From: a virus
Taxonomy: Duplodnaviria; Caudoviricetes
Reading direction: 5' to 3' (one strand)
Virus record (IMG/VR): IMGVR_UViG_3300032221_000516
Span: 1 to 60,223 of that record
DNA length: 60,223 bases
Shown: piece by piece, positions 1 to 60,223 of the stretch
How the letters are laid out: each line of letters starts with the position of its first letter
Numbering within the stretch: the stretch's first letter is position 1
Made by a program: the position numbers and the translations under genes
Notes under the pieces: generated by a model
The model's input: only the letters and a program-made list of their open reading frames with translations
Database searches by the model: none
What the model was told of the DNA's origin: nothing

Positions 1-101
1 GCTTCGAGGGTTGCCACGGCTTGAGTCGAGGCATCCTTAAGGTCTTGAGCCGCTTTGTTGAGGTTTGCGATGAGTTGTTCGTATTTGCTTAATTTCTTCA
101 T
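1..101 (-). CDS. 5' part of a leftward gene (MKKLSKYEQLIANLNKAAQDLKDASTQAVATLE...), truncated by the window edge
   Basis: ATG at 101 on the - strand is open to position 1. It is preceded by TTGTGA-16-TAGATT (TG-extended -10-like) 6 nt upstream, and the region is more GC-rich than the rest of the window. Confidence 0.6.
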   Translation of the reverse strand, partial: MKKLSKYEQLIANLNKAAQDLKDASTQAVATLE

Positions 102-190
102 ATAGGTAATCTATCACAGAATAAGAATATCACAAGATATTTCTTCATTTAAATTTCATTGATTGATAACGACTTACAGAAGCACACTTA

Positions 191-313
191 TATACCCCCC
201 ATTTTTGAAAAATTTAGATAATCTCTTTTACAAAAAGGGTCGTGGGGGTATAAAAATCAATCTCCCCAAACTAATAAAAGTATTATTCTATATACTCTTA
301 TCTATACCCCCCC
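191..313. repeat. Three TATACCCCC motifs (191-200 +, 244-252 -, 303-313 +) in the non-coding strand-switch region
   Basis: Direct reading; long C/G runs are otherwise rare in this AT-rich DNA. Confidence 0.6.
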
Positions 314-414
314 TTTTTATAATCTATTAAAATAGAATACTAAGGTAAAAATTATCAAATTAAAAAAATCCCATGGGCTATTTTTCTCTATAACCCTTTT
401 CTTATATGGGCGCT

Positions 415-420
415 GTGTAA
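415..420 (+). promoter_or_regulatory. GTGTAA putative phage late-promoter element (first of about 20 copies)
   Basis: The same hexamer recurs just upstream of starts at 2474, 3771, 5697, 6222, 6970, 8884, 14236, 18611, 20936, 23620, 27350, 33096, 34654, 38691, 55894, 59670 and on the - strand at 5690. Confidence 0.75.
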
Positions 421-432
421 TATAATGTATAT

Positions 433-663
433 ATGAAATTAAACTACAAAACACTACTATGGATAGTATTAATTGGTTCAGTATCTTACCTATATAAAAG
501 CTATTTAAATAAAGAAAAAACAATTAAAATTCAACCAAGCATAGAAACTACTATTCTTCTTATTGATAAAAATTCATCAAAATCACCCACGCCCAAGGTT
601 TCAGAACCTATTAGCGCGAAGGAAAATTACTTAAGCGCAGGATCAAATTGGCGTTCTAGATGA
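433..663 (+). CDS. small membrane-anchored hypothetical protein
   Basis: N-terminal hydrophobic segment; GTGTAA 12 nt upstream. Confidence 0.6.
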   Translation: MKLNYKTLLWIVLIGSVSYLYKSYLNKEKTIKIQPSIETTILLIDKNSSKSPTPKVSEPISAKENYLSAGSNWRSR

Positions 664-705
664 ATTTGGTTTAGAAAAATACCATAAAGATAATATCATA
701 TATTA

Positions 706-1638
706 ATGATTTTAATCCAACAATATCATGATTTTAGACAAAACAAATGCGATTGTTCAGATAAATGTGATTGTCCAAATAAACGACAACAAGAGATAGA
801 TTATTGCCTAGAACAAAACATTAATAATGTTTATATAGATAAAATATACCTATTAAATGAAAAAGAATATTCTAATCCATTATTTAAATCTAAAAAAATA
901 GAACAAATAGTAATTAACGACAGGTTAAAATACTCTTATGCTATTGATTTTGCTAATAAAAACTGCAAAGATGATATATTTATAATAGCAAATAACGATA
1001 TATACTTTGATGATACATTACTTATTCTTGATCATTTAGATGAAAAAGAATGGATAGATAAACTAATAGTACTAACTAGATACGAAAGAAACAAAAACAA
1101 CGAAATATTATCCCAAGACAAAATACCTCATTATTATAGCAAACATTATAATACTTTTTTTAAATCTCAAAGAATATGGTCACACGACGCATGGATATTC
1201 AAAGGTAAATTAAAAATATTCCCTTGTGATTTTTATTTAGGAGTACATGGTTGCGAAGGAGCATTTATAACTCAATTAAAGAAAAATACTAATATTAAAG
1301 TGCAAAATGGTTATCCTTATATTAGAGCTATACATTACCATTTATCAAAGTTCAGAACAACAAGTATAAAGAAGTATGATGCAGAAAAAATATCTGGTAT
1401 TTTTGAGGATATTTATAGCAATAAGATATCTCATGAGGATGATAAATTTGATTACTCAAGTGATGATTTTTTTCAAAAACTTAAAATATATTTATTAGAT
1501 ACTATAGGAGAATGTTCATTTTCGAACTCGATAAAAGAAACAAAAAATATGAAAGAATTAAATCTATTAGTTAAAAAATCTAAAATAGATATTCAAATTT
1601 TAAAATTAACTTTCTTGAAAGACTCTTTCACTTTTTGA
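706..1638 (+). CDS. putative glycosyltransferase-like (GT-A fold) protein
   Basis: IIANNDIYFD DxD-like motif, SHDAWIF and late H-x-H motifs; small Cys cluster at the N-terminus. Confidence 0.5.
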   Translation: MILIQQYHDFRQNKCDCSDKCDCPNKRQQEIDYCLEQNINNVYIDKIYLLNEKEYSNPLFKSKKIEQIVINDRLKYSYAIDFANKNCKDDIFIIANNDIYFDDTLLILDHLDEKEWIDKLIVLTRYERNKNNEILSQDKIPHYYSKHYNTFFKSQRIWSHDAWIFKGKLKIFPCDFYLGVHGCEGAFITQLKKNTNIKVQNGYPYIRAIHYHLSKFRTTSIKKYDAEKISGIFEDIYSNKISHEDDKFDYSSDDFFQKLKIYLLDTIGECSFSNSIKETKNMKELNLLVKKSKIDIQILKLTFLKDSFTF

Positions 1639-2445
1639 AATAATTTTATTATAAGTTTCGTACCATTTTTTTCTTAAAAAAGATGGGTTATCATTAGATA
1701 ATAGCTCTGCGCCAAAAAATTTATCATGTACAAAAAACTTTTCTTTATGATTTTCTAATGTAAAATTATTTAAATCTTTATTTAACTGTATTATTTCATA
1801 AGGTTTTATTTTTTTATCTTCTAGCAGTTTAGTTAAATGACTTTGTTCTATAACACTCGTTAGATTATAATTCATAACATTTTTATATTGATTAGCGTAA
1901 TCTATGCTTTTAATACACCAATCTTTTATAAAATTTAAATTCTTACCGCCTACTGTAGAGCAATTATATGTATAACCATAATTTAATTTACTTAAATCAA
2001 ATATTTTTTTTTCTTTTAACATATTAAAAGTATTTCTGTGATGAAACCTTATATCTTCATGAGACTCTTTAAAAGCTACAATTATATCATTTTCATTATT
2101 TTTTAATATATCTTTTAATAAAAAAGCATCAAAATCTAAATGAACAAATGGTTTATTAAATTCTTCTATAAAACTTAAAATAGAATAAAATTTACTTATA
2201 GCCCAAATATTATTTTTATCCAAATTTATTTCTTTTAAAGTAATACCATCTGGAATTATTTTATCAAATTCATTTATATAGTTTTTATCAATATATACTA
2301 CTACATCTCCATAACTCTTAGACAAACATAAACTTTTATATATGTTTAATTTATTTAATGAAAACCAATCTTTAAATTTTAACTTATATGGCCAAGATAT
2401 TACATACTCCTTTTCGAAAGCAGTAAAAGAATACAAATAAGTCAT
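1606..2445 (-). CDS. putative glycosyltransferase / nucleotide-sugar transferase-like protein
   Basis: WAISK...FVHLDFDAFL (DxD) ... YNCSTVGG ... IEQ pattern typical of GT-A-like phage proteins; TATAAT 4 nt upstream of the ATG. Confidence 0.55.
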   Translation of the reverse strand: MTYLYSFTAFEKEYVISWPYKLKFKDWFSLNKLNIYKSLCLSKSYGDVVVYIDKNYINEFDKIIPDGITLKEINLDKNNIWAISKFYSILSFIEEFNKPFVHLDFDAFLLKDILKNNENDIIVAFKESHEDIRFHHRNTFNMLKEKKIFDLSKLNYGYTYNCSTVGGKNLNFIKDWCIKSIDYANQYKNVMNYNLTSVIEQSHLTKLLEDKKIKPYEIIQLNKDLNNFTLENHKEKFFVHDKFFGAELLSNDNPSFLRKKWYETYNKIISKSERVFQES

Positions 2446-2487
2446 ACTTATTATATATTAATATTATGGTCTTGTGTAATATTTTTT

Positions 2488-2940
2488 GTGATAATACAAA
2501 GCAGAGAAATGGTTAATATTTGGAAAAATAGACTAATGCCTAGAAATAGCATTATTGTTGATGGCTCTTATGAAACAGTAGATATTCCTTTGTTGCAAGA
2601 CAAGATATTTCCTCTGTATTGGCGTTGGATGTCTAGCATGAAAGTCACAAAATGGGCTCACAGATGGGATTGTGATAATTTTAGTGAAGCTTTTAGAGTA
2701 TTTGCTTGTGGCTATTTTTATAATAGTATAGAATCTACAGCTGATAGTATTGCTATTGGTATTATTCACTATAATTCTAATTCTAGAGAAGAGAATGGTA
2801 CTCAAGGGCCACATGCTATTAACGTGGCTATTAACAAAGTAGATGGAATAATAACACCTATATACATAGAGCCGCAAGCTTGCAAAATCATTAATCTCAA
2901 AGAAGAAGAGTATCAAAGCATTTGGACCTTTTATATCTAA
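2488..2940 (+). CDS. papain/transglutaminase-fold cysteine protease-like protein (agglutinin C-terminal/MOA-like)
   Basis: WDCDNFS ... HAIN ... IEPQ gives a Cys-His-Glu triad; GTG start 8 nt after GTGTAA. Confidence 0.6.
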   Translation: MIIQSREMVNIWKNRLMPRNSIIVDGSYETVDIPLLQDKIFPLYWRWMSSMKVTKWAHRWDCDNFSEAFRVFACGYFYNSIESTADSIAIGIIHYNSNSREENGTQGPHAINVAINKVDGIITPIYIEPQACKIINLKEEEYQSIWTFYI

Positions 2941-2946
2941 AAATAG

Positions 2947-2975
2947 TTGACAATAAGTTAAATAACCTATATAAT
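2947..2975 (+). promoter_or_regulatory. perfect sigma70-type promoter TTGACA-17-TATAAT
   Basis: TTGACA 2947-2952, TATAAT 2970-2975, ATG at 2985. Confidence 0.85.
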
Positions 2976-2984
2976 GGCTCTATC

Positions 2985-3308
2985 ATGAAAAAAGCAATAC
3001 TAACAATCCTATTAAGTCTCGGACTATACGCAACCTCTAACGCCCAAATGAAATGTTACTCTTGGAATGATGATTTTGGCAACGCAGAAGAGCACAGAAT
3101 TCGCACAGCCAAAGCAATGGTTCGTCAATCTCAAATTGTTCAACAAGTATACAGCAAGCCAAAAATGGAGTATCGTGATAGACTACTAATGAAAAATGCT
3201 GCTCGTAATGTTGAAATGCATCAAGGTAATGAGTATGCTATTCTCAGAAACAGACACAACATCAAATCAATTGGCGGACCAGCTTTTGAAATCAAGAATT
3301 ATAAATGA
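2985..3308 (+). CDS. secreted hypothetical protein (start corrected to 2985)
   Basis: MKKAILTILLSLGLYATSNAQ is a classical signal peptide; the promoter lies inside the longer ORF-track call. Confidence 0.7.
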   Translation: MKKAILTILLSLGLYATSNAQMKCYSWNDDFGNAEEHRIRTAKAMVRQSQIVQQVYSKPKMEYRDRLLMKNAARNVEMHQGNEYAILRNRHNIKSIGGPAFEIKNYK

Positions 3309-3372
3309 TTAGATATTTATTGCAATGTTTATCCTTACGAGGATACTCAGAGTAATATGTTATTAAAAAAAC

Positions 3373-3771
3373 ATGAAAAAATTTATAATATTTTCCTTAT
3401 TTATATTTACATGTTCATTTTCTAATGCTCAAATTAATAAGAAAGTACCTCTAAACTATCCTAACTCTTGTCTTTTAAATAGCATAGTAGCTTACGAAGC
3501 AATTAATAAAAAATTAGGTCAACATAATATATGGAGCGAAGTTTTAGGAGCAGTTTATTATGAAAATCATAATGGCAGAAGAGTAAAAGAAGGCCATGCT
3601 GTATGCATATATGAATGGAGAAGAAAATTTTATTTATATGATATTAATAATGGCGGAAGTATAATCGAGATGCATGGAGTAGATTTTAATATGAAAAAAG
3701 ATGCTTTTAAAATGGCAGAATGGCTTTTTGGAGAAGGTAACGTAGAAGCAGCAGAATATTTAGCCAACTAG
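3373..3771 (+). CDS. secreted protein with a putative papain/transglutaminase-like Cys-His-Asp triad
   Basis: Signal peptide MKKFIIFSLFIFTCSFSNA; NSCL ... GHAVCIY ... YLYD. Confidence 0.5.
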   Translation: MKKFIIFSLFIFTCSFSNAQINKKVPLNYPNSCLLNSIVAYEAINKKLGQHNIWSEVLGAVYYENHNGRRVKEGHAVCIYEWRRKFYLYDINNGGSIIEMHGVDFNMKKDAFKMAEWLFGEGNVEAAEYLAN

Positions 3772-3785
3772 TGTAATCATATTTA

Positions 3786-4763
3786 ATGTTTAAAGTATTA
3801 TTAGGCTTATCAGCCTTATTCTTAGCGTCTTGTGGAGCTTTCTTTTCTGTAAAAGGAATTGGACTTTTATTTTCTGGTAGCTTTTGGCCAGCAATTATTA
3901 TGGCTAGTAGTCTAGAATTTGGCAAAATAATGGCAACTAGCTTTTTATATAGATACTGGAAAAAAATCAATAATATTATCAAAACATATTTAATAACCGC
4001 AGTAGTAGTTCTTATGGCTATTACAAGTCTTGGCATATTTGGATTTCTTAGTCAAGCTTTTTACTCAACTAAAAGTAATATAGATGCAATTGAATCTCAA
4101 GTATCTTTATTACAAGCCAAAAAGACTTCATTAAAAGACCAAATAGCTTCAAATAATGATAGAGTCAAGACTCTTGTAGATACTCGTAAAAGCCAAGAAA
4201 ATAATCTAACTAAAGCACTAGATCAATCTACAACTACAACAGTGACCAAATCTGGAGGATTATTTAGTAGCGATACTCAAGAAAAAGTAATAGATAAAAA
4301 ATCAGTAGAATTAAAGTCTAAAACATTAGATACAATGCAATCTAGCATTTCTACATTAGAATCTAATATACAAAAAATTAACCTTAACAACGAGGACTTA
4401 AATAAAGAAATTAATAATATTGACAATCAAATAATAACTTTAAATAAAGAAATCGTATCATCTGATATTGGCACATATAAATTCATAGCAGAAGCATTCA
4501 ATGTAAAAATAGAAACTGTTGTTAAATATTTTATATTAATTATTGTAGCAGTATTTGATCCATTAGCAGTATCACTATTATTAGCTTATAATATTGCAGC
4601 TAATAGAAAATTCGATGAAAAAGAAGTCGAAGTAGTTAAAGAAATAATCAAAGAAAAAATAATAGAAAAGCCAATTGAAATAGTAAAAAATCTATCTATA
4701 CCCTTTAAAAGGGGAACAAAGCAAACTCACAATCCAGATCTAGCAGATCCGAATTTAAAATAG
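3786..4763 (+). CDS. phage membrane protein with long coiled coil
   Basis: Three N-terminal hydrophobic helices, a heptad-rich middle and a C-terminal TM segment (IVAVFDPLAVSLLLA). Confidence 0.7.
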   Translation: MFKVLLGLSALFLASCGAFFSVKGIGLLFSGSFWPAIIMASSLEFGKIMATSFLYRYWKKINNIIKTYLITAVVVLMAITSLGIFGFLSQAFYSTKSNIDAIESQVSLLQAKKTSLKDQIASNNDRVKTLVDTRKSQENNLTKALDQSTTTTVTKSGGLFSSDTQEKVIDKKSVELKSKTLDTMQSSISTLESNIQKINLNNEDLNKEINNIDNQIITLNKEIVSSDIGTYKFIAEAFNVKIETVVKYFILIIVAVFDPLAVSLLLAYNIAANRKFDEKEVEVVKEIIKEKIIEKPIEIVKNLSIPFKRGTKQTHNPDLADPNLK

Positions 4764-5036
4764 CGCGAAATCTTTTTTAAATTTTAAATTTAGTTTAAAA
4801 GAATTTACAGCTAAACCTCGGTCAAATCTTTTAATAAAATTCGTACCTTCTTTTGGCATTGCTGCAATATATTCTTTATTTTTAGTTTTTACAACTATAT
4901 GAGAAGGTAATACTGAAACACTCATTAATTTACCTTTCATATTTCTTTTAATTGCTCTAGCTATTGCACAATTTTGAGGATTAGCTTTTTCACCCTCAAA
5001 TATGTTTTTTTCAGTTATGTTTATTATTTTCTTCAC
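4755..5036 (-). CDS. hypothetical protein
   Basis: Overlaps the upstream - strand gene; GEKANPQNCAIARAI motif; plausible composition. Confidence 0.6.
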   Translation of the reverse strand: MKKIINITEKNIFEGEKANPQNCAIARAIKRNMKGKLMSVSVLPSHIVVKTKNKEYIAAMPKEGTNFIKRFDRGLAVNSFKLNLKFKKDFALF

Positions 5037-5673
5037 TTCTTATTTCCTCTATTTTATAATCATAACTATCACTATCTTCAGTAATCCATTTGGGACTATT
5101 TTCAACAGTATAGATATGAGTATTTACTTTTCTTTGCAACAATATTTCATTTGGTTTTGTTGCGAAGCTTGGATCGAATACTTTAATTCTATTATTAGGT
5201 TGTATTGCAAAATTTCCATTATCTAGTTCTATTACATGACCAGCTTTATGTTGATCTGGATTTTCACTAAATCCAAAATGAATTTCATTAAAATCACCAT
5301 TAGCCCAATCAAGAGTAAAAAGATATTTACCAAAATATTCTTGACCAGTTCTTCCAGTATATTTTATTTTTTTATTTTGAAGAACATAAAATTTTGTTAC
5401 AGCTATATTATAACTAAAACTATCCCATAACTCTAATTCACTCAACTCCATATTTGGAGAATCTAGCTTTGTGCAAAAAGCACTTATTGGAGCATGCCAC
5501 CATATTCCTCCATCTTCCATAAGAAAATTAAAAAGTGGAACTTGACTAGGTAAACTCGTAACGCCAAAAATTAAACATTTATATTTTTTATCAAAACTAT
5601 CTTCTTGATTCCTTAAATAGTTTCCTCGGACGAAACATTCTATTGGGGGTATATTTGAGTTTAAGTATGCCAT
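5011..5673 (-). CDS. conserved phage hypothetical protein (MAYLNSNIPP type)
   Basis: 220 aa ORF with GTGTAA 11 nt upstream on the - strand; resembles a family I recall from aquatic phages. Confidence 0.75.
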   Translation of the reverse strand: MAYLNSNIPPIECFVRGNYLRNQEDSFDKKYKCLIFGVTSLPSQVPLFNFLMEDGGIWWHAPISAFCTKLDSPNMELSELELWDSFSYNIAVTKFYVLQNKKIKYTGRTGQEYFGKYLFTLDWANGDFNEIHFGFSENPDQHKAGHVIELDNGNFAIQPNNRIKVFDPSFATKPNEILLQRKVNTHIYTVENSPKWITEDSDSYDYKIEEIRSEENNKHN

Positions 5674-5711
5674 CTTTATTTTAATTACACTCTTTTGTGT
5701 AATATAATCAA

Positions 5712-6218
5712 ATGGTAATTATAAGTCTTGGTTTTACAGTTGCATGTAAATTTGATGAAATGCTTCCTATAGATATAGACGCAAGACAGGATAAAGATGT
5801 TATTCAAAGTTGTAAAGAATTTTCAGATAAATTTAAACTAGACTTAAGATTATATAAAACAAAAAATGGACATAGAGCTTTTGTAACAAATAAAAAATTT
5901 AATATTCGTAAAGATTTTGATTTAATTTATTATTATTTTAATGCTTTGAAAGGAGATCTAAAATATTTAGATGTGGCATTTAATAAAGAAGCAACTTATT
6001 TTCATACAAGAATTGTACCTAAAACTCAAGATTTTAAAACTTTTAATGAGCAAGAAATCATAAAAAATTTTATAAAATATCAAAAAGATTCAAATATCTC
6101 AGTTTGTAAATACATTGATTCATTTGGTCAAGATATTATTTTACCAGAGTTCGAAACATACATAAGCAAGCACGACCACGCTACCAAAGCTTTTCTTAAA
6201 GATTCTATATTAGTATAA
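5712..6218 (+). CDS. hypothetical protein, possible AEP/primase-like fold
   Basis: PIDID and RLYKTKNGHRAF motifs; GTGTAA 9 nt upstream. Confidence 0.55.
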   Translation: MVIISLGFTVACKFDEMLPIDIDARQDKDVIQSCKEFSDKFKLDLRLYKTKNGHRAFVTNKKFNIRKDFDLIYYYFNALKGDLKYLDVAFNKEATYFHTRIVPKTQDFKTFNEQEIIKNFIKYQKDSNISVCKYIDSFGQDIILPEFETYISKHDHATKAFLKDSILV

Positions 6219-6244
6219 ATTGTGTAATATAGTTTGTAAGTATA

Positions 6245-6964
6245 ATGTCTAAAAAACACAAACAAAAAGAAGACAAGTCAGCTCCTGTTCCTCAAAGAGA
6301 TAAAATTGAAGGGTTCTTGAATATTCGTGAATTACAATGGACAGATAATCAAAAGAAATTTATTCAACTACTTCAAGACAAGACTACTAAAATGGTATTC
6401 TGCAAAGGCCCAGCAGGAACAGCAAAGAGTCTTCTTAGCGTATACGCAGCTTTAAATGCTATAAATCAAAAAAAGATTGGCGAGATATTTTATATTCGTA
6501 ATCCAGTAGAAAGCTCTTCTCATAACCTTGGATTCCTTAAAGGCGATCTTCACAGTAAACTTGATCCTTATCTTCAACCTTTAATGGATAAACTTCACGA
6601 ACTATTACCAAAGGGACAAGTTGAAATGCTACTAAAACAAGAAAGAGTTAAAGGATTACCAGTAGGATTTTTAAGAGGACTCAGCATTAACGCTAGCTAT
6701 ATTATCTGCGATGAAGCTCAAAATTTAAGTGTTCATGATTTGTTACTTATTACTACTAGAATGGGCAAATTTAGTAAATTAATATTAATTGGAGATATTA
6801 GACAATCTGATATTAAGAATAGCGGATTTGAAAAGATATACAACCTTTTTGACGATAAGAAAAGCTCAGATAAAGGAATATGCACTTTTAAATTTGGACG
6901 AGAAGATATTATGAGAAATGATATCTTAGCATATATTATTGAGAAATTTGAAGAATTAGACTAA
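6245..6964 (+). CDS. phoH: PhoH-like ATPase
   Basis: GPAGTAKS Walker A variant, LGFLKG, FLRG, DEAQN, TRMG, GDIRQSD and EDIMR motifs. Confidence 0.93.
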   Translation: MSKKHKQKEDKSAPVPQRDKIEGFLNIRELQWTDNQKKFIQLLQDKTTKMVFCKGPAGTAKSLLSVYAALNAINQKKIGEIFYIRNPVESSSHNLGFLKGDLHSKLDPYLQPLMDKLHELLPKGQVEMLLKQERVKGLPVGFLRGLSINASYIICDEAQNLSVHDLLLITTRMGKFSKLILIGDIRQSDIKNSGFEKIYNLFDDKKSSDKGICTFKFGREDIMRNDILAYIIEKFEELD

Positions 6965-6983
6965 CTCTAGTGTAACCATTCTT

Positions 6984-8855
6984 ATGGCTCCATTAGTACA
7001 AGTAGATGATCAAACAGAAAAACGCATAGGTCTCGTTTATAATAGTGAAAGTGGACTTTATCAAGCTCTTGATTTTAGTAAATTAGATGACATAGAAACT
7101 CTTTTAAGAGAAGGAGTAGAAGTTAGATTAACTGGAGTTAATACAGTACAAGTTAATGTAACTGGCGGAAGTTTAACAGTAGCAGATACAGTAGATGTAC
7201 ATAATCATCCAGCGGATCCACTTTATGTTGCAACAGTTTCTGGAGTAACTGGAATTTTAGTAAATAATTTCCCAGCAATTCAAAATGTAACTGGAAACAT
7301 TACTGGTAGCGTTAGAGTAAATAATTTTCCAGCAATCCAAAATATAACTGGTAATATTACTGGAAATGTATCTGTTGTAAACTTTCCAGCGATTCAAAAC
7401 GTAACTGGTAACATTACTGGCAACGTATCTGTTGCGAATTTCCCAGCGATTCAGAACGTAACTGGTAACATTACTGGCAACGTATCTGTTGCGAATTTCC
7501 CAGCGATTCAGAATGTAACTGGTAACATTACTGGCAACGTATCTGTTGCGAATTTCCCAGCGATTCAAAATGTAACTGGAAATTTATCTGTAATCAATCC
7601 AGTTGATGTTAATGTAACTAATTTTTCAGCACAATCTGCTCAAATAGATGCATTTGGTCGCCAAAGAATTTCAAATCCATTTACTCTTGCAGATTATTCT
7701 CACGCTTACGGAGAAGAAACAGAATTATTGACTAAAACTAGTGGTACAAATTCTAATATAACATTTAATATCGATCAAGCAAAAGCAATACTACAAGTTG
7801 GAGCTGGAGCTAATGATTTTACAATTCACCAAAGCAGAATGTATCATCACTACATGCCAGGAAAAAGTCAATTAACTTTTCAAAGTTTTAATTTTACAGG
7901 ATATAGAGCTGGCACAAATAAAAGAATTGGTCTTTTTGATGACCGTAACGGAATATTTTTTGAACAAAGCGGAGATGGGACTTTATCATTTGTTTTAAGG
8001 AATTATGTTTCGGGACTTGTATCAGAAGAAAGAATAACCCAAAACAATTGGAATATAGATAAATGTAATGGAAGTGGAATTTCGCAATTTAATTTAGATA
8101 TAACAAAAACACAATTATTCACAGCAGACTTTCAATGGCTAGGAGTTGGAAGAGTAAGAGTTGGATTAGTACATGATGGTGAATCAGTAATCGCTCATGA
8201 ATTTTATAATAGCAATAACAAACCAACCGTTTATTGGAGTAACCCAAATCTTCCAGTTAGATGTGAAATTAGAAATTATGCTGTAGCAGTTGGAACAGAC
8301 ACCATGGATCAAATTTGTGCTACAGTAATGAGTGAAGGTGGATATAATGAAGCAGGAGTAGATTTTTCAGCAAGAAACCTTACAGCAAGATCAGTGCTTA
8401 CAACTAGTCAACTTCCGCTAGTCGCAATAGCGCTAAAGACTGGATATTATGGCAAACCAAATCGAAGCGTTGTTAGACCAAACATGGCCAATATTTATAC
8501 TTTAACAGACGCAATAACTTATGAACTTTGGAGAATTCCAAGTACTGGTCAAATAGTTGGCGGAACTTGGGTAAGTGCAAACGATGAAAGCGTTATTCAA
8601 TATAATATTAGTGCAACAAGTGTTAATTTTACTAGTGGTATGTTAATAGATGCTGGATATTGTATTGCTGGAGGTCAAGGGGCAGGAAAATTTAGTTCTC
8701 AATCTCAAATACAAAATTTATCAAGCGCAAAAAGAGGTTATATTAGTCAAAATATTGATAGCACAAATAGTAATGTTTTTGTTATAGTTGGATCTGGAAT
8801 TGGAACTAATTCAAGCAATACTTTTGCAAGTTTACAATGGCGAGAAACTAGATAA
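6984..8855 (+). CDS. virion-associated protein with N-terminal 20-aa repeats and a C-terminal beta-rich (lectin-like) domain
   Basis: VANFPAIQNVTGNITGNVS repeats; DAFGRQRIS, YMPGKS and WLGVGRVRVG motifs seen in phage structural proteins. Confidence 0.6.
   Translation: MAPLVQVDDQTEKRIGLVYNSESGLYQALDFSKLDDIETLLREGVEVRLTGVNTVQVNVTGGSLTVADTVDVHNHPADPLYVATVSGVTGILVNNFPAIQNVTGNITGSVRVNNFPAIQNITGNITGNVSVVNFPAIQNVTGNITGNVSVANFPAIQNVTGNITGNVSVANFPAIQNVTGNITGNVSVANFPAIQNVTGNLSVINPVDVNVTNFSAQSAQIDAFGRQRISNPFTLADYSHAYGEETELLTKTSGTNSNITFNIDQAKAILQVGAGANDFTIHQSRMYHHYMPGKSQLTFQSFNFTGYRAGTNKRIGLFDDRNGIFFEQSGDGTLSFVLRNYVSGLVSEERITQNNWNIDKCNGSGISQFNLDITKTQLFTADFQWLGVGRVRVGLVHDGESVIAHEFYNSNNKPTVYWSNPNLPVRCEIRNYAVAVGTDTMDQICATVMSEGGYNEAGVDFSARNLTARSVLTTSQLPLVAIALKTGYYGKPNRSVVRPNMANIYTLTDAITYELWRIPSTGQIVGGTWVSANDESVIQYNISATSVNFTSGMLIDAGYCIAGGQGAGKFSSQSQIQNLSSAKRGYISQNIDSTNSNVFVIVGSGIGTNSSNTFASLQWRETR
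7260..7590 (+). repeat. 60-nt in-frame tandem repeat, about 5.5 copies
   Basis: Near-identical units ...aatttcccagcgattcaRaaYgtaactggtaacattactggcaacgtatctgttgcg... Confidence 0.9.
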
Positions 8856-8900
8856 TTTTATCTTATCAATTTTTATATTTGATGTGTAATATAAATTACT

Positions 8901-9185
8901 ATGACAGAATTATTTAGAGATTCAGGTTTTGAAAAAATAGCTCTAGTGAGTGGAAGAGCAACAGCTGGAACAGTTATTGAAGCCCCAGGAGCAGGAAAAA
9001 ATGTTTTTCTATTAGGAATTTTATCTAGTGGAGCAACAATTTTAAAAGAAGGCGATAATAATGGAAACGTAATAATGTATGTTCCTGCTGGAAACTCAGA
9101 TCTATCTGCAACTATTAAAGTACCAAATAATAGTGGAGTATATAGTAGTAACGGAAACGTTTCTATAATTCATTACGTAAATTAA
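8901..9185 (+). CDS. small beta-rich hypothetical (possible virion) protein
   Basis: 94 aa; GTGTAA 11 nt upstream. Confidence 0.65.
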   Translation: MTELFRDSGFEKIALVSGRATAGTVIEAPGAGKNVFLLGILSSGATILKEGDNNGNVIMYVPAGNSDLSATIKVPNNSGVYSSNGNVSIIHYVN

Positions 9186-9189
9186 TATT

Positions 9190-9218
9190 TAGAATATACT
9201 CTTTATTTAGCATATAAT
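9190..9218 (+). promoter_or_regulatory. sigma70-like promoter TAGAAT-17-TATAAT, leaderless
   Basis: TATAAT 9213-9218 lies 5 nt before ATG 9224. Confidence 0.65.
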
Positions 9219-9223
9219 AATAT

Positions 9224-9685
9224 ATGTTAAAAATTTATTGTTCTGAATGTGGTTCGCCAACTGAATATTCCTTAAATAAACCTAAATTTTGCACAAATTG
9301 TGGAAATTCATTTTTTGGTGCTAAAAAAGAAGAAAAAGTAGCTTTGCCAGTACAAATGCAAAAACCAACTATAAGTAAAGCTAAAAGACCAAATATTGAA
9401 CCAGAAGATTATGAGGATGACGATAGTGAAATTACAGAAGTAAATGAAGTACCAGATATTAATAATTTAGATTTTGATGTTGACATTAATCAAAATAAAG
9501 GAGAAAAAATTGGTAGTATAATTGGTTCTTCAGATAAAAACGATTTAAGAAAATACAGGTCTTCAGAAAAAGTAGATACTAAAAAAGTATTAGAGGATTT
9601 CGCAAGAGAAGGTGGAGCAATTCGTCCAGCTTCAAGAACATCAACAAATTCAGCCAAACGTCGTAGAGGACGAAACAATGGCTAA
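9224..9685 (+). CDS. zinc-ribbon protein
   Basis: N-terminal CSEC...CTNC; acidic middle and basic C-terminus. Confidence 0.75.
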   Translation: MLKIYCSECGSPTEYSLNKPKFCTNCGNSFFGAKKEEKVALPVQMQKPTISKAKRPNIEPEDYEDDDSEITEVNEVPDINNLDFDVDINQNKGEKIGSIIGSSDKNDLRKYRSSEKVDTKKVLEDFAREGGAIRPASRTSTNSAKRRRGRNNG

Positions 9686-10358
9686 AAAACCCAAGTTTGA
9701 AAATTGTATAGATAACATAAATACAGAAATCCTTAAAAGAAAAAATAAGTGGAATTTAACAGCAATTGCTTGGATGGATTTTAGTGATGTTTCTCAAATT
9801 TTAAGATTTCATATTTATAAAAAGTGGCATCTTTACGATTCTTCTAAACCTCTTGCTCCTTGGGTAAATCGAATTATAAGCAATCAAATTAAAAATCTTA
9901 TTCGTAATAATTATAGTAATTATACTCGGCCTTGTTTAAAATGCTCTGCTGCAGAAAGTGATGATGGTTGTGGAATTTATAGCAAACAATGTTCAAATTG
10001 TCCATTATATGCAAATTGGGAAAAGAATAAAAAGAGCGCGCATGATACCAAACTAACAGTAAGCTTAGAAAATCATACTCAAGAAATAAATGATATGAAA
10101 AATGAAAATTTCAATCTTGAGGCCACAGCACAAAATGTACATAATAAAATGTTTAAAATACTAAAACCAATTGAATGGAAAATTTATCAATACTTATATA
10201 TAGATGGCAAAGATGATGAACAAGTTGCTAAATTAATGGGATATAGAACAACTGAAAAGAATCGCATGGCAGGATACAAGCAAATAAAGAATTTAAAAAA
10301 ATCAATTATTATTAAAGTCAAGAAGCACTTGTATAATGGAGATATTGATATTATATGA
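9678..10358 (+). CDS. ECF-like RNA polymerase sigma factor with Cys-rich insert (start corrected to 9678)
   Basis: Region-2-like DVSQILRFHIYKKWHLYD..KPLAPWVNRIISNQIKNLIR; region-4-like LKPIEWKIYQYLYIDG..DEQVAKLMG; CLKC/C/CSNC between them; GAGGA before ATG 9678. Confidence 0.7.
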   Translation: MAKKPKFENCIDNINTEILKRKNKWNLTAIAWMDFSDVSQILRFHIYKKWHLYDSSKPLAPWVNRIISNQIKNLIRNNYSNYTRPCLKCSAAESDDGCGIYSKQCSNCPLYANWEKNKKSAHDTKLTVSLENHTQEINDMKNENFNLEATAQNVHNKMFKILKPIEWKIYQYLYIDGKDDEQVAKLMGYRTTEKNRMAGYKQIKNLKKSIIIKVKKHLYNGDIDII

Positions 10359-11449
10359 GCGAAGATATTTTCGTTCTCACAGACGAACAGCAATTAAAAT
10401 TACTCACAGAATGGAATAATCGTCCAGATAACCCTCCATCTTTAGCAGAGTTAGTTAAACTTGCTTTTGATAGAGATGATCTTGATGGTCGTAGTAAAGA
10501 GGGCAAAGCTGTAAAACAATTTCTTGCTTCTAGACATATTAAACCAAGAAAAAGTCATGAATACGAAGCTAAAGGTCTCATAGAATTAACAAACGAACAA
10601 AAAGAATACATTAGCAATAATTGCTTAACTATGACTGGTTTAGAAATGGGTAAAATTTTATTTAAAAATGAAGCACTAACTAATTTATGCCAAGAAACTA
10701 GAAGTGTTTTAGAGTATATGAAAGTTATTCCAACTAACATTAAATATAATAACACAGAAAATGAAGACGCAGCTTCTGGAGATTACAAGCCACCTCGTAG
10801 CGAAGAGAGAATGGTAGCGAAAATTAATAAATATGTTATGGATGGTATTGATAAAACTAAAATTACACATGGTCAAAAAAGAGAAATTATAGCAGTAATT
10901 GGTTATATGAATACTCATAGATTTATTCATCAAATTAATCTTTACGACAATGAAAGCGACAGAGAATTGTTTGAAAGTAGCTTTATAAGATATACATACA
11001 ACAAAGCAGATTTAACACAAGAAGAAGTTGACCAATATATTGTTCTTTGTACCGAAGTATTGATATCTTCTAATATTCAACAAACAATTAGCGTTCTTCA
11101 AAATCAAATTGATATTGCAATTCAAGAAGATGGCAAGATTCCAATGGCTATAGTAGAAGCAAGCAATACTGCAAGAAAAGAATACAACGATTGCGTTAAT
11201 CGTCAACAAAAATTAAACAATGATCTTAAAGTAAAACGAAGTGAAAGATTAAGCAAGCAAGTAAAAGAAACAGCATCCATTATTAACCTTGTGCAAATGT
11301 GGAAAGAAGAAGAAAGTCGCGCTAAATTAATTAAAATGGCAGAGATGAGAAAGAAAACTGTAGAAAAAGAAATAGATAGATTATCATCTATGGACGAAGT
11401 TAAATGTAAAATATTAGGAATTTCAAAAGACGAAATATTAAATGGTTAA
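10355..11449 (+). CDS. hypothetical protein, possible terminase small subunit / DNA-binding coiled-coil protein
   Basis: Position upstream of the large terminase; HTH-like N-terminus; coiled-coil C-terminus; ATGA coupling. Confidence 0.45.
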   Translation: MSEDIFVLTDEQQLKLLTEWNNRPDNPPSLAELVKLAFDRDDLDGRSKEGKAVKQFLASRHIKPRKSHEYEAKGLIELTNEQKEYISNNCLTMTGLEMGKILFKNEALTNLCQETRSVLEYMKVIPTNIKYNNTENEDAASGDYKPPRSEERMVAKINKYVMDGIDKTKITHGQKREIIAVIGYMNTHRFIHQINLYDNESDRELFESSFIRYTYNKADLTQEEVDQYIVLCTEVLISSNIQQTISVLQNQIDIAIQEDGKIPMAIVEASNTARKEYNDCVNRQQKLNNDLKVKRSERLSKQVKETASIINLVQMWKEEESRAKLIKMAEMRKKTVEKEIDRLSSMDEVKCKILGISKDEILNG

Positions 11450-12389
11450 TCTTATGTCAGTTATTTGTAAAGTAGATGGTAAAGAATTTAAAGATGAAAA
11501 AAGCTTGCATCTTGCACTTAGAGGTTATGGTTTAAACAAAGAAAAATACTATCATACTTATTATCCTAAAAAAGATCTTCTTACTGGCGATACTATTAAT
11601 TTTAAAACTAAAGAGCAATATTTTAATAGAGACTTTAATGATAAGAATAACATGAAAAAATGGCTCAAAGAACAGCCATTAGATAAAGCTCAAGAATATA
11701 CTAAACAATTACTAGCTAAAAGAAAAGAAGAGAAGAAATTAACATATAGTCCTTGTCAAGTAGAATTAAGAACTATTATGGCTCCGTCTATTATTTCTTA
11801 TAATAAATTATTTAATGATTATTATGATGTTTGCTCTAGCGTAGGCTTAGAAAATAAGTTTATACATCCGAATAATATCATTCACCAATTTAAAAATAAA
11901 TTAAATTCAAAAGATACTATTTATGTTGATACAAGAGAACAGAATTGGCTTAAATTCAATATACCTTTTGAAATAAAGACCCTACCATATGGAGATTATA
12001 CCTGCTCTAATGATAATTGTAGTTGCTTTATAGAAAGAAAAAGTCTTAGTGATTTTATTAGTACTCTAAGCGTTGGTAATCTTGAAAGATTTAAAAACGA
12101 GATAACTAGAGCAAAAAAAGATAACGCTTATCTTGTTGTTGTAGTAGAAGAAAAGCTTTCTAATGCATTAAGTTTCCAATATCTTCCTCATATTAGTAAA
12201 AAGATTAAAGCAACTCCAGAGTTTATATTTCATAATGTTAGACAATTACTTCAAGAATTTGATAATCTACAATTTGTTTTTGTAGATGGCAGGGAAGAGA
12301 TGAAAAGAACTATAGAATCTATTTTAGCTAGTAAATGTTTTTATAAAAAAGTAGATTTACAATTAGCTTATGATATGAAACTTTTATGA
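11442..12389 (+). CDS. ERCC4/XPF-family structure-specific nuclease
   Basis: VDTREQ ... GDY ... IERKSLSDF is the ERCC4 catalytic signature. Confidence 0.85.
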   Translation: MVNLMSVICKVDGKEFKDEKSLHLALRGYGLNKEKYYHTYYPKKDLLTGDTINFKTKEQYFNRDFNDKNNMKKWLKEQPLDKAQEYTKQLLAKRKEEKKLTYSPCQVELRTIMAPSIISYNKLFNDYYDVCSSVGLENKFIHPNNIIHQFKNKLNSKDTIYVDTREQNWLKFNIPFEIKTLPYGDYTCSNDNCSCFIERKSLSDFISTLSVGNLERFKNEITRAKKDNAYLVVVVEEKLSNALSFQYLPHISKKIKATPEFIFHNVRQLLQEFDNLQFVFVDGREEMKRTIESILASKCFYKKVDLQLAYDMKLL

Positions 12390-14233
12390 TATATTGTCCA
12401 GATAAATATTTAAGAGAAGTCAAAGATGTTAATGCTGAATTATCTCAGCTTAAAGGATTTCTTAATGATAAAGAAGCTAAAATCTCTTTAGCTAAATTTC
12501 TTAGAGCTAATATTGGATTTACAACAGAACTTATTAGTGGAGTTAAGCTAGCTCCATATCAAGAGTTGCATCTTAAAGCTTTAATGAATAGAAATTTTAA
12601 CATGTGCGTGTTTGGTCGTGGTTGCGGTAAGTCATTTATGGCAGCAGTATTTTGTTTTCTTCAATGTGTATTTGAACCTAATACCAAAATCTTAATTGCT
12701 GGTCCAACGTTTAGAACTGCTCGGTTTATTTTTAATAACTTAGAAAAAATTGTAGATAGCAAAGGCGCAGAACTACTTGCTCAATGTTTTGGTGCTAAAG
12801 CTAAAAGAAACGATCAATTTGAATGGCAAATTAATGGTGGAAGCATCGTTGCTATTCCTCTTAATGGTGAAAAGATTCGAGGATTTCGAGCAAACATTCT
12901 AGTCCTTGACGAGTTTCTTTTGCTTCCAGAAGAAATTATTAAAAATGTATTGATGCCATTCTTGGTTGCTCCACAAAATATGAAAGAGCGTATGGAAATT
13001 AGAGAATTAGAGGATAAACTTATAGCAGACGGCTTAATGAAAGAAGATGAGAGAATGGTTTTTGAAAATACTAGTAAAATGATTGCACTTTCATCTGCAA
13101 GTTATACTTTTGAAAATCTTTATAAGACTTATAAAGAATGGTCTGAAAAAATTGAATCAAAAGAAAAACAAGAAGCCACATATTTTGTCAGCCAAATGAG
13201 TTACGAAGCTCTTCCAGAAGAAATGATTGACAAAACAATTATCGAAGAAGCTCAAGCTGGCGGATTTAGTCATAGTAGTTTTATGAGAGAATATTGTGCT
13301 CGATTTACAGATGGTAGTGATAGTTATTTTAATGCAAAGAAAATGGAAGATTGTACTTTACCATTAGGAGAAGCTCCTCATACTTTACTAAGAGGAGATC
13401 CAAAGAAAAAATATATTCTTGGCATCGATCCTAATATGAGTGATAGTCCAAATGCGGATTATTTTGCTATGGCTATTTTAGAAGTAGATGACGAAACAGG
13501 ACAAGGCACATTAGTTCATACTTATGCTGGTTTAGGTAATTTAAAAAATCACGTTGCATATTTATATTATATATTAAGTAATTTTAATATCATTTTAATG
13601 ATTATAGATAATGCAGGAGCAGATGTTTTCTTGTCAGCTTGTAATCAATCAGAATTATTTAAAAAAGATAAACTTGAAATTAAAACATTTGATTTTGATA
13701 GTGATTTAGAAGGTGTTGATTATGATCTTATGGTTAAAAATGCTAGAAAAAAATATAATATAGAAGATAAAAAAATAGCCTTTAACCAAGTATTTACAAG
13801 TTCATTTATTCGTAAAGCTAACGAACATTTACAAGCTTGTATTGATTATAAGAAAATATGGTTTGCTAGTAAAACTGGAGCATATGAATCTTTCTTTAAT
13901 ACAGTATTAAATCAAGGAGCAGCAAATCTAGATTTAATTAGAGGAGAAGATAAAAAAGATTGGACAACATTAGATTTTATTGAAAATCAAGATGATTATA
14001 TATATCAGACTAAAAAACAATGTGCTCTAGTTGAACATTCTAGTACTAGCCGTGGTACTCAAAGTTTTGATTTACCACAACACCTCAAAAGAAGCTCTTC
14101 TGCCAATAAAGCTAGAAAAGATAATTATTCAGCACTTATGTTAGCAAATTGGGCCTTAAAATGCTATAATGATATGATGAAAGAACCAGAAACTGTCGAA
14201 AGTCCAACTTTTTCGCCTATAATGATTAAATAA
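12386..14233 (+). CDS. terL: terminase large subunit
   Basis: Walker A GRGCGKS, IRGFRANILVLDE Walker B, RNase H-like ILGIDP and C-terminal KDNYSAL. Confidence 0.92.
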   Translation: MIYCPDKYLREVKDVNAELSQLKGFLNDKEAKISLAKFLRANIGFTTELISGVKLAPYQELHLKALMNRNFNMCVFGRGCGKSFMAAVFCFLQCVFEPNTKILIAGPTFRTARFIFNNLEKIVDSKGAELLAQCFGAKAKRNDQFEWQINGGSIVAIPLNGEKIRGFRANILVLDEFLLLPEEIIKNVLMPFLVAPQNMKERMEIRELEDKLIADGLMKEDERMVFENTSKMIALSSASYTFENLYKTYKEWSEKIESKEKQEATYFVSQMSYEALPEEMIDKTIIEEAQAGGFSHSSFMREYCARFTDGSDSYFNAKKMEDCTLPLGEAPHTLLRGDPKKKYILGIDPNMSDSPNADYFAMAILEVDDETGQGTLVHTYAGLGNLKNHVAYLYYILSNFNIILMIIDNAGADVFLSACNQSELFKKDKLEIKTFDFDSDLEGVDYDLMVKNARKKYNIEDKKIAFNQVFTSSFIRKANEHLQACIDYKKIWFASKTGAYESFFNTVLNQGAANLDLIRGEDKKDWTTLDFIENQDDYIYQTKKQCALVEHSSTSRGTQSFDLPQHLKRSSSANKARKDNYSALMLANWALKCYNDMMKEPETVESPTFSPIMIK

Positions 14234-14254
14234 AGGTGTAATAATCCACGTAAA

Positions 14255-16168
14255 ATGGCCAAAAAAATTAAAAAACAAGAAAAAATAGCTAAAGCAGCTG
14301 ATGTTCAACCTTATATGGTATCTGAATCTTCTTATAAAGAAGTTAAGGCTTCCACTAGTTCAGGGTCTAATGGAGTCAGAAGAAATGCTGCTAGTACAAT
14401 TATAAGAACAGATAGATATAAGAATATTGATGATGGCATTATCCCATTCAGATATTCTACTGGCATTAAAAATGATTCTAATTTAAATATTAGAGATGCA
14501 GTTATCCTTTGTCAAAAAGCATATTATAATTTTGCTATTTTTAGAAACACGATCGACTTGATGACAGAGTTTTCTTGTAGCGATATTTACTTTACTGGTG
14601 GCAGTTCCAAATCTAGAACATTTTTTGAATCATTATTTAGAAAAATAAATATTAATGATCTTCAAGATAAATTTTTCCGTGAATATTATCGTAGTGGTAA
14701 TGTATTTATTTATAGATTTGATACGAAAATTTCAGAAGAAGATGTATCTAAAATTACTCAAACATTTGGATTAGCGACCACTAAAGCTGCGGTTAATTTA
14801 CCATCTAAATATATCATACTCAATCCAGCAGATATTCAAATTGCTGGAACAATTAATTTTTCTCAAAGAAAATATTACAAACTATTAAGTGATTATGAAC
14901 TTGAAAGATTAAAGTCTCCAAAAACTGATGAAGATAAAGAAGTTTTACAAAGTCTTCCGCCAGAAACAAGAAAACTTATTCAACAAAAGGCTATTGGAAT
15001 TTTAACTTTGCCACTTGATGCAGATCGAATTGCAGCAGTATTTTATAAAAAACAAGATTACGAGCCATTTTCAGTTCCAATGGGATTTCCAGTTTTAGAA
15101 GATATCAATTGGAAAGCTGAAATGAAAAAAATGGACATGGCAGTAGCTAGAACTATGCAACAAGCGATTCTCCTTGTAACAATGGGAACAGATCCAGAAA
15201 AAGGAGGAGTCAATCAAAAAAATCTTGAATCAATGCAACAACTTTTTGCAAATCAAAGCGTGGGTAGAGTTTTAATTGCTGATTATACAACTAAAGCTGA
15301 ATTTGTAATTCCTAATATTGGAAATTTAATAGGACCAGAAAAATATCAAGTTGTAGATAGAGATATTCAAATTGGTTTAAATAATATTCTTATTGGTGAT
15401 GAAAAATTTGCTAACACAAGCATTAAAGTGCAAGTATTTATTGAAAGATTAAAACAAGCTCGTCAAGCATTTATTAATGAATTTTTAGTACCAGAAATTC
15501 GTAGAATGAGCAAAGAGCTTGGATTTAAAAATTATCCAATGCCAAATTTCGAAGATATTGATCTTAAAGATGATATTCAATATTCTAGAGTTTATACTCG
15601 TCTAGTTGAATTAGGTGTTCTTACTCCAGAAGAAGGCATTAGAGCAATTGAAACTGGTCGCCTTCCAAATGCAGAAGAGTCTACTGAAGCTCAACAAAAA
15701 TTTAAAGATCTAAAAGATCAAGGATTTTATCAACCACTAATTGGTGGCGCAAAAGTTCCAGATAGCGCAGGAAGACCAGCTGGTTCTGGAACTCCACAAT
15801 CAACTAAAAATGTTTCTCCAATTGGCCAAGGCAAACAATCTAAAGCTAACGAGGATAAGTTTAGCCTTTCTAAAGTAAAAGAAAATCTTGTTCTTGCTCA
15901 AAAACTAGAAGAAGAAGTATCATCTGCTCTTCGTAAAAAACATAATCTTAAAAAATTAAGTTATAATCAAAAAGAAGTCGCTGAACAAATATCTAAAATA
16001 ATTATCGTCAATGAGCTCCCAGAAAATTGGGTTTCTAAAATAGAAAATTATATTAAACAACCAGTTGATCAAAATCAAGAAGTTGTTGCTAGTGTAAATT
16101 CTATTGCTTATGATCACCAAGTTGATAGTTATCTTGCAAGTATTCTTTATCACAGTAAGGTAAAATAA
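14255..16168 (+). CDS. portal protein
   Basis: Follows terL; IFRNTIDLMTEF, REYYRSGNVF and ILNP motifs; size and synteny fit. Confidence 0.8.
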   Translation: MAKKIKKQEKIAKAADVQPYMVSESSYKEVKASTSSGSNGVRRNAASTIIRTDRYKNIDDGIIPFRYSTGIKNDSNLNIRDAVILCQKAYYNFAIFRNTIDLMTEFSCSDIYFTGGSSKSRTFFESLFRKININDLQDKFFREYYRSGNVFIYRFDTKISEEDVSKITQTFGLATTKAAVNLPSKYIILNPADIQIAGTINFSQRKYYKLLSDYELERLKSPKTDEDKEVLQSLPPETRKLIQQKAIGILTLPLDADRIAAVFYKKQDYEPFSVPMGFPVLEDINWKAEMKKMDMAVARTMQQAILLVTMGTDPEKGGVNQKNLESMQQLFANQSVGRVLIADYTTKAEFVIPNIGNLIGPEKYQVVDRDIQIGLNNILIGDEKFANTSIKVQVFIERLKQARQAFINEFLVPEIRRMSKELGFKNYPMPNFEDIDLKDDIQYSRVYTRLVELGVLTPEEGIRAIETGRLPNAEESTEAQQKFKDLKDQGFYQPLIGGAKVPDSAGRPAGSGTPQSTKNVSPIGQGKQSKANEDKFSLSKVKENLVLAQKLEEEVSSALRKKHNLKKLSYNQKEVAEQISKIIIVNELPENWVSKIENYIKQPVDQNQEVVASVNSIAYDHQVDSYLASILYHSKVK

Positions 16169-16169
16169 T

Positions 16170-18533
16170 ATGCCAAATTATATTAGAGTAAAGCAAATTA
16201 ACCAAGGAGAATTAACTGGATTTTTTGTAGATTCTATATCTTCAGAAAGTGGTTTATTACTTGCATTTGCATCAGGTGCTGCATATGGAGTTGCATCAGG
16301 AATTATTTTAAATGAAACAGTATTATTAACTGGCAACCAAATTATTTCTGGAGTTAAAACTTTTACGACAGGTATATTTGCTCCTAACTTAGTATACAAT
16401 ACTGGAAACCAAACTATCTCTGGAGTTAAAACTTTTACGACAGGTATATTTGCTCCTAACTTAGTTTACAATACTGGTAACCAAACTATTAGTGGAGTTA
16501 AAACTTTTACGACAGGTATATTTGCTCCTAACTTAGTTTACAATACTGGTAACCAAACTATTAGTGGAGTTAAAACTTTTGCAGCTGCAGGAAATAATAT
16601 TGTTATAAGTGGTACCAGCGATGCTGAAGGTTTAATTAAATCTTTAAACAGTAATTTGACAATAGAAGGAGCTAATTCTACTTATGGAATATATTTTGCT
16701 GATGATGGAACATACATTCGTGGTAACACAGAAATAAATAACGATTTACTTGCACAAACTGGAACTTTTCAAAAACTTTATGCGGATAATTTAGTTTACA
16801 ATACTGGAAATCAAAATATTAGTGGAATTAAAAATTTCACTAATAATTTAGTAATCCAAGATAATATTTTATTTAGTTCTCAACCAAGTGGATTTTTTAG
16901 CGGAGTAGGAATTACTGGAAGTGGCGATGGTGGGTTTTTCTTAGGTAGAAATAAAATTTCTCAAAATACTTTACTTTTAAAAGATGAAAATATTGGAAAT
17001 TCTTTTAGTACAAAATTAATTGATTCAATTAGAAATTGGAGAGGAATCGCAATGTCAAGCGATGGTAAATATCAAACAGCAGTAAATAATGCTGGATATA
17101 TTTATATTTCTAATGATTATGGAAATACTTGGAGAGAAAAAGACTCGTCAAGAACTTGGGTAGATGTTAGCATGAGCAGTTGTGGGAAATATCAAACAGC
17201 AATTACAAATTCATCACCATTTGGAAATATCTATGTATCTTCTGATTATGGAAATACATGGATTTTGGCTGCTTCATCAATTATAAGTCCGCAAAGAATC
17301 GCAATGTCAAGCGATGGTAAAATTCAAGTCCTCGCAAAATATACTCCAACTCAAGAATATGTAATTTCTAATGATTATGGTAATACTTGGACTGCTGGCG
17401 ATGTGTCTTCTGCTAGTGGCGTAAGAGCTGTAGCAATAAGTAGCGATGGAAAATATATAACTCTTGTTGGATCAGGAACTCCTGATAGAATTTATATTTC
17501 TAGTGATTATGGATCAACTTGGACAACAGTTGGACCTAGCTCAATAGGTTTTTCTGCAGTAGCAATGAGTAGTAACGGACAATATCAAGTTGCAAGTGCA
17601 AGTAGTGGATATATTTATATTTCTTCAGATTATGGAAATAATTGGGCTCTTGAAACTTCAAGTGGCTCTCGTAGTTGGCTTTCTGTTGATATAAATAGCG
17701 ATGGAAAATATATAGTTGCTGGTGCAGCCAGTGGAAATATTTATATTTCATCTAATTATGGAGAAACTTGGAAATCAATAGCAACTTCTCAAGTATGGTA
17801 TTCTATTAAAATCAGCAGTAATGGTAAATACATAATTGCAGCGGCGGGTGCAAATTACATTTATATTTCTAAAACTGACGAACAGATAGATGGAAATCTT
17901 TACGCGGAAAATCTTGTTTACAATACTGGCAACCAAACTATTAGCGGAGTTAAAAATTTCTCTAGCACTCCAACTGTTAATGGCACTGGAGTATTATTGA
18001 GTGGCGATTCTTTAGTTACGCATATACGACCTAGCGGAACAAATAATGTTTTCGTTTCTTCTGGTGCACTTGCTTCAACCTCTATTGGTAGTCAAAACAA
18101 CATTGCTGTTGGGGTAAATGCACTTACCGCCAACGCCGTGGGAGATGACAACGTTGCTATGGGCCATGAAGCCCTTTACTCTAACACAAACGGTAATGGC
18201 AATATTGGTATTGGGAGGGATGCACTAAAAAATGCCAATGGACCTGATGCCAATATATGCATAGGTACTCAAGCGGGAGACACTATTCAGGCAGGTGGCA
18301 GTAATATAATAATTGGACACGAAGCCGATGTTGATAACGGTGGCAGGCAAAGGTGCATTGTCCTCGGAAGGAGCGCAGTTTCTCCAGCAATCGACGGTTC
18401 GTTAGCGATTGGGGGCACTGCTGGGAATGTAATGGCCAACCTTACTGGTACCAGCGCAGGGGCAGCCGCAGGAGACTATTTAAACATTTACATAAACGGA
18501 GTTCAGCGCAAGATTGCTCTTTTACTACCGTAA
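16170..18533 (+). CDS. fibre/adhesin with shaft repeats, BNR/Asp-box beta-propeller and C-terminal beta-roll
   Basis: LVYNTGNQTISGVKTF repeats; about 6 SxDYGxTW Asp-boxes; NxAxGxxAL repeats at the C-terminus. Confidence 0.75.
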   Translation: MPNYIRVKQINQGELTGFFVDSISSESGLLLAFASGAAYGVASGIILNETVLLTGNQIISGVKTFTTGIFAPNLVYNTGNQTISGVKTFTTGIFAPNLVYNTGNQTISGVKTFTTGIFAPNLVYNTGNQTISGVKTFAAAGNNIVISGTSDAEGLIKSLNSNLTIEGANSTYGIYFADDGTYIRGNTEINNDLLAQTGTFQKLYADNLVYNTGNQNISGIKNFTNNLVIQDNILFSSQPSGFFSGVGITGSGDGGFFLGRNKISQNTLLLKDENIGNSFSTKLIDSIRNWRGIAMSSDGKYQTAVNNAGYIYISNDYGNTWREKDSSRTWVDVSMSSCGKYQTAITNSSPFGNIYVSSDYGNTWILAASSIISPQRIAMSSDGKIQVLAKYTPTQEYVISNDYGNTWTAGDVSSASGVRAVAISSDGKYITLVGSGTPDRIYISSDYGSTWTTVGPSSIGFSAVAMSSNGQYQVASASSGYIYISSDYGNNWALETSSGSRSWLSVDINSDGKYIVAGAASGNIYISSNYGETWKSIATSQVWYSIKISSNGKYIIAAAGANYIYISKTDEQIDGNLYAENLVYNTGNQTISGVKNFSSTPTVNGTGVLLSGDSLVTHIRPSGTNNVFVSSGALASTSIGSQNNIAVGVNALTANAVGDDNVAMGHEALYSNTNGNGNIGIGRDALKNANGPDANICIGTQAGDTIQAGGSNIIIGHEADVDNGGRQRCIVLGRSAVSPAIDGSLAIGGTAGNVMANLTGTSAGAAAGDYLNIYINGVQRKIALLLP
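16326..16580 (+). repeat. 72-nt in-frame tandem repeat, about 3.5 copies
   Basis: actggNaacc recurs at 16329, 16401, 16473 and 16545. Confidence 0.9.
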
Positions 18534-18578
18534 ACACGTAGTGTAAGTATATATGCTGGAAATGTATTAAAATTATAT

Positions 18579-18616
18579 TAGATTTTAAAATTATATATTA
18601 TTATAATATAGTGTAA
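18579..18616 (+). promoter_or_regulatory. tandem sigma70-like (TAGATT-17-TATAAT) and GTGTAA promoters before the lysis cassette
   Basis: TAGATT 18579, TATAAT 18602, GTGTAA 18611, ATG 18623. Confidence 0.55.
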
Positions 18617-18622
18617 TCTATT

Positions 18623-18904
18623 ATGAAGAATATGTTATTTAAATTATTTGGCCCAAATTGGAGATCTAGCTCATCTGGCGTTACAACAGTTGTAGCAGTT
18701 TGTACAGCAATAGCAATTCATTCTGATCCTTCATTAGTAGCATTTCTTCCAGACAAAGCAGAAGTTTATATCACAGGAATTTCAAAATTAGTAGCAGTTG
18801 TATCTGGTATTATTTTTGCATTAACAGTAAAAGATGCAGCAGTTACTGGTGGAACAGTAGGTCAAACGATTGAAGCAAAAATAAGAAATGGAGAAAATAT
18901 ATGA
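18623..18904 (+). CDS. putative holin
   Basis: 93 aa with two hydrophobic helices and NWRSS/KD motifs; upstream of the endolysin. Confidence 0.6.
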   Translation: MKNMLFKLFGPNWRSSSSGVTTVVAVCTAIAIHSDPSLVAFLPDKAEVYITGISKLVAVVSGIIFALTVKDAAVTGGTVGQTIEAKIRNGENI

Positions 18905-19350
18905 ATAAATTACAATTAGCCGCAGTTGCTCTTTTGAGCGTATTTCTTGGTGCTTGTGCAACAACTCAAACTGGAAAAGTTGATGTTGCAACAAGTGTTG
19001 AAAATACTCTTCCTTATGTTAAGCCAGCAGTAGTATTAGCTTGTACTGTTGTTCTTGATCAAGCAGTTTCTGGTAATGATAGAATTGAAAAAGCTAAGAT
19101 GATTAATCATGTTGCAGCAATTGTAGAAGGATTAACAGCTGGAAATACTCCAACTCCAGAGCAACTTCAAAAAGCTCTTAATGATTATCTTCCAGCAGAA
19201 AAAACTCATTGGGCAAATTACGTTACTGTAATCAAAGATCTTTATGCTCAACAATTTGCTAGACTAAATGGAAATGGTGCTCTTGCAGTAAAGGTACTTA
19301 ACGCTATTGCATCTGGATGTAAAGATGCTACAGCAAGTTACGTAGAGTAA
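18901..19350 (+). CDS. lipoprotein
   Basis: Signal peptide with lipobox LGAC. Confidence 0.75.
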   Translation: MNKLQLAAVALLSVFLGACATTQTGKVDVATSVENTLPYVKPAVVLACTVVLDQAVSGNDRIEKAKMINHVAAIVEGLTAGNTPTPEQLQKALNDYLPAEKTHWANYVTVIKDLYAQQFARLNGNGALAVKVLNAIASGCKDATASYVE

Positions 19351-19352
19351 TC

Positions 19353-19553
19353 ATGCCAACTGGAATATTAACAGCATTACTTTCAGCAGTATCTGGAATA
19401 TTCGCAGCAATCAATAATGTATTCGGCGCTAAGAATACAAAAGAAATGAAAGAGCGTCAAGAAGCTCAAAAAGAAGTTAACCATCAAAGTGAAATAGAAA
19501 AAGCAGTAAAGGAAAAAGACCTTGAACAAGCTCGCAAGCATATTAGTTCTTAA
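19353..19553 (+). CDS. putative inner-membrane spanin (Rz-like)
   Basis: N-terminal TM plus short coiled coil; overlaps a downstream lipoprotein gene. Confidence 0.55.
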   Translation: MPTGILTALLSAVSGIFAAINNVFGAKNTKEMKERQEAQKEVNHQSEIEKAVKEKDLEQARKHISS

Positions 19554-19938
19554 TTTTTTTCTTGTTGGATGCGCTACTGTGACACCAAATAAAATACAAG
19601 ATGACAAATCATCTTATGATGCAACTACTCCAAAGCAATATGATAAAGATAATGGTGGATTAATTTGTTTTGTTGGTGATGATGCGCTTATTACTCGTCA
19701 GGCGCGCGAACGATATAATAATCTAATTAAAATGTACAGAATCAAATTTAAAAAAGAAAAAGCAATTGATCTAATCGAAGATGCTGGAATAACTCCTTAC
19801 AAAGATAATTTTGGCAATGAATTATTTCTTATTAGTAGCGAACATCTTGTTTATTTTGGTGTTATGAACTCTTGGTTAAAAGAAAAAGTTCCCCAAGATA
19901 ATATTTTAGATAAGACAATAGATAAAATAAATAATTAA
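19522..19938 (+). CDS. lipoprotein, putative outer-membrane spanin (Rz1-like)
   Basis: Lipobox LVGC; TTG start overlapping the previous gene. Confidence 0.55.
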   Translation: MNKLASILVLNFFLVGCATVTPNKIQDDKSSYDATTPKQYDKDNGGLICFVGDDALITRQARERYNNLIKMYRIKFKKEKAIDLIEDAGITPYKDNFGNELFLISSEHLVYFGVMNSWLKEKVPQDNILDKTIDKINN

Positions 19939-19943
19939 ATAAA

Positions 19944-20312
19944 ATGGGCCGTTTACAAGCGAATTACAATTCAAGTAAAAATAATAGAATTTCTATTAAA
20001 AAACAAAATCTTGGTGGTGGAAAATTAAATCTTCGCCCAAGAGTATATGCATATAAAGCCACTGGCACAGGATTATCTCCAAATATAAATAATTTAAGAT
20101 TTTATGATACTGGTTTGACTTATAATGGTCAAATTAGATATCAAGATGAAACAAATACATATTGGATGATATTTTTTTCTATGGCTTGGATAATAGCACC
20201 AATTGATACGATTGGTAGTTCTGGTTTATTTATAAAATTTGGTGGAACTCCTGTAGGATCATATTCTGGTAGTACTGGTTATTCTGGAACTGTTACAATA
20301 TCTGCAATTTAA
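19944..20312 (+). CDS. hypothetical beta-rich protein
   Basis: 122 aa; shares an NG..Y...W domain and a GGGK-type N-terminus with 21096. Confidence 0.6.
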   Translation: MGRLQANYNSSKNNRISIKKQNLGGGKLNLRPRVYAYKATGTGLSPNINNLRFYDTGLTYNGQIRYQDETNTYWMIFFSMAWIIAPIDTIGSSGLFIKFGGTPVGSYSGSTGYSGTVTISAI

Positions 20313-20314
20313 TT

Positions 20315-20941
20315 ATGTTGAATAAAAAATCCTTAGATCTTATTCTCGAATTTGAAGTTGGCGGTGGCGAAAACTATTATAATAAATTTTTAAAAAATCC
20401 AGCATGGCCAGGAGAGCAAAGCGGAGTTACAATTGGTGTTGGTTATGATCTTGGATATGTTAACAAAGCAGAATTCACAAATGATTGGAAAGAATTACCC
20501 CAAAAAGATTTTGATAGATTATATAAAGTAGTTGGAATAAAAGGCATAACCGCAAAAGATCTTATAAGAGGATTAAAAGATATATCTATTCCTTGGGATC
20601 TTGCCCTTAAGGTATTTAACAATAAAACAGTAACAAAATTCTATAATCTAACAAAACAAACTTTTCCTAATTTTGATAATCTTCCAGAAAATGCAAAAGG
20701 TGGATTAGTTAGTCTTGTATTTAATAGAGGAGCAGCTTTAGAAGGTGATCGTCGCCGCGAAATGAAATTAATTAGAGATGGTATGAAATTAGTATCTACT
20801 TTTGATCAAAAAGCATTAACCTTTATAGCTAATCAAATAAGAAATATGAAAAGAATCTGGATTGGTGGAAGCATAGAAAAAGGCATGAGTCGCAGACGAG
20901 ACGCAGAAGCTAAATTAATAGAAGAATCGTTAAAAGTGTAA
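20315..20941 (+). CDS. endolysin (lysozyme-fold, pesticin-C/GH24-like)
   Basis: ILEFEVGG, WPGEQSGVTIGVGYDLG, LVSLVFNRG and RRRDAEA motifs. Confidence 0.85.
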   Translation: MLNKKSLDLILEFEVGGGENYYNKFLKNPAWPGEQSGVTIGVGYDLGYVNKAEFTNDWKELPQKDFDRLYKVVGIKGITAKDLIRGLKDISIPWDLALKVFNNKTVTKFYNLTKQTFPNFDNLPENAKGGLVSLVFNRGAALEGDRRREMKLIRDGMKLVSTFDQKALTFIANQIRNMKRIWIGGSIEKGMSRRRDAEAKLIEESLKV

Positions 20942-20949
20942 TAGTCTTT

Positions 20950-21099
20950 GTGAAGAAATATCTTTTACTTTTGCCACTATTTTTATTAGTTTCTTGTTCT
21001 GAGCAGAATTTTGATAGTAGAGAATTGCCTACAAAATATCCAGAAATTCCAACCATGGGTTCTGCAGATGATGTGTCTAAAGAATTATACAAAAAATGA
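20950..21099 (+). CDS. 49-aa lipoprotein missing from the ORF track (MKKYLLLLPLFLLVSCSEQNFDSRELPTKYPEIPTMGSADDVSKELYKK)
   Basis: GTG start 8 nt after GTGTAA; lipobox LVSC; the stop overlaps the next start as ATGA. Confidence 0.75.
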   Translation: MKKYLLLLPLFLLVSCSEQNFDSRELPTKYPEIPTMGSADDVSKELYKK

Positions 21100-22916
21100 A
21101 TATTAAAATAGGCAAAGGCGGAAGCGGAAAAATTAATTCCACAAAAGGTGGAAGTGGAAAATTAACTGAAAAAAAATATATAGATCTTTTGCCACCAAAT
21201 TTTATTAGTAAAATAATTTTTTCTGGTGGAACTTATAGTAATGGAGTATATACAAGAAACTCTGGAGGAACAACAACTTTTAATGGGCCAAATGGTTGGT
21301 ATATACAAGTATACAATGAAAATGAATTTGCAAGTTTTATGCCAAATATTTTCGGTACAACTCCTGTTTATTATTCTTCTGATTCTGGAAAAACTTGGGT
21401 AAATGAAGGAAATTTGGATGACGAGGTTGTAAATCCTCCACCAACAAGCGCAAGAGAAAATGCTCTTACTTTTCTTTTTGATCCAATTTTTTATAAAAAA
21501 GAAATTCAAAACGAGAGATATAAAATTTTAGTATCAGGATGCGACCTATCTTATGTAAATGGAATATATAGTCAACAGTTAGGTTTAGCTAATGGCAAAG
21601 GAGTATATATAAAAGATGATGATTACTCTATGATAATTTTTTGGGAAGACGGAGCTTGGTATCTTAAAGATGAAGATGTAAGAAATGGTTATTATAATCT
21701 TTTTATAAAAAATCACGCAGGAATAAATTCTCTCGGTAGACCAAATAACTTAGATTGGTCAATTTGTGATGGTGGAGATGCATACAATAATGGTGAAAGA
21801 CTATCAAGTATGACAGAATATTTAGATTTACAGTCCCGCGGAGGAGGAAGGTTAGACCCAGCATTTCTTGAACAAGTTAGAAGTTATCAGATAGATAATG
21901 CTGTTCCAAATCAAAATGCAAATTATAATATAAATCCATCCTCTCCTCAAAACATTATTGGCGCAGCTTTTAATACAAGAAAAGCAGAAATAAAAAATAA
22001 CACATTTTCTTATATAAAATATTCAGATAATAGCGATGTAGAAGAAAAAAAATTAAATTATTGGTACGGAAGCATAGACAAAAATCAAGGTTTATATAAT
22101 ATAGATACCCCAAAAGATAGCAGATACCCTCTTTTAAAAGTAAAAAGAAATGATGCTCTACCAATATTTGAAATTGGCCCTGAAAAAAAATCAACATTAA
22201 ATATGTTTATAAGATTGCAGCGGCCAGTTTCTCATAAAAATCCAAATACTGGTTATATCGTAAGAGAAAAAAGAGGGATATTTTGTACAAGCTTTGATAC
22301 AACGTATGGATCTCCATTTTCCATAGGATATAAATCTCCTTATTATAATATAACTGGTAGACCAAGTTATAAGAGTGTTTTTAATAATTTTAGTTTTGTT
22401 TTCAGTTTTGGACATGTTACTTATGACAACGAATTTAATAGACCAATTTCTAGAAATCTAATGACAGATTATAAATTTAATTTTGGTCAAATGTATATGT
22501 TAACAATTATATCAAATAATAATTTATTATCAATTTATATAGATGGAGAACTTCAAACAGTTGCAATAGTACCATTTAATCCATTAGTTAATCCTACCCC
22601 CACCATTGGTAAAATTAAAAATCAATATGCAGGTAGAAAAGACTATATGCCAGTTGGTCCAGGATTTTATAAAAAAAATGGAACAATTTATGGACCTACA
22701 GATGCAGAATGTCCTGCTGGAACTAATATGCAGTCGATTAATCTTTTACTATTTGGTAAATCTGCCCTTTCTCATGGAAATAGAGGTACTGGTGCTAAGA
22801 AAAGAAGAAGATATCTTAATAATTTAGATATTGGTGTAATTACTTCATATAACATTGCTCTTTCTCAAAGTGACATCTCTCAACTATATAACAATTTTAG
22901 ATATAGATATATCTAA
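21096..22916 (+). CDS. multi-domain protein with C-terminal LamG/concanavalin-like domain
   Basis: LSIYIDGE and YNIALSQSDISQLYN are LamG-like; the N-terminal part has NGxY domains. Confidence 0.6.
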   Translation: MNIKIGKGGSGKINSTKGGSGKLTEKKYIDLLPPNFISKIIFSGGTYSNGVYTRNSGGTTTFNGPNGWYIQVYNENEFASFMPNIFGTTPVYYSSDSGKTWVNEGNLDDEVVNPPPTSARENALTFLFDPIFYKKEIQNERYKILVSGCDLSYVNGIYSQQLGLANGKGVYIKDDDYSMIIFWEDGAWYLKDEDVRNGYYNLFIKNHAGINSLGRPNNLDWSICDGGDAYNNGERLSSMTEYLDLQSRGGGRLDPAFLEQVRSYQIDNAVPNQNANYNINPSSPQNIIGAAFNTRKAEIKNNTFSYIKYSDNSDVEEKKLNYWYGSIDKNQGLYNIDTPKDSRYPLLKVKRNDALPIFEIGPEKKSTLNMFIRLQRPVSHKNPNTGYIVREKRGIFCTSFDTTYGSPFSIGYKSPYYNITGRPSYKSVFNNFSFVFSFGHVTYDNEFNRPISRNLMTDYKFNFGQMYMLTIISNNNLLSIYIDGELQTVAIVPFNPLVNPTPTIGKIKNQYAGRKDYMPVGPGFYKKNGTIYGPTDAECPAGTNMQSINLLLFGKSALSHGNRGTGAKKRRRYLNNLDIGVITSYNIALSQSDISQLYNNFRYRYI

Positions 22917-22922
22917 TCAAAA

Positions 22923-23002
22923 CTTGGTCCGTTTCGATGGAAAGTCAGATGACACCAAGCGTGGTAAATAATTAGCATAATGTTCTATCCGTTATGCTAA
23001 TT
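22923..23002 (+). ncRNA. putative structured RNA: three-way junction plus 11-bp hairpin
   Basis: CTTGGT/ACCAAG encloses CCGT-TTCG-ATGG and GTC-AGAT-GAC; then AATTAGCATAA/TTATGCTAATT. Confidence 0.45.
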
Positions 23003-23063
23003 TATATAAAATAATTAAAATTAATTAAAAATATCTCCTCTGTACGTGTATAATATATATAGG

Positions 23064-23654
23064 ATGAATTATAATTCTGAACAATATGGCTTTGAATCAA
23101 ACGCCAAAAGAAAAGGCCCAAAGTCTGCTGCTCAAACTCCAGCAAAACCATCTGAAAGACGCAAAGGTTCATCTAAAAATAAACCTGGCAGTGCAGGAAC
23201 AAAGAGCGATAAAGCAATTGAATTTTCTAAAAAAGTAATTGAAGCTCTTAAAAATAAAGTTAAAGAACACAATAGTAAAAATAAAAAGAAAGTAACTCTT
23301 GGTCAATTAAAAAAAGTATATCGTCGTGGCGCAGGTGCATTTTCTTCTTCTCACAGGCCAGGAATGACTCGTGGTGGCTGGGCCATGGCACGCGTAAATA
23401 TGTTTTTAAAAATGGTACGCGGTGGCAAAGTAAAAGATTCTTATAGAAAAGCTGATAGTGATATTGCAAGAGCTTCAGTTTCTGACTATGAAGTAGAAGC
23501 TAATTTTGAACCAGACGATGAAGATTTTGCTCAAGCAGAAGAAGATTTAAAAAATTATGATTTAAATGATTTTGAATTTAATGATATTAATGAATTATAT
23601 CTCGATGATGAAGAAGATGGTGTAATCTATGGATTCGACATAGATAAAATATAA
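23064..23654 (+). CDS. basic protein with acidic tail, probable internal head protein (start corrected to 23064)
   Basis: LKKVYRRGAGAFSSSHRPG...WAMARVNMF motif (DUF5824-like from memory); GTGTAT variant upstream. Confidence 0.6.
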   Translation: MNYNSEQYGFESNAKRKGPKSAAQTPAKPSERRKGSSKNKPGSAGTKSDKAIEFSKKVIEALKNKVKEHNSKNKKKVTLGQLKKVYRRGAGAFSSSHRPGMTRGGWAMARVNMFLKMVRGGKVKDSYRKADSDIARASVSDYEVEANFEPDDEDFAQAEEDLKNYDLNDFEFNDINELYLDDEEDGVIYGFDIDKI

Positions 23655-23656
23655 TT

Positions 23657-25189
23657 ATGAAAAAACAAACAAAATTTTTAAGTACATTTGCTAATATTAA
23701 AATTAGACCAGTTGTTAGTGAAGAGAAAGATAAGTACCTTTCAGTTGCTTCACTTGAAAAATTAAAGAAATTCTTGCCTGATATTAACACAGAAGATAAT
23801 ATTGATCTTCTTCCTGTTGCTTTTGATGCTTGTGTTGTAAATAGAGTTAATAAAAATGGCGATGTTATTGATGGCGAAACTGCTGCTAAGATTTCTAAAA
23901 ATTTCGTTAACAAGCCAATTAATGTAGAACACAATAGAAATCAAGTAATTGGATGCATATTATCTGCTAGCTTTAGTAAATTTGGCAGCAATGAAAGTCT
24001 TGCTGAATTAGATGTTAAAGAAATGAAAACTCCATTTAATATCACACTTGGTGGCGTTATTTGGAAAGTTGTTAATAAAGAATTAGCAGACCAAATTGAA
24101 GAAAGTAATGATCCTACTAGCAATAATTATATGAGTATAAGTGCTAGTTGGGAACTTGGATTTAATGAATATAACATAGTAGTTCTTGATGAAAATGAGA
24201 AAAACATAGAAAATGGCAAGTTTATAACTGATGAAAAAGAGATCGAAAAGATGGAAAGCTCATTAAGAAGCTTTGGTGGAAGTGGCAAAATTTCAAGTAA
24301 TAAGTACGTTTATAGACAAGTCTTGGGTAAAGTTGTCCCATTAGGTGTGGGATTAACATTAAATCCTGCAGCTGATGTGCAAGGAGTAGCAGTTAAAACA
24401 GAAGAAAAAGCTCTAGATATTCAAGAGAATAAATCTTCTATTGAGATGCTTAATGAAAATAATATTTCCCAAGAAGCGGATTTAAATGTAAAATTAGAGA
24501 GGATATATATGAAAATAACAAAAATTGAAGAAATTACAGATTCTTTGCTTAGTCAAGTAACAGCTAGTTCTGTTGTTGATTTTATTGCAGAGGAAATTAA
24601 AAAAGTTAGCGATCAATTCGTAACAGAAAAAGCTGAAAAAGATAATGCTGTTAAAGCTGCAACTGAAAAATACGAAGCTGCATTTGCTGAACAAGAAGTT
24701 CTTAAAAAGCAACTAGCCGAAGTTAACGAAAAACTATCTGCTATTCAAGCTGAACAAGAAGCTAAAGCCAAACAAGAAGCATTCACCCTCAGAATGGCTG
24801 CTCTTGATGAAGAGTTTGAATTGAGCGATGAAGATCGCCAAGTTCTAGCTGCAGATATTAAAGATTTAAACGAAGAAGCCTTTTCTGCTTACAAAACCAA
24901 AATGTCTGTTCTAATGAAAGAGAAGAACAAAGCTGCTAAAAAAGCTGCTCAAGACAAAATGGATAAAGAAAAAGAGCAAGAAATGAAAGCTTCAACAATT
25001 TCCGAAGAAGTCAAAGCTTCCGAAGAAGTAGCACAAGTTCCTACAACCCAAGAGGTTGTAGAACAAGCTGTTGACAATGGAACCAAAGCTTCCGTTGAAA
25101 TACCAAATTCAGCCCCTGCTAGCGAGCCAACCGTACAAGAAAAGTACGCAAAAGCTTTTAGCTTGGATGGATTTGAATTCAGAAAATAA
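23657..25189 (+). CDS. prohead protease fused to scaffold
   Basis: NKNGD, INVEHNR..IG and SASWELGF protease motifs; long charged coiled-coil C-terminus; upstream of the capsid genes. Confidence 0.8.
   Translation: MKKQTKFLSTFANIKIRPVVSEEKDKYLSVASLEKLKKFLPDINTEDNIDLLPVAFDACVVNRVNKNGDVIDGETAAKISKNFVNKPINVEHNRNQVIGCILSASFSKFGSNESLAELDVKEMKTPFNITLGGVIWKVVNKELADQIEESNDPTSNNYMSISASWELGFNEYNIVVLDENEKNIENGKFITDEKEIEKMESSLRSFGGSGKISSNKYVYRQVLGKVVPLGVGLTLNPAADVQGVAVKTEEKALDIQENKSSIEMLNENNISQEADLNVKLERIYMKITKIEEITDSLLSQVTASSVVDFIAEEIKKVSDQFVTEKAEKDNAVKAATEKYEAAFAEQEVLKKQLAEVNEKLSAIQAEQEAKAKQEAFTLRMAALDEEFELSDEDRQVLAADIKDLNEEAFSAYKTKMSVLMKEKNKAAKKAAQDKMDKEKEQEMKASTISEEVKASEEVAQVPTTQEVVEQAVDNGTKASVEIPNSAPASEPTVQEKYAKAFSLDGFEFRK
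24509..25189 (+). CDS. putative nested in-frame scaffolding protein (MKITKIEEITD...)
   Basis: SD GAGAGGA 24497-24503 before in-frame ATG 24509; own promoter-like element at 24466-24491. Confidence 0.55.
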   Translation: MKITKIEEITDSLLSQVTASSVVDFIAEEIKKVSDQFVTEKAEKDNAVKAATEKYEAAFAEQEVLKKQLAEVNEKLSAIQAEQEAKAKQEAFTLRMAALDEEFELSDEDRQVLAADIKDLNEEAFSAYKTKMSVLMKEKNKAAKKAAQDKMDKEKEQEMKASTISEEVKASEEVAQVPTTQEVVEQAVDNGTKASVEIPNSAPASEPTVQEKYAKAFSLDGFEFRK

Positions 25190-25206
25190 AATAAGGAGAA
25201 AAATAT

Positions 25207-25755
25207 ATGGCACGTAATTTAAGACCATTACAACAATATAGCGAGCATGATGTTATTAATTTCTTCGCTTATAGCGGAGATAGTACTCTTGTTCGTAAAG
25301 GCACTGCGGTTAAAGTCCAAGGTGCTGGCTTCCAAGCCGATTCAACTAATCCAGTAGAAATGCTAGGTGGACCTGGCGCTTCTTACACAAATGTAGTATC
25401 ACAACGTTATGGCGCAGTACCAAAAGTAGCTGCTGCTGTTTCTGGTGATAAAGTCATTGGATTAACACTACTCGATATTCGTGAAACTGACGAAAATGGC
25501 GAGAAACTAGTTTACAATCCTCGCAAAGCTGCTGAGATGAACGTAGTTATCAGTGGCCAAGCAGTTCCAGTTCTAACTCGTGGCGTAGTTCTTTATAGTG
25601 GACTAGCTGCTGGTTCAGCTGGTGATGCAGTTTACCTACATTCTGGTACCGCAGGTGATTTGACAACTACAAATCATGGTGGAAACACAAGAGTAGGAAA
25701 GCTTCTTGGTGATCGTGACGCTAATGGCGTTGCTCTTCTCAAGATCGAACTCTAA
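25207..25755 (+). CDS. capsid decoration/cement protein
   Basis: Lies between scaffold and MCP; strong SD AAGGAG; Gly/Ala/Val-rich beta-type sequence. Confidence 0.7.
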   Translation: MARNLRPLQQYSEHDVINFFAYSGDSTLVRKGTAVKVQGAGFQADSTNPVEMLGGPGASYTNVVSQRYGAVPKVAAAVSGDKVIGLTLLDIRETDENGEKLVYNPRKAAEMNVVISGQAVPVLTRGVVLYSGLAAGSAGDAVYLHSGTAGDLTTTNHGGNTRVGKLLGDRDANGVALLKIEL

Positions 25756-25778
25756 TTTCAATAAAGGAGAAATTTAAC

Positions 25779-26861
25779 ATGAAATTAAAATTAAAAAATA
25801 CACCAGAGCAAGTTGAGCTAATCAAAGCTATGGGTAGCAGAGATGCTAACGTAGCCAGAGAAGCCACTCAAGCATTTGCAGCATTTATCGGCCCAGTCGT
25901 TAGCAAAGTTCTAATGCAAGCTGGTACAGCTAGTGCAGTTTACAGTGATCTAGCTTATGATGAAGATGATAATCCCTCTATTCCTCTCGACCTATGGGTT
26001 GGTGAAGGTGAAGGATATACAACTGTATGGAGCCAAAACGTAGCAGGTGGTCTTCCAACTTCTAACGTTGAAGGTTTCAGTGAATTGAAAGTTGCAACCT
26101 ATCGTTTAGATAGCGCAGTTTCAATGCTAAAAAGATATGTTCGCCGTGGCCGTCTTGATGTTGTTAGCAAAGCCGTAGAGCGCATGACCAACGAAGTTCT
26201 TGTCAAACAAGAGCGTAACGCTTGGGCAGTAGTTCTAAGAGCTCTCGCTGAAGCTCAAAGCAATGGTGCTGATCATATCGAAAGAATCACTGGTGGTGCA
26301 TTAACCCTCGGTGGTTTGAATAGCTTAATCACCCTCGTAAAGAGAATCAATACCTCTTATGCTGGTGGTACAACTGATAGTTCTTATGGTCTAACCGATC
26401 TATTCGTAAGTCCAGAGATCAAAGGTGATATCCGTGCATTTGCTTACAATGCTGTAACAAATGGTAATACCGATCTTCCAGCTGGCGTTCGTGAAGAAAT
26501 TTATCGTAACGCTGGTGCTCAAGAGATCTATGGTATCGCTATCCATGAATTGGTTGAATTCGGAGTTGGCAAAAAGTACAACACCCTATTCAATAGCTTC
26601 TATGGTGGCACAAACGGTGGATCTCCAGATTTTGACGCTGGTAATTCTGGCGATGAAATCCTCGTTGGTCTTGATCTATCTAAAGACGCATTTGTTCGTC
26701 CAGTAGCTCGCAATAGCGAAACTGGTGGAACATTCACTGCTCTTCCAGACGATCAATTCGTAACTCGCGCTGACAAAGTTGGATTCTACGGATCCCTCGA
26801 AGAGGGTCGCGTATGTCTCGACGGTCGTGCAGTTGCAGGACTAATCGTAGCCGCTAGCTAA
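25779..26861 (+). CDS. major capsid protein (HK97 fold)
   Basis: 360 aa; strong SD; highly-expressed codon bias; LFVSPE and C-terminal GFYGSLEEG; followed by a terminator. Confidence 0.85.
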   Translation: MKLKLKNTPEQVELIKAMGSRDANVAREATQAFAAFIGPVVSKVLMQAGTASAVYSDLAYDEDDNPSIPLDLWVGEGEGYTTVWSQNVAGGLPTSNVEGFSELKVATYRLDSAVSMLKRYVRRGRLDVVSKAVERMTNEVLVKQERNAWAVVLRALAEAQSNGADHIERITGGALTLGGLNSLITLVKRINTSYAGGTTDSSYGLTDLFVSPEIKGDIRAFAYNAVTNGNTDLPAGVREEIYRNAGAQEIYGIAIHELVEFGVGKKYNTLFNSFYGGTNGGSPDFDAGNSGDEILVGLDLSKDAFVRPVARNSETGGTFTALPDDQFVTRADKVGFYGSLEEGRVCLDGRAVAGLIVAAS

Positions 26862-26882
26862 TATTTAAATATTAGAAAATTG

Positions 26883-26921
26883 AAAAGCCCAAGGGTTCAT
26901 CCCCTTGGGTTTTTCTTTTTT
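26883..26921 (+). terminator. rho-independent terminator after MCP
   Basis: GCCCAAGGG-ttcatc-CCCTTGGGT stem followed by a T-rich tract. Confidence 0.9.
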
Positions 26922-26923
26922 AT

Positions 26924-26952
26924 TAGACATCTCATATTTATTACTATATAAT
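26924..26952 (+). promoter_or_regulatory. sigma70-like promoter TAGACA-17-TATAAT
   Basis: Immediately after the terminator, before the SD and ATG 26970. Confidence 0.7.
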
Positions 26953-26969
26953 AATACAAGGAGAATATT

Positions 26970-27323
26970 ATGCCACGTAAATCAAATAAACAAGCTAAAG
27001 GTCAATTAGATAACTTAAATCAAACTCACGGAAAAATAGAGAAACCACTTACTTTAAATCAAGTATGGGGAGATGATGGTAAGAGTAAATATGGCACTCT
27101 TGATGCTGAAAAATATTCTGATTATTTAAATGATTTAAATAAAAGTGATCTTCAAGCTCATGCAGTAAAGATTGGATTAGTTCCAATTGATGATAGAAAT
27201 TCTCTTGTAACAAGATTAAAGAAAGAATTCAATAAGCACGTTTCTCAATATTCTGCAAGAGTACTTCCAACAAAAAAAGATATTTCTAAAGCTGCAAAAG
27301 ATATTCTTTCAGAAGGTCGCTAA
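26970..27323 (+). CDS. hypothetical protein (SAP/Rho-N-like helical motif possible)
   Basis: SD AGGAG; LNKSDLQAHAVKIGL. Confidence 0.7.
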   Translation: MPRKSNKQAKGQLDNLNQTHGKIEKPLTLNQVWGDDGKSKYGTLDAEKYSDYLNDLNKSDLQAHAVKIGLVPIDDRNSLVTRLKKEFNKHVSQYSARVLPTKKDISKAAKDILSEGR

Positions 27324-27363
27324 TTTTATTTCGATAAAATAATTGTTCCGTGTAATATTTTAC

Positions 27364-27711
27364 ATGGCAACATTTTATAATATCACTGGTTATCAAGGCG
27401 ACTATTTACAATTAACACTAAATTTAAAAGACAGTAACGGAGCAGCAATTAATCTTAGCGGTTATGGTGTGCGTGGTCAAGTTCGCGCAAGTTATGGCTC
27501 TACAGGAGTTTTATTAGATTTAAATCCAACTATATCTGGAAATGGTCTAAGTGGTATAGTTTCAATTAATGTTAATTCGTATATTTCAGCAGATCTTCCA
27601 GTTAGTGATCATATCTATGATATTGAAAGATATCCATCTGGAGTATTAACTGGAAATAGTATTAAATTGATGCGAGGAAAGTTTTCAATTTTACCAGAAG
27701 TAACGAGATAA
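27364..27711 (+). CDS. small virion protein, BppU-N-like fibre adaptor (start corrected to 27364)
   Basis: QGD..., INLSGY..RGQVR and YDIE motifs; GTGTAA 8 nt before the ATG. Confidence 0.6.
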   Translation: MATFYNITGYQGDYLQLTLNLKDSNGAAINLSGYGVRGQVRASYGSTGVLLDLNPTISGNGLSGIVSINVNSYISADLPVSDHIYDIERYPSGVLTGNSIKLMRGKFSILPEVTR

Positions 27712-27715
27712 AATT

Positions 27716-30700
27716 ATGGCAGACATTACAGTAGATGTTAATTTGCCTAGTACAATTAGTGTTGATGTAACATCACCAACACAGGTTTTAGCTACTAACA
27801 TTTCTATTCCTGGACCTCAAGGACCAAGAGGAGAAAAAGGTAATCCTACATCAATAAATAGTTTAACTGCAGAAAATATTATTATAACTGGATCAGATGG
27901 TAATATAGTTTATAATAGTGGCCTTAATACAATTTTTATTTCTGGTAATAGTGGATATTTTCAATCAGCAGTAAACTCTTTAACAACTAATTTAAATTCA
28001 ACTGGTGCCAATTTAAATACTTCAATAAACTCTTTAAGTGGATTGTTTACTGGATATACTGGAACTTTAGATGCAACTTATGCAACAGATTCTCAATTAA
28101 ATTCAACTGGTAATACATTAAATATTAAAATAGATAACCTAAGTGGTTATGTAAATTCTCAAGATTCAAATATATCAAACAACTTAGCATCTACTGGATC
28201 TTCTCTTCAAAGTAATATAAATACACTTTCATCTAATTTAAATTCTACTGGTACTACTTTAAATTCTAGTATATCTTCTTTGAGTGGAACTCTAACTTCT
28301 AACTACGCTACAATCATTAACCTTGCGTCCACAGGTTCAAATCTACAAAATCAGATTAATAATTTTGATAACGTTTATGCAACAGACGCTAGCGTTACAG
28401 CAGTAGCAAATAATCTTGCTAGTACTGGTAGTACGTTAGAAACTAAAATTGGTTCATTAAGTGGGACTTTGACAAGTAATTATGCAACAATTACAAATTT
28501 AGGTTTAACTGGTAGCACATTAAATAATAATATAAATTCACTTAGCGGAACCTTAACTTCCAACTACGCAACTATTACTAATCTTGCAAGTACTGGTTCA
28601 ACTTTAGTTTCTAGTATAAATTCTCTTAACTCTGCTTTTACTGGATTTACTGGAAATCTTGATGCAACATATGCAACCGATAGTCAATTAGCTACTACTG
28701 GAACAACTCTTGTTAATAGCATTAGTTCTCTTAGCGGAACTTTGACTTCTAATTATGCAACTATTAGTAATCTCGCTAGCACTGGTTCAACATTAGTTAA
28801 TACCATAAGTTCATTGAGTGGTACTTTAACTTCTAACTATGCTACTATAAATAATTTAAATTCTACAGGAAGCACTTTAGAAACAAATATAGCCTCTACT
28901 GGTAATACATTAAATTTAAGTATAAATTCACTTAGCGGAACTTTGACTTCAACATATGCTACAATAACAAATTTAGCATCAACTGGTTCAACTTTAAATA
29001 ATAGTATTAGCTCTTTGAGCGGAACTCTTACTAGTACTTACGCTACAATAAATAATCTAGCAAGCACTGGTTCTACACTACAAAGCAACATCAATACATT
29101 AACAAATGATTTAAGCTCAACAGGTAGTTCATTAGATAATAAGATTGGATTATTGAGCGGAACGCTAACATCTACTTACGCTACTATCTCAAATCTTTCT
29201 AGCACAGGTTCTACATTAAACACAAGAATCAATGACTTAAGTGGATATGTTAATACTCAAGATAATTCTATATCTAACAATTTAATTTCTACTGGTAATA
29301 CTTTACAAAATAATATAAATTCACTTAGCGGCAGTTCAGTTTTACTTTATGGAAATCAAAGCGTTGGTGGAGTTAAAACTTTTAGAGATAATGTTTATAT
29401 TAATAATCTTTTTGTTACTGGAACTGAAACAATTGTTAATACTCCACAGATTAATATTGCAAGTAATTATTTGCTTTTGAATCTTACTGGTGGCGCAGTA
29501 GATGGTGGAATTTTCTTTGTTACTGGAAGTGGTTTAACAGGAATAAATGATACTGGTCCAATTATTGGTTTTGATCATGTTAATAAATTTAAATTTGGAA
29601 TTAGCACAAGAAATAGTGACCTTTCAACTTTACCTGATATAGCATCAGTTCAAGATATTACTACTTATAGCGGTTTTGTTGATGGCAAGTACTCAACCAT
29701 AATAAATCTTGCTTCAACTGGAAGCACACTATCTACAAATCTAGCCAGTACAGGTTCGACCCTCCAAACAAATATAAATAACTTAAGTAATACCTATGCT
29801 ACAATCACAAACCTCGCTTCGACTGGAAGTACGCTAGTTACTAATTTAGCTAGTACTGGCAGTACTTTAGCCACTAACCTTGCTAATACTGGCTCAACAC
29901 TTCAAACTAATATAAATAATCTTAGCGGCTATGTTAATTCTTCATCTAGTAATATAGTATTTACAACTGGGAACCAAACTATAAGTGGAAGTAAAACTTT
30001 TAACAATACATTATCTGTTACTAGTATATCTGGTTTAAGTGGAGTTGGTGGGCCAACTTCCATTGATATTAAAGGAATGGATAATGCTTCATTAGTATTT
30101 GGTAGTAATTACCTTGGTGGTTATGTTAATATAACAGCTGGAAGTGGAAATCTTGCAGGAGGACAAATTAATTTATATGCAGGAAAATTTGGTTCTACAG
30201 CTTATGGTGGAAATATTAATGTAATTGCTTCTAATATTAATATAAATAATGATAATACTTCAGCGAAAAGTATAACCATTTATAAAACTGGAGCAAGTTC
30301 AACAAGTGCTAATATTAGCATTGGACAAACTTCAGTTGATGTAGATAATATTTTTAGAATTAGTGGAGTAGCAGTAACTCCATCTCTTTATGCTACTTCA
30401 GCTAATTTAGCTTCTACTGGAAGCACATTAGTTACGAATTTAGCTAGTACTGGATCAACTTTAAACTCTAGCATTAATTCATTAAGTGGTACATTGACTG
30501 GAAATTACCTTACAACTTCATCTGCTTCTAGCACTTATGCAACTATCACTAATCTAGCAAGCACTGGCTCTACTTTAAATACCAGAATAAACAATCTTAG
30601 TGGTTATATAAATTCAACATCTAGTAATATTGTATTTACAACTGGAAATCAAAATATTGGTGGAAATAAAACATTTACTGGAATTACTACATTCTCTGGT

Positions 30701-31717
30701 CAAGAAGTTAATCTTATAGATACAGCATTAAATCTTAGCGGTGTTGGAGACATGACATTTTCTGGCACAAATATTAATTTTATTAATTCTCCAGTATACA
30801 TAACTGGCACAAATTTAAGAGTTAGTGGTGATGCATCAGCATATAACGTATATACAACTGGCAAAATTGGAATAGGAACATCCTCTCCTACGGAAAAATT
30901 AGAAGTAGCTGGTAATATTAAATTTGGTGATGTTGCAAATGGTTATTCTGCTAAGTTTATGATGTGGGACACTCCAAATGCCGAATATAATACTGGAGAA
31001 TGGACTGACTCTCAATTTATATTAAGAAATTCTACACCTAATGCACATATAGCATTAGTTTTCGAAACAATCACAAATTATATAGAATCTAATGGTTCAA
31101 TACTTAGGCTTCCTTCTGGTAAAGATGATTTTATCGCAATGGATCGCGAAGTTGTTCACAAAACTGGAAATGAAACTATCTCTGGAGTCAAAACTTTCAT
31201 AGGAAATCAAATTATTAGTGGTAATACAACAATAACTGGTAATCTTAATGTTTCTGGAATGATTAGAACTCCTCAACAAAACAAAACATTTGTTTATAGA
31301 CCAACTATAACTGGAGGTGGAAATAACACTGCAACAATTGCTTATGGAGCAAATTGTACTCTTACTCCAAGATACGTTGGGACATTAAGAGCAGATGCAT
31401 GTATTTCAATGTGGGGCATAAATGGCGCATCAAGTGATACAATACAAGCTGCTTCATTTTGGTATGGCACAGGAACAGCCCCAGTTTATTCTGGAAATCT
31501 AGTAAACTTAGGAGGAACTAGAATTGGAGGACTAAAACATGTGCAGCATGGTTCGAGCCCAGCAATAAGCACCGTATATCCAGTTGGAACTTCTTGGGTC
31601 GCAGAAATAACTGGTTTAAATACTGGAACTCAATATTGGTTTGATATTGGAATTTCTGGCAGCAACGGAAGATTACGAGTTCAAGACGTTCAATTGTATA
31701 TAGAAGAAAAATATTGA
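27716..31717 (+). CDS. long trimeric fibre protein
   Basis: Short collagen GPQGPRGEKG; many YATITNLASTGSTL..INSLSG coiled-coil repeats; TGNQTISG.KTF shaft motifs; IGIGTSSPTEKLEVAG. Confidence 0.8.
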   Translation: MADITVDVNLPSTISVDVTSPTQVLATNISIPGPQGPRGEKGNPTSINSLTAENIIITGSDGNIVYNSGLNTIFISGNSGYFQSAVNSLTTNLNSTGANLNTSINSLSGLFTGYTGTLDATYATDSQLNSTGNTLNIKIDNLSGYVNSQDSNISNNLASTGSSLQSNINTLSSNLNSTGTTLNSSISSLSGTLTSNYATIINLASTGSNLQNQINNFDNVYATDASVTAVANNLASTGSTLETKIGSLSGTLTSNYATITNLGLTGSTLNNNINSLSGTLTSNYATITNLASTGSTLVSSINSLNSAFTGFTGNLDATYATDSQLATTGTTLVNSISSLSGTLTSNYATISNLASTGSTLVNTISSLSGTLTSNYATINNLNSTGSTLETNIASTGNTLNLSINSLSGTLTSTYATITNLASTGSTLNNSISSLSGTLTSTYATINNLASTGSTLQSNINTLTNDLSSTGSSLDNKIGLLSGTLTSTYATISNLSSTGSTLNTRINDLSGYVNTQDNSISNNLISTGNTLQNNINSLSGSSVLLYGNQSVGGVKTFRDNVYINNLFVTGTETIVNTPQINIASNYLLLNLTGGAVDGGIFFVTGSGLTGINDTGPIIGFDHVNKFKFGISTRNSDLSTLPDIASVQDITTYSGFVDGKYSTIINLASTGSTLSTNLASTGSTLQTNINNLSNTYATITNLASTGSTLVTNLASTGSTLATNLANTGSTLQTNINNLSGYVNSSSSNIVFTTGNQTISGSKTFNNTLSVTSISGLSGVGGPTSIDIKGMDNASLVFGSNYLGGYVNITAGSGNLAGGQINLYAGKFGSTAYGGNINVIASNININNDNTSAKSITIYKTGASSTSANISIGQTSVDVDNIFRISGVAVTPSLYATSANLASTGSTLVTNLASTGSTLNSSINSLSGTLTGNYLTTSSASSTYATITNLASTGSTLNTRINNLSGYINSTSSNIVFTTGNQNIGGNKTFTGITTFSGQEVNLIDTALNLSGVGDMTFSGTNINFINSPVYITGTNLRVSGDASAYNVYTTGKIGIGTSSPTEKLEVAGNIKFGDVANGYSAKFMMWDTPNAEYNTGEWTDSQFILRNSTPNAHIALVFETITNYIESNGSILRLPSGKDDFIAMDREVVHKTGNETISGVKTFIGNQIISGNTTITGNLNVSGMIRTPQQNKTFVYRPTITGGGNNTATIAYGANCTLTPRYVGTLRADACISMWGINGASSDTIQAASFWYGTGTAPVYSGNLVNLGGTRIGGLKHVQHGSSPAISTVYPVGTSWVAEITGLNTGTQYWFDIGISGSNGRLRVQDVQLYIEEKY

Positions 31718-31742
31718 TTTTTATTTAATTTTAAAGTATAAT
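31714..31742 (+). promoter_or_regulatory. sigma70-like promoter TTGATT-17-TATAAT, leaderless
   Basis: ATG 31748 is 5 nt after TATAAT. Confidence 0.65.
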
Positions 31743-31747
31743 ACCTT

Positions 31748-32368
31748 ATGGTAAAAGAAGATTTTTTCTTTATTATTATTCCTACTGGTAGTGGTAAAGC
31801 TGATATAGAAACTCTTTGGAAATGGTCAACTATTCCTGTTTTTTTAAATAAAAGATTATTTCCTATTACAGTTTATAATAAAGGTATATCTGCTTCTCGA
31901 ACAGCAGCTTTTAATACCGCCAAAAATACTCTTGATAAAATGGGAGTAAAACATGGTGGAAAAATTAGAGCTCTACTTTTAGACGATGATATAATTTTAC
32001 CAACGAATCTTGACTTAAGAGTTATTGTTGATGCCTTTAAAAAGGCAGATGAAAATAATTGGAATCTCATAGCTAATTACAGAGTCCAACATACTGCCAC
32101 AGAAAATGGCATGGTAAACGTTATGATGAAAAGAAAGAAAAATGATCAATATTCTTTTTACTCTGATTCAGATTTAGCAAAACTAAAAACTTTCGATGAA
32201 CTTCCAGATACAGTTTCTGGTTTAGGTTTTTACTATGGAGAAATTAATTTAGACTATCAATTTCATTATGATGATCGTCCAGAAGATATCAATTTCTTTA
32301 GAGATAATAAAATACAACTTCGCTATCTTGATCTAAGACTCTATCACGAAAAGAAAATATACATTTAG
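31748..32368 (+). CDS. putative glycosyltransferase (GT2-like fold)
   Basis: IIIPT, ISASR, LLLDDDI, SGLGF and EDINFF motifs. Confidence 0.6.
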   Translation: MVKEDFFFIIIPTGSGKADIETLWKWSTIPVFLNKRLFPITVYNKGISASRTAAFNTAKNTLDKMGVKHGGKIRALLLDDDIILPTNLDLRVIVDAFKKADENNWNLIANYRVQHTATENGMVNVMMKRKKNDQYSFYSDSDLAKLKTFDELPDTVSGLGFYYGEINLDYQFHYDDRPEDINFFRDNKIQLRYLDLRLYHEKKIYI

Positions 32369-33046
32369 ATGAGGATAGAAAACGAGATATTGGGCATCAA
32401 AATTGATTGCTTAAATTATTATCCAAATAAAGTATATTTGAATGATATATTTTATGAGATTATGGGCGGAATGTATGATATGGAGGTAAAAGATACTAAA
32501 GTCGTTGATATCGGTGCTTTTTATGGCGAAACAGCAATTTATTATTCAAAGATGGGAGCATCAGAAGTGTTTGCATATGAACCATTCAAAAGTGAATCTT
32601 TTATCTCCTCCAATGCACAATTAAATGGATGCAATAATATAAAAAGTTACAGAATGGCAGTTTCAGATAATGATGGATTTTTTAATTGCGATCCAGATTT
32701 TGAGAATCGCGCAGAAACAAAGATTTATTATGCTGAAAATCCAGATAAAAAATTAAATAAAATCAGTTTAGAAAGTATCGTTAATGAACATAATATTGAA
32801 GATGGATGTTTAAAATTAGATGCAGAAGGAGCAGAATTTGAGATTATAAAAGGTGCGCCAGTAGAAACCTTAAGGAGATTTAAACAAATGGTATTAGAAG
32901 TGCATAATTACTTTGGTAATATCGATGAAATAACAGATAAATTAATGAATAGTGGATTTGATATAACCTATAGCCCTAATCCTATAGTAAAATTTGAATT
33001 TAGAGACTCTATAAAAATGCTAAAATGTATAAGAAATAATAGATAA
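32369..33046 (+). CDS. FkbM-family SAM-dependent methyltransferase
   Basis: VVDIGAFYG, AYEP, LKLDAEGAEFEII and LEVH motifs. Confidence 0.9.
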   Translation: MRIENEILGIKIDCLNYYPNKVYLNDIFYEIMGGMYDMEVKDTKVVDIGAFYGETAIYYSKMGASEVFAYEPFKSESFISSNAQLNGCNNIKSYRMAVSDNDGFFNCDPDFENRAETKIYYAENPDKKLNKISLESIVNEHNIEDGCLKLDAEGAEFEIIKGAPVETLRRFKQMVLEVHNYFGNIDEITDKLMNSGFDITYSPNPIVKFEFRDSIKMLKCIRNNR

Positions 33047-33111
33047 TAAATATTGTTTTTGGTTTTATTTAATGTAATAATATTTGATTTATATAGTGTA
33101 ATATCTATTAT

Positions 33112-33636
33112 ATGACCACTAAAATTGTAGACATTGCAGACGAAGTATACCGTGAATTAGGCGAACCAGCAGATATAAGTATTGCTTCAATAGCTTACTG
33201 GCTAAGAACTAATATAGGAAAATTGAATGTTCTTTTAAATAAACCATATTTAATTAACGAAACTACTTTAGAAATATATAGTTCAGATGAGACAAAAGAC
33301 CCTTTTGGTATTAACGAAAAAAGTATATTCAAAAAAATATATACAGTTCATTATTATGAACGCCTTTTTCGTAATGCTCTTGGTGCAGCTAGCACAGATA
33401 GTGCATTAGAAATAACAGAAAATGGATTTACTGGCAGAAAAGTTAATAAAAATGAATTAGCAAAAACTTATTCAGATCTTAAGAAACAAGCTGATGCAGA
33501 GCTTAAAATATTGCTTGATAAATATGAAATTAACGAAGTTACTCCTCTTCAAGTTGCTGGCGATGATACTATAGAAGGCTTGGACTATCCTTCTATGTAT
33601 GGTAATTCGCATGGGAGAAGCATAGAGAATTTGTAA
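33112..33636 (+). CDS. putative head-tail adaptor
   Basis: Synteny; helical 174 aa; GTGTAA 10 nt upstream. Confidence 0.5.
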   Translation: MTTKIVDIADEVYRELGEPADISIASIAYWLRTNIGKLNVLLNKPYLINETTLEIYSSDETKDPFGINEKSIFKKIYTVHYYERLFRNALGAASTDSALEITENGFTGRKVNKNELAKTYSDLKKQADAELKILLDKYEINEVTPLQVAGDDTIEGLDYPSMYGNSHGRSIENL

Positions 33637-33637
33637 T

Positions 33638-34081
33638 ATGGCATCTTTTTTTTCGGCTAGTGATATTGCAGGTTTTCATAACGATGTAAATACTCATTTT
33701 GATACATTCAAAAGATTATTAACAATTCATAAAACTCCAGTTAAAAGAGTAACTATATCTACAGCTAATCCTCAAATGATAGGATATCAAACTGATTCTG
33801 TCGAGGAACAAATTGAATATGTTCCAGAAAGTCAAGATTTCTATGCTATTATAAAATATGAAAATAGAGCAACACCAGATCTAGTAGAACAAATACAAAT
33901 TAAAACTAGCAATCCAATTGTCTCTATCAAAGTAAAAAGCGATGCAAGAAATTATATATTAAATGGTCGTACAGAAAAAGTAACTTTTGATGAAAAATCT
34001 TTTAATATAATAAGCACAGATATAGTAAAAAGCTACCAAGGATTAAAATATTATCTATTCTATCTAGAAGAAACAAAATAA
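33638..34081 (+). CDS. putative head closure protein
   Basis: Synteny; beta-rich 147 aa. Confidence 0.45.
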   Translation: MASFFSASDIAGFHNDVNTHFDTFKRLLTIHKTPVKRVTISTANPQMIGYQTDSVEEQIEYVPESQDFYAIIKYENRATPDLVEQIQIKTSNPIVSIKVKSDARNYILNGRTEKVTFDEKSFNIISTDIVKSYQGLKYYLFYLEETK

Positions 34082-34082
34082 A

Positions 34083-34673
34083 ATGAGTAAAATAAATTAC
34101 TCTGCAGTCAGAAACAAAGTCAAAAATTCCCCAAAGTTTGAAACCACAATAGATAAAAAAGTCAAAAAAAATTTTGAACAATTAAGAAGCAATTTTATTC
34201 AAGATTTTGAAAATCACCCAGTAACTCAAGAGATAGATCAAGGCCCAACTGCATCTAATTCTTCTGGAACATTAAATGGCATAGGAAATCTTTTTAGCTA
34301 CATAGGTTTTCAAAGAGGCTCAAATCCAGTTAAACCTGTTAAAGATTTTATACGAAACGCTTTTAAATTAGATAAATTAAAATCTAAAACCGCAGGTAAT
34401 AAGATTCAAATGAATTATAAAATATCTTATCCAACAGAAAAAGATCTTGATGGAATTACCCGCATGCCATGGGAAGGTGGAAATAGTTGGTTAATTGGAA
34501 TTGAAAAAGGCATATCTGGATTTGGTAATTATATTGCTAAAAGATTTGAAAAAGGTAGATCTGGTGAAGCTTTGCAATCGGAAAATAGAGTTAGAAGTGG
34601 CACATTTAAACCAGTTAAATACATATCTGAAATAGTAAGTAATTTTGTAAAAAGTGTAAAGAATATTAAATGA
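34083..34673 (+). CDS. putative neck/tail completion protein
   Basis: Synteny; basic 196 aa. Confidence 0.45.
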   Translation: MSKINYSAVRNKVKNSPKFETTIDKKVKKNFEQLRSNFIQDFENHPVTQEIDQGPTASNSSGTLNGIGNLFSYIGFQRGSNPVKPVKDFIRNAFKLDKLKSKTAGNKIQMNYKISYPTEKDLDGITRMPWEGGNSWLIGIEKGISGFGNYIAKRFEKGRSGEALQSENRVRSGTFKPVKYISEIVSNFVKSVKNIK

Positions 34674-35515
34674 AAAGCCAATTTGATAATATAGTTACTT
34701 CTAGCATGCTTCTTTTTATTGATCATAAATTATGTTCAGTTGGTGAGGCATATACAAATTATAATGGTCAAATATTTCCTATAACAAGCACTTATTATTC
34801 CTATAATACTTATGCTTTACCATTTAAACAAATTATAGCTGATAGCTCAATTAGTGGCGCTAATATAATGTCTGGAGTATATGTTAATGGTTCATTTACT
34901 TCTATTAATTCTAGTAATTTAAAAGGAATTAATCATTATCGCGGCCAAGTATATTTTAGCGGTTCTGCTACTGGTACAGTAAGTGGCAATTATTCAGTCA
35001 AGGATTTTAATGTATATTTAACTAATAAACCAGAAGAGGAAATATTATTTGAAACCCAATATAAAGTAAGACCAAAAGTAACTCAAAATTTAACTGGTTT
35101 AGCAGATGATACAGAGACTATTCCTTCTATATTTGTTAAATATAATGGTGGAGCTAATGAGCCTTTTGCTTTTGGTGGCGTTAAAGACTCTGTATTAAAT
35201 GTAAGAGCTATAGTTGTAGCTGATAATCTATTTAATCTAGATGCAGCTTGCTCTATATTAAGAGATACCAGTAATACCTTTGTATATACAATTAATTCTA
35301 CTGAATTAGGTATGGATAATTTAGGCAATTTTACAGGCGGATACTATAACTATAATAATATAGTTAATAGTAAGGTAAATAGTACCGATAGATTATATAT
35401 TGATGAAGTTAGAGTCAGTAAAGTACCAAATTTGGGCTTTAATGGCACTAATTTTAAAAATGTATTATATCCCGCTTTTGTTGACTTTACTCTTAAGAAA
35501 GTTAGAACAATTTAA
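34670..35515 (+). CDS. putative tail terminator / neck protein
   Basis: Immediately upstream of the tail tube; PSIFV motif; GTGTAA at 34654. Confidence 0.45.
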   Translation: MKSQFDNIVTSSMLLFIDHKLCSVGEAYTNYNGQIFPITSTYYSYNTYALPFKQIIADSSISGANIMSGVYVNGSFTSINSSNLKGINHYRGQVYFSGSATGTVSGNYSVKDFNVYLTNKPEEEILFETQYKVRPKVTQNLTGLADDTETIPSIFVKYNGGANEPFAFGGVKDSVLNVRAIVVADNLFNLDAACSILRDTSNTFVYTINSTELGMDNLGNFTGGYYNYNNIVNSKVNSTDRLYIDEVRVSKVPNLGFNGTNFKNVLYPAFVDFTLKKVRTI

Positions 35516-35524
35516 ATTAATAAG

Positions 35525-35550
35525 TTCTCAAGGACTTTAATTTAATGTAA
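35525..35550 (+). promoter_or_regulatory. TTCTCAAGGA-N10-ATGTAA element upstream of the tail tube gene
   Basis: Same motif and spacing as 24466-24491. Confidence 0.55.
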
Positions 35551-35580
35551 TTCAGTATGAATTTATAGGAGAAAAAAATT

Positions 35581-36396
35581 ATGGGCAATGTAACATACTA
35601 TCCAGCACAAAAGTTATTAATAACAGGAGCAGAAATTAATCTTGTTCAAAGCGCAGACGTAGATTTCAGTATTAGTCGTCAAGACATTTACGAATTTGGT
35701 AATCTATATGCAGTAGACAATATTCAAGTTGAACCACCAACTGCTACTTTGAATTTTTCTTACATTCTAGCTACTGGAATCAATAACCACATTCTATTAG
35801 GTCTAAACAACCTAGATACTTTACTCGCTGACGTAGCTGGAAAACAATACACTCTAACTGGCGCTGGCCTTCTAACTATTCCAAGTGGAGTTATTAGTTC
35901 TTATGCAGTAGAAGGTTCACTAGGAAATGTTCCAACAGTAACAGTAAGTGTACAAGCTCTTGATGCAACATATAGTGCTGGTAACCCAACTTATCCAGCT
36001 GGTTCAATCAATGAATTGAATGTAGTTCGTCCAGATCAAATTGATATTGTTCTTGGTGGAACAAGTTACGAATGTAGATCCTTCTCATTCACCCTCGATA
36101 TTCCACGCGAATACGTAAATAAACTAGGACAACTAACTCCTATCGCTAATATTCTAACTGGTCCTCCAAAGGTAACAGTAGAAGCAGAAGTTATTTTAAG
36201 AGATAATGCAAATCCAAAATTCGCAAATGATGCATCAAACAATGTAAACATTGCTTGCGGAACATTGAACTTTGCAGTTTCTGGAGCTAAACTTGCTAAC
36301 TTTACTTCCAATACTACATTAGACGATATTCAAATCGCTTCAATAACATTGGAAGCACCAGTTAAATCTGCTTCTCAAATCACAATCTCTGCTTAA
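35581..36396 (+). CDS. major tail (tube) protein
   Basis: Strong SD; highly-expressed codon bias; VQS...SRQDIYEFG and a second repeat SFSFTLDIPRE..KLG; position before chaperones and TMP. Confidence 0.75.
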   Translation: MGNVTYYPAQKLLITGAEINLVQSADVDFSISRQDIYEFGNLYAVDNIQVEPPTATLNFSYILATGINNHILLGLNNLDTLLADVAGKQYTLTGAGLLTIPSGVISSYAVEGSLGNVPTVTVSVQALDATYSAGNPTYPAGSINELNVVRPDQIDIVLGGTSYECRSFSFTLDIPREYVNKLGQLTPIANILTGPPKVTVEAEVILRDNANPKFANDASNNVNIACGTLNFAVSGAKLANFTSNTTLDDIQIASITLEAPVKSASQITISA

Positions 36397-36410
36397 GGTT
36401 TCAATATTAT

Positions 36411-36449
36411 TATAATAAACTAGACTTTCCGTTTAGTTTATTATATAAT
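36411..36449 (+). promoter_or_regulatory. 12-bp inverted repeat overlapping a TAGACT-17-TATAAT promoter
   Basis: TATAATAAACTA 36411-36422 / TAGTTTATTATA 36434-36445; -35 at 36421, -10 at 36444. Confidence 0.6.
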
Positions 36450-36469
36450 ATTTTAAAGGTAAAAGGTGT

Positions 36470-36685
36470 ATGTCAAAGGAAAAAGATTATCTATCGTTTC
36501 AAGTACGTAGAAAAGTTACTAATTTATTTAAGAACTTCTTCATTATTCTAGAAGATTTATCTAAAGAAAACCCTTCTATATCTCAAGAAAAATACAATCA
36601 ACTTCGCAAAAGAGTTCTTGATTATGGCAATGATACCATAAGAGAACTAGAAGAAGATCTCAAACAATTTAAAATAAATCTATGA
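36470..36685 (+). CDS. hypothetical protein
   Basis: 71 aa helical; LRKRVLDYGND motif. Confidence 0.7.
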   Translation: MSKEKDYLSFQVRRKVTNLFKNFFIILEDLSKENPSISQEKYNQLRKRVLDYGNDTIRELEEDLKQFKINL

Positions 36686-36945
36686 GAAAACTTCATTTTA
36701 ATTTTCCAGTTCAAAGCATTATAGAAGCAAATTTAAATTTGCAAACTATACAAAGAACTCTATCTAAAGAATACAAGATATATAGCCCAAAACTAGAAAC
36801 ACTAGTAAGTGATAAATTTATATCTATGTACAAAACTTGGGGCGAAAAAAGAAAAGAAGATTTTGTCAAAACGATAGCTGGTAAATTGAATTTTAAAAAA
36901 GTTAAGAATTTTTTTGATGAAAAAACAGGAGAAACAAATGAGTAA
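36682..36945 (+). CDS. hypothetical protein
   Basis: ATGA-coupled, 87 aa. Confidence 0.6.
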   Translation: MRKLHFNFPVQSIIEANLNLQTIQRTLSKEYKIYSPKLETLVSDKFISMYKTWGEKRKEDFVKTIAGKLNFKKVKNFFDEKTGETNE

Positions 36946-37699
36946 ATATTTATATAATTTTACAGAAAACAAAACAGTAGAAGTTGAAAAAATTGAAGAA
37001 TCTACTAATGAAAACAATGAATTAGTCAAAACAATTAAAAAAGTTAAAGAAGAAAAACCTTTTGAATTTGCTATCAGAAAACCAAATAGAGCTATGACTG
37101 ATGATGCAGAACTTTTTTATGGAGTTAAATTAGCAGAAGGTATTAAAGCTGGCATGCTTACTAGAACTTTAATGGTTAAAAAGTATGATAAAGATGGTGG
37201 TATTTTTACAGAAGGCGAAGTAGAAAAGATTAAGATTCTTTTAGAAGAGTTAACCAACGTACAAATAAAGTATCAAGTTTACGTTGATAAGGAAGATAAA
37301 AAAGAAGAATTAACTCAACAAGAAAAAGAAGAGAAAAACAAATTAGAAGCACAAGTTAATGCTCTAAGACTAGAGCTTATTGAATTAGAAAATACCAAGA
37401 ATAATATCTTTGAACAAACCGCAGAGAATAGAGCTAAAAATAAAACTATGATGTGGTGGATTCTTTTCTTATCATATAAAAAAGAAGGTGATAATTATAC
37501 TCCATTATTTGGAGAAGGAACTTACGAACAAAGAATCAAAAAATACGATGAAATAGAAGAGGGCGAAGATGAATTTCTTAAAAACATACTTACTAAATTC
37601 GCTTATTTTGTAAGTTTTTGGTATTCTGGAAAAGCTGCTAAACCAGAAGATTTTAAAGTAATTGAAGACTATTTAAAGGAGCAAGGTAATCAAACTTGA
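36938..37699 (+). CDS. putative tail assembly chaperone (start corrected to 36938)
   Basis: SD AGGAG; charged coiled coil; lies between tube and TMP. Confidence 0.55.
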   Translation: MSKYLYNFTENKTVEVEKIEESTNENNELVKTIKKVKEEKPFEFAIRKPNRAMTDDAELFYGVKLAEGIKAGMLTRTLMVKKYDKDGGIFTEGEVEKIKILLEELTNVQIKYQVYVDKEDKKEELTQQEKEEKNKLEAQVNALRLELIELENTKNNIFEQTAENRAKNKTMMWWILFLSYKKEGDNYTPLFGEGTYEQRIKKYDEIEEGEDEFLKNILTKFAYFVSFWYSGKAAKPEDFKVIEDYLKEQGNQT

Positions 37700-38682
37700 T
37701 AAATATTGCAGATAAAAGGTTAAAACTTTTATTTTTTGATATTTGTAATCGTTACTCTAGTCTTATAGATAAAGACCAACATATCTATATAAAGCATTAT
37801 GGGGAATTTGACTCTGGTGCATTTGAAGAATATTTTTTTGAATACTATGAAAAAGCTAGAAAAAATGGTTTACCAACCTATGCTGAAAAAGAAAAACTTT
37901 TAATATTAGAAAATTATTGGACAGAAGAGCAAGAAAAAGAATTAAAATACAAGACGGAAAAACTAGAAAAACTAGAAAAAATATATAGTGGTTTGTTTCT
38001 TAAGTCTCATATAGATAAATCTAAAAAAGAAATAACTGAATTAAAAAAAGAAGTTAAAATATTATCAGATGACAAAAAAGATCTTATGGGTATTTACGCT
38101 GAATCTTATGCTCAAGGTAAGGTTGATTTTATTTATATTTTAAATTCATTTTATAAAGACAAAGATCTTAAAGATAGAATATTAGATATAGATATATGTG
38201 ATATAGATGAAAATGCTTATTACAAATATATAATATTACATAATAAAGCTATTGAAAAATTTAATATTAATAATATTAAAAGAATAGCCTTATCTGATTT
38301 TTTTCAAAATATGGTTAATGCAGCTGACGCTAATTGTTATTTTCTTTTTAATAAAGCTATTTATGATTTAAGTTATTATCAATCTAGTATATTTAGTTAT
38401 GGTAAATTTTTTCATACAGTACTAGGTTTACCAGAAGCTAGAAAACTTGATTCTGAAACTAAAAAAGATCCAGATAAACTAATGGAATGGTATAATGCTT
38501 TTGCTAATTTTAAAAGTAAGAATCCTAGCGCTAGTGGCAAAGGAATGAACTTTGTAATGGGCGCAAACAAAGAAGATATGGAGTATTTGAAGCAAGAAGT
38601 CAAAAATGACGTTAATGATATGGCTAAAGCAAAAGGAGGAACATTAGGTATAGCTGATCTAGCAAAATTATCAAAAATCTAA
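37696..38682 (+). CDS. putative second tail assembly chaperone
   Basis: TTG start overlapping the previous stop; directly before TMP. Confidence 0.5.
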   Translation: MINIADKRLKLLFFDICNRYSSLIDKDQHIYIKHYGEFDSGAFEEYFFEYYEKARKNGLPTYAEKEKLLILENYWTEEQEKELKYKTEKLEKLEKIYSGLFLKSHIDKSKKEITELKKEVKILSDDKKDLMGIYAESYAQGKVDFIYILNSFYKDKDLKDRILDIDICDIDENAYYKYIILHNKAIEKFNINNIKRIALSDFFQNMVNAADANCYFLFNKAIYDLSYYQSSIFSYGKFFHTVLGLPEARKLDSETKKDPDKLMEWYNAFANFKSKNPSASGKGMNFVMGANKEDMEYLKQEVKNDVNDMAKAKGGTLGIADLAKLSKI

Positions 38683-38725
38683 CTTTATTAGTGTAATAAT
38701 ATCATAGGAAAAGGTAAAAGGAAAA

Positions 38726-41700
38726 ATGAGCGATATTATCTTATCGGTTGATGGAGATCTCAGACCATTAGAGTCTAAACTAAGTAGAATATCGTCAAAA
38801 AATATAAGTTTAAATTTAAGAGATAGTTTATCTCAACCTCTTGGAAGAATTACTGGAAAAGTATCAGAATTCGAAAAATCATTAGAAGCATCTAATGCTC
38901 GTGTTTTGGCATTCGGTGCTTCTGCTGGAGCTGTATACGCAGTTCAAAGAGCTTTTGGCGAAGTTGTTAAAGCAACAATTCAAGTAGAAAAAAGTCTTAC
39001 AGATATTAATGTAGTTTTAAATGCTTCAGCAAGAGATCTTGGTGCTTTTGGTAAAGAATTATTTGGTATAGCTAAAAATACTGGTCAAGGTTTTGACCAA
39101 GTTGCAAAAGCTGCAACAGAATTTGCTCGTCAAGGTCTTGGCATTGAAGAAACATTAAAAAGAACAAGTGATGCTCTTATATTAAGTCGTCTTTCTGGTT
39201 TAGATGCAGCTAGAAGCGTAGAAACATTAACTGCAGCAGTAAATACTTTTTCAAGAGCTGGATTAACTTCTACTCAAATTATTAATAAATTAGCAAATGT
39301 TGACGCTGCTTTTGCAGTAAGCACAGGAGACCTTGCAGAAGCAATTAGTCGAGTTGGCAGTACAGCTCAAGATGTTGGAGTTGATTTTGATCAATTAATT
39401 GCGATTGTTACAGCAGCTCAACAAACAACAGCTAGAGGTGGAGCTGTTATTGGTAACTCATTTAAGACTATATTCACTCGCTTACAAAGAACAGATACTT
39501 TAGATGCTCTTGAAGGAGTTGGCATAGCTGTTAAAGATTTACAAGGAAATACATTACCAGCAGTTCAAATCTTAAAAAATCTATCAGATGTATTTTATAC
39601 ATTGAGTGATGCACAAAGAGCCTCTGTTGCAGAAACTGTTGGTGGTGTTTTCCAAATCAATATTTTGAGAGCTGCATTATCAGATTTAACAAAAGAATAC
39701 AGCGTATACAATGGCGCATTAAGTACTGCTAGAAGTGCTACAGATCAAGCTATTCAAAGAAATGAAGCTTTAAATCAAACTTTATCAGCATTAACAAACA
39801 AAACATTTGTTAATCTATTAGAAGCTGCAGCTAAAATTGGTGAAATAACAATTGCTCCAACTATAAAAACTGGTTTAGGAGGACTAAATGCAATATTAGA
39901 AGAATTTAATAGACCAGAAGAACTTCAAGGAACAGGAACAAAAATAGCTACAGGAATCTTAAAGGGAATTGGAAGTTATATTAGTGGTCCTGGATTAGCT
40001 GTAGTTGGTGTTGCATTTATAAAAATATTTGGTGGTTTAACTAAGTTTAGTGCTGAAGCTTTAAAAAGTCTTATTGGTATTGCTAGTAGTGCAGATAAAA
40101 TTGCAGCAGCACAAGCAAGAGTAAATGCAATCTTAGCTCAAAATCCAGCATTGATTCAAGCAGTAATATCAAAAGATGCTTCACTTCTTCAAGTTGAAAA
40201 TCAAATTTTAAAAATTATACAGCAACAAAATGCAGCAAGAGCTGTAGGTGCAGCAATTTCAGCAAGAGCTACGCCTCTTGTTGCAGCAGCCACAGTACCA
40301 AAAGTAAAAACAAGATCTGCTGGTTATATACCAAATTTTGTATCACCAACTATGCAAGAAAAAATGGGCGCATATGCTGGTGGATATACTCCTGGCTCAG
40401 TAAAGAAAATGGGAGGAATGTATTACAATACAGCAGAGAGTGTTGTTCAATTTCCTGGAGCAGATGGTCCAGCAATTATTCCACCACAAAATAGTCTTGC
40501 TGGAGAAAATTATAGAAGCACATTTAAAAAACAAGTAGGTTTTGATCCATATGCTTACCGAGGATACGTACCAAATTTTGCTCCTTTAGAAGCTAACTAT
40601 CCAGAAAAAAGTGGTCCTTCATCAAGAGTTTCAATGATTTATGCAAAGAAGGCTGGTATAGGCGTTGGTACTGGCGTAGCAAAATATGGTGGATATGATA
40701 TACCAATTAAATTTAATACAGCTGGATTTTCAGCTCAAAGAGTTAAGAAGCCTGCAGATGTAGATTTAGAAAAACAATTAGGAAATTATTTAACAAGATT
40801 TACAAATAATTTTGCACAAAGAATATTTGCTGGTGGACCAGCTGGATCTTCTGCAAGAATTGGTGGTATCGAAGAACTTTCTAATAAAGGATCATTTAAA
40901 AGTATTGTTGGTACTGTTTTTGAAACAGCTGTTGATTTAGCTGCAGGAAAAATAAACGAGGGAAGGCCTCAAAATGCTCCTATAGATTTTGTCGCACCAA
41001 ATACTTTATTAAAAAGAATGTTTGGGAATGCTCCTGGTGCTTATGAAGCAAAAGTAAATAATAATCAAGATCAACTAAATAGTGTTGCTCAAAAAATGAT
41101 TAATACAGGCTTAGTATCTGACTCTTTAAAATCAGCAATAGGATTAAAAGGGAAAGCAGAAGGAAAAAGAAGAGCTAGAGTTAAACCTGCAAGATTTCGT
41201 CAAGCTTCTTTCGGTCATATACCTAATTTTTCAGCATTGCAAGATGCAATTGCTCGTGAACAAGCTGCTGGCGTTAATTCTAATTTAATTAGAGTTGGTA
41301 CTAGTTCTAGTTTAATGTCTAGAGGTAATCCTCTTGGTCTTGGTGTTTATAATACAAAAGATGAACCAGCTGGATTACAACAAGGAGTCAATCGTTATAG
41401 CGGAAGAATACCAAATTTTGCTGAAACTGGAGGAGGAGCAGCCCCACAAGTTAATGATTTAAAAAATGCAGCTGATAAAGGCGCAAAAAATATAGAAAAA
41501 CATTCTACAACAATAGGTGATAATCAAGGAAGATTATTAGCTCTTGGTGTTGGTTTATCTATTTTACAAGGAACTCTATCTCAGGTTGGAGATCAAAATA
41601 GTAAATTTGCAAAAGGATTAAATCAAACAGTTAGTGTTTTAAGTACAGTTACAACTGGCTTGGGTGTTTTTGGTGGAGGAAAAAAAGGTATTGCTGCTAC

Positions 41701-43825
41701 TGGAGGTATGTTAGCAATACAAGGCGTCGCTGGACTTTCTGCAAATGCAGACAAAACTTTTGCTTCTCAAATGGCAAATTTAGACAAAGCTTTAGAAAAT
41801 ACAAGAGAACAATCATCAAAATTAGAAAGTGTTATAAATTCTGTTACTCCACAAATAAATGCTTATGTAGAAGAATTAGAAAAAGCCGAACCAGATCCAG
41901 AAGCTATAGCAAAATTTAAAAAAGCAATTTTAGATGCCGTATCTACTCTTGGTCCAGAATTACAAGAACAAATAAGAAATAATTTAGAATCTCCTCAAGC
42001 CATAATGGGTACTTTATCAAAATCTCAACGAGCAGGTGGAATTGCTCAAAACCAAATTGGTTTACAACAATTAGTTTTATCTGAGCAAGGACAATCAAGA
42101 GCAAACATGGGAATGAAAGGACAATTTGGTAAAATTTTAGCTGGCACAGGAATACCTGGTCTTGCGGGTTTTGGTCAAGGCTTAATGCAAAAAGAAATGC
42201 AACCAACTTTTCAAAAAGAAGGTTCTATTACAAAAGCTGCTAATATTGTTCTAGAACCAATATCTCAAAGTACAGAAGACTTATTATTACTTGCTGATGT
42301 TCTTTCTCAAAATTCTGATTCTGCTTCAGCTTTTTTTGCTTCCTTAGAAGCTCTTTATCAAGGCGCGGGACAAAGCACAGAAAGCTTAATGGCTCTTAAA
42401 GAAGAATTATCTAAGAATCCAGAAGCAACTAAGAAGATGGTTTCAGAAACATTAAAATTAACAAAAGCACAATTAGAAAATGCAGCAGCTGCATCAAAAA
42501 TGGGAACTCCAACTGCTCCTGGATACAAAGGCGTTAGTAAATTATATGGCGCAGGAATGTTTGATGAACAATATCAGCAGCAACCAATTGATGATCTTAA
42601 TAATACTTTGAGTAGATTAGCTATGGTTAGTGGCAAAGGACCAGCAGCAGAAATGTTAAAAAATAGAATCAAAGGTCGAGCCGCTTTACAACAAGCTGGT
42701 GCAGGAATGGAAGTTAGTGAAGAATATAAAAAAGGTGGAGCTGCATTTGCAGCAGAAAGAATGCAACAAACAGAAAAAACATATGCAAGTCTTTTAGAAA
42801 CAACTGGACAAACCGAAGATGCAAAGAAAGTTAGAAAAGTTATAGCTGACACAAATTATGATGAAATGGGCACAACAGCGATGGGAGAACAGATTGCTGC
42901 TGCTCAACAAGATGTACCAGTAAGAGCAGGTATGAGTTCTGTAGTTCCACCTCTTACAGAAGAGCAAAGAAAAATGCAAGAACAAGCTGCAGCTTCTGCT
43001 GAAGCAGCAAAACAACTAGGAGGAGCAACAACTTCTACAAGAGCAGATCTAATTTCAACTGGCACAGGGCCAGCTACACCTGCTCCAGATATCTTAAATA
43101 CTTTGCTTGCTGGTGGTGGAGGACTTGCATCTTTGGTTGGTGGAGGACTTTCATTCGCTGGAGGAGCGTTACCTTTTGTTGGTAAAGCTTTAGGTGGAGT
43201 AGGAGGAGGTCTAGTTAGAGGAGCAGGTACAGCTGTAGCTGGCACTGCTGGCGGTGCTGTAGCTGGTGGAGCTGCAGCTGCAGGAGTTGGTTATGCAAGC
43301 TACAAAGGCGGAGAAGCTCTTGGGGAATATATTGATCCAGGAGCAGAAAAACGCACAGCTATGCTTGAAGCAATTCCTGGAGTAAAAACTGGGTTTGAAT
43401 TCTTATCTTCTGCTTTACCTAGTTTTCTTGGCGGTGGAGGAGCCGAAGGACCTAGCCAAGAAGATGAAGCTAAAACAAATGAAATGTTCAATCAAGCTAA
43501 AGAAAAACAAAAACAAAGACTACAAAGACAACAAGCCGTCTCAGAAGCACCAACCGCAGAAGTTCCAGAAAGCCAGATGCAAGAAGCACAAAAAACAGCT
43601 AGCACAAAAGAGGCTCAACAGAATCAAATTAATAATACAATTTCTGTATCTCCAAGTATCAATATTGCTCAACAAGCTGCAACTGATAAAGCTGAATTAC
43701 AAAAATTAATTGAGGCAGAAGTAAAGAAGTTCGGTGAAACTATTGTAAAAATTGCAGAGGACAAGGCAAAAGCAAGGGAAAAGGGCGTTGTTAATCCACC
43801 ACAAAAGTTGAATTTAACAGCGTAA
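38726..43825 (+). CDS. tail tape measure protein with accessory domains
   Basis: TP901/PhageMin_Tail-like core (EFARQG, LAEAISRVG, GAVIGNSFKTIFTRL); Ala/Gly-rich; 1699 aa. Confidence 0.9.
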   Translation: MSDIILSVDGDLRPLESKLSRISSKNISLNLRDSLSQPLGRITGKVSEFEKSLEASNARVLAFGASAGAVYAVQRAFGEVVKATIQVEKSLTDINVVLNASARDLGAFGKELFGIAKNTGQGFDQVAKAATEFARQGLGIEETLKRTSDALILSRLSGLDAARSVETLTAAVNTFSRAGLTSTQIINKLANVDAAFAVSTGDLAEAISRVGSTAQDVGVDFDQLIAIVTAAQQTTARGGAVIGNSFKTIFTRLQRTDTLDALEGVGIAVKDLQGNTLPAVQILKNLSDVFYTLSDAQRASVAETVGGVFQINILRAALSDLTKEYSVYNGALSTARSATDQAIQRNEALNQTLSALTNKTFVNLLEAAAKIGEITIAPTIKTGLGGLNAILEEFNRPEELQGTGTKIATGILKGIGSYISGPGLAVVGVAFIKIFGGLTKFSAEALKSLIGIASSADKIAAAQARVNAILAQNPALIQAVISKDASLLQVENQILKIIQQQNAARAVGAAISARATPLVAAATVPKVKTRSAGYIPNFVSPTMQEKMGAYAGGYTPGSVKKMGGMYYNTAESVVQFPGADGPAIIPPQNSLAGENYRSTFKKQVGFDPYAYRGYVPNFAPLEANYPEKSGPSSRVSMIYAKKAGIGVGTGVAKYGGYDIPIKFNTAGFSAQRVKKPADVDLEKQLGNYLTRFTNNFAQRIFAGGPAGSSARIGGIEELSNKGSFKSIVGTVFETAVDLAAGKINEGRPQNAPIDFVAPNTLLKRMFGNAPGAYEAKVNNNQDQLNSVAQKMINTGLVSDSLKSAIGLKGKAEGKRRARVKPARFRQASFGHIPNFSALQDAIAREQAAGVNSNLIRVGTSSSLMSRGNPLGLGVYNTKDEPAGLQQGVNRYSGRIPNFAETGGGAAPQVNDLKNAADKGAKNIEKHSTTIGDNQGRLLALGVGLSILQGTLSQVGDQNSKFAKGLNQTVSVLSTVTTGLGVFGGGKKGIAATGGMLAIQGVAGLSANADKTFASQMANLDKALENTREQSSKLESVINSVTPQINAYVEELEKAEPDPEAIAKFKKAILDAVSTLGPELQEQIRNNLESPQAIMGTLSKSQRAGGIAQNQIGLQQLVLSEQGQSRANMGMKGQFGKILAGTGIPGLAGFGQGLMQKEMQPTFQKEGSITKAANIVLEPISQSTEDLLLLADVLSQNSDSASAFFASLEALYQGAGQSTESLMALKEELSKNPEATKKMVSETLKLTKAQLENAAAASKMGTPTAPGYKGVSKLYGAGMFDEQYQQQPIDDLNNTLSRLAMVSGKGPAAEMLKNRIKGRAALQQAGAGMEVSEEYKKGGAAFAAERMQQTEKTYASLLETTGQTEDAKKVRKVIADTNYDEMGTTAMGEQIAAAQQDVPVRAGMSSVVPPLTEEQRKMQEQAAASAEAAKQLGGATTSTRADLISTGTGPATPAPDILNTLLAGGGGLASLVGGGLSFAGGALPFVGKALGGVGGGLVRGAGTAVAGTAGGAVAGGAAAAGVGYASYKGGEALGEYIDPGAEKRTAMLEAIPGVKTGFEFLSSALPSFLGGGGAEGPSQEDEAKTNEMFNQAKEKQKQRLQRQQAVSEAPTAEVPESQMQEAQKTASTKEAQQNQINNTISVSPSINIAQQAATDKAELQKLIEAEVKKFGETIVKIAEDKAKAREKGVVNPPQKLNLTA

Positions 43826-43831
43826 TCAAAT

Positions 43832-45514
43832 ATGGCAAATCCATCATTTAATATATCTTTAAATTATCCTCAAGTCACAAGCGCCACAAAAAGAATAGAA
43901 AAAAATCAATCTAATATTCTTCTAAGAATTGTACAAGAAATCACAGTCAAGGGAAAGCTATTAGAATTAAATAATCAAAGTGGTTATGATGAAATTTGGG
44001 CACAAATTGCAGCAATTGAAGATAATAAAAGTGCTAAAAATTGTACATTAAATTTTGCTGGATTATTATCTTATTCTGGCGTTAGAATAACAGATATTAG
44101 TTTTGAAAATAGCGGAAATCAAGACGTACAAAGTAAAGATTTTTCTATTAGCTTTGAAGTTTATGAAGCTATTAACTCTTCAGTATTAACAACTTATGGC
44201 GTTCAACTTTCAGATTTAAAAGATATCTCAGATATTAAAATCTCTCAAGCTAAAGAAGAAAGTTTAGAAGGAAAAACACTAACCACATCTATTAGTATTA
44301 CTTTTGCAGAGAATGCAAATAGTTTTAATTTAAGTCGCGCACAAGGAATTGCTAGAGCAATATTAAGTGCTACAAATATATTATTAGTATCATCTTCAAG
44401 AACTACAGCAGCTAATGTATACGATGAAACAACAGGAACATATAGCTTCATAGAAACAAAAAATGAATTTAGAGGAGGTGGAGGAGGATTTGCTGTATTA
44501 AGATCAACTAATTATAACATACAAACAAATGGCTCAATTGTTGCGTCAGAAAATGGTCAAATCAAAATAGAAAAAAATGATAATTTTACAATTGCAGAAT
44601 TATATAATAAAGCACTAACTGAAGCTTCTAATGCTAAAACCAGATGCCAAACTTTTGTTTCAACTTATTATACCTTAACTTATGGATCTCTTCCAGCTGG
44701 ATATAAAACCTCTTTTGAAGAAACCACAAGACAAGTATCTGTTGACGAAGCTTCTGGTACAGCTCAATATAATGTATCCATAACTAACGAACCAGAATAT
44801 ATTGGACCTGTAAGAGTAGAAATTGTTGATACAACCGAAGATATTAAAAAAGAAAAAGCAAAAAGAAAAATATTACGTGGTACTATAACAGGAATAAGAC
44901 TTCCTACAGATAAAGATATTAGTCCAACTGCAAATAAAAAATTAGCCGCAGCTAAAAGTTATTTTGATACAAATTATAAACAAGAATTTACAAAAGCAAA
45001 GAATATCACTGAAGTCACTCCGAAAATAGGAGATAATAAAACATATATAACAAACGGAGATATTACTTATAACATAAGCGAAGGATCAATAAATTTTAGT
45101 TTAACATACGAAGATCGTCCAGAATATAACGTGTCAAATGCAAGTTTAATTTATGGTTCAGCAGAAACTACTAATCAATCTCCAGTTCATTTAGGAAATC
45201 AATTTCTTATTATAGGTGGAGAAAAGGCTGGAGAAGAGTTAATACAAGAGAGCAACCAAGCTAAACCAGTAGAAATCAATCTTAGAGTTGAATGTTTATT
45301 TAAAGAAGCTAAAAATATTCAAAATTATATATCAACTTTTAAAGATTTAATTAAACAAAATTATCAAGATGGCATATTAACGGCTCTTAGCATTTCGAGT
45401 AATTTAATAGGAAAAACTTTTCAAGGATCAGCAACTTGGTTAAAATTTGGTGATTATAGAGAAAGAACTGACACAGCTATAAAAGTTACTAATCCAAATG
45501 AGGTAAAATTATGA
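43832..45514 (+). CDS. tail tip / distal tail-type protein
   Basis: Directly after TMP; beta-rich; GCGTAA variant upstream. Confidence 0.55.
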   Translation: MANPSFNISLNYPQVTSATKRIEKNQSNILLRIVQEITVKGKLLELNNQSGYDEIWAQIAAIEDNKSAKNCTLNFAGLLSYSGVRITDISFENSGNQDVQSKDFSISFEVYEAINSSVLTTYGVQLSDLKDISDIKISQAKEESLEGKTLTTSISITFAENANSFNLSRAQGIARAILSATNILLVSSSRTTAANVYDETTGTYSFIETKNEFRGGGGGFAVLRSTNYNIQTNGSIVASENGQIKIEKNDNFTIAELYNKALTEASNAKTRCQTFVSTYYTLTYGSLPAGYKTSFEETTRQVSVDEASGTAQYNVSITNEPEYIGPVRVEIVDTTEDIKKEKAKRKILRGTITGIRLPTDKDISPTANKKLAAAKSYFDTNYKQEFTKAKNITEVTPKIGDNKTYITNGDITYNISEGSINFSLTYEDRPEYNVSNASLIYGSAETTNQSPVHLGNQFLIIGGEKAGEELIQESNQAKPVEINLRVECLFKEAKNIQNYISTFKDLIKQNYQDGILTALSISSNLIGKTFQGSATWLKFGDYRERTDTAIKVTNPNEVKL

Positions 45515-47040
45515 GTAATATAGCATTACCTTACGCTTTCTTAGAAGGATCAAGCTTAACTGCTCAAAAAATAACAGCTTTTGCCACAAAAAGAATAGAA
45601 CCAATTTTTAACGGTCCAAATCATTATGCTAATAGAGTTATATTTAATATACAAGGTGAATATTTGCCACAAGGCATAGGTGGTAATATACCTAATGTAT
45701 TATCACCAATTAATATTAAAGGATTCTTAGATAGCTTTACTACTTTTACAAATTCAAATTGCACACTAACCAATATAAATCTTCAAGAATCTAATTGGAT
45801 TGGTCATGTTCCTTATGAAGTAGATTGTGAATGCTATGCTTTTGTTGATGATAATCTAAACAAAACAATTAATGCAAGTAATGAAATAAATGTAACTGAA
45901 AATATAGATGGAACAATAACAATTAGTAGAAATATCAATGTTGGAGCAGTATCTATTAATGGTTCTGATCCAGTTCAAAATGCAAGAACATTTGCTCAAT
46001 TACTTAGTGGTCAAACAACAAATTGGAGATTGAATTTTTCTACAAGTAATAAAAGTCAAAATTTTTCAAACATAGTTTTAAATACTTCTTCAGAAACAGC
46101 AGATATTTTTAATGGCACATATTCAATACAACAAAATTTCACAGCAAATTTACTTAGCAAAGATTTGTCTAAAAAAGGAATTGTTAAAAACTCTATAGAA
46201 ATTCAATCAGGTATAGATGGATTAGCTACAATAAATAAAAGATCCACAGTAGTAGGAGGATTAAATACAACTGAAGATGATTTAAAAAATATAGCGAAAA
46301 CTAATTCTTTTGCAATTCCTGGCAATTTTTCAATATTTTCAAATACATCAAGCTATGATGATATTTCAAGAACCTTAGAAATAAATACTATTTTTTCCAA
46401 TGATAAAACAATAACATCTAATGGCAATAAGGTAACAAATAGTTTAAGTTTCAATTATGATTTCTTTAACAGCACTTATAGTGCAAATTTTAATTCAGAA
46501 GTAAGACCTGCAACAGTAGTTAAATCAACCCCTAATGTAAAAACTGATCTTTCTAAAAATATATCATCTCAATTAAAAACTTATGATCCATTAGGTAATA
46601 CTCTTATATTAGAATCTTCAGCAGAAGGTAGTGGCATAGCTACTCAACTAGCAAATTATACTGAATCATATATTTTAAGTCCATCAATAATTGGAGGATC
46701 AAATGGAATACAATTTTATGATTTATCTCTTAATGTAGACTATCAACCAGGATATCCTCAAAATACATTCAGCCCAATATTAAGTGGAAAAGGCCAATAT
46801 TATTTAGAAAATTTAGATGTGGTTAATAATTCTGTGCTTAATATCAGTATGAATGGTAAATATGTTACTGCCCCACCAGATAAAAAATTATTTGAAAATG
46901 CTGTAAAAAGTGGTGATTTAGTAAAATTAAATAAAACTTTAATATTGAAAGATGAGATAGGAATTAACTATAATAATAGAACATTTAATTATGTACAACA
47001 AAAAGTGGGAAATGACCAGACATTCAAGGATGTAACATGA
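45511..47040 (+). CDS. tail tip protein, probable paralogue of 43832
   Basis: ATKRIE motif and similar beta pattern; ATGA coupling. Confidence 0.5.
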   Translation: MSNIALPYAFLEGSSLTAQKITAFATKRIEPIFNGPNHYANRVIFNIQGEYLPQGIGGNIPNVLSPINIKGFLDSFTTFTNSNCTLTNINLQESNWIGHVPYEVDCECYAFVDDNLNKTINASNEINVTENIDGTITISRNINVGAVSINGSDPVQNARTFAQLLSGQTTNWRLNFSTSNKSQNFSNIVLNTSSETADIFNGTYSIQQNFTANLLSKDLSKKGIVKNSIEIQSGIDGLATINKRSTVVGGLNTTEDDLKNIAKTNSFAIPGNFSIFSNTSSYDDISRTLEINTIFSNDKTITSNGNKVTNSLSFNYDFFNSTYSANFNSEVRPATVVKSTPNVKTDLSKNISSQLKTYDPLGNTLILESSAEGSGIATQLANYTESYILSPSIIGGSNGIQFYDLSLNVDYQPGYPQNTFSPILSGKGQYYLENLDVVNNSVLNISMNGKYVTAPPDKKLFENAVKSGDLVKLNKTLILKDEIGINYNNRTFNYVQQKVGNDQTFKDVT

Positions 47041-50000
47041 AGAATAATACAAAATATTTCTTAAATGAACTTAGTGTAGAAACTGGTAATTATATTGTTC
47101 ATTACTTTTTTGATCCTCTTAATTTTAGCGGTAATAACTATGTATATAATAATACGCCATATACAAATTATACTGGTTTTTATAGTGGATCAAATTTAAC
47201 AAATAATCTAAATGCTCAAACTGGCTATCTATACTTTACTGGAAATAGCAGAATAGATATAAGTTTACCAAATTTTAGTACTGAACAATTTACTTTTATA
47301 TATTCTTACGAGAAAACCAATAATAGCCCTTGCGTCCTGTTTTCTAATTTAAATACTGGCTCTAATGGCAAATATTATGGGTTTAACGTTTGCGTAAGTA
47401 ATTATAATAATATTCTTATAGAATACTATGACACTAATAATGAATTAAAGTATTTAACTACAAACTATAATTTAGATACAAAAGGTATATTATCAGTTAG
47501 AGGATACTCTAATAATATATTCGTAAGTTATTACAATGCTGCATTTGATAATTTTTATACAGAATCTTTTGAAATAGATAACAATATAACTCCAAATGTA
47601 ACAGGATCTATAGTTTTAGGTAGTGGCAAATTCTCTAACTTTCCTAACTATAGCGGTTATGTAAAAGATTTTATATTGATAGATCAAAATATCACAGACT
47701 TTCAATTAAACAATGTTATTGATCAATTTGTTTATAACTTAAGCTCTTATTATACTTTATCACTTGATAATGAATTTTATGGATATACAAATTATCCAGA
47801 AAATATTACTCATATTTTTAATAGTTATTCTGGCATAACAGGATGTTTTAGTAATCAATTTTTAGATAATACTGGAGTTATCTCTGGAAGCATAACTGGA
47901 AGTAATTACAGTTTAGACTTGACTGGTATTAGTGGTAAAGGCGCGCCAATTCCTTCTAATTTATTATCACTAAAAAATAATATACAAAAACTTCAAATTT
48001 TTGGAGCTTATGGTATATCCTCAGATGCCACAAAAGCAGTAATGGCTCTTTTAAAAGATGGAACTTTAACTGGATGGGGAGATAATTATAACGGAAGAAT
48101 AAGTGGGTCTACTGGTAATTTTAATAATTGGACAGGAACACCAGTGGGTAAATTAACTAATGTTGTAGATTTTGATTGTAAAGGAACTTCATGTTTAGCT
48201 TTATTTAGTGATGGCACAGCCACGGGTTGGGGATCTAATTATCTTGGAAACATATTTGGAACAACAGGAGATAATGATTTAAATAGTTATTTTACTGGAA
48301 TTTTTTCAGAATCTCCACTTGGACAATTAACTGATTTATCTGGTATATCTAAAGGCGAACTTTATTCTTTATTTCTAAAAAATGATGGAACATTAATCTC
48401 TTGGGGAATTAATACTCACGGTCAAGTTGCTGCTATTAATGATAGATTTTTAGGTTATCCATTAAAACTCAATATCACAGGAATATATGAAGACTATACA
48501 TATTTGTCAGGTCTAATACTAGACTATACTGGGCATTATAACTCTAAACCAGCATATAAATATATCAATGATCTTGAAAATTTTGGTCTTTCGCTTTATA
48601 ACAATACAACTGGCTGGATATTAAATTATAGTGGTTTATCTGATATTATTAATTTAACAGGTAATTCGTATGCGCCGCCAGTAACAAATAGTTTAAATCT
48701 TCCATATCAAATAGTCGTTGAAAATAGTTTAGATACGGGAATTAATGTTTTATATACTTATAATTCTACTTCTGGATATATTAATAATATAAATAATTGG
48801 AGAATATTTAGAAGTGGAATTAATTGGATTGTTTATTCTGGAGTTACAGGATATCAAAATGGTGGTGGAACTTCTTCATTATTACCATTAACTAATTGGA
48901 CTGGAATAGAAGAAAATGAGTTTTACGGTGATATTACTATCAAACCAAAATATGTTCAATTAGGTTATGTATATAATAGCGACGACGGTGGTTTTTACAG
49001 TATATTCACTGGAATATTTGCAGATAATGCAGTTGGTAAATTAACTGGAATATCTAAAATAAGTGCTGGATGGAAACAGTCTTTTGCATTAAAAAACGAT
49101 GGAACAATAACTGGATGGGGTCATAATGTTTATAAAAATGTTGACCCAAATAATTCTTCATTTATGTGGTCAGGTAATTGGAGTAATAATACTTTAAGTT
49201 TATTAACTGGAGTAATTGATATACAATCAGTTTCTGATCATACTCTTGTTTTATTTAATAACGGAAGAATAAGCGGTTGGGGCAGTAATTATTATCAAAA
49301 TTTATTTCCAGCAACTGGTGGAAATAATTTAACTGGAGTAAATAAAATCGCTGGAGGAGATCTTTTTTCTCAAGCTTTACTAAATAATAACGTACTAACT
49401 GGCTGGGGACTTACCGATAGTTATCCATTTTTTTCAATTGTAAATAATATTAAAAATTTTAATTGTGGAGAATATGGAACATATTACGAAAACATTACTG
49501 GTCAAGAAGTTAAAAATTTAGTTTCTGGTAATGCTTATTTTGTTTATAACATAGAAGTAGAAAGACCGAGTATAATAACAGAAACAATAACAACTATAGT
49601 TAGCCAAATTTCTGGTTATGAAAATCAAGTATTATTCTCTGGAGTAACTGGATATAATACTGGTTGGTATAAAGATATACCTCAATTTTGCGGAACAGGA
49701 TTTCCAATGTATCTTGTATCTGGAATTATAGGCACTATAACAGGAAATGTATTAACTGGTATTGATATCACAACATCTTCTTCAACATCTCAAGTATTAG
49801 TATTAAGTAATGAAACTTATCAAACAGGATTTTCTTCTGGAATTTATGATCCATCAAAAACAGGAAATTATGTTTATGACTTTTCGTATGTTAATGATGG
49901 ATCTCAAGTAAATATGCTTGATATTATATATCTAGATACTGGATATCATACATTACAATCTAAAAATGTATTTATAAAAGAAGATGGATATATTGCTAAT

Positions 50001-50744
50001 AAAACAACAAATTTAAATTATCTAAAAAATTATACATTAGGAAAGAATCTAGATTACTTAAATTCTCTTGGCGTAGATTTGCTATTGATAAATCAATTAA
50101 TTGATAATGATGATATTCTTGAAATATATTTGTTTAAAATTAATAGTGGATTAGATATTAATTTAAATAATTCATTATTATTAAGCAAAGCTTCTAAGAA
50201 CTTTAGATTTGCTAATACTGGCGCTAATTATTCTGTTAATGTAAATGGCGTTGGTCAAATTAGTGGATTTGATTATTTATTAACTGGTACATTAGGCTCA
50301 CCACTAGCTGCATATGACTTTTTTGATTATATAGAAGGTGATTTTGTAAAAACTGGAGAAGCTATATTTACATATACTGGTGAAACTGGTAGAATTTTGA
50401 ATAAAAAAGACTTTTTATACTTAAATGGACAAAAACTAATAAGTGGATATCATTATAATTTTAATACTCCAAATATTCAATATATTACTGGAAACATACC
50501 TGTCACAGGAATAGTTCATGCTTTTAATGTACTAATAGAATATGATAGATATACAGGCTCAATGTATAGTTTTGATTTACCTAGATTTAGTAAAAATAGT
50601 GAGTTAATTTGGCTTAATGGCATTAAGCTAAAGTCTGATAGTTATTATGAAATATCTGAAAATGATCAATTTTATAATCCAACTTTCTATGACAAAACAG
50701 ATGTAATTATATATAATAATACAGACAATTATTTCAATGAGTAA
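47037..50744 (+). CDS. tail protein with LamG-like N-terminus and RCC1-like repeats
   Basis: Repeated ALxxDGTxxGWG.N motifs; C-terminal LYLNGQKL/IWLNGIKL repeats. Confidence 0.7.
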   Translation: MKNNTKYFLNELSVETGNYIVHYFFDPLNFSGNNYVYNNTPYTNYTGFYSGSNLTNNLNAQTGYLYFTGNSRIDISLPNFSTEQFTFIYSYEKTNNSPCVLFSNLNTGSNGKYYGFNVCVSNYNNILIEYYDTNNELKYLTTNYNLDTKGILSVRGYSNNIFVSYYNAAFDNFYTESFEIDNNITPNVTGSIVLGSGKFSNFPNYSGYVKDFILIDQNITDFQLNNVIDQFVYNLSSYYTLSLDNEFYGYTNYPENITHIFNSYSGITGCFSNQFLDNTGVISGSITGSNYSLDLTGISGKGAPIPSNLLSLKNNIQKLQIFGAYGISSDATKAVMALLKDGTLTGWGDNYNGRISGSTGNFNNWTGTPVGKLTNVVDFDCKGTSCLALFSDGTATGWGSNYLGNIFGTTGDNDLNSYFTGIFSESPLGQLTDLSGISKGELYSLFLKNDGTLISWGINTHGQVAAINDRFLGYPLKLNITGIYEDYTYLSGLILDYTGHYNSKPAYKYINDLENFGLSLYNNTTGWILNYSGLSDIINLTGNSYAPPVTNSLNLPYQIVVENSLDTGINVLYTYNSTSGYINNINNWRIFRSGINWIVYSGVTGYQNGGGTSSLLPLTNWTGIEENEFYGDITIKPKYVQLGYVYNSDDGGFYSIFTGIFADNAVGKLTGISKISAGWKQSFALKNDGTITGWGHNVYKNVDPNNSSFMWSGNWSNNTLSLLTGVIDIQSVSDHTLVLFNNGRISGWGSNYYQNLFPATGGNNLTGVNKIAGGDLFSQALLNNNVLTGWGLTDSYPFFSIVNNIKNFNCGEYGTYYENITGQEVKNLVSGNAYFVYNIEVERPSIITETITTIVSQISGYENQVLFSGVTGYNTGWYKDIPQFCGTGFPMYLVSGIIGTITGNVLTGIDITTSSSTSQVLVLSNETYQTGFSSGIYDPSKTGNYVYDFSYVNDGSQVNMLDIIYLDTGYHTLQSKNVFIKEDGYIANKTTNLNYLKNYTLGKNLDYLNSLGVDLLLINQLIDNDDILEIYLFKINSGLDINLNNSLLLSKASKNFRFANTGANYSVNVNGVGQISGFDYLLTGTLGSPLAAYDFFDYIEGDFVKTGEAIFTYTGETGRILNKKDFLYLNGQKLISGYHYNFNTPNIQYITGNIPVTGIVHAFNVLIEYDRYTGSMYSFDLPRFSKNSELIWLNGIKLKSDSYYEISENDQFYNPTFYDKTDVIIYNNTDNYFNE

Positions 50745-53700
50745 AATTAAAGTAGAATCTATAACGCTAAATGGTGGTACTCAATATATGGGTGGCAGAA
50801 TATATTATTGTAATTTTTCTCCAAGTTTTAGCGAAAAGCCAAGTGAAGTTCAAATAAATGTTATCAATGAAAAAGGTTTATATCAAAAACCAAGTATAAA
50901 TTTCCAAACTCCTGTTAAAGTAAAAATTGGAAGTTTAGATCTTGGAGATATGTATCCTTATAAATATAAGAATAGATACTCTTCACAAGGAAATGTATTA
51001 GAAGTATATTTTATTGATCCAAGCTTTTTATTAGATAAAATATTCGTTGGTTTAAACGGAAAACATGGTTGGACTAAAAAAATATCTGAAAATATGGGTG
51101 TCATGTCTAAAAAAACTTTTAGTGAATTTTTAGGAATTCCAAGTTCATCATCATCATCATCGTCATCATCTTCGTCAGGCAGTCCAAATACTGCCACAGA
51201 TATTTATGAAAAAATTACAGATAATTTTTGGATTATAGGTAGACAATTTCATCCTTGTGATGAGAATAAAGATAATTTTATTACTTTTGATGAAGCATTT
51301 AATGTAGATCCTTGCGATCCATGTCCATCATGCCCAGAAGATAAGTATGATACTCGTTGTGCAGAGTTATCTTATACAACAATTTTTGAAATTGGATATT
51401 CATTTAAAGACCTTATCGAGGCTTTCGAAAGTTTTAAACCAAAACAAGGCTCTACAGAAATAACTATAGAAATTCCTCAAGGGCTATCAGGAGAAGACAA
51501 TAAAGAAAAATATGAAAAATTTTATAGAGATTATTTTGGTCCACTTAGAGAAGTATTAACTTCATGGGCGAATGATTTTGGTTTAAATTGGTTTTATGAC
51601 ATAAAAAATAAACAAATAAAATTTATAGATATTTCTACTCAAGAAATACAAGTCCCAATAGATGAAGTAATCAACACTTATAAAACAGATAAGTTGATTT
51701 CATATGAGCACGAAGTAACAGCGGAAAATACATCTCAAAGAGGAGCAATATCTTGGTATGAAAGAGGCGGAGAAAGAAAAAGTTTTAATTGTGATAAAGC
51801 AACAACAGTTATACTTTCTGCTTTATATGGAGCAGATTATTTAGGCAACAGAGAAAGAACTACTTTAAATGATAAGGAGATTAATTCAAATACTGATATA
51901 GTTGGATCGATTTTAAGAGCATATAATCCTCTACTTAGAGATTTATTTTGGCTTAGAACAATATATGATATGAAAAGTTCAAGTGATATGGTCCAATATA
52001 TTTCTGATTTTAGTGTTACAGCAAATAGTTCTAGTAGTTCTAGTAGTTTTGGAGAGAATGAAGAGTACGTTCTAGCTAATAATAAAGTTATACCAGAATA
52101 TGGAGATATGCAAATTTTAGCAGTTGTAGATTGTAATTTATCTCAAACAGACAAAGAAAAAACAACATTTCAAAAAATTGCTAATTTCGCTTATTCAGAT
52201 CTTATTTTGCAAATGAATGAGCTTGATGCAATAAAACTTGTTAATAATAGTGGGTTTTTTGTTGTTGCATACATTGATGAAGTTTCTCTAGAAAAAAGAT
52301 ATGAAATGGAAGACGATCTCTATGACTTTTTAGGAAGATTTTATGCAAGAGAAAGTCTTTTTAGACTATGTGGATTAACTGGTAATGAAGAATTTGTAAA
52401 AAATAATACAAATATAGAATCTGCAGATGGTAGTGCTCAGATATATTCTAAAAAAGATGGAATAGGAAGTCATCCATTAAGTAAATATAAGTTTTATAAA
52501 AGTGGCTATCTTGGATGTATTGTTAATAGTGGAAATGTCTCAACTTTTAATCCAGCGAAACCTGATCCAGAGGCAAAGAGTGCACCAAATTCTACTCAGG
52601 GTTTTGATCTTCAAACTTCTCAAGTTAATGGTCAAGATGTTGTTGGCTTAAAAGATACGCCTCAATCATATACAGCAGCAGAAGGTAATGCAGGATCTTT
52701 ATTTTCTGCTAAAAAATCCAACGAAACTATACCAAGATTTGAACAAACTGCAATTATACTTGATCGCGAACCAAAATGGCTTCCAGAAGTTCAATCATTC
52801 CAAGAAAACTATAATCAAAAAATTTCAGATACATTAGGTGAACTTGAATGGAAATTATTTGGTGGGAATGGAGTTCCTCCAAATTCTTCATGGATGACTT
52901 CTGCTTATGGTGGCAACACTGGCTTCATTAAGAGCGGAACCGCAGGTAAGATTAAAGTATTTATCGTAAACACAGGAGAATTTAAAGTTTACCCAGCAGT
53001 TTCTGATGATTTTGAAGGAACAGTAAGTCATCCAACAGATAAAACAGCAAATCAAACAAAAAAAATGTTAAGAAGAATTGGTGGAAAATATTCTCCTCAA
53101 ACTGCTATAGGTTTATTAAATAATAAATGCCATGAAATCAAAATAGGTGAAAGTGGAAAAAGTAATTTAGTTTTTCCTACTATATATACTCCTCCTCATA
53201 CATTAATTCCAAAAAGCAATAAAAAGTTAATAGAAAAAGATATATTAAGTGAAACTAAAAATCAAGGAGATAAAGCTACTTCTTGTGACGTAGCATTAAA
53301 GAAAGAAGATTTCAGAGTACCAGCTTATAGAGTATATGTTTCTCAATCATTCAACCAAAGTGTCACATTACCAAAAATACAAACTGGCGTAAATAGTGAT
53401 ATGAAATGCGCTGAAAATGTAAGAAGTTTTGATGTATCATATAGTAAATTAACAAATGATGATTTCAAAACATTTACAGGATCACAAGGTTATGGTTGTA
53501 TACCTAACTTAGATTATTTAACAGGTATACATACAGCTTATACTGGAAATGTTTTTTCAAATGCAACTCCAGATGATACTTTAAATCTAGAAATAAAAGG
53601 ATTACCAGATATTCAAGATTACGAAGGAGAAATTTTGAAAGGGTTAGAGAATCTTAGTATACAAATTTCAGATCAAGGTATAAACTCTAATCTTCAATAT

Positions 53701-53787
53701 GGAACAAAAATGATTAAAGGTATATCACCAGATCTTTTAAAATTCCAAAATTCGAGACGTTTTGATAGAGCAGTAAAAGGAGTATAA
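50737..53787 (+). CDS. large tail tip/hub-like protein with Cys clusters and poly-Ser inserts
   Basis: GPLREVLTSWANDFG hub-like motif; CDPCPSCP; two Ser tracts. Confidence 0.55.
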   Translation: MSKIKVESITLNGGTQYMGGRIYYCNFSPSFSEKPSEVQINVINEKGLYQKPSINFQTPVKVKIGSLDLGDMYPYKYKNRYSSQGNVLEVYFIDPSFLLDKIFVGLNGKHGWTKKISENMGVMSKKTFSEFLGIPSSSSSSSSSSSSGSPNTATDIYEKITDNFWIIGRQFHPCDENKDNFITFDEAFNVDPCDPCPSCPEDKYDTRCAELSYTTIFEIGYSFKDLIEAFESFKPKQGSTEITIEIPQGLSGEDNKEKYEKFYRDYFGPLREVLTSWANDFGLNWFYDIKNKQIKFIDISTQEIQVPIDEVINTYKTDKLISYEHEVTAENTSQRGAISWYERGGERKSFNCDKATTVILSALYGADYLGNRERTTLNDKEINSNTDIVGSILRAYNPLLRDLFWLRTIYDMKSSSDMVQYISDFSVTANSSSSSSSFGENEEYVLANNKVIPEYGDMQILAVVDCNLSQTDKEKTTFQKIANFAYSDLILQMNELDAIKLVNNSGFFVVAYIDEVSLEKRYEMEDDLYDFLGRFYARESLFRLCGLTGNEEFVKNNTNIESADGSAQIYSKKDGIGSHPLSKYKFYKSGYLGCIVNSGNVSTFNPAKPDPEAKSAPNSTQGFDLQTSQVNGQDVVGLKDTPQSYTAAEGNAGSLFSAKKSNETIPRFEQTAIILDREPKWLPEVQSFQENYNQKISDTLGELEWKLFGGNGVPPNSSWMTSAYGGNTGFIKSGTAGKIKVFIVNTGEFKVYPAVSDDFEGTVSHPTDKTANQTKKMLRRIGGKYSPQTAIGLLNNKCHEIKIGESGKSNLVFPTIYTPPHTLIPKSNKKLIEKDILSETKNQGDKATSCDVALKKEDFRVPAYRVYVSQSFNQSVTLPKIQTGVNSDMKCAENVRSFDVSYSKLTNDDFKTFTGSQGYGCIPNLDYLTGIHTAYTGNVFSNATPDDTLNLEIKGLPDIQDYEGEILKGLENLSIQISDQGINSNLQYGTKMIKGISPDLLKFQNSRRFDRAVKGV

Positions 53788-53788
53788 A

Positions 53789-55885
53789 GTGATTAGTGAT
53801 ACTTTTACTTATAGAAATTTTCTAAATCAAACTGGTGATTTTTATACTAATTGGAATATTTCAATAAATAATATCACTGGCTCTGGAAAATTCGGCATTA
53901 GCGGAAGTGGAAATACTTATGCTTATACGATAAAAAGTGGAGAAATTTATGATCCTTATAATAATTTATTAGGTTCATATGATGTAAATGAAGCTGTTTC
54001 TATACGAAACGATATTATAAATAATAAAGATAGTTTATATTATAATAATAATCCAAAGTTCTTTTTTAAGAGCGGAAGTTTTTTTAGTGGGCATGATTAT
54101 AATTACTTTTTTGTTGATCCAACTGGATTAACATTAGATTTTGATTTTTCTATCAGAGGCGAAGCTACTACATTACAAATTTCTGGTTTAAATAATAGAT
54201 CTAAAAATGACAATACAAATCAAATAACAAATATTGTTACTGGCAGAATAATCAACAGTAAACCTCAATTAAATGTTAAAATATTTGATGGATTTATAAG
54301 TAATAATCCTCAATTTACATTGTCTGGTTTGCCATTGTCATTTAATAATACTGGATATTTCTATATTATAACAGATTCTGGAACAACAGAGTTTAATAAT
54401 ACAACTTTCACGCTACCAATTACATTTAATACTAATTATGGAGTAGTGCCTTTTAATTTTAATCTAAATAATCAATATATACCATTACAATTTTCTACTC
54501 TTATCGTTACTCCAAGTGGAAATGTTAATATTTTTGATAATGAAGTTTTAAGTTTAATAGCGCAATATGGAAGTAGTAGTGGATCATATTTAGATATAGA
54601 ATTAACTTATGTAACTGGAACCACAGGATTTTTCACTGGAAATATTCTTGGAACTGGTTATGTAACTGATACAATTTCTGGAATAATTACAGGATCTGGA
54701 TTTATAGAAAAAATATTAAATACTTCAGTAATACTTACTGGATATAACCAATATGGCGCAGCTAATGACTCTGCTCCAATAACTGGAGTTACTATAAGAG
54801 AATTTATTTATGCCACAGGAAATGTAGAATATAATTATAACATAACTGGCACAGGTTTAGGTTCTGGTTATGTATATTTAACAGTTCCTTCTAGTGGACA
54901 AATTACAGTATCTGTTTCTGGTAACGTTCCTTATGTTGGTGGTGGACCTTTATTTTATACAACAGGAAATTTTAGAAGCACTGGATCTAATGTAGATATT
55001 GATGGTAATCCAATTGTAATAACTGGATTTTCTGATACCATAACAAATTCCGTGACCGTATTTTATACAGGAGATATTTCTGGAGTATTTTTAAATAATG
55101 GACAATATATATCAAAAGAATTTTCTGGATCACATACTGGATCTCTTGCTGGACTTGCTATAAGTGGAAATAAATATTATCAATTAGCAACTGGATTTGG
55201 AACTGGTCAATTTAAAACTGGAATAGTAAATGCAGATTTCTTTAGATTTTTTGAAGGAGGAAATTATTATTTTACAAAAGTAGTAACTGGAATTTCTGGA
55301 TTCTTTTCGTTAACTGATTCTTCTAGAGTTATAACTGGTCTTTCTGGATTATTGAATTGTAAAAGCAATGAAAACGCTTTTAATTATTCTGGAGTAGGAA
55401 AGATAACTGGCACAAATAATTTTAATTTATTTTTAGATGAGTGCGATAATGAAACACCAATGTTTTATTTTCTTGCAACAGGTAATCCATTAGAAGATTT
55501 TAAATTATATACTTCACAAGGAGGAAAAGTAATCGAAGAAGAAAATATACCAAAATTTATTATAATCGGTGTTACTGGAAATGAAGTAAACTTTACATAT
55601 CTTGAAAATTTACAAAATTTAACTGGTAATCCTTATGGAACTGGTATAAGAACAAGAATATCTCATCTTGGTAATACAATAAGCGGGAGTGGTTATTTTA
55701 GCGGTATATTTTCTGAAGGTGCTTGTGAAAACGAAGGAATTTGGGAGCATGAATTTATAGATTTTACAACTACAACAGGCATATACTATACAAATAATTA
55801 TATTTCAAAACATTCTTTTAAAGTAATATCCTCAGAGGATAATATAGTAGATAATTATAATTTTATTAAGTTCAATATCTTATGA
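53789..55885 (+). CDS. [S/T]G-rich virion (tail) protein
   Basis: 698 aa; GTG start with SD AGGAG; about 56 SG/TG dipeptides counted by hand. Confidence 0.6.
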   Translation: MISDTFTYRNFLNQTGDFYTNWNISINNITGSGKFGISGSGNTYAYTIKSGEIYDPYNNLLGSYDVNEAVSIRNDIINNKDSLYYNNNPKFFFKSGSFFSGHDYNYFFVDPTGLTLDFDFSIRGEATTLQISGLNNRSKNDNTNQITNIVTGRIINSKPQLNVKIFDGFISNNPQFTLSGLPLSFNNTGYFYIITDSGTTEFNNTTFTLPITFNTNYGVVPFNFNLNNQYIPLQFSTLIVTPSGNVNIFDNEVLSLIAQYGSSSGSYLDIELTYVTGTTGFFTGNILGTGYVTDTISGIITGSGFIEKILNTSVILTGYNQYGAANDSAPITGVTIREFIYATGNVEYNYNITGTGLGSGYVYLTVPSSGQITVSVSGNVPYVGGGPLFYTTGNFRSTGSNVDIDGNPIVITGFSDTITNSVTVFYTGDISGVFLNNGQYISKEFSGSHTGSLAGLAISGNKYYQLATGFGTGQFKTGIVNADFFRFFEGGNYYFTKVVTGISGFFSLTDSSRVITGLSGLLNCKSNENAFNYSGVGKITGTNNFNLFLDECDNETPMFYFLATGNPLEDFKLYTSQGGKVIEEENIPKFIIIGVTGNEVNFTYLENLQNLTGNPYGTGIRTRISHLGNTISGSGYFSGIFSEGACENEGIWEHEFIDFTTTTGIYYTNNYISKHSFKVISSEDNIVDNYNFIKFNIL

Positions 55886-55924
55886 CTAAGATAGTGTAAA
55901 ATATACAAAGGAAAAAGGAAAAAG

Positions 55925-57637
55925 ATGAGTTATCCAACTGGAATATATGGTACGCCTCCAACCTCTGGGTGTGATTCGCAAATAGCTAATTTTCAATTTA
56001 ACCTTAAAGGAGAAGATGGATTTACTCCTTTATATAATAGCAAACACAAATTTATAATATATAAAAGTGGAATTGGAACAGGTTATCTTCCAGTAACAGA
56101 AACTAATTATAATTCTTATTCTGCTGGAACAATATCAACTTCTACTGGTTTTTTTGATTCTGGCAATTATAAAACTCAAATTCGAACAATTTATAATAAT
56201 AGTGCTACAACTCCATATTATTGTAATGCTGGAGTTCAAGTTGCTAATTTAATTGATGTATCTTATAGTAATAAATCTGGATTGGCTCTATTTAAGAGTA
56301 ATAGCAGAATTCTTTTAGATACATTAATAAGATCTAATTCTGGATTAAATCAAGTTGCTAACATTCATTTTAGTGATGACATCTATACTATAACAGGACA
56401 TAATTTTACAAACAATACTGGCGTTTTCTTTAGTGGCATAAAAGCTTTAGAACCTTATCAAAAAGAAAAAGAGGGTGTTGCAATAAATGATGCTTTAGAT
56501 TATGCTATACAAAATCTTTCATGGAGTGGCAGCAAAATAAAAATTATAAATATAATAACTAATAATTTTCCATATGTTGAATCTGATGTTGAAGCTTGTG
56601 CTACTTTAGATCCTTTGTATACTCCTCCAATTGAAATAAAATATTCAACATTCTTAAATAAAATTGCTACATATAGGAATTCAAATAATATTACTTTTAA
56701 TTTTGTTTATATAGATAAAGAACTAAACTATCCTATCGATAAATCTAAATTCTTTTATAATGAAAAAGATTTAAAAACTTTTTATGCAAAAGCAGCTCAA
56801 ATTGGTAATGGAATATTTGGAGATAATGATATTTCTATTGTTGGTAATAGTCCATTGAATGCTTCTTATAAGCTTTCTAAATTACCATTTTGTCCATCTA
56901 TGCCAGTTGTACCAAGTTCTTCATCTTCTAGCAGTAGTAATTGTTGTCCAGCAGAACCAACTTGTGACATTGGAGAATTTTTAATTGTTGATTATATTGA
57001 GTATATAGAAAATTGTGGATTTTGTCCTCATTATGTTTGTTCTTCAAGTAGTAGTAGTTTACCTTGTGGAACAATTCCAAGTGGAATACAACAAAATGAT
57101 AATATTGATATAAATGCTTCTTTTATATCTTATGTTTTAAAAGACAGACTTTTAGTTTGGCTTTCTGGTTGCAATTATCAATTTGATTGTAATTTTTCTG
57201 TTGCAGATGATTTTGTTAATAATTTAGCTAGTAGTGGTTTATTGTTATTTGATAGTACTTGTATTGGAACTACTACTGATTCTGCTCCAAATTCAATTCC
57301 TTATAATTGGCAAAAGTTTGGTAATCTTATATCCGCAAACAATAATTTTACTTTCAAAAGCGGTATGTTTCCTTTGGGTATACTTGTTGTTCCAAATTGT
57401 AATGGAGGTGGAGGTGGAACAGCTTGGGTTGCGGCGATAAATGCATCAGTATCTGGTAGTGGCTTCTATGAGAAAAATCTAGAAGGTGGAGATGAAGGTT
57501 TTTGCGAATATGGAGCTATATCTGCTGCTGTAAATTTAGATTTATTAAATAATTATTTAAATTCTAATATAAATTTTAATGATGAAGATTGGTTTAATGA
57601 TGAAGATTGGTTTAATATAGAAGGATTTAATAAATGA
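55925..57637 (+). CDS. vWA-domain tail-associated protein with Ser/Cys-rich linker
   Basis: MIDAS-like DVSYS; E..AINDALDYAIQNLSW...KIINIITN is vWA-like. Confidence 0.55.
   Translation: MSYPTGIYGTPPTSGCDSQIANFQFNLKGEDGFTPLYNSKHKFIIYKSGIGTGYLPVTETNYNSYSAGTISTSTGFFDSGNYKTQIRTIYNNSATTPYYCNAGVQVANLIDVSYSNKSGLALFKSNSRILLDTLIRSNSGLNQVANIHFSDDIYTITGHNFTNNTGVFFSGIKALEPYQKEKEGVAINDALDYAIQNLSWSGSKIKIINIITNNFPYVESDVEACATLDPLYTPPIEIKYSTFLNKIATYRNSNNITFNFVYIDKELNYPIDKSKFFYNEKDLKTFYAKAAQIGNGIFGDNDISIVGNSPLNASYKLSKLPFCPSMPVVPSSSSSSSSNCCPAEPTCDIGEFLIVDYIEYIENCGFCPHYVCSSSSSSLPCGTIPSGIQQNDNIDINASFISYVLKDRLLVWLSGCNYQFDCNFSVADDFVNNLASSGLLLFDSTCIGTTTDSAPNSIPYNWQKFGNLISANNNFTFKSGMFPLGILVVPNCNGGGGGTAWVAAINASVSGSGFYEKNLEGGDEGFCEYGAISAAVNLDLLNNYLNSNINFNDEDWFNDEDWFNIEGFNK
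57575..57616 (+). repeat. 18-nt tandem duplication (FNDEDW x2)
   Basis: tttaatgatgaagattgg repeated twice plus tttaat. Confidence 0.8.
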
Positions 57638-59163
57638 AATTTTTAAATATAACACCAAATGATCTGTACGGAGCCTCTTATTTTGGCCAAAGCGTAGCAA
57701 TCAATAGTGGAGATATAGCAGTCGTTGGAGCTTATGGACAAGATACTTATGGTAAAGCATACATTTACAAAAAATACTCACAAGAATGGAAATGGCAAAA
57801 AATTCAAGAAATTGCTCCTTTAGATGGATATGGTGGAGATGGTTTTGGTTATTCTGTTGACATTAATTATGAAGGAAATGTTTTAGCGATTTCTGCTCCA
57901 AATTCTAATTCACAAGTTGGAGCAGTTTATATCTATACTGGTAGAGAAGATTCTTGGTCTCAAGTAGAAAAGATTGATGGTGATAATCCTTCTGATTATT
58001 TTGGATGGAACATAGATTTAAACAAATCTGGTAATAAATTAGTTATTGGATCATATAGACCAGTTAATAGTGGTTTTGCTGATCTATATCAAGGCTCTGG
58101 AACTAATTGGAATAAGATAATTAGATTTTGGGATTCTGGTATTGGTCATTCTATAACTGGTGCGTTTTATGGGGCAAAAGTAGCAATAAATACTGGAGAC
58201 TATGTATTTATAAGTGCTTATGGTCGAAATAATATTGGTGCAGTTTATGTATATTCAGAAACAGGAAATTGGAGTCAGTTAAGAATTTTAACTGGACAAT
58301 CTACTGGTAATCTTACAGGTGCTAGTGGTAATCTTGTTTTTGGCCCTGTTGAATTTGGTAAAAGCTTACATATAACAGAAAATGCGAAAAATATTCTAAT
58401 TGGTTCTGTTGGAGAAAATGAACTATCTGGCGCTGTTTATTTATTCAAAAATACAGGTAATAATTCTTGGAATATAGATAATAAATTTACAGGCACAACT
58501 AGTCAATTTGGACAATCAACATTTGTAAATGATAGTGGTAATTTAATTTATGCTTCATCTTTAAACAATAGTGGAACAATTTATAGCTATTTTAATATAG
58601 GTTCTACTTGGTATAAATATTTAACAATAAACAATCTAAATCCAATTTCTGGAAGTTCTTTTGGTAAAAATATAACTTTAAATAAAAATTATGATACTAT
58701 GGTTGTTGGCGATCCTAATTATCAAATAACTAAAGGTAATGCTTATATACTTTCTGCGCCATGGGATAATTTTATAAATTATTATGGAGTAAGCGAATCT
58801 GAAATTTATAATTATTGCGTTTGTAATACTGGATTAAATTGTAGAGATTGTTGTGGTATCACCACTAACTTTTCTATAATTACAGGATATAAAAACAATC
58901 TAAACAATCTCAATTTACAACTTTCTTTAACAATAGAAAACCTTAATTGCACTTCAACAAGTGATATTTATAAATTTTATAATCATTCAAATCCAGTATA
59001 TACAGATATATATCAATTAGGCAATCTTGGTTCAGTTTATAGCGGTAATATATTAATAAAAGATATTAAACCTATTAATAACCTCATAAATCTTGAATGG
59101 AAAGTCTTTAATCTTGGCAAAGAATATAAGCTATATACAGGCTTAAATATCAATAATTATTGA
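57634..59163 (+). CDS. FG-GAP repeat beta-propeller protein
   Basis: Repeated FGxSVxI..G...VGA...GAVYxY units. Confidence 0.8.
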   Translation: MKFLNITPNDLYGASYFGQSVAINSGDIAVVGAYGQDTYGKAYIYKKYSQEWKWQKIQEIAPLDGYGGDGFGYSVDINYEGNVLAISAPNSNSQVGAVYIYTGREDSWSQVEKIDGDNPSDYFGWNIDLNKSGNKLVIGSYRPVNSGFADLYQGSGTNWNKIIRFWDSGIGHSITGAFYGAKVAINTGDYVFISAYGRNNIGAVYVYSETGNWSQLRILTGQSTGNLTGASGNLVFGPVEFGKSLHITENAKNILIGSVGENELSGAVYLFKNTGNNSWNIDNKFTGTTSQFGQSTFVNDSGNLIYASSLNNSGTIYSYFNIGSTWYKYLTINNLNPISGSSFGKNITLNKNYDTMVVGDPNYQITKGNAYILSAPWDNFINYYGVSESEIYNYCVCNTGLNCRDCCGITTNFSIITGYKNNLNNLNLQLSLTIENLNCTSTSDIYKFYNHSNPVYTDIYQLGNLGSVYSGNILIKDIKPINNLINLEWKVFNLGKEYKLYTGLNINNY

Positions 59164-59188
59164 AATTTCTTATATTAGTTAATATAAT
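59160..59188 (+). promoter_or_regulatory. sigma70-like promoter TTGAAA-17-TATAAT, leaderless
   Basis: ATG 59195 is 6 nt after TATAAT. Confidence 0.7.
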
Positions 59189-59194
59189 ATATTA

Positions 59195-59614
59195 ATGCAA
59201 GAAGTATTAAATCAATTCTTAATCCCAGTTGTTCTTGAACTTATAACCGAAGATGTTATCTTTGTTAAAAAATTTAAAGAATTTGCACCTTCTATAGAAG
59301 ATAAAATAGAAAGCTTTTCTAAAAATTCTAACTGTTCTTGTCGTGGAACTATAGTAAGTTATATACAACAAAATCATGAATCTATTAAGAATTTTGTATC
59401 TTATTTCTTGAGTGAAAACCCACAAGTAAAGATAAATTTAGAAGAAATCGTTAAGAAAAATACCAAAAAAGATGTTAGAGGTCAAGTTTTTAGAGTACCA
59501 AAGAATGATAATGCATTTTTTCAATTTTATCAACATATGAAAGCTAATAATTTTGAATTTTCTCAGTTCTCAGTTAGTCAAGAAGGCGATTTTTGGGTTA
59601 TTTTTTTCTTATAA
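59195..59614 (+). CDS. hypothetical protein with NCSC motif
   Basis: 139 aa ORF with its own promoter. Confidence 0.7.
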   Translation: MQEVLNQFLIPVVLELITEDVIFVKKFKEFAPSIEDKIESFSKNSNCSCRGTIVSYIQQNHESIKNFVSYFLSENPQVKINLEEIVKKNTKKDVRGQVFRVPKNDNAFFQFYQHMKANNFEFSQFSVSQEGDFWVIFFL

Positions 59615-59686
59615 AAAAATTTTTAAATTACACTTTATTTAAGTATTTTTTGTTATATATTTTATATTAGTGTAATTATATAAAAT

Positions 59687-60223
59687 ATGAAAGATTTTTT
59701 CTCTATAAACTTAAAAAAGTTTTTTTCAGAGTTAAATACTTTCGTTGGTAATGAACCGAGTTCTAGTTCTTCTAGTTCTTCTTCTTGTACTAATGGTTGT
59801 AATAATGGCCGAAGAGTTAATAGTAGATTTCCATGCCCTTGCATAACTGGTGGTGGTTCAGATTTTAATGCCGATGGTACAAATGTAGAAATTTACGAAA
59901 AATGTAATGGATGTACTCCAGCTGGTACAACTCCAGGAGGATCAAATATAGATAGTTTTAGAGATGCAATAGCAGAGGCATGTAATGATTGCGCTTCCTC
60001 AAGTAGTTCGTCCTCAAGTAGTTCGTCCTCAAGTAGTTCGTCCTCAAGTAGTTCGTCTTCTAGTTCGTCCTCAAGTAGTTCGTCTTCTAGTTCGTCTTCT
60101 AGTTCGTCTTCTAGTTCTTCATCTAGTAATCCAGGTCCACCACCAGGTACACCACCAGGTCCACCACCAGGTCCACCACCTCCACCACCACCACCTCCAC
60201 CACCAGGTCCACCACCACCTCCA
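59687..60223 (+). CDS. 5' part of a Cys/poly-Ser/poly-Pro protein, truncated by the window edge (not in ORF track)
   Basis: ATG 11 nt after GTGTAA; open for 179 codons: MKDFFSINLKKFFSELNTFVGNEPSSSSSSSSSCTNGC...CASSSS...NPGPPPGTPPGPPP. Confidence 0.8.
   Translation, partial: MKDFFSINLKKFFSELNTFVGNEPSSSSSSSSSCTNGCNNGRRVNSRFPCPCITGGGSDFNADGTNVEIYEKCNGCTPAGTTPGGSNIDSFRDAIAEACNDCASSSSSSSSSSSSSSSSSSSSSSSSSSSSSSSSSSSSSSSSSSSSNPGPPPGTPPGPPPGPPPPPPPPPPPGPPPPP
59996..60223 (+). repeat. 15-nt and 12-nt Ser-coding tandem repeats followed by a CCA/CCT Pro-coding tract
   Basis: (tcctcaagtagttcg)n, (tcttctagttcg)n, (ccacca)n. Confidence 0.9.

Follow-up and report, generated by a model that had tools for sequence, protein, structure and literature searches.

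The locus and its genes

The window, that is, the whole stretch of 60,223 nucleotides analysed here, represents about 39% of the genome of a large, uncultured, tailed phage of aquatic origin. We found in it a sigma70-type promoter followed by five genes on the same strand, from a Zn-ribbon protein to the large terminase, as well as several copies of a short intergenic motif, GTGTAA(T) (table 1).

Table 1. Features of the locus and copies of the GTGTAA(T) motif (positions in the window)
Feature	Position	Strand	Remarks
Other intergenic GTGTAA (starts)	415, 2474, 5697, 6222, 6970, 18541, 18611, 33096, 38691, 55894, 59670	+	
GTGTAA	5685-5690	-	12 nt before gene 5011-5673 (-)
GTGTAAT	8884..8890	+	11 nt before gene 8901-9185, directly upstream of the Zn-ribbon/sigma operon
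Host sigma70-type promoter	9189..9218	+	TTAGAA 9189-9194, 18-nt spacer, TATAAT 9213-9218, 5 nt to ATG
Zn-ribbon protein, 153 aa	9224..9685	+	N-terminal CxxC-x13-CxxC ribbon, residues 1-28
ECF-type sigma factor, 226 aa	9678..10358	+	Pfam, NCBIfam and PDB profile matches, AF2 fold
Sigma2 domain, residues 1-81	9678..9920	+	Superposition, profile, conservation
Putative Cys4 zinc module, residues 85-125	9930..10052	+	P-C86-x2-C89-x8-C98-x9-C108-P-L-Y-x2-W114, then helix
Flexible acidic/polar linker, residues 126-146	10053..10115	+	pLDDT 74-83, low conservation
Sigma4 domain, residues 147-220	10116..10337	+	Fold superposition
p364, no family	10355..11449	+	Coupled operon gene
ERCC4-type nuclease	11442..12389	+	Coupled operon gene
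Large terminase TerL	12386..14233	+	Coupled operon gene
GTGTAAT	14236..14242	+	Between TerL stop and portal-like gene (ATG 14255); best-conserved copy

The ribbon of the first protein contains two pairs of cysteines (C6-x2-C9 ... C23-x2-C26), and M1, C6, C9, G10, P20, F22, C23 and C26 are invariant across 26 diverse homologues. Beyond the ribbon, the sequence evolves fast and is of low complexity; it comprises an acidic variable middle and two short motifs, of which one reads P-x-I-x-x-L-[DE]-hydrophobic-[DE]-hydrophobic and the other, at the C-terminus, FLExFxKEAGxxRP. Pfam and NCBIfam returned zinc-ribbon matches below threshold only, and the Atlas matches were exclusively viral hypothetical proteins.

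The sigma gene begins at ATG 9678, with the conserved N-terminus MAKKPKFE and an AGAGGA sequence 7 nt on the 5' side; the start given in the list of open reading frames, GTG 9612, is not the true one. The sigma ORF overlaps the stop of the Zn-ribbon ORF by 8 nt and, to judge from this arrangement, is translationally coupled to it, while overlaps at 10358/10355, 11449/11442 and 12389/12386 tie sigma to p364, the ERCC4 nuclease and TerL. A preliminary description of this DNA had reported a CxxC/CxxC Zn-ribbon protein overlapping a sigma gene, in an operon running into the packaging genes through overlapping stops and starts; both genes are as described, and the coordinates bear out the operon.

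That description also placed a leaderless sigma70-type promoter before the operon, and such a promoter is present. Its -35 hexamer is weak, TTAGAA matching TTGACA at 3/6 positions, and for this reason it is absent from a consensus scan. Since promoter-like sites in the AT-rich window are near chance in that scan (40 vs 30.9 +/- 5.4), the support for the operon TATAAT comes from comparison: among 70 distinct upstream regions of relatives, 50 contain an exact TATAAT with its end 4-9 nt from the ATG of the Zn-ORF. With TATAAT so close to the ATG, the mRNA is predicted to be leaderless. That TerL belongs to an operon driven by sigma70 is unexpected if packaging is a strictly "late" function.

The cassette formed by the genes for the Zn-ribbon protein, sigma, p364, ERCC4 nuclease and TerL was kept in every related viral locus examined, comprising 74 closer loci and 53 distant ones (the latter found with three distant single sigma proteins as queries), with sigma identity down to 34%. 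In a search with the Zn-ribbon protein, the sigma gene was located directly 3' of the Zn-ribbon gene in 80/80 loci (the best 80 of 580).

Relatives of the phage are known from metagenomes, where one protein search revealed 1698 homologues and another 429 sequence clusters; in JGI and NCBI annotations homologues of the sigma are already called "sigma-70 family". No sigma homologue was found in cultured phages by tblastn against 50,697 phage records (E 1e-3), a host/prophage scan of species-representative genomes gave a single weak irrelevant match, and no RNA sequencing runs containing positions 5600-15500 of the window were found. The closest large relative (G001) is 74% complete, and another relative (G005) reaches 208.9 kb with a CheckV completeness of 100%. 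For G001, a Pfam scan (E up to 0.001) covered 41 of its 112 called genes, namely the replication module and one end, and no match in it names an RNA polymerase.

A sigma factor of ECF type

The preliminary description had recognized sigma2- and sigma4-like parts in the 226-aa protein, and Pfam, TIGR02937, PDB profiles and model superpositions agree on this point. Pfam Sigma70_r2 matches the window sigma with E 7.4e-5 and 22.9 bits, just below the cut-off of 24, and matches orthologues above it (24.3, 25.7 and 32.5 bits). The NCBIfam profile TIGR02937 (sigma70-ECF) covers residues 33-189 with E 5e-8 and 32.7 bits, below its curated cut-off of 42.9. Neither Pfam r4 (by sequence) nor region 1.1 nor Pfam r3 was detected in the window sigma. 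Up to E 10, a profile of the family matched 14 PDB chains of sigma factors, with SigR sigma2 at the top (1h3l, E 3.3e-4) and the sigma2 domains of SigW, CnrH, RpoE and SigH also present; the only other match, for a total of 15 chains, is the ribosomal protein uL29 (E 0.047).

The AF2 model of the whole protein has a pLDDT of 92.5, and among the Foldseek matches listed nearly all are sigma factors or holoenzymes with sigma, the best at E 1.8e-3 and none reaching 1e-3. Residues 4-81 superpose on the N-terminal domain of SigE (8b3z_F) with Z 8.1 and rmsd 2.5 A over 74/77 residues; within sigma2, D37 and N73 are invariant and K49, W62 and R76 near-invariant. For sigma4, residues 149-220 superpose on the -35-binding domain of M. 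tuberculosis SigD (3vfz_A) with Z 9.2 and rmsd 1.6 A over 62/62 residues. Profiles and model together identify the protein as a sigma2/sigma4 sigma factor of ECF type, with group 3 and group 1 sigmas superposing on the whole chain about as well as ECFs (Z 9.2 vs 8-9). Its place before TerL might also suggest a small terminase or packaging specificity factor, an option that the specific sigma2 matches speak against.

The cysteine module in the linker

An insert of about 65 residues, folding in the model as a Cys4 module plus helices, separates sigma2 from sigma4. Its cysteines form the string C86-L-K-C89-x8-C98-x6-C105-S-N-C108, exactly the CLKC-x8-C-x6-CSNC pattern that had been noticed before. 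The insert is thus real, but only four of its five cysteines are invariant: C86, C89, C98 and C108, together with W114, are found in 64/64 homologues with 29-55% identity, whereas C105 occurs in just 27 of them. In the whole-protein model the module has a pLDDT of 94-96 and consists of short strands and a helix (109-125). Modelled alone (residues 80-148, from a 35-row alignment), the insert has a pLDDT of 66 and matches no PDB entry at Z >= 2.

The invariance of the four cysteines suggests a structural zinc site, in which the insert is predicted to bind one zinc ion. The idea of a redox-sensitive insert, also advanced in the preliminary description, finds no support in this comparison: the fifth cysteine, through which redox could be sensed, is missing from 37/64 homologues and is dispensable.

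In a holoenzyme, the module would lie at the point of entry of the sigma linker into the polymerase. Residues 126-146, which follow it, are the least confident and least conserved part of the protein and probably occupy the place of the sigma2-sigma4 linker, or "sigma finger", of other sigmas.

GTGTAAT as a presumed late promoter

The total number of GTGTAA copies in the window is at chance level (24 vs 28.7 expected), but the copies are far from evenly placed: of 20 on the + strand, 13 fall between genes, in 2179 bases that make up 3.6% of the window (binomial p 1e-14), which is the strongest intergenic placement of all hexamers in the window. GTGTAA also ranks first among the upstream hexamers of G005 (24/79, p 1.5e-16).

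The motif is also conserved among relatives. By hand counts of the matches listed, it is present in 47/48 distinct sequences downstream of TerL in closer relatives and at most 75 nt downstream of TerL in 21/25 distant ones; it is kept at 34-38% sigma identity and also in a locus of 51% GC. Considering all loci retrieved, an ATG-ORF starts within 35 nt after 181 of 257 distinct GTGTAA sites, compared with 10-24% for eight control hexamers, and the spacing to the ATG peaks at 8-13 nt. No -35 element was found upstream of the motif in 100 non-redundant sites. The sigma4 domain is well conserved although the GTGTAAT sites show no -35 element.

In G001, seven promoters of the form TTGAC[AT]-N16-18-TAnnnT, six of them in the replication module, end 7-9 nt before an ATG. 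This suggests that leaderless starts are a habit of the lineage, and GTGTAAT shares the same geometry. GTGTAA sits where the -10 element of leaderless mRNAs would sit and is presumably a late promoter. Compared with TATAAT, GTGTAAT has G in place of A at -11, as in the promoters of phiEco32 gp36, so that host sigma70 should not open it.

The Zn-ribbon protein as a possible partner of the sigma factor

We consider it likely that the Zn-ribbon and sigma genes together form the module by which a large uncultured tailed phage, relying on the host RNA polymerase, transcribes its late genes. The Zn-ribbon protein may act as a positive co-factor, similar to gp79 or gp33, that binds the polymerase (flap or RNA channel) and sigma and maybe displaces host sigma70. 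Apart from the linkage of the two genes, this reading has a precedent in phiEco32, where gp79 displaces sigma70 region 4 and stabilises gp36, according to the available part of the published account (PMC12276001). Nevertheless, the Zn-ribbon protein has no sequence likeness to gp79, and phage 7-11 is described in the accessible part of PMC8948821 as managing with its sigma alone. Gene linkage being the evidence, we regard the co-activator role proposed in the preliminary description as possible and put it forward tentatively. A complex prediction for sigma and the Zn-ribbon protein, made without controls, gave a score of 0.00 vs a mark of 0.32 and counts neither for nor against binding. Zinc-finger late activators are found in P2 and P4 as the Ogr/Delta proteins; these are not among the Pfam matches of the Zn-ribbon protein up to E 1, a search in which short zinc fingers are hard to detect.

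The same protein could instead be an anti-sigma or timer, that is, a disordered inhibitor made 1:1 with sigma and holding it until some trigger, in the style of FlgM or ECF anti-sigmas. ECF sigma genes are typically co-transcribed with an anti-sigma (PMC8999054, available part), the Zn-ribbon gene strictly adjoins the sigma gene and is translationally coupled to it, and a conserved ribbon with a fast-evolving, low-complexity rest containing two short motifs would fit such an inhibitor. However, adjacency is common to all five cassette genes and so is not specific evidence for this role, and the gene lies upstream of sigma, not downstream. Moreover, the cysteine pattern is CxxC-x13-CxxC, with no histidine, instead of the HxxxCxxC zinc motif of ZAS proteins, and no anti-sigma family appears among the Pfam matches up to E 1. 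An anti-sigma role seems somewhat unlikely.

Which factor reads the motif

The preliminary description had also proposed that the sigma reads GTGTAA. This stands insofar as the motif accompanies the sigma family, at the distance of a -10 element, in every related phage examined; it is weakened by the fact that some complete relatives have further sigmas. There are two such additional genes in G006 (products of 277 aa and 202 aa), one in G009, one or two in G008 and, less certainly, one in G007. Another sigma could therefore read GTGTAA in those phages, and possibly in the phage of the window.

This alternative attributes GTGTAAT to another phage factor encoded outside the window, such as a second or gp55-like sigma, and leaves to the Cys4 sigma a smaller set of genes, for example the middle ones. 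Several observations can be accommodated in this way: the additional Sigma70_r2 genes of complete relatives, one or two in number, have no Cys4 insert, the window is just over a third of its genome, and sigma cascades are known in phage SPO1 (PMC13401047, in the part available). Moreover, the sigma genes of the relatives were detected by Pfam r2 alone, which would miss a gp55-like minimal sigma. The extra sigmas are not universal, though. In the complete G005, Sigma70_r2 is matched by the Cys4 sigma gene only and GTGTAA is still the top hexamer, and G001, as far as its assembly goes, also has a single sigma gene. Besides, the Cys4 sigma and the motif both occur in every lineage sampled, and the hexamer rankings of the window and G005 show no alternative conserved upstream motif that the Cys4 sigma could use. 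For these reasons we find a different reader unlikely and infer, with good but indirect support, that the sigma of the window would be the one to read GTGTAAT.

It is highly improbable that the motif acts at the level of RNA, whether in processing or as an atypical signal for ribosome binding: its distance from start codons is that of ribosome-binding sites, but it is confined to the beginnings of gene groups, with no copy between coupled genes, a normal Shine-Dalgarno sequence is inserted where motif and ATG are 25-30 nt apart, it is one base off TATAAT with the ATG spacing of canonical early -10 elements, and TGTA is common to it and the gp36 -10 element.

A model for late transcription

The following sequence of events may be envisaged. 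The host sigma70 holoenzyme would start at the TATAAT located 5 nt before the first ATG and produce a leaderless mRNA for the five coupled genes (Zn-ribbon protein, sigma, p364, ERCC4 nuclease and TerL). In the new sigma factor, sigma2 would bind the clamp helices and read the -10 element, sigma4 would bind the flap, and the linker between them would form a compact module, with one zinc on the four invariant cysteines, in place of region 3. Phage sigma and host core together would recognise the single-element promoter tWGTGTAAT, in the register G(-13) T(-12) G(-11) T A A T(-7), and transcription of virion and other late genes would begin at the start codon or a few bases before it. The Zn-ribbon protein would be made in step with sigma, and its likely target is this holoenzyme, which it would help or time.

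A broader and more speculative reading, which we offer with considerable reserve, is that of a three-part late system, new to description, in a very widespread clade of large aquatic phages. Its first part would be an ECF-like sigma in which a zinc-held mini-domain of the linker substitutes for region 3. The second would be an obligate Zn-ribbon partner encoded on the same leaderless mRNA, whose ribbon might dock on the RNA polymerase and whose short acidic beta-strand motif P-x-I-x-x-L-D-F-D-V might tie late transcription to, for example, the sliding clamp, like T4 gp33. The third would be a promoter of one element, with G at -11, giving rise to leaderless late mRNAs.

Phage sigma factors are textbook switches, and to our knowledge only a few (those of T4, SPO1, phiEco32 and 7-11) have been studied. 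The Cys4 sigma family, abundant in metagenomes and with no cultured representative, adds to them a presumed promoter of 6-7 invariant bases that persists even where sigma identity between phages falls to 34%, in a lineage where leaderless mRNAs appear from sequence to be systematic for early and late genes alike. Should the module bind zinc and touch the enzyme or DNA, the task of region 3 and the sigma finger would have been solved in a new way. Synthetic gene circuits could also make use of such a compact, orthogonal sigma-promoter pair.

Comparison with known systems

The late promoters of T4, read by gp55, consist of a single -10-type element with no -35, and their transcription involves the host polymerase, the small acidic helper gp33 and the sliding clamp gp45. 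While gp55, from its description, corresponds to the sigma2-like part only, the window sigma has a full sigma4 according to the model. Canonical group 4 ECFs (SigH, SigL, SigE, SigR and SigW) resemble it in the folds of both domains and in the conserved motifs of sigma2, but have a short linker, whereas the window sigma is phage-borne, has a 65-residue linker with a putative zinc module and is associated with sites showing no -35 element. The -10 elements of ECFs often contain GT. In PDB 5or5, as far as the entry was available, region 2 of sigmaE is bound to GTAAAA.

Cysteines are not foreign to the ECF family. In CorE-like ECFs (ECF238; CorE and CorE2 of Myxococcus xanthus) activity depends on bound metal and on cysteines, among them a CxC in the linker, as stated in the available part of PMC8999054, and the accessible description of the ECF sigma OrbS points the same way. 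In these proteins, however, the main cysteine-rich domain is a C-terminal extension; the window sigma has a self-contained Cys4 in the linker, of the form CxxC...C...C and not CxC, and with sigma4 as the last domain it ends 6 residues past the sigma4 helices, with no such extension. The RinA/ArpU late regulators of Gram-positive temperate phages occupy a similar place, their gene lying immediately upstream of terS-terL (PMC3152322, available part), but they belong by description to another protein family and act on one late operon promoter, in contrast to the many dispersed sites found here.

The preliminary description called the sigma/Zn-ribbon pair apparently distinct, and this is fair: no homologue was detected in cultured phages, kinship between the window sigma family and phiEco32 gp36 is not indicated by hhalign (probability 2%, 19 columns) beyond a generic sigma2 motif, and searches of the open-access literature returned no account of a sigma family with the Cys module or the GTGTAA motif. 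The available part of PMC12276001 reports no cysteine module in gp36, whose C-terminal domain contacts -37 and -34, whereas the motif sites of the window show no upstream element; the Zn-ribbon protein is unlike gp79, and the gp79 gene is not adjacent to gp36, while the Zn-ribbon gene adjoins sigma. On the other hand, gp36 is, like the window sigma, a phage sigma of two domains (sigma2-like and sigma4-like), and in the same account it works with the host core on middle and late genes and is assisted by a small phage protein, as the window sigma may be by its small linked Zn-ribbon protein. Likewise, the gp36 promoter is one short -10 element, AATGTA (PMC12276001, in the part available), which carries T at -12 and G at -11 around its centre at -11.5 and has TGTA in common with GTGTAAT.

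The sigma factor and its operon

The window is a complete virus record of 60,223 bases (G+C 31%) that CheckV rates as 39% of a genome, leaving about 60% of the genome outside it. Almost all of its genes lie on the + strand. Because they include a PhoH-like gene, a virion structural protein, a large terminase, a portal-like gene and a 1699-aa tape measure, we assign it to a large tailed phage. Its terminase matched cultured phage records only at about 25% identity, and the sigma-like protein had no detectable homologue among 50,697 such records. The 623-aa virion structural protein carries N-terminal tandem repeats of about 18 aa (NFPAIQNVTGNITGNVSV...) and is 57-90% identical between near relatives, versus 97-100% for adjoining genes, as expected of a part involved in host recognition.

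The sigma2/sigma4-like protein of the preliminary description was borne out by several approaches, and its identification as a sigma factor is sound. Pfam Sigma70_r2 matched residues 32-78 (E 7.4e-5; 22.9 bits, slightly below the cut-off of 24), with orthologues in four related records scoring above it (24.3 to 32.5 bits), and the NCBIfam ECF superfamily model matched residues 33-189 (E 5e-8, below its curated cut-off). A profile of 64 family members, compared with solved chains at E up to 10, listed 15 chains, of which 14 were sigma factors; ECF sigma2 domains were the best matches (SigR, E 3.3e-4), and the one other chain was ribosomal protein uL29 (E 0.047). The AlphaFold2 model from the 64-member alignment has a mean pLDDT of 92.5. 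Sigma factors or holoenzymes made up nearly all of its listed Foldseek matches; SigH ranked first (E 1.8e-3, probability 1.0), and none of those listed reached E 1e-3. Residues 149-220 superpose on the -35-binding domain of M. tuberculosis SigD (Z 9.2, rmsd 1.6 A, 62/62 residues) and residues 4-81 on the N-terminal domain of SigE (Z 8.1, rmsd 2.5 A, 74/77 residues). Since JGI and NCBI already name some homologues "sigma-70 family" or "sigma24 family", the identity itself is not a discovery. In one near relative (L024), the sigma gene is only 86% identical and the genes on either side 98-100%, which suggests a swap by recombination.

The gene upstream encodes a CxxC-x13-CxxC ribbon at its N-terminus (MLKIYC-SE-C...KFC-TN-CG), and the two genes overlap by 8 nt, in agreement with the earlier reading. 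We place the sigma start at the ATG at 9678, which is common to all homologues and has AGAGGA 7 nt upstream, rather than at the GTG at 9612 of the mechanical ORF list. Three more overlaps (4, 8 and 4 nt) carry the operon into the packaging genes, also as described. The gene after the sigma gene encodes p364, a 364-aa protein without a family match that may be the small terminase. The ERCC4-type nuclease keeps its position between p364 and the large terminase (TerL) in all relatives. Several distant relatives have terminase frames of about 3.1 kb rather than 1.85 kb, a length that would be consistent with an insertion, for instance of an intein, or with a domain fusion.

Coordinates of the features discussed (window positions unless a related locus, L-number, is named)
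Feature	Location	Strand	Remark
Ferredoxin-like gene (phrog_3704)	5011-5673	-	
GTGTAA	5685-5690	-	12 nt before - strand gene 5011-5673
GTGTAA	5697-5702	+	
Gene divergent from 5011-5673	5712-6218	+	
Virion structural gene (phrog_1645)	6984-8855		
Tandem repeats	7257-7568		
TATAAT	9213-9218		5 nt before Zn-ribbon ATG
Zn-ribbon gene	9224-9685	+	153 aa
Sigma gene	9678-10358	+	226 aa
p364 gene	10355-11449		
ERCC4-type nuclease gene	11442-12389		
TerL gene	12386-14233		
Sigma gene, possibly recombinant	L024 5001-5681		
Long terminase frame	L123 8685-11903		
Long terminase frame	L129 4635-7706		
Long terminase frame	L130 8141-11212		
Long terminase frame	L133 10660-13809		
GTGTAA before Zn-ribbon gene	L088 ~7500		also with TATAAT
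GTGTAA before Zn-ribbon gene	L132 ~7457		
GTGTAA before Zn-ribbon gene	L138 ~2451		
G006 sigma, group-3-like	L222 227-1060	-	277 aa, no Cys module
G006 sigma	L223 435-1043	+	202 aa, no Cys module
G009 sigma	L224 405-1004	+	199 aa, no Cys module
G008 sigma, ECF-like	L226 442-957	+	171 aa, no Cys module

The proposed sigma70-type promoter of the operon (TATAAT, with TTAGAA 18 nt upstream of it) was found as described and is weak evidence taken alone; a promoter scanner did not report the site, and strings resembling promoters occur at close to chance frequency in this AT-rich window. Of 70 distinct related upstream regions, 50 have an exact TATAAT whose end lies 4-9 nt short of the Zn-ribbon ATG, and several of the remaining 20 have CATAAT, or TATAAT at 3 or 13 nt. 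Some distant relatives have GTGTAA upstream of the Zn-ribbon gene, and there, unlike in the window, the operon may be self-activating (positive feedback).

A cysteine module in the linker

Residues 82-146, between sigma2 and sigma4, are several times the usual length of an ECF linker. The five-cysteine pattern noticed previously (C86-LK-C89-x8-C98-x6-C105-SN-C108) is present, but not as five conserved ligands: C105 is cysteine in only 27 of 64 homologues (29-55% identity) and the other four are invariant, which argues for a four-ligand site. Only D37, N73 and W114 are likewise invariant in the whole protein, and the conserved module reads P-C-x2-C-x8-10-C-x9-13-C-P-L-Y/F-x2-W-x3-K-K. From this geometry we infer a probable structural zinc site, of which four invariant cysteines would be the signature. 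In the full model the module (pLDDT 94-96) is made up of a short knuckle, some small strands and one helix (109-125); the acidic stretch that comes next (126-146) is less confident. Modelled alone the module reached a pLDDT of 66, and none of the solved chains matched it with a Z of at least 2; it is therefore a compact module leaning on the rest of the protein.

GTGTAA as a probable promoter element

The total count of GTGTAA in the window is at chance level. Its placement is the most extreme of any hexamer, with 13 of the 20 + strand copies in the intergenic 3.6% of bases (p 1e-14). The intergenic copies mark where gene groups begin, lying 6-13 nt ahead of the start codon; at sites 25-30 nt from the ATG, an AGGA-type ribosome-binding site lies in between. 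Among 257 distinct sites from all fetched loci, 181 have an ATG-ORF of at least 60 aa within 35 nt downstream (10-24% for eight control hexamers of the same composition), with spacing to the ATG peaking at 8-13 nt. The logo, t-W-G-T-G-T-A-A-T-a, is the same for the 13 window sites and for 100 non-redundant sites from all loci, and neither set has an upstream element beside it. Two copies lie back to back at 5685-5702, flanked by divergent genes, and are presumed to be a divergent pair of late promoters.

GTGTAAT would be a -10-type promoter, being one base from TATAAT, leaderless in spacing and similar to the element of the phage sigma phiEco32 gp36. TGTAAT is TATAAT with G replacing A at -11, the base on which host sigma70 depends most. 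The likeness to the gp36 element, whose TGTA core stands in the same register, is striking, although gp36 and the window sigma show no specific sequence kinship. In G001, a related record of 112.8 kb (loci L080-L085), textbook promoters of the form TTGAC[AT]-N16-18-TAnnnT precede early and replication genes and end 7-9 nt before the ATG; six belong to the replication module (Pol III alpha, DnaB, primase, RecA, ThyX), which lies on the other strand from the sigma gene, and a seventh is near one record end. Leaderless starts would therefore be habitual in this phage lineage, GTGTAAT keeping the same distance to the ATG, and the G001 promoters would imply a host with a standard sigma70 consensus.

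The probable reader of GTGTAA

We consider it fairly probable, on comparative grounds, that the Cys4 sigma reads GTGTAA, as the preliminary description proposed. Wherever the sigma family was found, the motif is retained: 47 of 48 distinct sequences from closer relatives have it behind the TerL stop, and 21 of 25 distant relatives have it within 75 nt (both counted by eye), the latter with loci of 34-38% sigma identity and 51% G+C among them. The sigma2 region, the best conserved part of the protein, also speaks for this reading, as do the GTGTAA copies ahead of the Zn-ribbon gene in some distant relatives. No RNA polymerase was named among the Pfam matches (E up to 0.001) of the 41 of 112 called G001 genes scanned, which counts in favour too. 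In G005 (208.9 kb, rated 100% complete), Sigma70_r2 matched only the Cys4 sigma gene, in a search that a minimal gp55-like factor would escape; GTGTAA again shows the strongest enrichment of any hexamer over the 46 nt preceding gene starts (24/79, p 1.5e-16), and TTGACA is enriched too. Counting against the assignment, other complete relatives (G006, G008, G009) have extra sigma genes without the Cys module, any of which could be the reader, and the window holds only about 39% of its genome. The extra genes, one or two per relative, point to a possible cascade of sigma factors in some members of the clade.

The putative Zn-ribbon partner

Residues 1-28 of the Zn-ribbon protein are strongly conserved (M1, C6, C9, G10, P20, F22, C23 and C26 invariant in 26 diverse homologues) and the remainder evolves fast, identity falling to 22-30% where the sigma stays at 38-59%. 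The variable part keeps two motifs, P-x-I-x-x-L-[DE]-hydrophobic-[DE]-hydrophobic after an acidic run and F-L-E-x-F-x-K-E-A-G-x-x-R-P near the C-terminus; as a lead only, the alternating L-D-F-D-V type may resemble short motifs of the clamp or strand-addition type. Searches of Pfam, PHROGs, NCBIfam and the ESM Atlas gave only "zinc ribbon" and viral hypothetical proteins. The sigma gene lies directly 3' of the Zn-ribbon gene in all of the best 80 of 580 loci found with the Zn-ribbon protein, a set biased towards closer relatives. The five-gene cassette is missing only at contig ends in 74 closer loci. All 53 distant loci have sigma, p364 and ERCC4; Zn-ribbon is present in 47 by BLAST plus three by inspection of the upstream ORF, and TerL in 42 by BLAST, most of the others stopping shortly past ERCC4. 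As the whole cassette is equally conserved, adjacency alone does not prove a functional pair.

Three roles remain for this protein. It may be a helper on the holoenzyme, as T4 gp33 is, or an inhibitor or timer comparable to anti-sigma factors; that it acts on the same polymerase complex in either way is about an even call. Its role may also be unrelated to transcription. The sequence has no ZAS motif. A further model for the helper is the small phiEco32 protein gp79 (PMC12276001); comparison of the two proteins showed no likeness.

Comparison with known systems

Among sigma factors with linker cysteines, the closest precedent is the CorE group (ECF238), which has a CxC in the linker and its main cysteine-rich domain at the C-terminus, whereas the phage sigma has no C-terminal extension (PMC8999054). 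We found no description of the GTGTAA motif or of such a Cys-module sigma in the open-access literature searched. The family is large, with 1698 homologues at E 1e-3 and, in another search, 429 clusters at 50% identity, and the system is easily testable in vitro. Phage-encoded alternative sigma factors that send the host polymerase to late genes are of an already known kind; what appears to be new is the invariant Cys4 module within the sigma2-sigma4 linker, the obligate upstream Zn-ribbon gene, the putative single-element GTGTAAT promoter with G at -11, kept over a very large uncultured clade, and a seemingly consistent leaderless design.

What the first reader, a model, noticed from the sequence alone, without database searches (positions are those of the whole stretch)
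40322..41419. Tape measure protein carries a PD-(D/E)xK-like nuclease cassette bracketed by four GxxPNF motifs
Seen: after the TMP core come GYIPNF (aa 533), GYVPNF (613), GHIPNF (830) and GRIPNF (893). These delimit a ~80-aa unit, a ~215-aa globular domain and a ~60-aa unit; both short units contain an E-x2-3-A...G...YNT-x-(x)-E pattern. The large domain has GTVFE733...PID754F-x18-E774AK776, the E...PD-x(n)-(D/E)xK arrangement of restriction-endonuclease-like folds, followed by a basic tail. Hydrophobic, Gly-rich segments follow. Known: TMPs are ejected into the cell, can be proteolytically processed and can carry muralytic domains. Inference: GxxPNF marks processing or recombination junctions, so the tail lumen would deliver a swappable nuclease or DNA-binding effector at injection, like a polymorphic cargo system. 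This is the best candidate for an undescribed system in the window.
Basis: partly seen in the sequence, partly recalled or inferred. Interest (0 to 1): 0.85.

Follow-up and report, generated by a model that had tools for sequence, protein, structure and literature searches.

The report
Swappable module cassette inside phage tape measure
The tail tape measure protein of this lake-water phage carries a central cassette whose middle domain, an enzyme-like module of unknown fold, is repeatedly swapped between phages at invariant six-residue linkers, which suggests that the tail delivers exchangeable effector domains into the host.

Summary
ORF 38726..43825 is a TP901-type tape measure protein (TMP). 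It holds four G-x-(I/V)-P-N-F motifs at aa 533, 613, 830 and 893, against 0.011 expected by chance. The motifs delimit unit U1, a 211-aa domain D, and unit U2.

The cassette is widespread: 914 protein clusters match it. U1 and U2 are very conserved. In 189 of 262 fetched relatives D keeps E733, D754, (E/D)774-x-K776 and K790 almost without exception.

The "swappable" idea is supported.
- P0011 is 99-100% identical to this TMP except in D (43%).
- Lake-metagenome contigs from two studies replace exactly 40582..41206.
- Of 116 protein pairs with at least 95% identical upstream parts, 66 have D alleles under 60% identical.
- Larger relatives hold up to 12 motifs, bounding about 120 module families. 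One of these is a staphylococcal-nuclease domain.

The "PD-(D/E)xK fold" idea is not supported. A good AlphaFold model (pLDDT 81.5) matches no solved or viral structure, and no Pfam family hits. I read D as a basic enzyme-like module, possibly a nuclease, delivered with the TMP. The motifs are flexible linkers under amino-acid-level selection. Their role as cleavage sites is untested.

This is a new variant of known kinds (TMP-embedded enzymes, polyvalent and polymorphic effector proteins).

The parts
38726..43825 (+). Tail tape measure protein gene (1699 aa, P0001)
   Evidence: ORF list and translation; PF10145; TMP PHROGs; TIGR01760
38936..39919 (+). TP901-type TMP N-terminal domain (aa 71-398; PF10145 core at aa 116-307)
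39965..40054 (+). First hydrophobic segment (aa 414-443)
   Evidence: Kyte-Doolittle scan
40322..40339 (+). Motif 1, GYIPNF (aa 533-538)
   Evidence: conserved in relatives
40340..40561 (+). U1 body (aa 539-612): conserved bracket unit, predicted helix, four short strands, helix
   Evidence: A4: 23 sequences, 75% mean column identity, 36 invariant columns including both bounding motifs; found in 253 of 262 relatives; model pLDDT about 60-77
40562..40579 (+). Motif 2, GYVPNF (aa 613-618): left boundary of the exchanged cassette
   Evidence: contigs of X5 and X6 diverge after 40581
40580..41212 (+). D module (aa 619-829): swappable basic alpha/beta domain with no fold match found
   Evidence: AF2 model pLDDT 81.5; no fold match; pI 10.1; allele replacement
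40880..41101 (+). Conserved D core (aa 719-792): G729 and E733 (codon 40922-40924), D754 (40985-40987), E774 (41045-41047), K776 (41051-41053), K790 (41093-41095)
   Evidence: Iterated HMM over 262 relatives finds one core in 189. In those, G729, E733 and D754 are each 189 of 189; E or D at 774 is 188; K776 is 188; K790 is 183
41126..41212 (+). Basic tail of D (aa 801-829, pI 12.0, net +9), low-confidence in the model
   Evidence: K/R-rich in the aligned alleles
41213..41230 (+). Motif 3, GHIPNF (aa 830-835): right boundary of the exchanged cassette
   Evidence: contigs of X5 and X6 rejoin the window at 41207
41231..41401 (+). U2 body (aa 836-892): the most conserved unit (NP-x-GLGVYNTKDEP)
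   Evidence: A3: 26 sequences, 77% mean column identity; found in 258 of 262 relatives
41402..41419 (+). Motif 4, GRIPNF (aa 893-898); nucleotide identity to relatives drops again after it
41534..41590 (+). Hydrophobic Gly-rich segment (aa 937-955)
43103..43180 (+). Hydrophobic Gly-rich segment (aa 1460-1485)
35581..36396 (+). Tail tube protein gene (context)
   Evidence: PF18906, E 3.6e-8; phrog_290
36914..38682 (+). Two overlapping ORFs between tube and TMP, in the position of tail assembly chaperones (inferred from position only)
   Evidence: ORF list; no family hit

Best explanation
The central third of this siphovirus-type TMP is a motif-delimited module cassette. Two very conserved bracket units, U1 and U2, flank one variable module, D. 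Every junction is an invariant hexapeptide, G-(F/Y/H)-(I/V)-P-N-F, sitting in a predicted flexible linker. SHOWN: the architecture is shared by hundreds of TMP clusters. The motifs are kept at the amino-acid level despite synonymous codon change. D alleles are exchanged between phages exactly at motifs 2 and 3, with the conserved U1 and U2 DNA as the flanking homology. Larger relatives carry arrays of up to 12 motifs bounding many unrelated modules, one of which is a staphylococcal-nuclease domain. D keeps an almost invariant E733, D754, (E/D)774-x-K776, K790 set and a basic charge, while the rest drifts to about 20% identity. INFERRED: D is an enzyme, most likely a metal-dependent phosphodiesterase or nuclease-like hydrolase. 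It is either a fold not yet in the PDB or a PD-(D/E)xK core diverged beyond structural recognition. Because the TMP leaves the tail lumen ahead of the DNA, D would reach the host envelope or cytoplasm at injection. Its fast allele turnover would then reflect an arms race with host inhibitors or with TMP-sensing defences. The motif would be a linker needed for folding, docking or processing of the modules. Cleavage there is possible but not shown.
For: TMP identity. Motifs above chance. Family size: 1001 proteins at E<=1e-3 and 914 clusters at 50% identity. All counts below are from the 262 proteins fetched from those two lists (the best 120 and the best 150, overlapping). U1 is in 253 of 262 and U2 in 258 of 262. 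The order is U1 then U2 in 246 of 262, and the D core lies between them in 182 of 189. There are 950 [IV]PNF motifs, with G at -3 in 898 of them. Codons at 208 motifs in 58 viral loci: four Gly codons, four Pro codons, AAT 195 / AAC 13, TTT 173 / TTC 35. Motif segments have pLDDT below 50 in the cassette model. D invariants: 22 diverse alleles; 189 proteins. D model: pLDDT 81.5, pTM 0.73, with E733 on a helix and E774-x-K776 on a strand followed by a helix. D alleles have pI 9.3-10.3 and net charge +6 to +22. Exchange: P0011 is 99-100% identical to this TMP over aa 1-532, U1 and the ~500 aa after U2 (96% in U2, 77% in the C-terminal 300 aa), but only 43% in D. Of 116 pairs with at least 95% identical upstream parts, 66 have D under 60% identical and 2 more have no D match. 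In the reverse direction, D is 100% identical between P0025/P0026 and P0051 while the upstream part is 51%. Nucleotide identity to L062 and L001 is 85-93% in U1, about 56-60% at the start of D, and 80-91% in U2. One contig each in X5 (9583 nt) and X6 (3739 nt), from two studies, matches 39600-40581 and 41207-42200 with 16-21 differences, but carries other letters in between (172 for 166, 484 for 424). A contig in X3 keeps the window allele. Module diversity: 668 modules in 120 clusters; 24 clusters tested are unrelated to D by hhalign, best probability 12.7%. Nuclease module in relatives: PF00565 in P0210 at 23.3 bits against a cutoff of 21; thermonuclease 4pmc at E 2.6e-5 across the whole domain; four such modules form cluster 15.
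Confidence: 0.5

Rival explanations
1. D is not an enzyme. It is a host-interaction or entry module of the TMP, for example one that contacts an inner-membrane or periplasmic host factor or forms part of the trans-envelope conduit. It would be swapped to change host range or to escape superinfection exclusion and TMP-sensing defences. The invariant residues would hold the fold or bind a ligand or metal.
For: Very fast allele turnover on near-identical backbones is typical of specificity determinants. There is no match to any enzyme fold or family. D is found only inside TMPs: no standalone homologue of 116-370 aa was found. The abstract of bioRxiv 10.1101/2025.11.03.685801 reports a defence nuclease, SNIPE, that associates with tape measure proteins, so TMP surfaces are under host pressure.
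Against: A charged set of E, D, (E/D)xK and K, invariant in 183-189 of 189 proteins while the rest falls to about 20% identity, is more typical of an active site than of a binding surface, which should itself vary. The same array position holds a real nuclease in relatives.
Confidence: 0.3
2. D is a canonical PD-(D/E)xK (restriction-endonuclease-like) nuclease, that cuts host or competitor DNA at injection.
For: The order and spacing fit the superfamily pattern: E on a helix, then a hydrophobic residue plus D 21 residues later, then (E/D)-x-K on a strand 20 residues later, followed by a helix. These residues are nearly invariant. D is basic. Relatives carry another nuclease as a module.
Confidence: 0.2
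3. D is a cell-wall hydrolase, like the muralytic domains already known in other tape measure proteins, with E733 and D754 as the catalytic carboxylates.
For: Precedent of peptidoglycan-degrading domains in TMPs (established knowledge, recalled). A Glu on a helix followed about 20 residues later by an Asp, together with a high pI, is compatible with lysozyme-like chemistry.
Against: Lysozyme, transglycosylase, M23 and NlpC/P60 folds are usually easy to recognise, and none appears in Foldseek, VIA or Pfam results. The conserved (E/D)xK and K790 have no role in those enzymes (recalled).
Confidence: 0.08
4. The GxxPNF hexapeptides are proteolytic, possibly Asn-dependent self-cleaving, processing sites. 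They would release U1, D and U2 as separate polypeptides during tail maturation or after ejection. This complements the explanations above rather than excluding them.
For: The motifs are invariant at the amino-acid level despite synonymous change. They lie in predicted disordered linkers. They flank every module in arrays of up to 12, as in polyproteins. Processing of polyvalent proteins into units is proposed in PMC5512222 (passages read). Asn-dependent self-cleavage of viral entry proteins is known (recalled, not checked here).
Against: No protease domain was found in the TMP or in 28 relatives, and none was recognised in the window. There are no proteomic data. A docking or folding role for the motif fits the same observations.
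Confidence: 0.3

Closest known systems
Tape measure proteins with embedded enzymatic domains (peptidoglycan hydrolase motifs in mycobacteriophage and T5-type TMPs; recalled from established literature)
   Same: A functional globular domain lies inside a TP901/lambda-type TMP and would be delivered to the envelope when the TMP is expelled. This TMP has the N-terminal family domain (PF10145, TIGR01760) and hydrophobic Gly-rich segments.
   Different: The inserted domain matches no muralytic family or fold. It sits in a bracketed, motif-delimited cassette that is exchanged as a unit. Relatives carry long arrays of unrelated modules.
Polyvalent proteins of phages and conjugative elements (Iyer et al. 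2017, PMC5512222; passages read)
   Same: Large proteins string together many unrelated, rapidly shuffled effector domains, nucleases among them, and are delivered with the DNA. The paper proposes separation of the domains on deployment. The nearest named Atlas cluster to D carries LPD38, a phage-type polyvalent-protein domain, at score 0.88, which is only a lead.
   Different: That paper never mentions tape measure proteins ('tape' occurs 0 times). Its hallmark processing peptidase (MPTase) and its named domains are absent from the Pfam hits here. Here the array is embedded in a structural tail protein, between U1 and U2, with a fixed hexapeptide linker.
Polymorphic toxin systems (Rhs, CDI and similar) with a short conserved motif that demarcates a swappable toxin domain (recalled)
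   Same: A short invariant peptide marks the boundary where variable domains are exchanged by recombination on a conserved scaffold. Nuclease domains are frequent cargo.
   Different: The cassette here is internal rather than C-terminal and is bounded on both sides. There is no room for an adjacent immunity gene. The carrier is a virion protein of a probably lytic phage: only 2 short MAG contigs matched among 185,579 species genomes.
PD-(D/E)xK nuclease superfamily
   Same: An E...hD...(D/E)xK residue pattern with compatible spacing and local secondary structure.
   Different: No structural or profile match. The predicted topology is unlike the canonical core.
Staphylococcal nuclease (SNase, PF00565), for the module in relatives P0191, P0210, P0257 and P0259, not for this window
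   Same: Full-length domain alignment to thermonuclease with the DGD, R-L-x-G-V-D-x-x-E and Y-x-R-G-L stretches kept.
   Different: It is embedded between PNF motifs inside a TMP array. It is not present in this window's TMP, and profile comparison of these modules with D gives probability 0.1%.

Membership tests
Phage tail tape measure protein, TP901 family | N-terminal family domain (PF10145 / TIGR01760) | tested here: met
   PF10145 E 7.3e-29, 101.5 bits against cutoff 33.2; TIGR01760 E 2.2e-37, 128.9 bits against cutoff 28.8
Phage tail tape measure protein, TP901 family | Gene placed after the tail tube and chaperone-position ORFs and before the distal tail genes; very long, with hydrophobic Gly-rich segments | tested here: met
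   Tail tube PF18906 at 35581..36396, two overlapping ORFs, then the 1699-aa ORF, then large ORFs; hydrophobic segments
PD-(D/E)xK nuclease superfamily | Conserved E ... (h)D ... (D/E)xK residues in this order | tested here: met
   E733 189 of 189, D754 189 of 189, E or D at 774 188 of 189, K776 188 of 189
PD-(D/E)xK nuclease superfamily | Restriction-endonuclease-like alpha-beta-beta-beta-alpha-beta core recognisable by structure comparison | tested here: inconclusive
PD-(D/E)xK nuclease superfamily | Profile match to a curated family of the superfamily | tested here: not met
   No Pfam family at E<=1 for D. Scanning 22 alleles gave six unrelated families hit once each, none PD-(D/E)xK.
PD-(D/E)xK nuclease superfamily | Metal-dependent nuclease activity | not testable with these tools
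   Needs biochemistry
Polyvalent proteins (Iyer et al. 2017) | Array of several unrelated effector-type domains in one giant polypeptide | tested here: inconclusive
   This window holds one variable module. Relatives hold up to 12 motifs and 120 module clusters, but only SNase, DUF7178 and a weak PGDYG are named by Pfam.
Polyvalent proteins (Iyer et al. 2017) | Presence of the processing peptidase (MPTase) or other signature domains of the class | tested here: not met
   None among the Pfam hits of P0001 and 28 long relatives. LPD38 appears only as an Atlas lead at 0.88.
Polymorphic toxin systems | Short conserved motif demarcating a recombinationally exchanged domain | tested here: met
   Breakpoints at motifs 2 and 3, in protein and in DNA
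Polymorphic toxin systems | Cognate immunity gene next to the variable domain | tested here: not met
   The cassette is internal to the ORF. The next ORFs are 560-1235 aa tail-region proteins.
Staphylococcal nuclease family (module of relatives only) | PF00565 above gathering score and full-domain alignment to thermonuclease | tested here: met
   P0210 aa 918-1015, 23.3 bits against cutoff 21; 4pmc E 2.6e-5, query 11-132 against chain 14-136. The family is absent from this window's TMP.

The most novel reading that the evidence does not exclude
The U1...U2 region of these tape measure proteins is a dedicated effector-delivery platform. Modules of many unrelated families, nucleases among them, are loaded between invariant G-x-(I/V)-P-N-F linkers and carried down the tail lumen. 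After ejection they are set free by cleavage at the Asn of the motif, possibly self-catalysed with help from the ultra-conserved U1 and U2 units. They then attack host nucleic acids or defence systems before the phage genome arrives. Recombination at the linkers would let lake-water phages trade these pre-emptive weapons, as bacteria trade polymorphic toxins.
Probability: 0.15. Interest if true: 0.9.

Novelty: new variant of a known kind. Interest (0 to 1): 0.72.

Why it matters
TMPs are usually treated as rulers and conduits that occasionally carry a cell-wall enzyme. Here a large, uncultivated family shows something more:
- It comprises 914 clusters at 50% identity, with proteins up to 5354 aa.
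- It has a standardised "socket": U1, hexapeptide linkers and U2.
- Unrelated modules are plugged into the socket and swapped between otherwise identical phages.

If the modules are effectors, this is a new route by which siphoviruses deliver proteins ahead of their DNA. It would also be a natural, modular scaffold for engineering cargo into phage tails.

The D module offers a conserved candidate active site on a fold with no match in the libraries searched. The PNF linker is a sharply defined target for testing TMP processing. The allele turnover gives a handle on what hosts "see" of an incoming TMP.

Tried and rejected
- **Sequence searches of the cassette.** The PDB gave nothing better than E 0.93. 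INPHARED phage records (tblastn) gave no match.
- **PDB profile searches.** D (A1), U2 (A3) and U1 (A4) gave only chance-level rows.
- **Fold searches.** The D model and the whole-cassette model gave no significant match. U1 and U2 were effectively not tested by these searches.
- **ESM Atlas.** D gave only unnamed viral clusters (0.90-0.91) and LPD38 at 0.88. U2 gave no usable hit.
- **U1-U2 complex.** Complex prediction with U1 and U2 as two chains returned no verdict, score 0.00. It says nothing either way about a U1-U2 clasp.
- **U1 and U2 as homologues.** Rejected at the profile level: only the motif aligns.
- **One fast-evolving D family as the source of all inter-motif content.** Rejected. 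The iterated D-core HMM converges at 189 of 262 proteins, and 24 other module clusters are unrelated to D by hhalign.
- **Standalone D homologues of 116-370 aa.** None found.
- **Genome collection scans.** With the single sequence, nothing. With alignment A2, two short MAG contigs. No host could be assigned.
- **Metagenome scan for the P0011-type allele.** Only a 61%-identical locus, L062.
- **Earlier findings of this scan.** Nothing by place or by sequence.
- **Literature.** The motif strings occur in one unrelated paper. 'Tape measure protein' with 'nuclease domain', 'polyvalent protein' or 'staphylococcal nuclease' gave no description of such a cassette. That rests on the search listings, plus passages of PMC7824862 and PMC5512222. 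One search term was rejected for its syntax.
- **Sequencing run X18.** It covers the flanks only, with short contigs and no contig joining across D, so nothing is concluded from it.
Full report
**1. What is in the sequence**

The finding lies inside a 1699-aa ORF, 38726..43825 on the + strand.
- The ORF carries the TP901-type tape measure domain: PF10145 at aa 116-307, E 7e-29, and TIGR01760 at aa 71-398, E 2e-37. It also matches TMP PHROGs.
- It follows a tail tube gene (PF18906, 35581..36396) and two overlapping ORFs in the chaperone position. Very large tail-region ORFs come after it.
- The window is an IMG/VR virus record estimated at 39% complete, with about 30% G+C.
- No sheath gene was recognised, so a long non-contractile tail is likely. 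This is inferred.

So do E733, D754, E774 and K776, the basic tail, and the later hydrophobic Gly-rich segments. Four G..PNF motifs in one protein are far above chance. Composition predicts 0.011, and no shuffle of 20000 gave more than one. The motif occurs nowhere else in the six frames of the window.

**2. The cassette is a widespread, conserved architecture**

- A word-indexed search with aa 525-905 found 1001 proteins at E<=1e-3. Of the 120 best listed, 117 are TMP-sized proteins carrying PF10145.
- An exhaustive HMMER scan of 1.84 billion cluster representatives found 914 clusters, 67 of them at E<=1e-30.
- I worked with the 262 proteins these two calls returned (the best 120 and the best 150, overlapping). 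Counts below refer to these 262, not to the whole family. Their lengths run from 166 to 5354 aa, with a median of 2196.
- In-box jackhmmer finds U1 in 253 of 262 and U2 in 258 of 262. The order is U1 then U2 in 246 of 262.
- U1 and U2 are strikingly conserved: 75% and 77% mean column identity over 23 and 26 viral loci, with blocks such as GGY-x-PG, PAI-x-PP and NP-x-GLGVYNTKDEP invariant.
- U1 and U2 are not detectably related to each other. Only the motif aligns.

**3. The motif**

- There are 950 [IV]PNF occurrences in the 262 proteins. G is at -3 in 898, an aromatic or Leu at -2, and Ala at +1 in 573. A single protein can hold up to 12.
- At 208 motifs in 58 viral loci, the Gly and Pro positions each use all four codons, and Asn and Phe use both of theirs. 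The hexapeptide is therefore kept by selection on the protein, not only as DNA homology.
- In the AlphaFold model of the whole cassette (pLDDT 63, pTM 0.40), all four motif segments fall in stretches below pLDDT 50. U1 and U2 form small alpha/beta units at about 60-77.
- The motif therefore behaves as a linear element in flexible inter-module linkers.

**4. D is exchanged as a cassette exactly at the motifs**

- Protein P0011 is 99-100% identical to this TMP over aa 1-532, U1 and the ~500 aa after U2 (96% in U2, 77% in the C-terminal 300 aa), but only 43% identical in D. Divergence begins right after GYVPNFA and ends at SFGH(I/V)PNF.
- Among 139 D-bearing TMPs, 116 pairs have upstream parts at least 95% identical. 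In 66 of these the D modules are under 60% identical, and 2 more have no D match at all.
- The reverse also occurs. P0025 and P0026 share a 100% identical D with P0051 although their upstream parts are 51% identical.
- Nucleotide identity of the window to loci L062 and L001 is 85-93% in U1. It falls to about 56-60% just past motif 2, returns to 80-91% in U2, and falls again after motif 4.
- Independent DNA evidence comes from assembled contigs. One contig each in runs X5 (9583 nt) and X6 (3739 nt), from two studies of lake-water metagenomes, matches 39600-40581 and 41207-42200 with 16-21 differences. In between, each carries different sequence: 172 letters in place of 166, a 35-nt island, then 484 letters in place of 424.
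- A contig of X3 keeps the window's allele throughout.
- The joints lie 2 nt after motif 2 and 6 nt before motif 3.

**5. The wider family holds arrays of unrelated modules, one of them a nuclease**

- Cutting the 262 proteins at the motifs gives 668 modules of 40-700 aa in 120 BLAST clusters: U2 (152), U1 (143, 19 and 9), D (111, 40, 3 and 1), and about 110 others, 82 of them singletons.
- Twenty-four of the other clusters were compared with D by profile. The best probability was 12.7%.
- Pfam scans of 28 long relatives name very little: DUF7178 in P0124, a weak PGDYG hit in P0200, and SNase (PF00565) in P0210 at 23.3 bits against a gathering score of 21.
- The SNase module aligns with thermonuclease over the whole domain (4pmc, E 2.6e-5). 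Together with three sister modules in P0191, P0257 and P0259, it keeps the DGD, R-L-x-G-V-D-x-x-E and Y-x-R-G-L stretches. That these are the catalytic stretches of SNase is recalled, not tested here.
- These four TMPs are among the 73 without a detectable D core.

**6. What D is**

- An iterated HMM of the conserved core (aa 719-792) finds one copy in 189 of 262 proteins. It lies between U1 and U2 in 182 of them.
- Conservation within the 189: G729, E733 and D754 are each 189 of 189. Position 774 is E in 96 and D in 92. K776 is 188, K790 is 183, F732 is 184 and F766 is 181.
- The 22 diverse alleles of A1 are otherwise only 18-57% identical to the window's D. All are basic, with pI 9.3-10.3.
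- The AlphaFold model built on A1 is confident (pLDDT 81.5, pTM 0.73). It shows a three-stranded sheet, two long helices (E733 on the second), a less confident loop holding D754, a short helix, a strand carrying E774-x-K776, and a helix carrying K790.
- There is no Pfam, PDB-sequence or NCBIfam match, and no standalone homologue.
- The searches tested the C-terminal half of the model poorly (note). A strongly diverged PD-(D/E)xK core is therefore not excluded, but it has no positive structural support.

**7. Most likely mechanism**

Shown:
- A standard socket (U1, linkers, U2) in the middle of the TMP.
- Recombinational exchange of the module between motifs 2 and 3, with the conserved U1 and U2 DNA as flanks.
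- A candidate active-site constellation and a basic charge conserved in D.
- A real nuclease in the same position in relatives.

Inferred:
- D is an enzyme, most likely a metal-dependent phosphodiesterase or nuclease-like hydrolase.
- D leaves the tail with the TMP ahead of the DNA.
- Its surface turns over under pressure from host inhibitors or TMP-sensing defences. A defence nuclease that associates with TMPs is reported in the abstract of 10.1101/2025.11.03.685801.
- The motif's protein-level role could be processing, docking or folding. It is open.

Rivals are a non-catalytic host-interaction module, a canonical restriction-like nuclease, and a muralytic enzyme. Cleavage at PNF is an optional add-on to any of them.

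**8. Comparison with what is known, and novelty**

The closest concepts are:
- TMPs with embedded muralytic domains (recalled).
- Polyvalent proteins (PMC5512222, passages read; the word 'tape' does not occur in it).
- Polymorphic toxins with demarcating motifs (recalled).

The motif strings and the architecture were not found in the searchable literature. I rate this a new variant of known kinds.

**Limits**
- No host could be assigned.
- There are no expression or proteomic data.
- Model coordinates could not be inspected.
- Only 262 of roughly 900-1000 family members were examined.
- Supplements of the cited papers were not consulted.

Noticed in passing
window 27716..31717 (+) and 16170..18533 (+): Two large ORFs carry BppL_N (lower baseplate protein N-terminal) repeats. 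The 1333-aa ORF combines them with long coiled-coil matches. The 787-aa ORF combines them with BNR/sortilin beta-propeller repeats. They look like fibre or receptor-binding proteins placed upstream of the tail tube gene.
   Followed up: no
window 11442..12389 (+) and 12386..14233 (+): An ORF with an ERCC4-type nuclease domain (E 3.7e-11) directly precedes and overlaps the terminase large subunit gene (Terminase_6N).
   Followed up: no
window 32369..33046 (+): An FkbM-type methyltransferase (PF05050, phrog_8156) sits among the structural genes between the 1333-aa fibre-like ORF and the tail tube gene.
   Followed up: no
window 47037..50744 (+) and 57634..59163 (+): The distal tail region encodes a 1235-aa protein with RCC1 repeats and a 509-aa protein with FG-GAP repeats. 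Both are beta-propeller types, likely host-binding parts.
   Followed up: no
window 6245..6964, 9612..10358, 20315..20941 (+): A PhoH-like ATPase (E 6e-50), an ORF with a weak sigma-70 region 2 match, and a pesticin/lysozyme-like ORF.
   Followed up: no
relatives P0124 (aa 1342-1538) and P0200 (aa 1826-1866): Other motif-bounded modules match DUF7178 (E 1e-11) and, weakly, PGDYG. Several cluster-1 relatives carry an extra U1 copy about 1200 aa downstream of U2, and P0133 (483 aa) is three U2 copies in a row.
   Followed up: partly
relatives such as P0070, P0072, P0210: Some junctions read G-F/L-I-P-N-Y instead of PNF, so the last residue tolerates Tyr. My motif counts, which required PNF, are slightly low for this reason.
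   Followed up: no
window 41420..43825 (TMP after motif 4): The region just after U2 and the C-terminal 300 aa also vary strongly between otherwise close relatives. For example, P0003 is 94-99% identical elsewhere but 70% in the C-terminal part. The TMP may therefore have further exchange zones.
   Followed up: no
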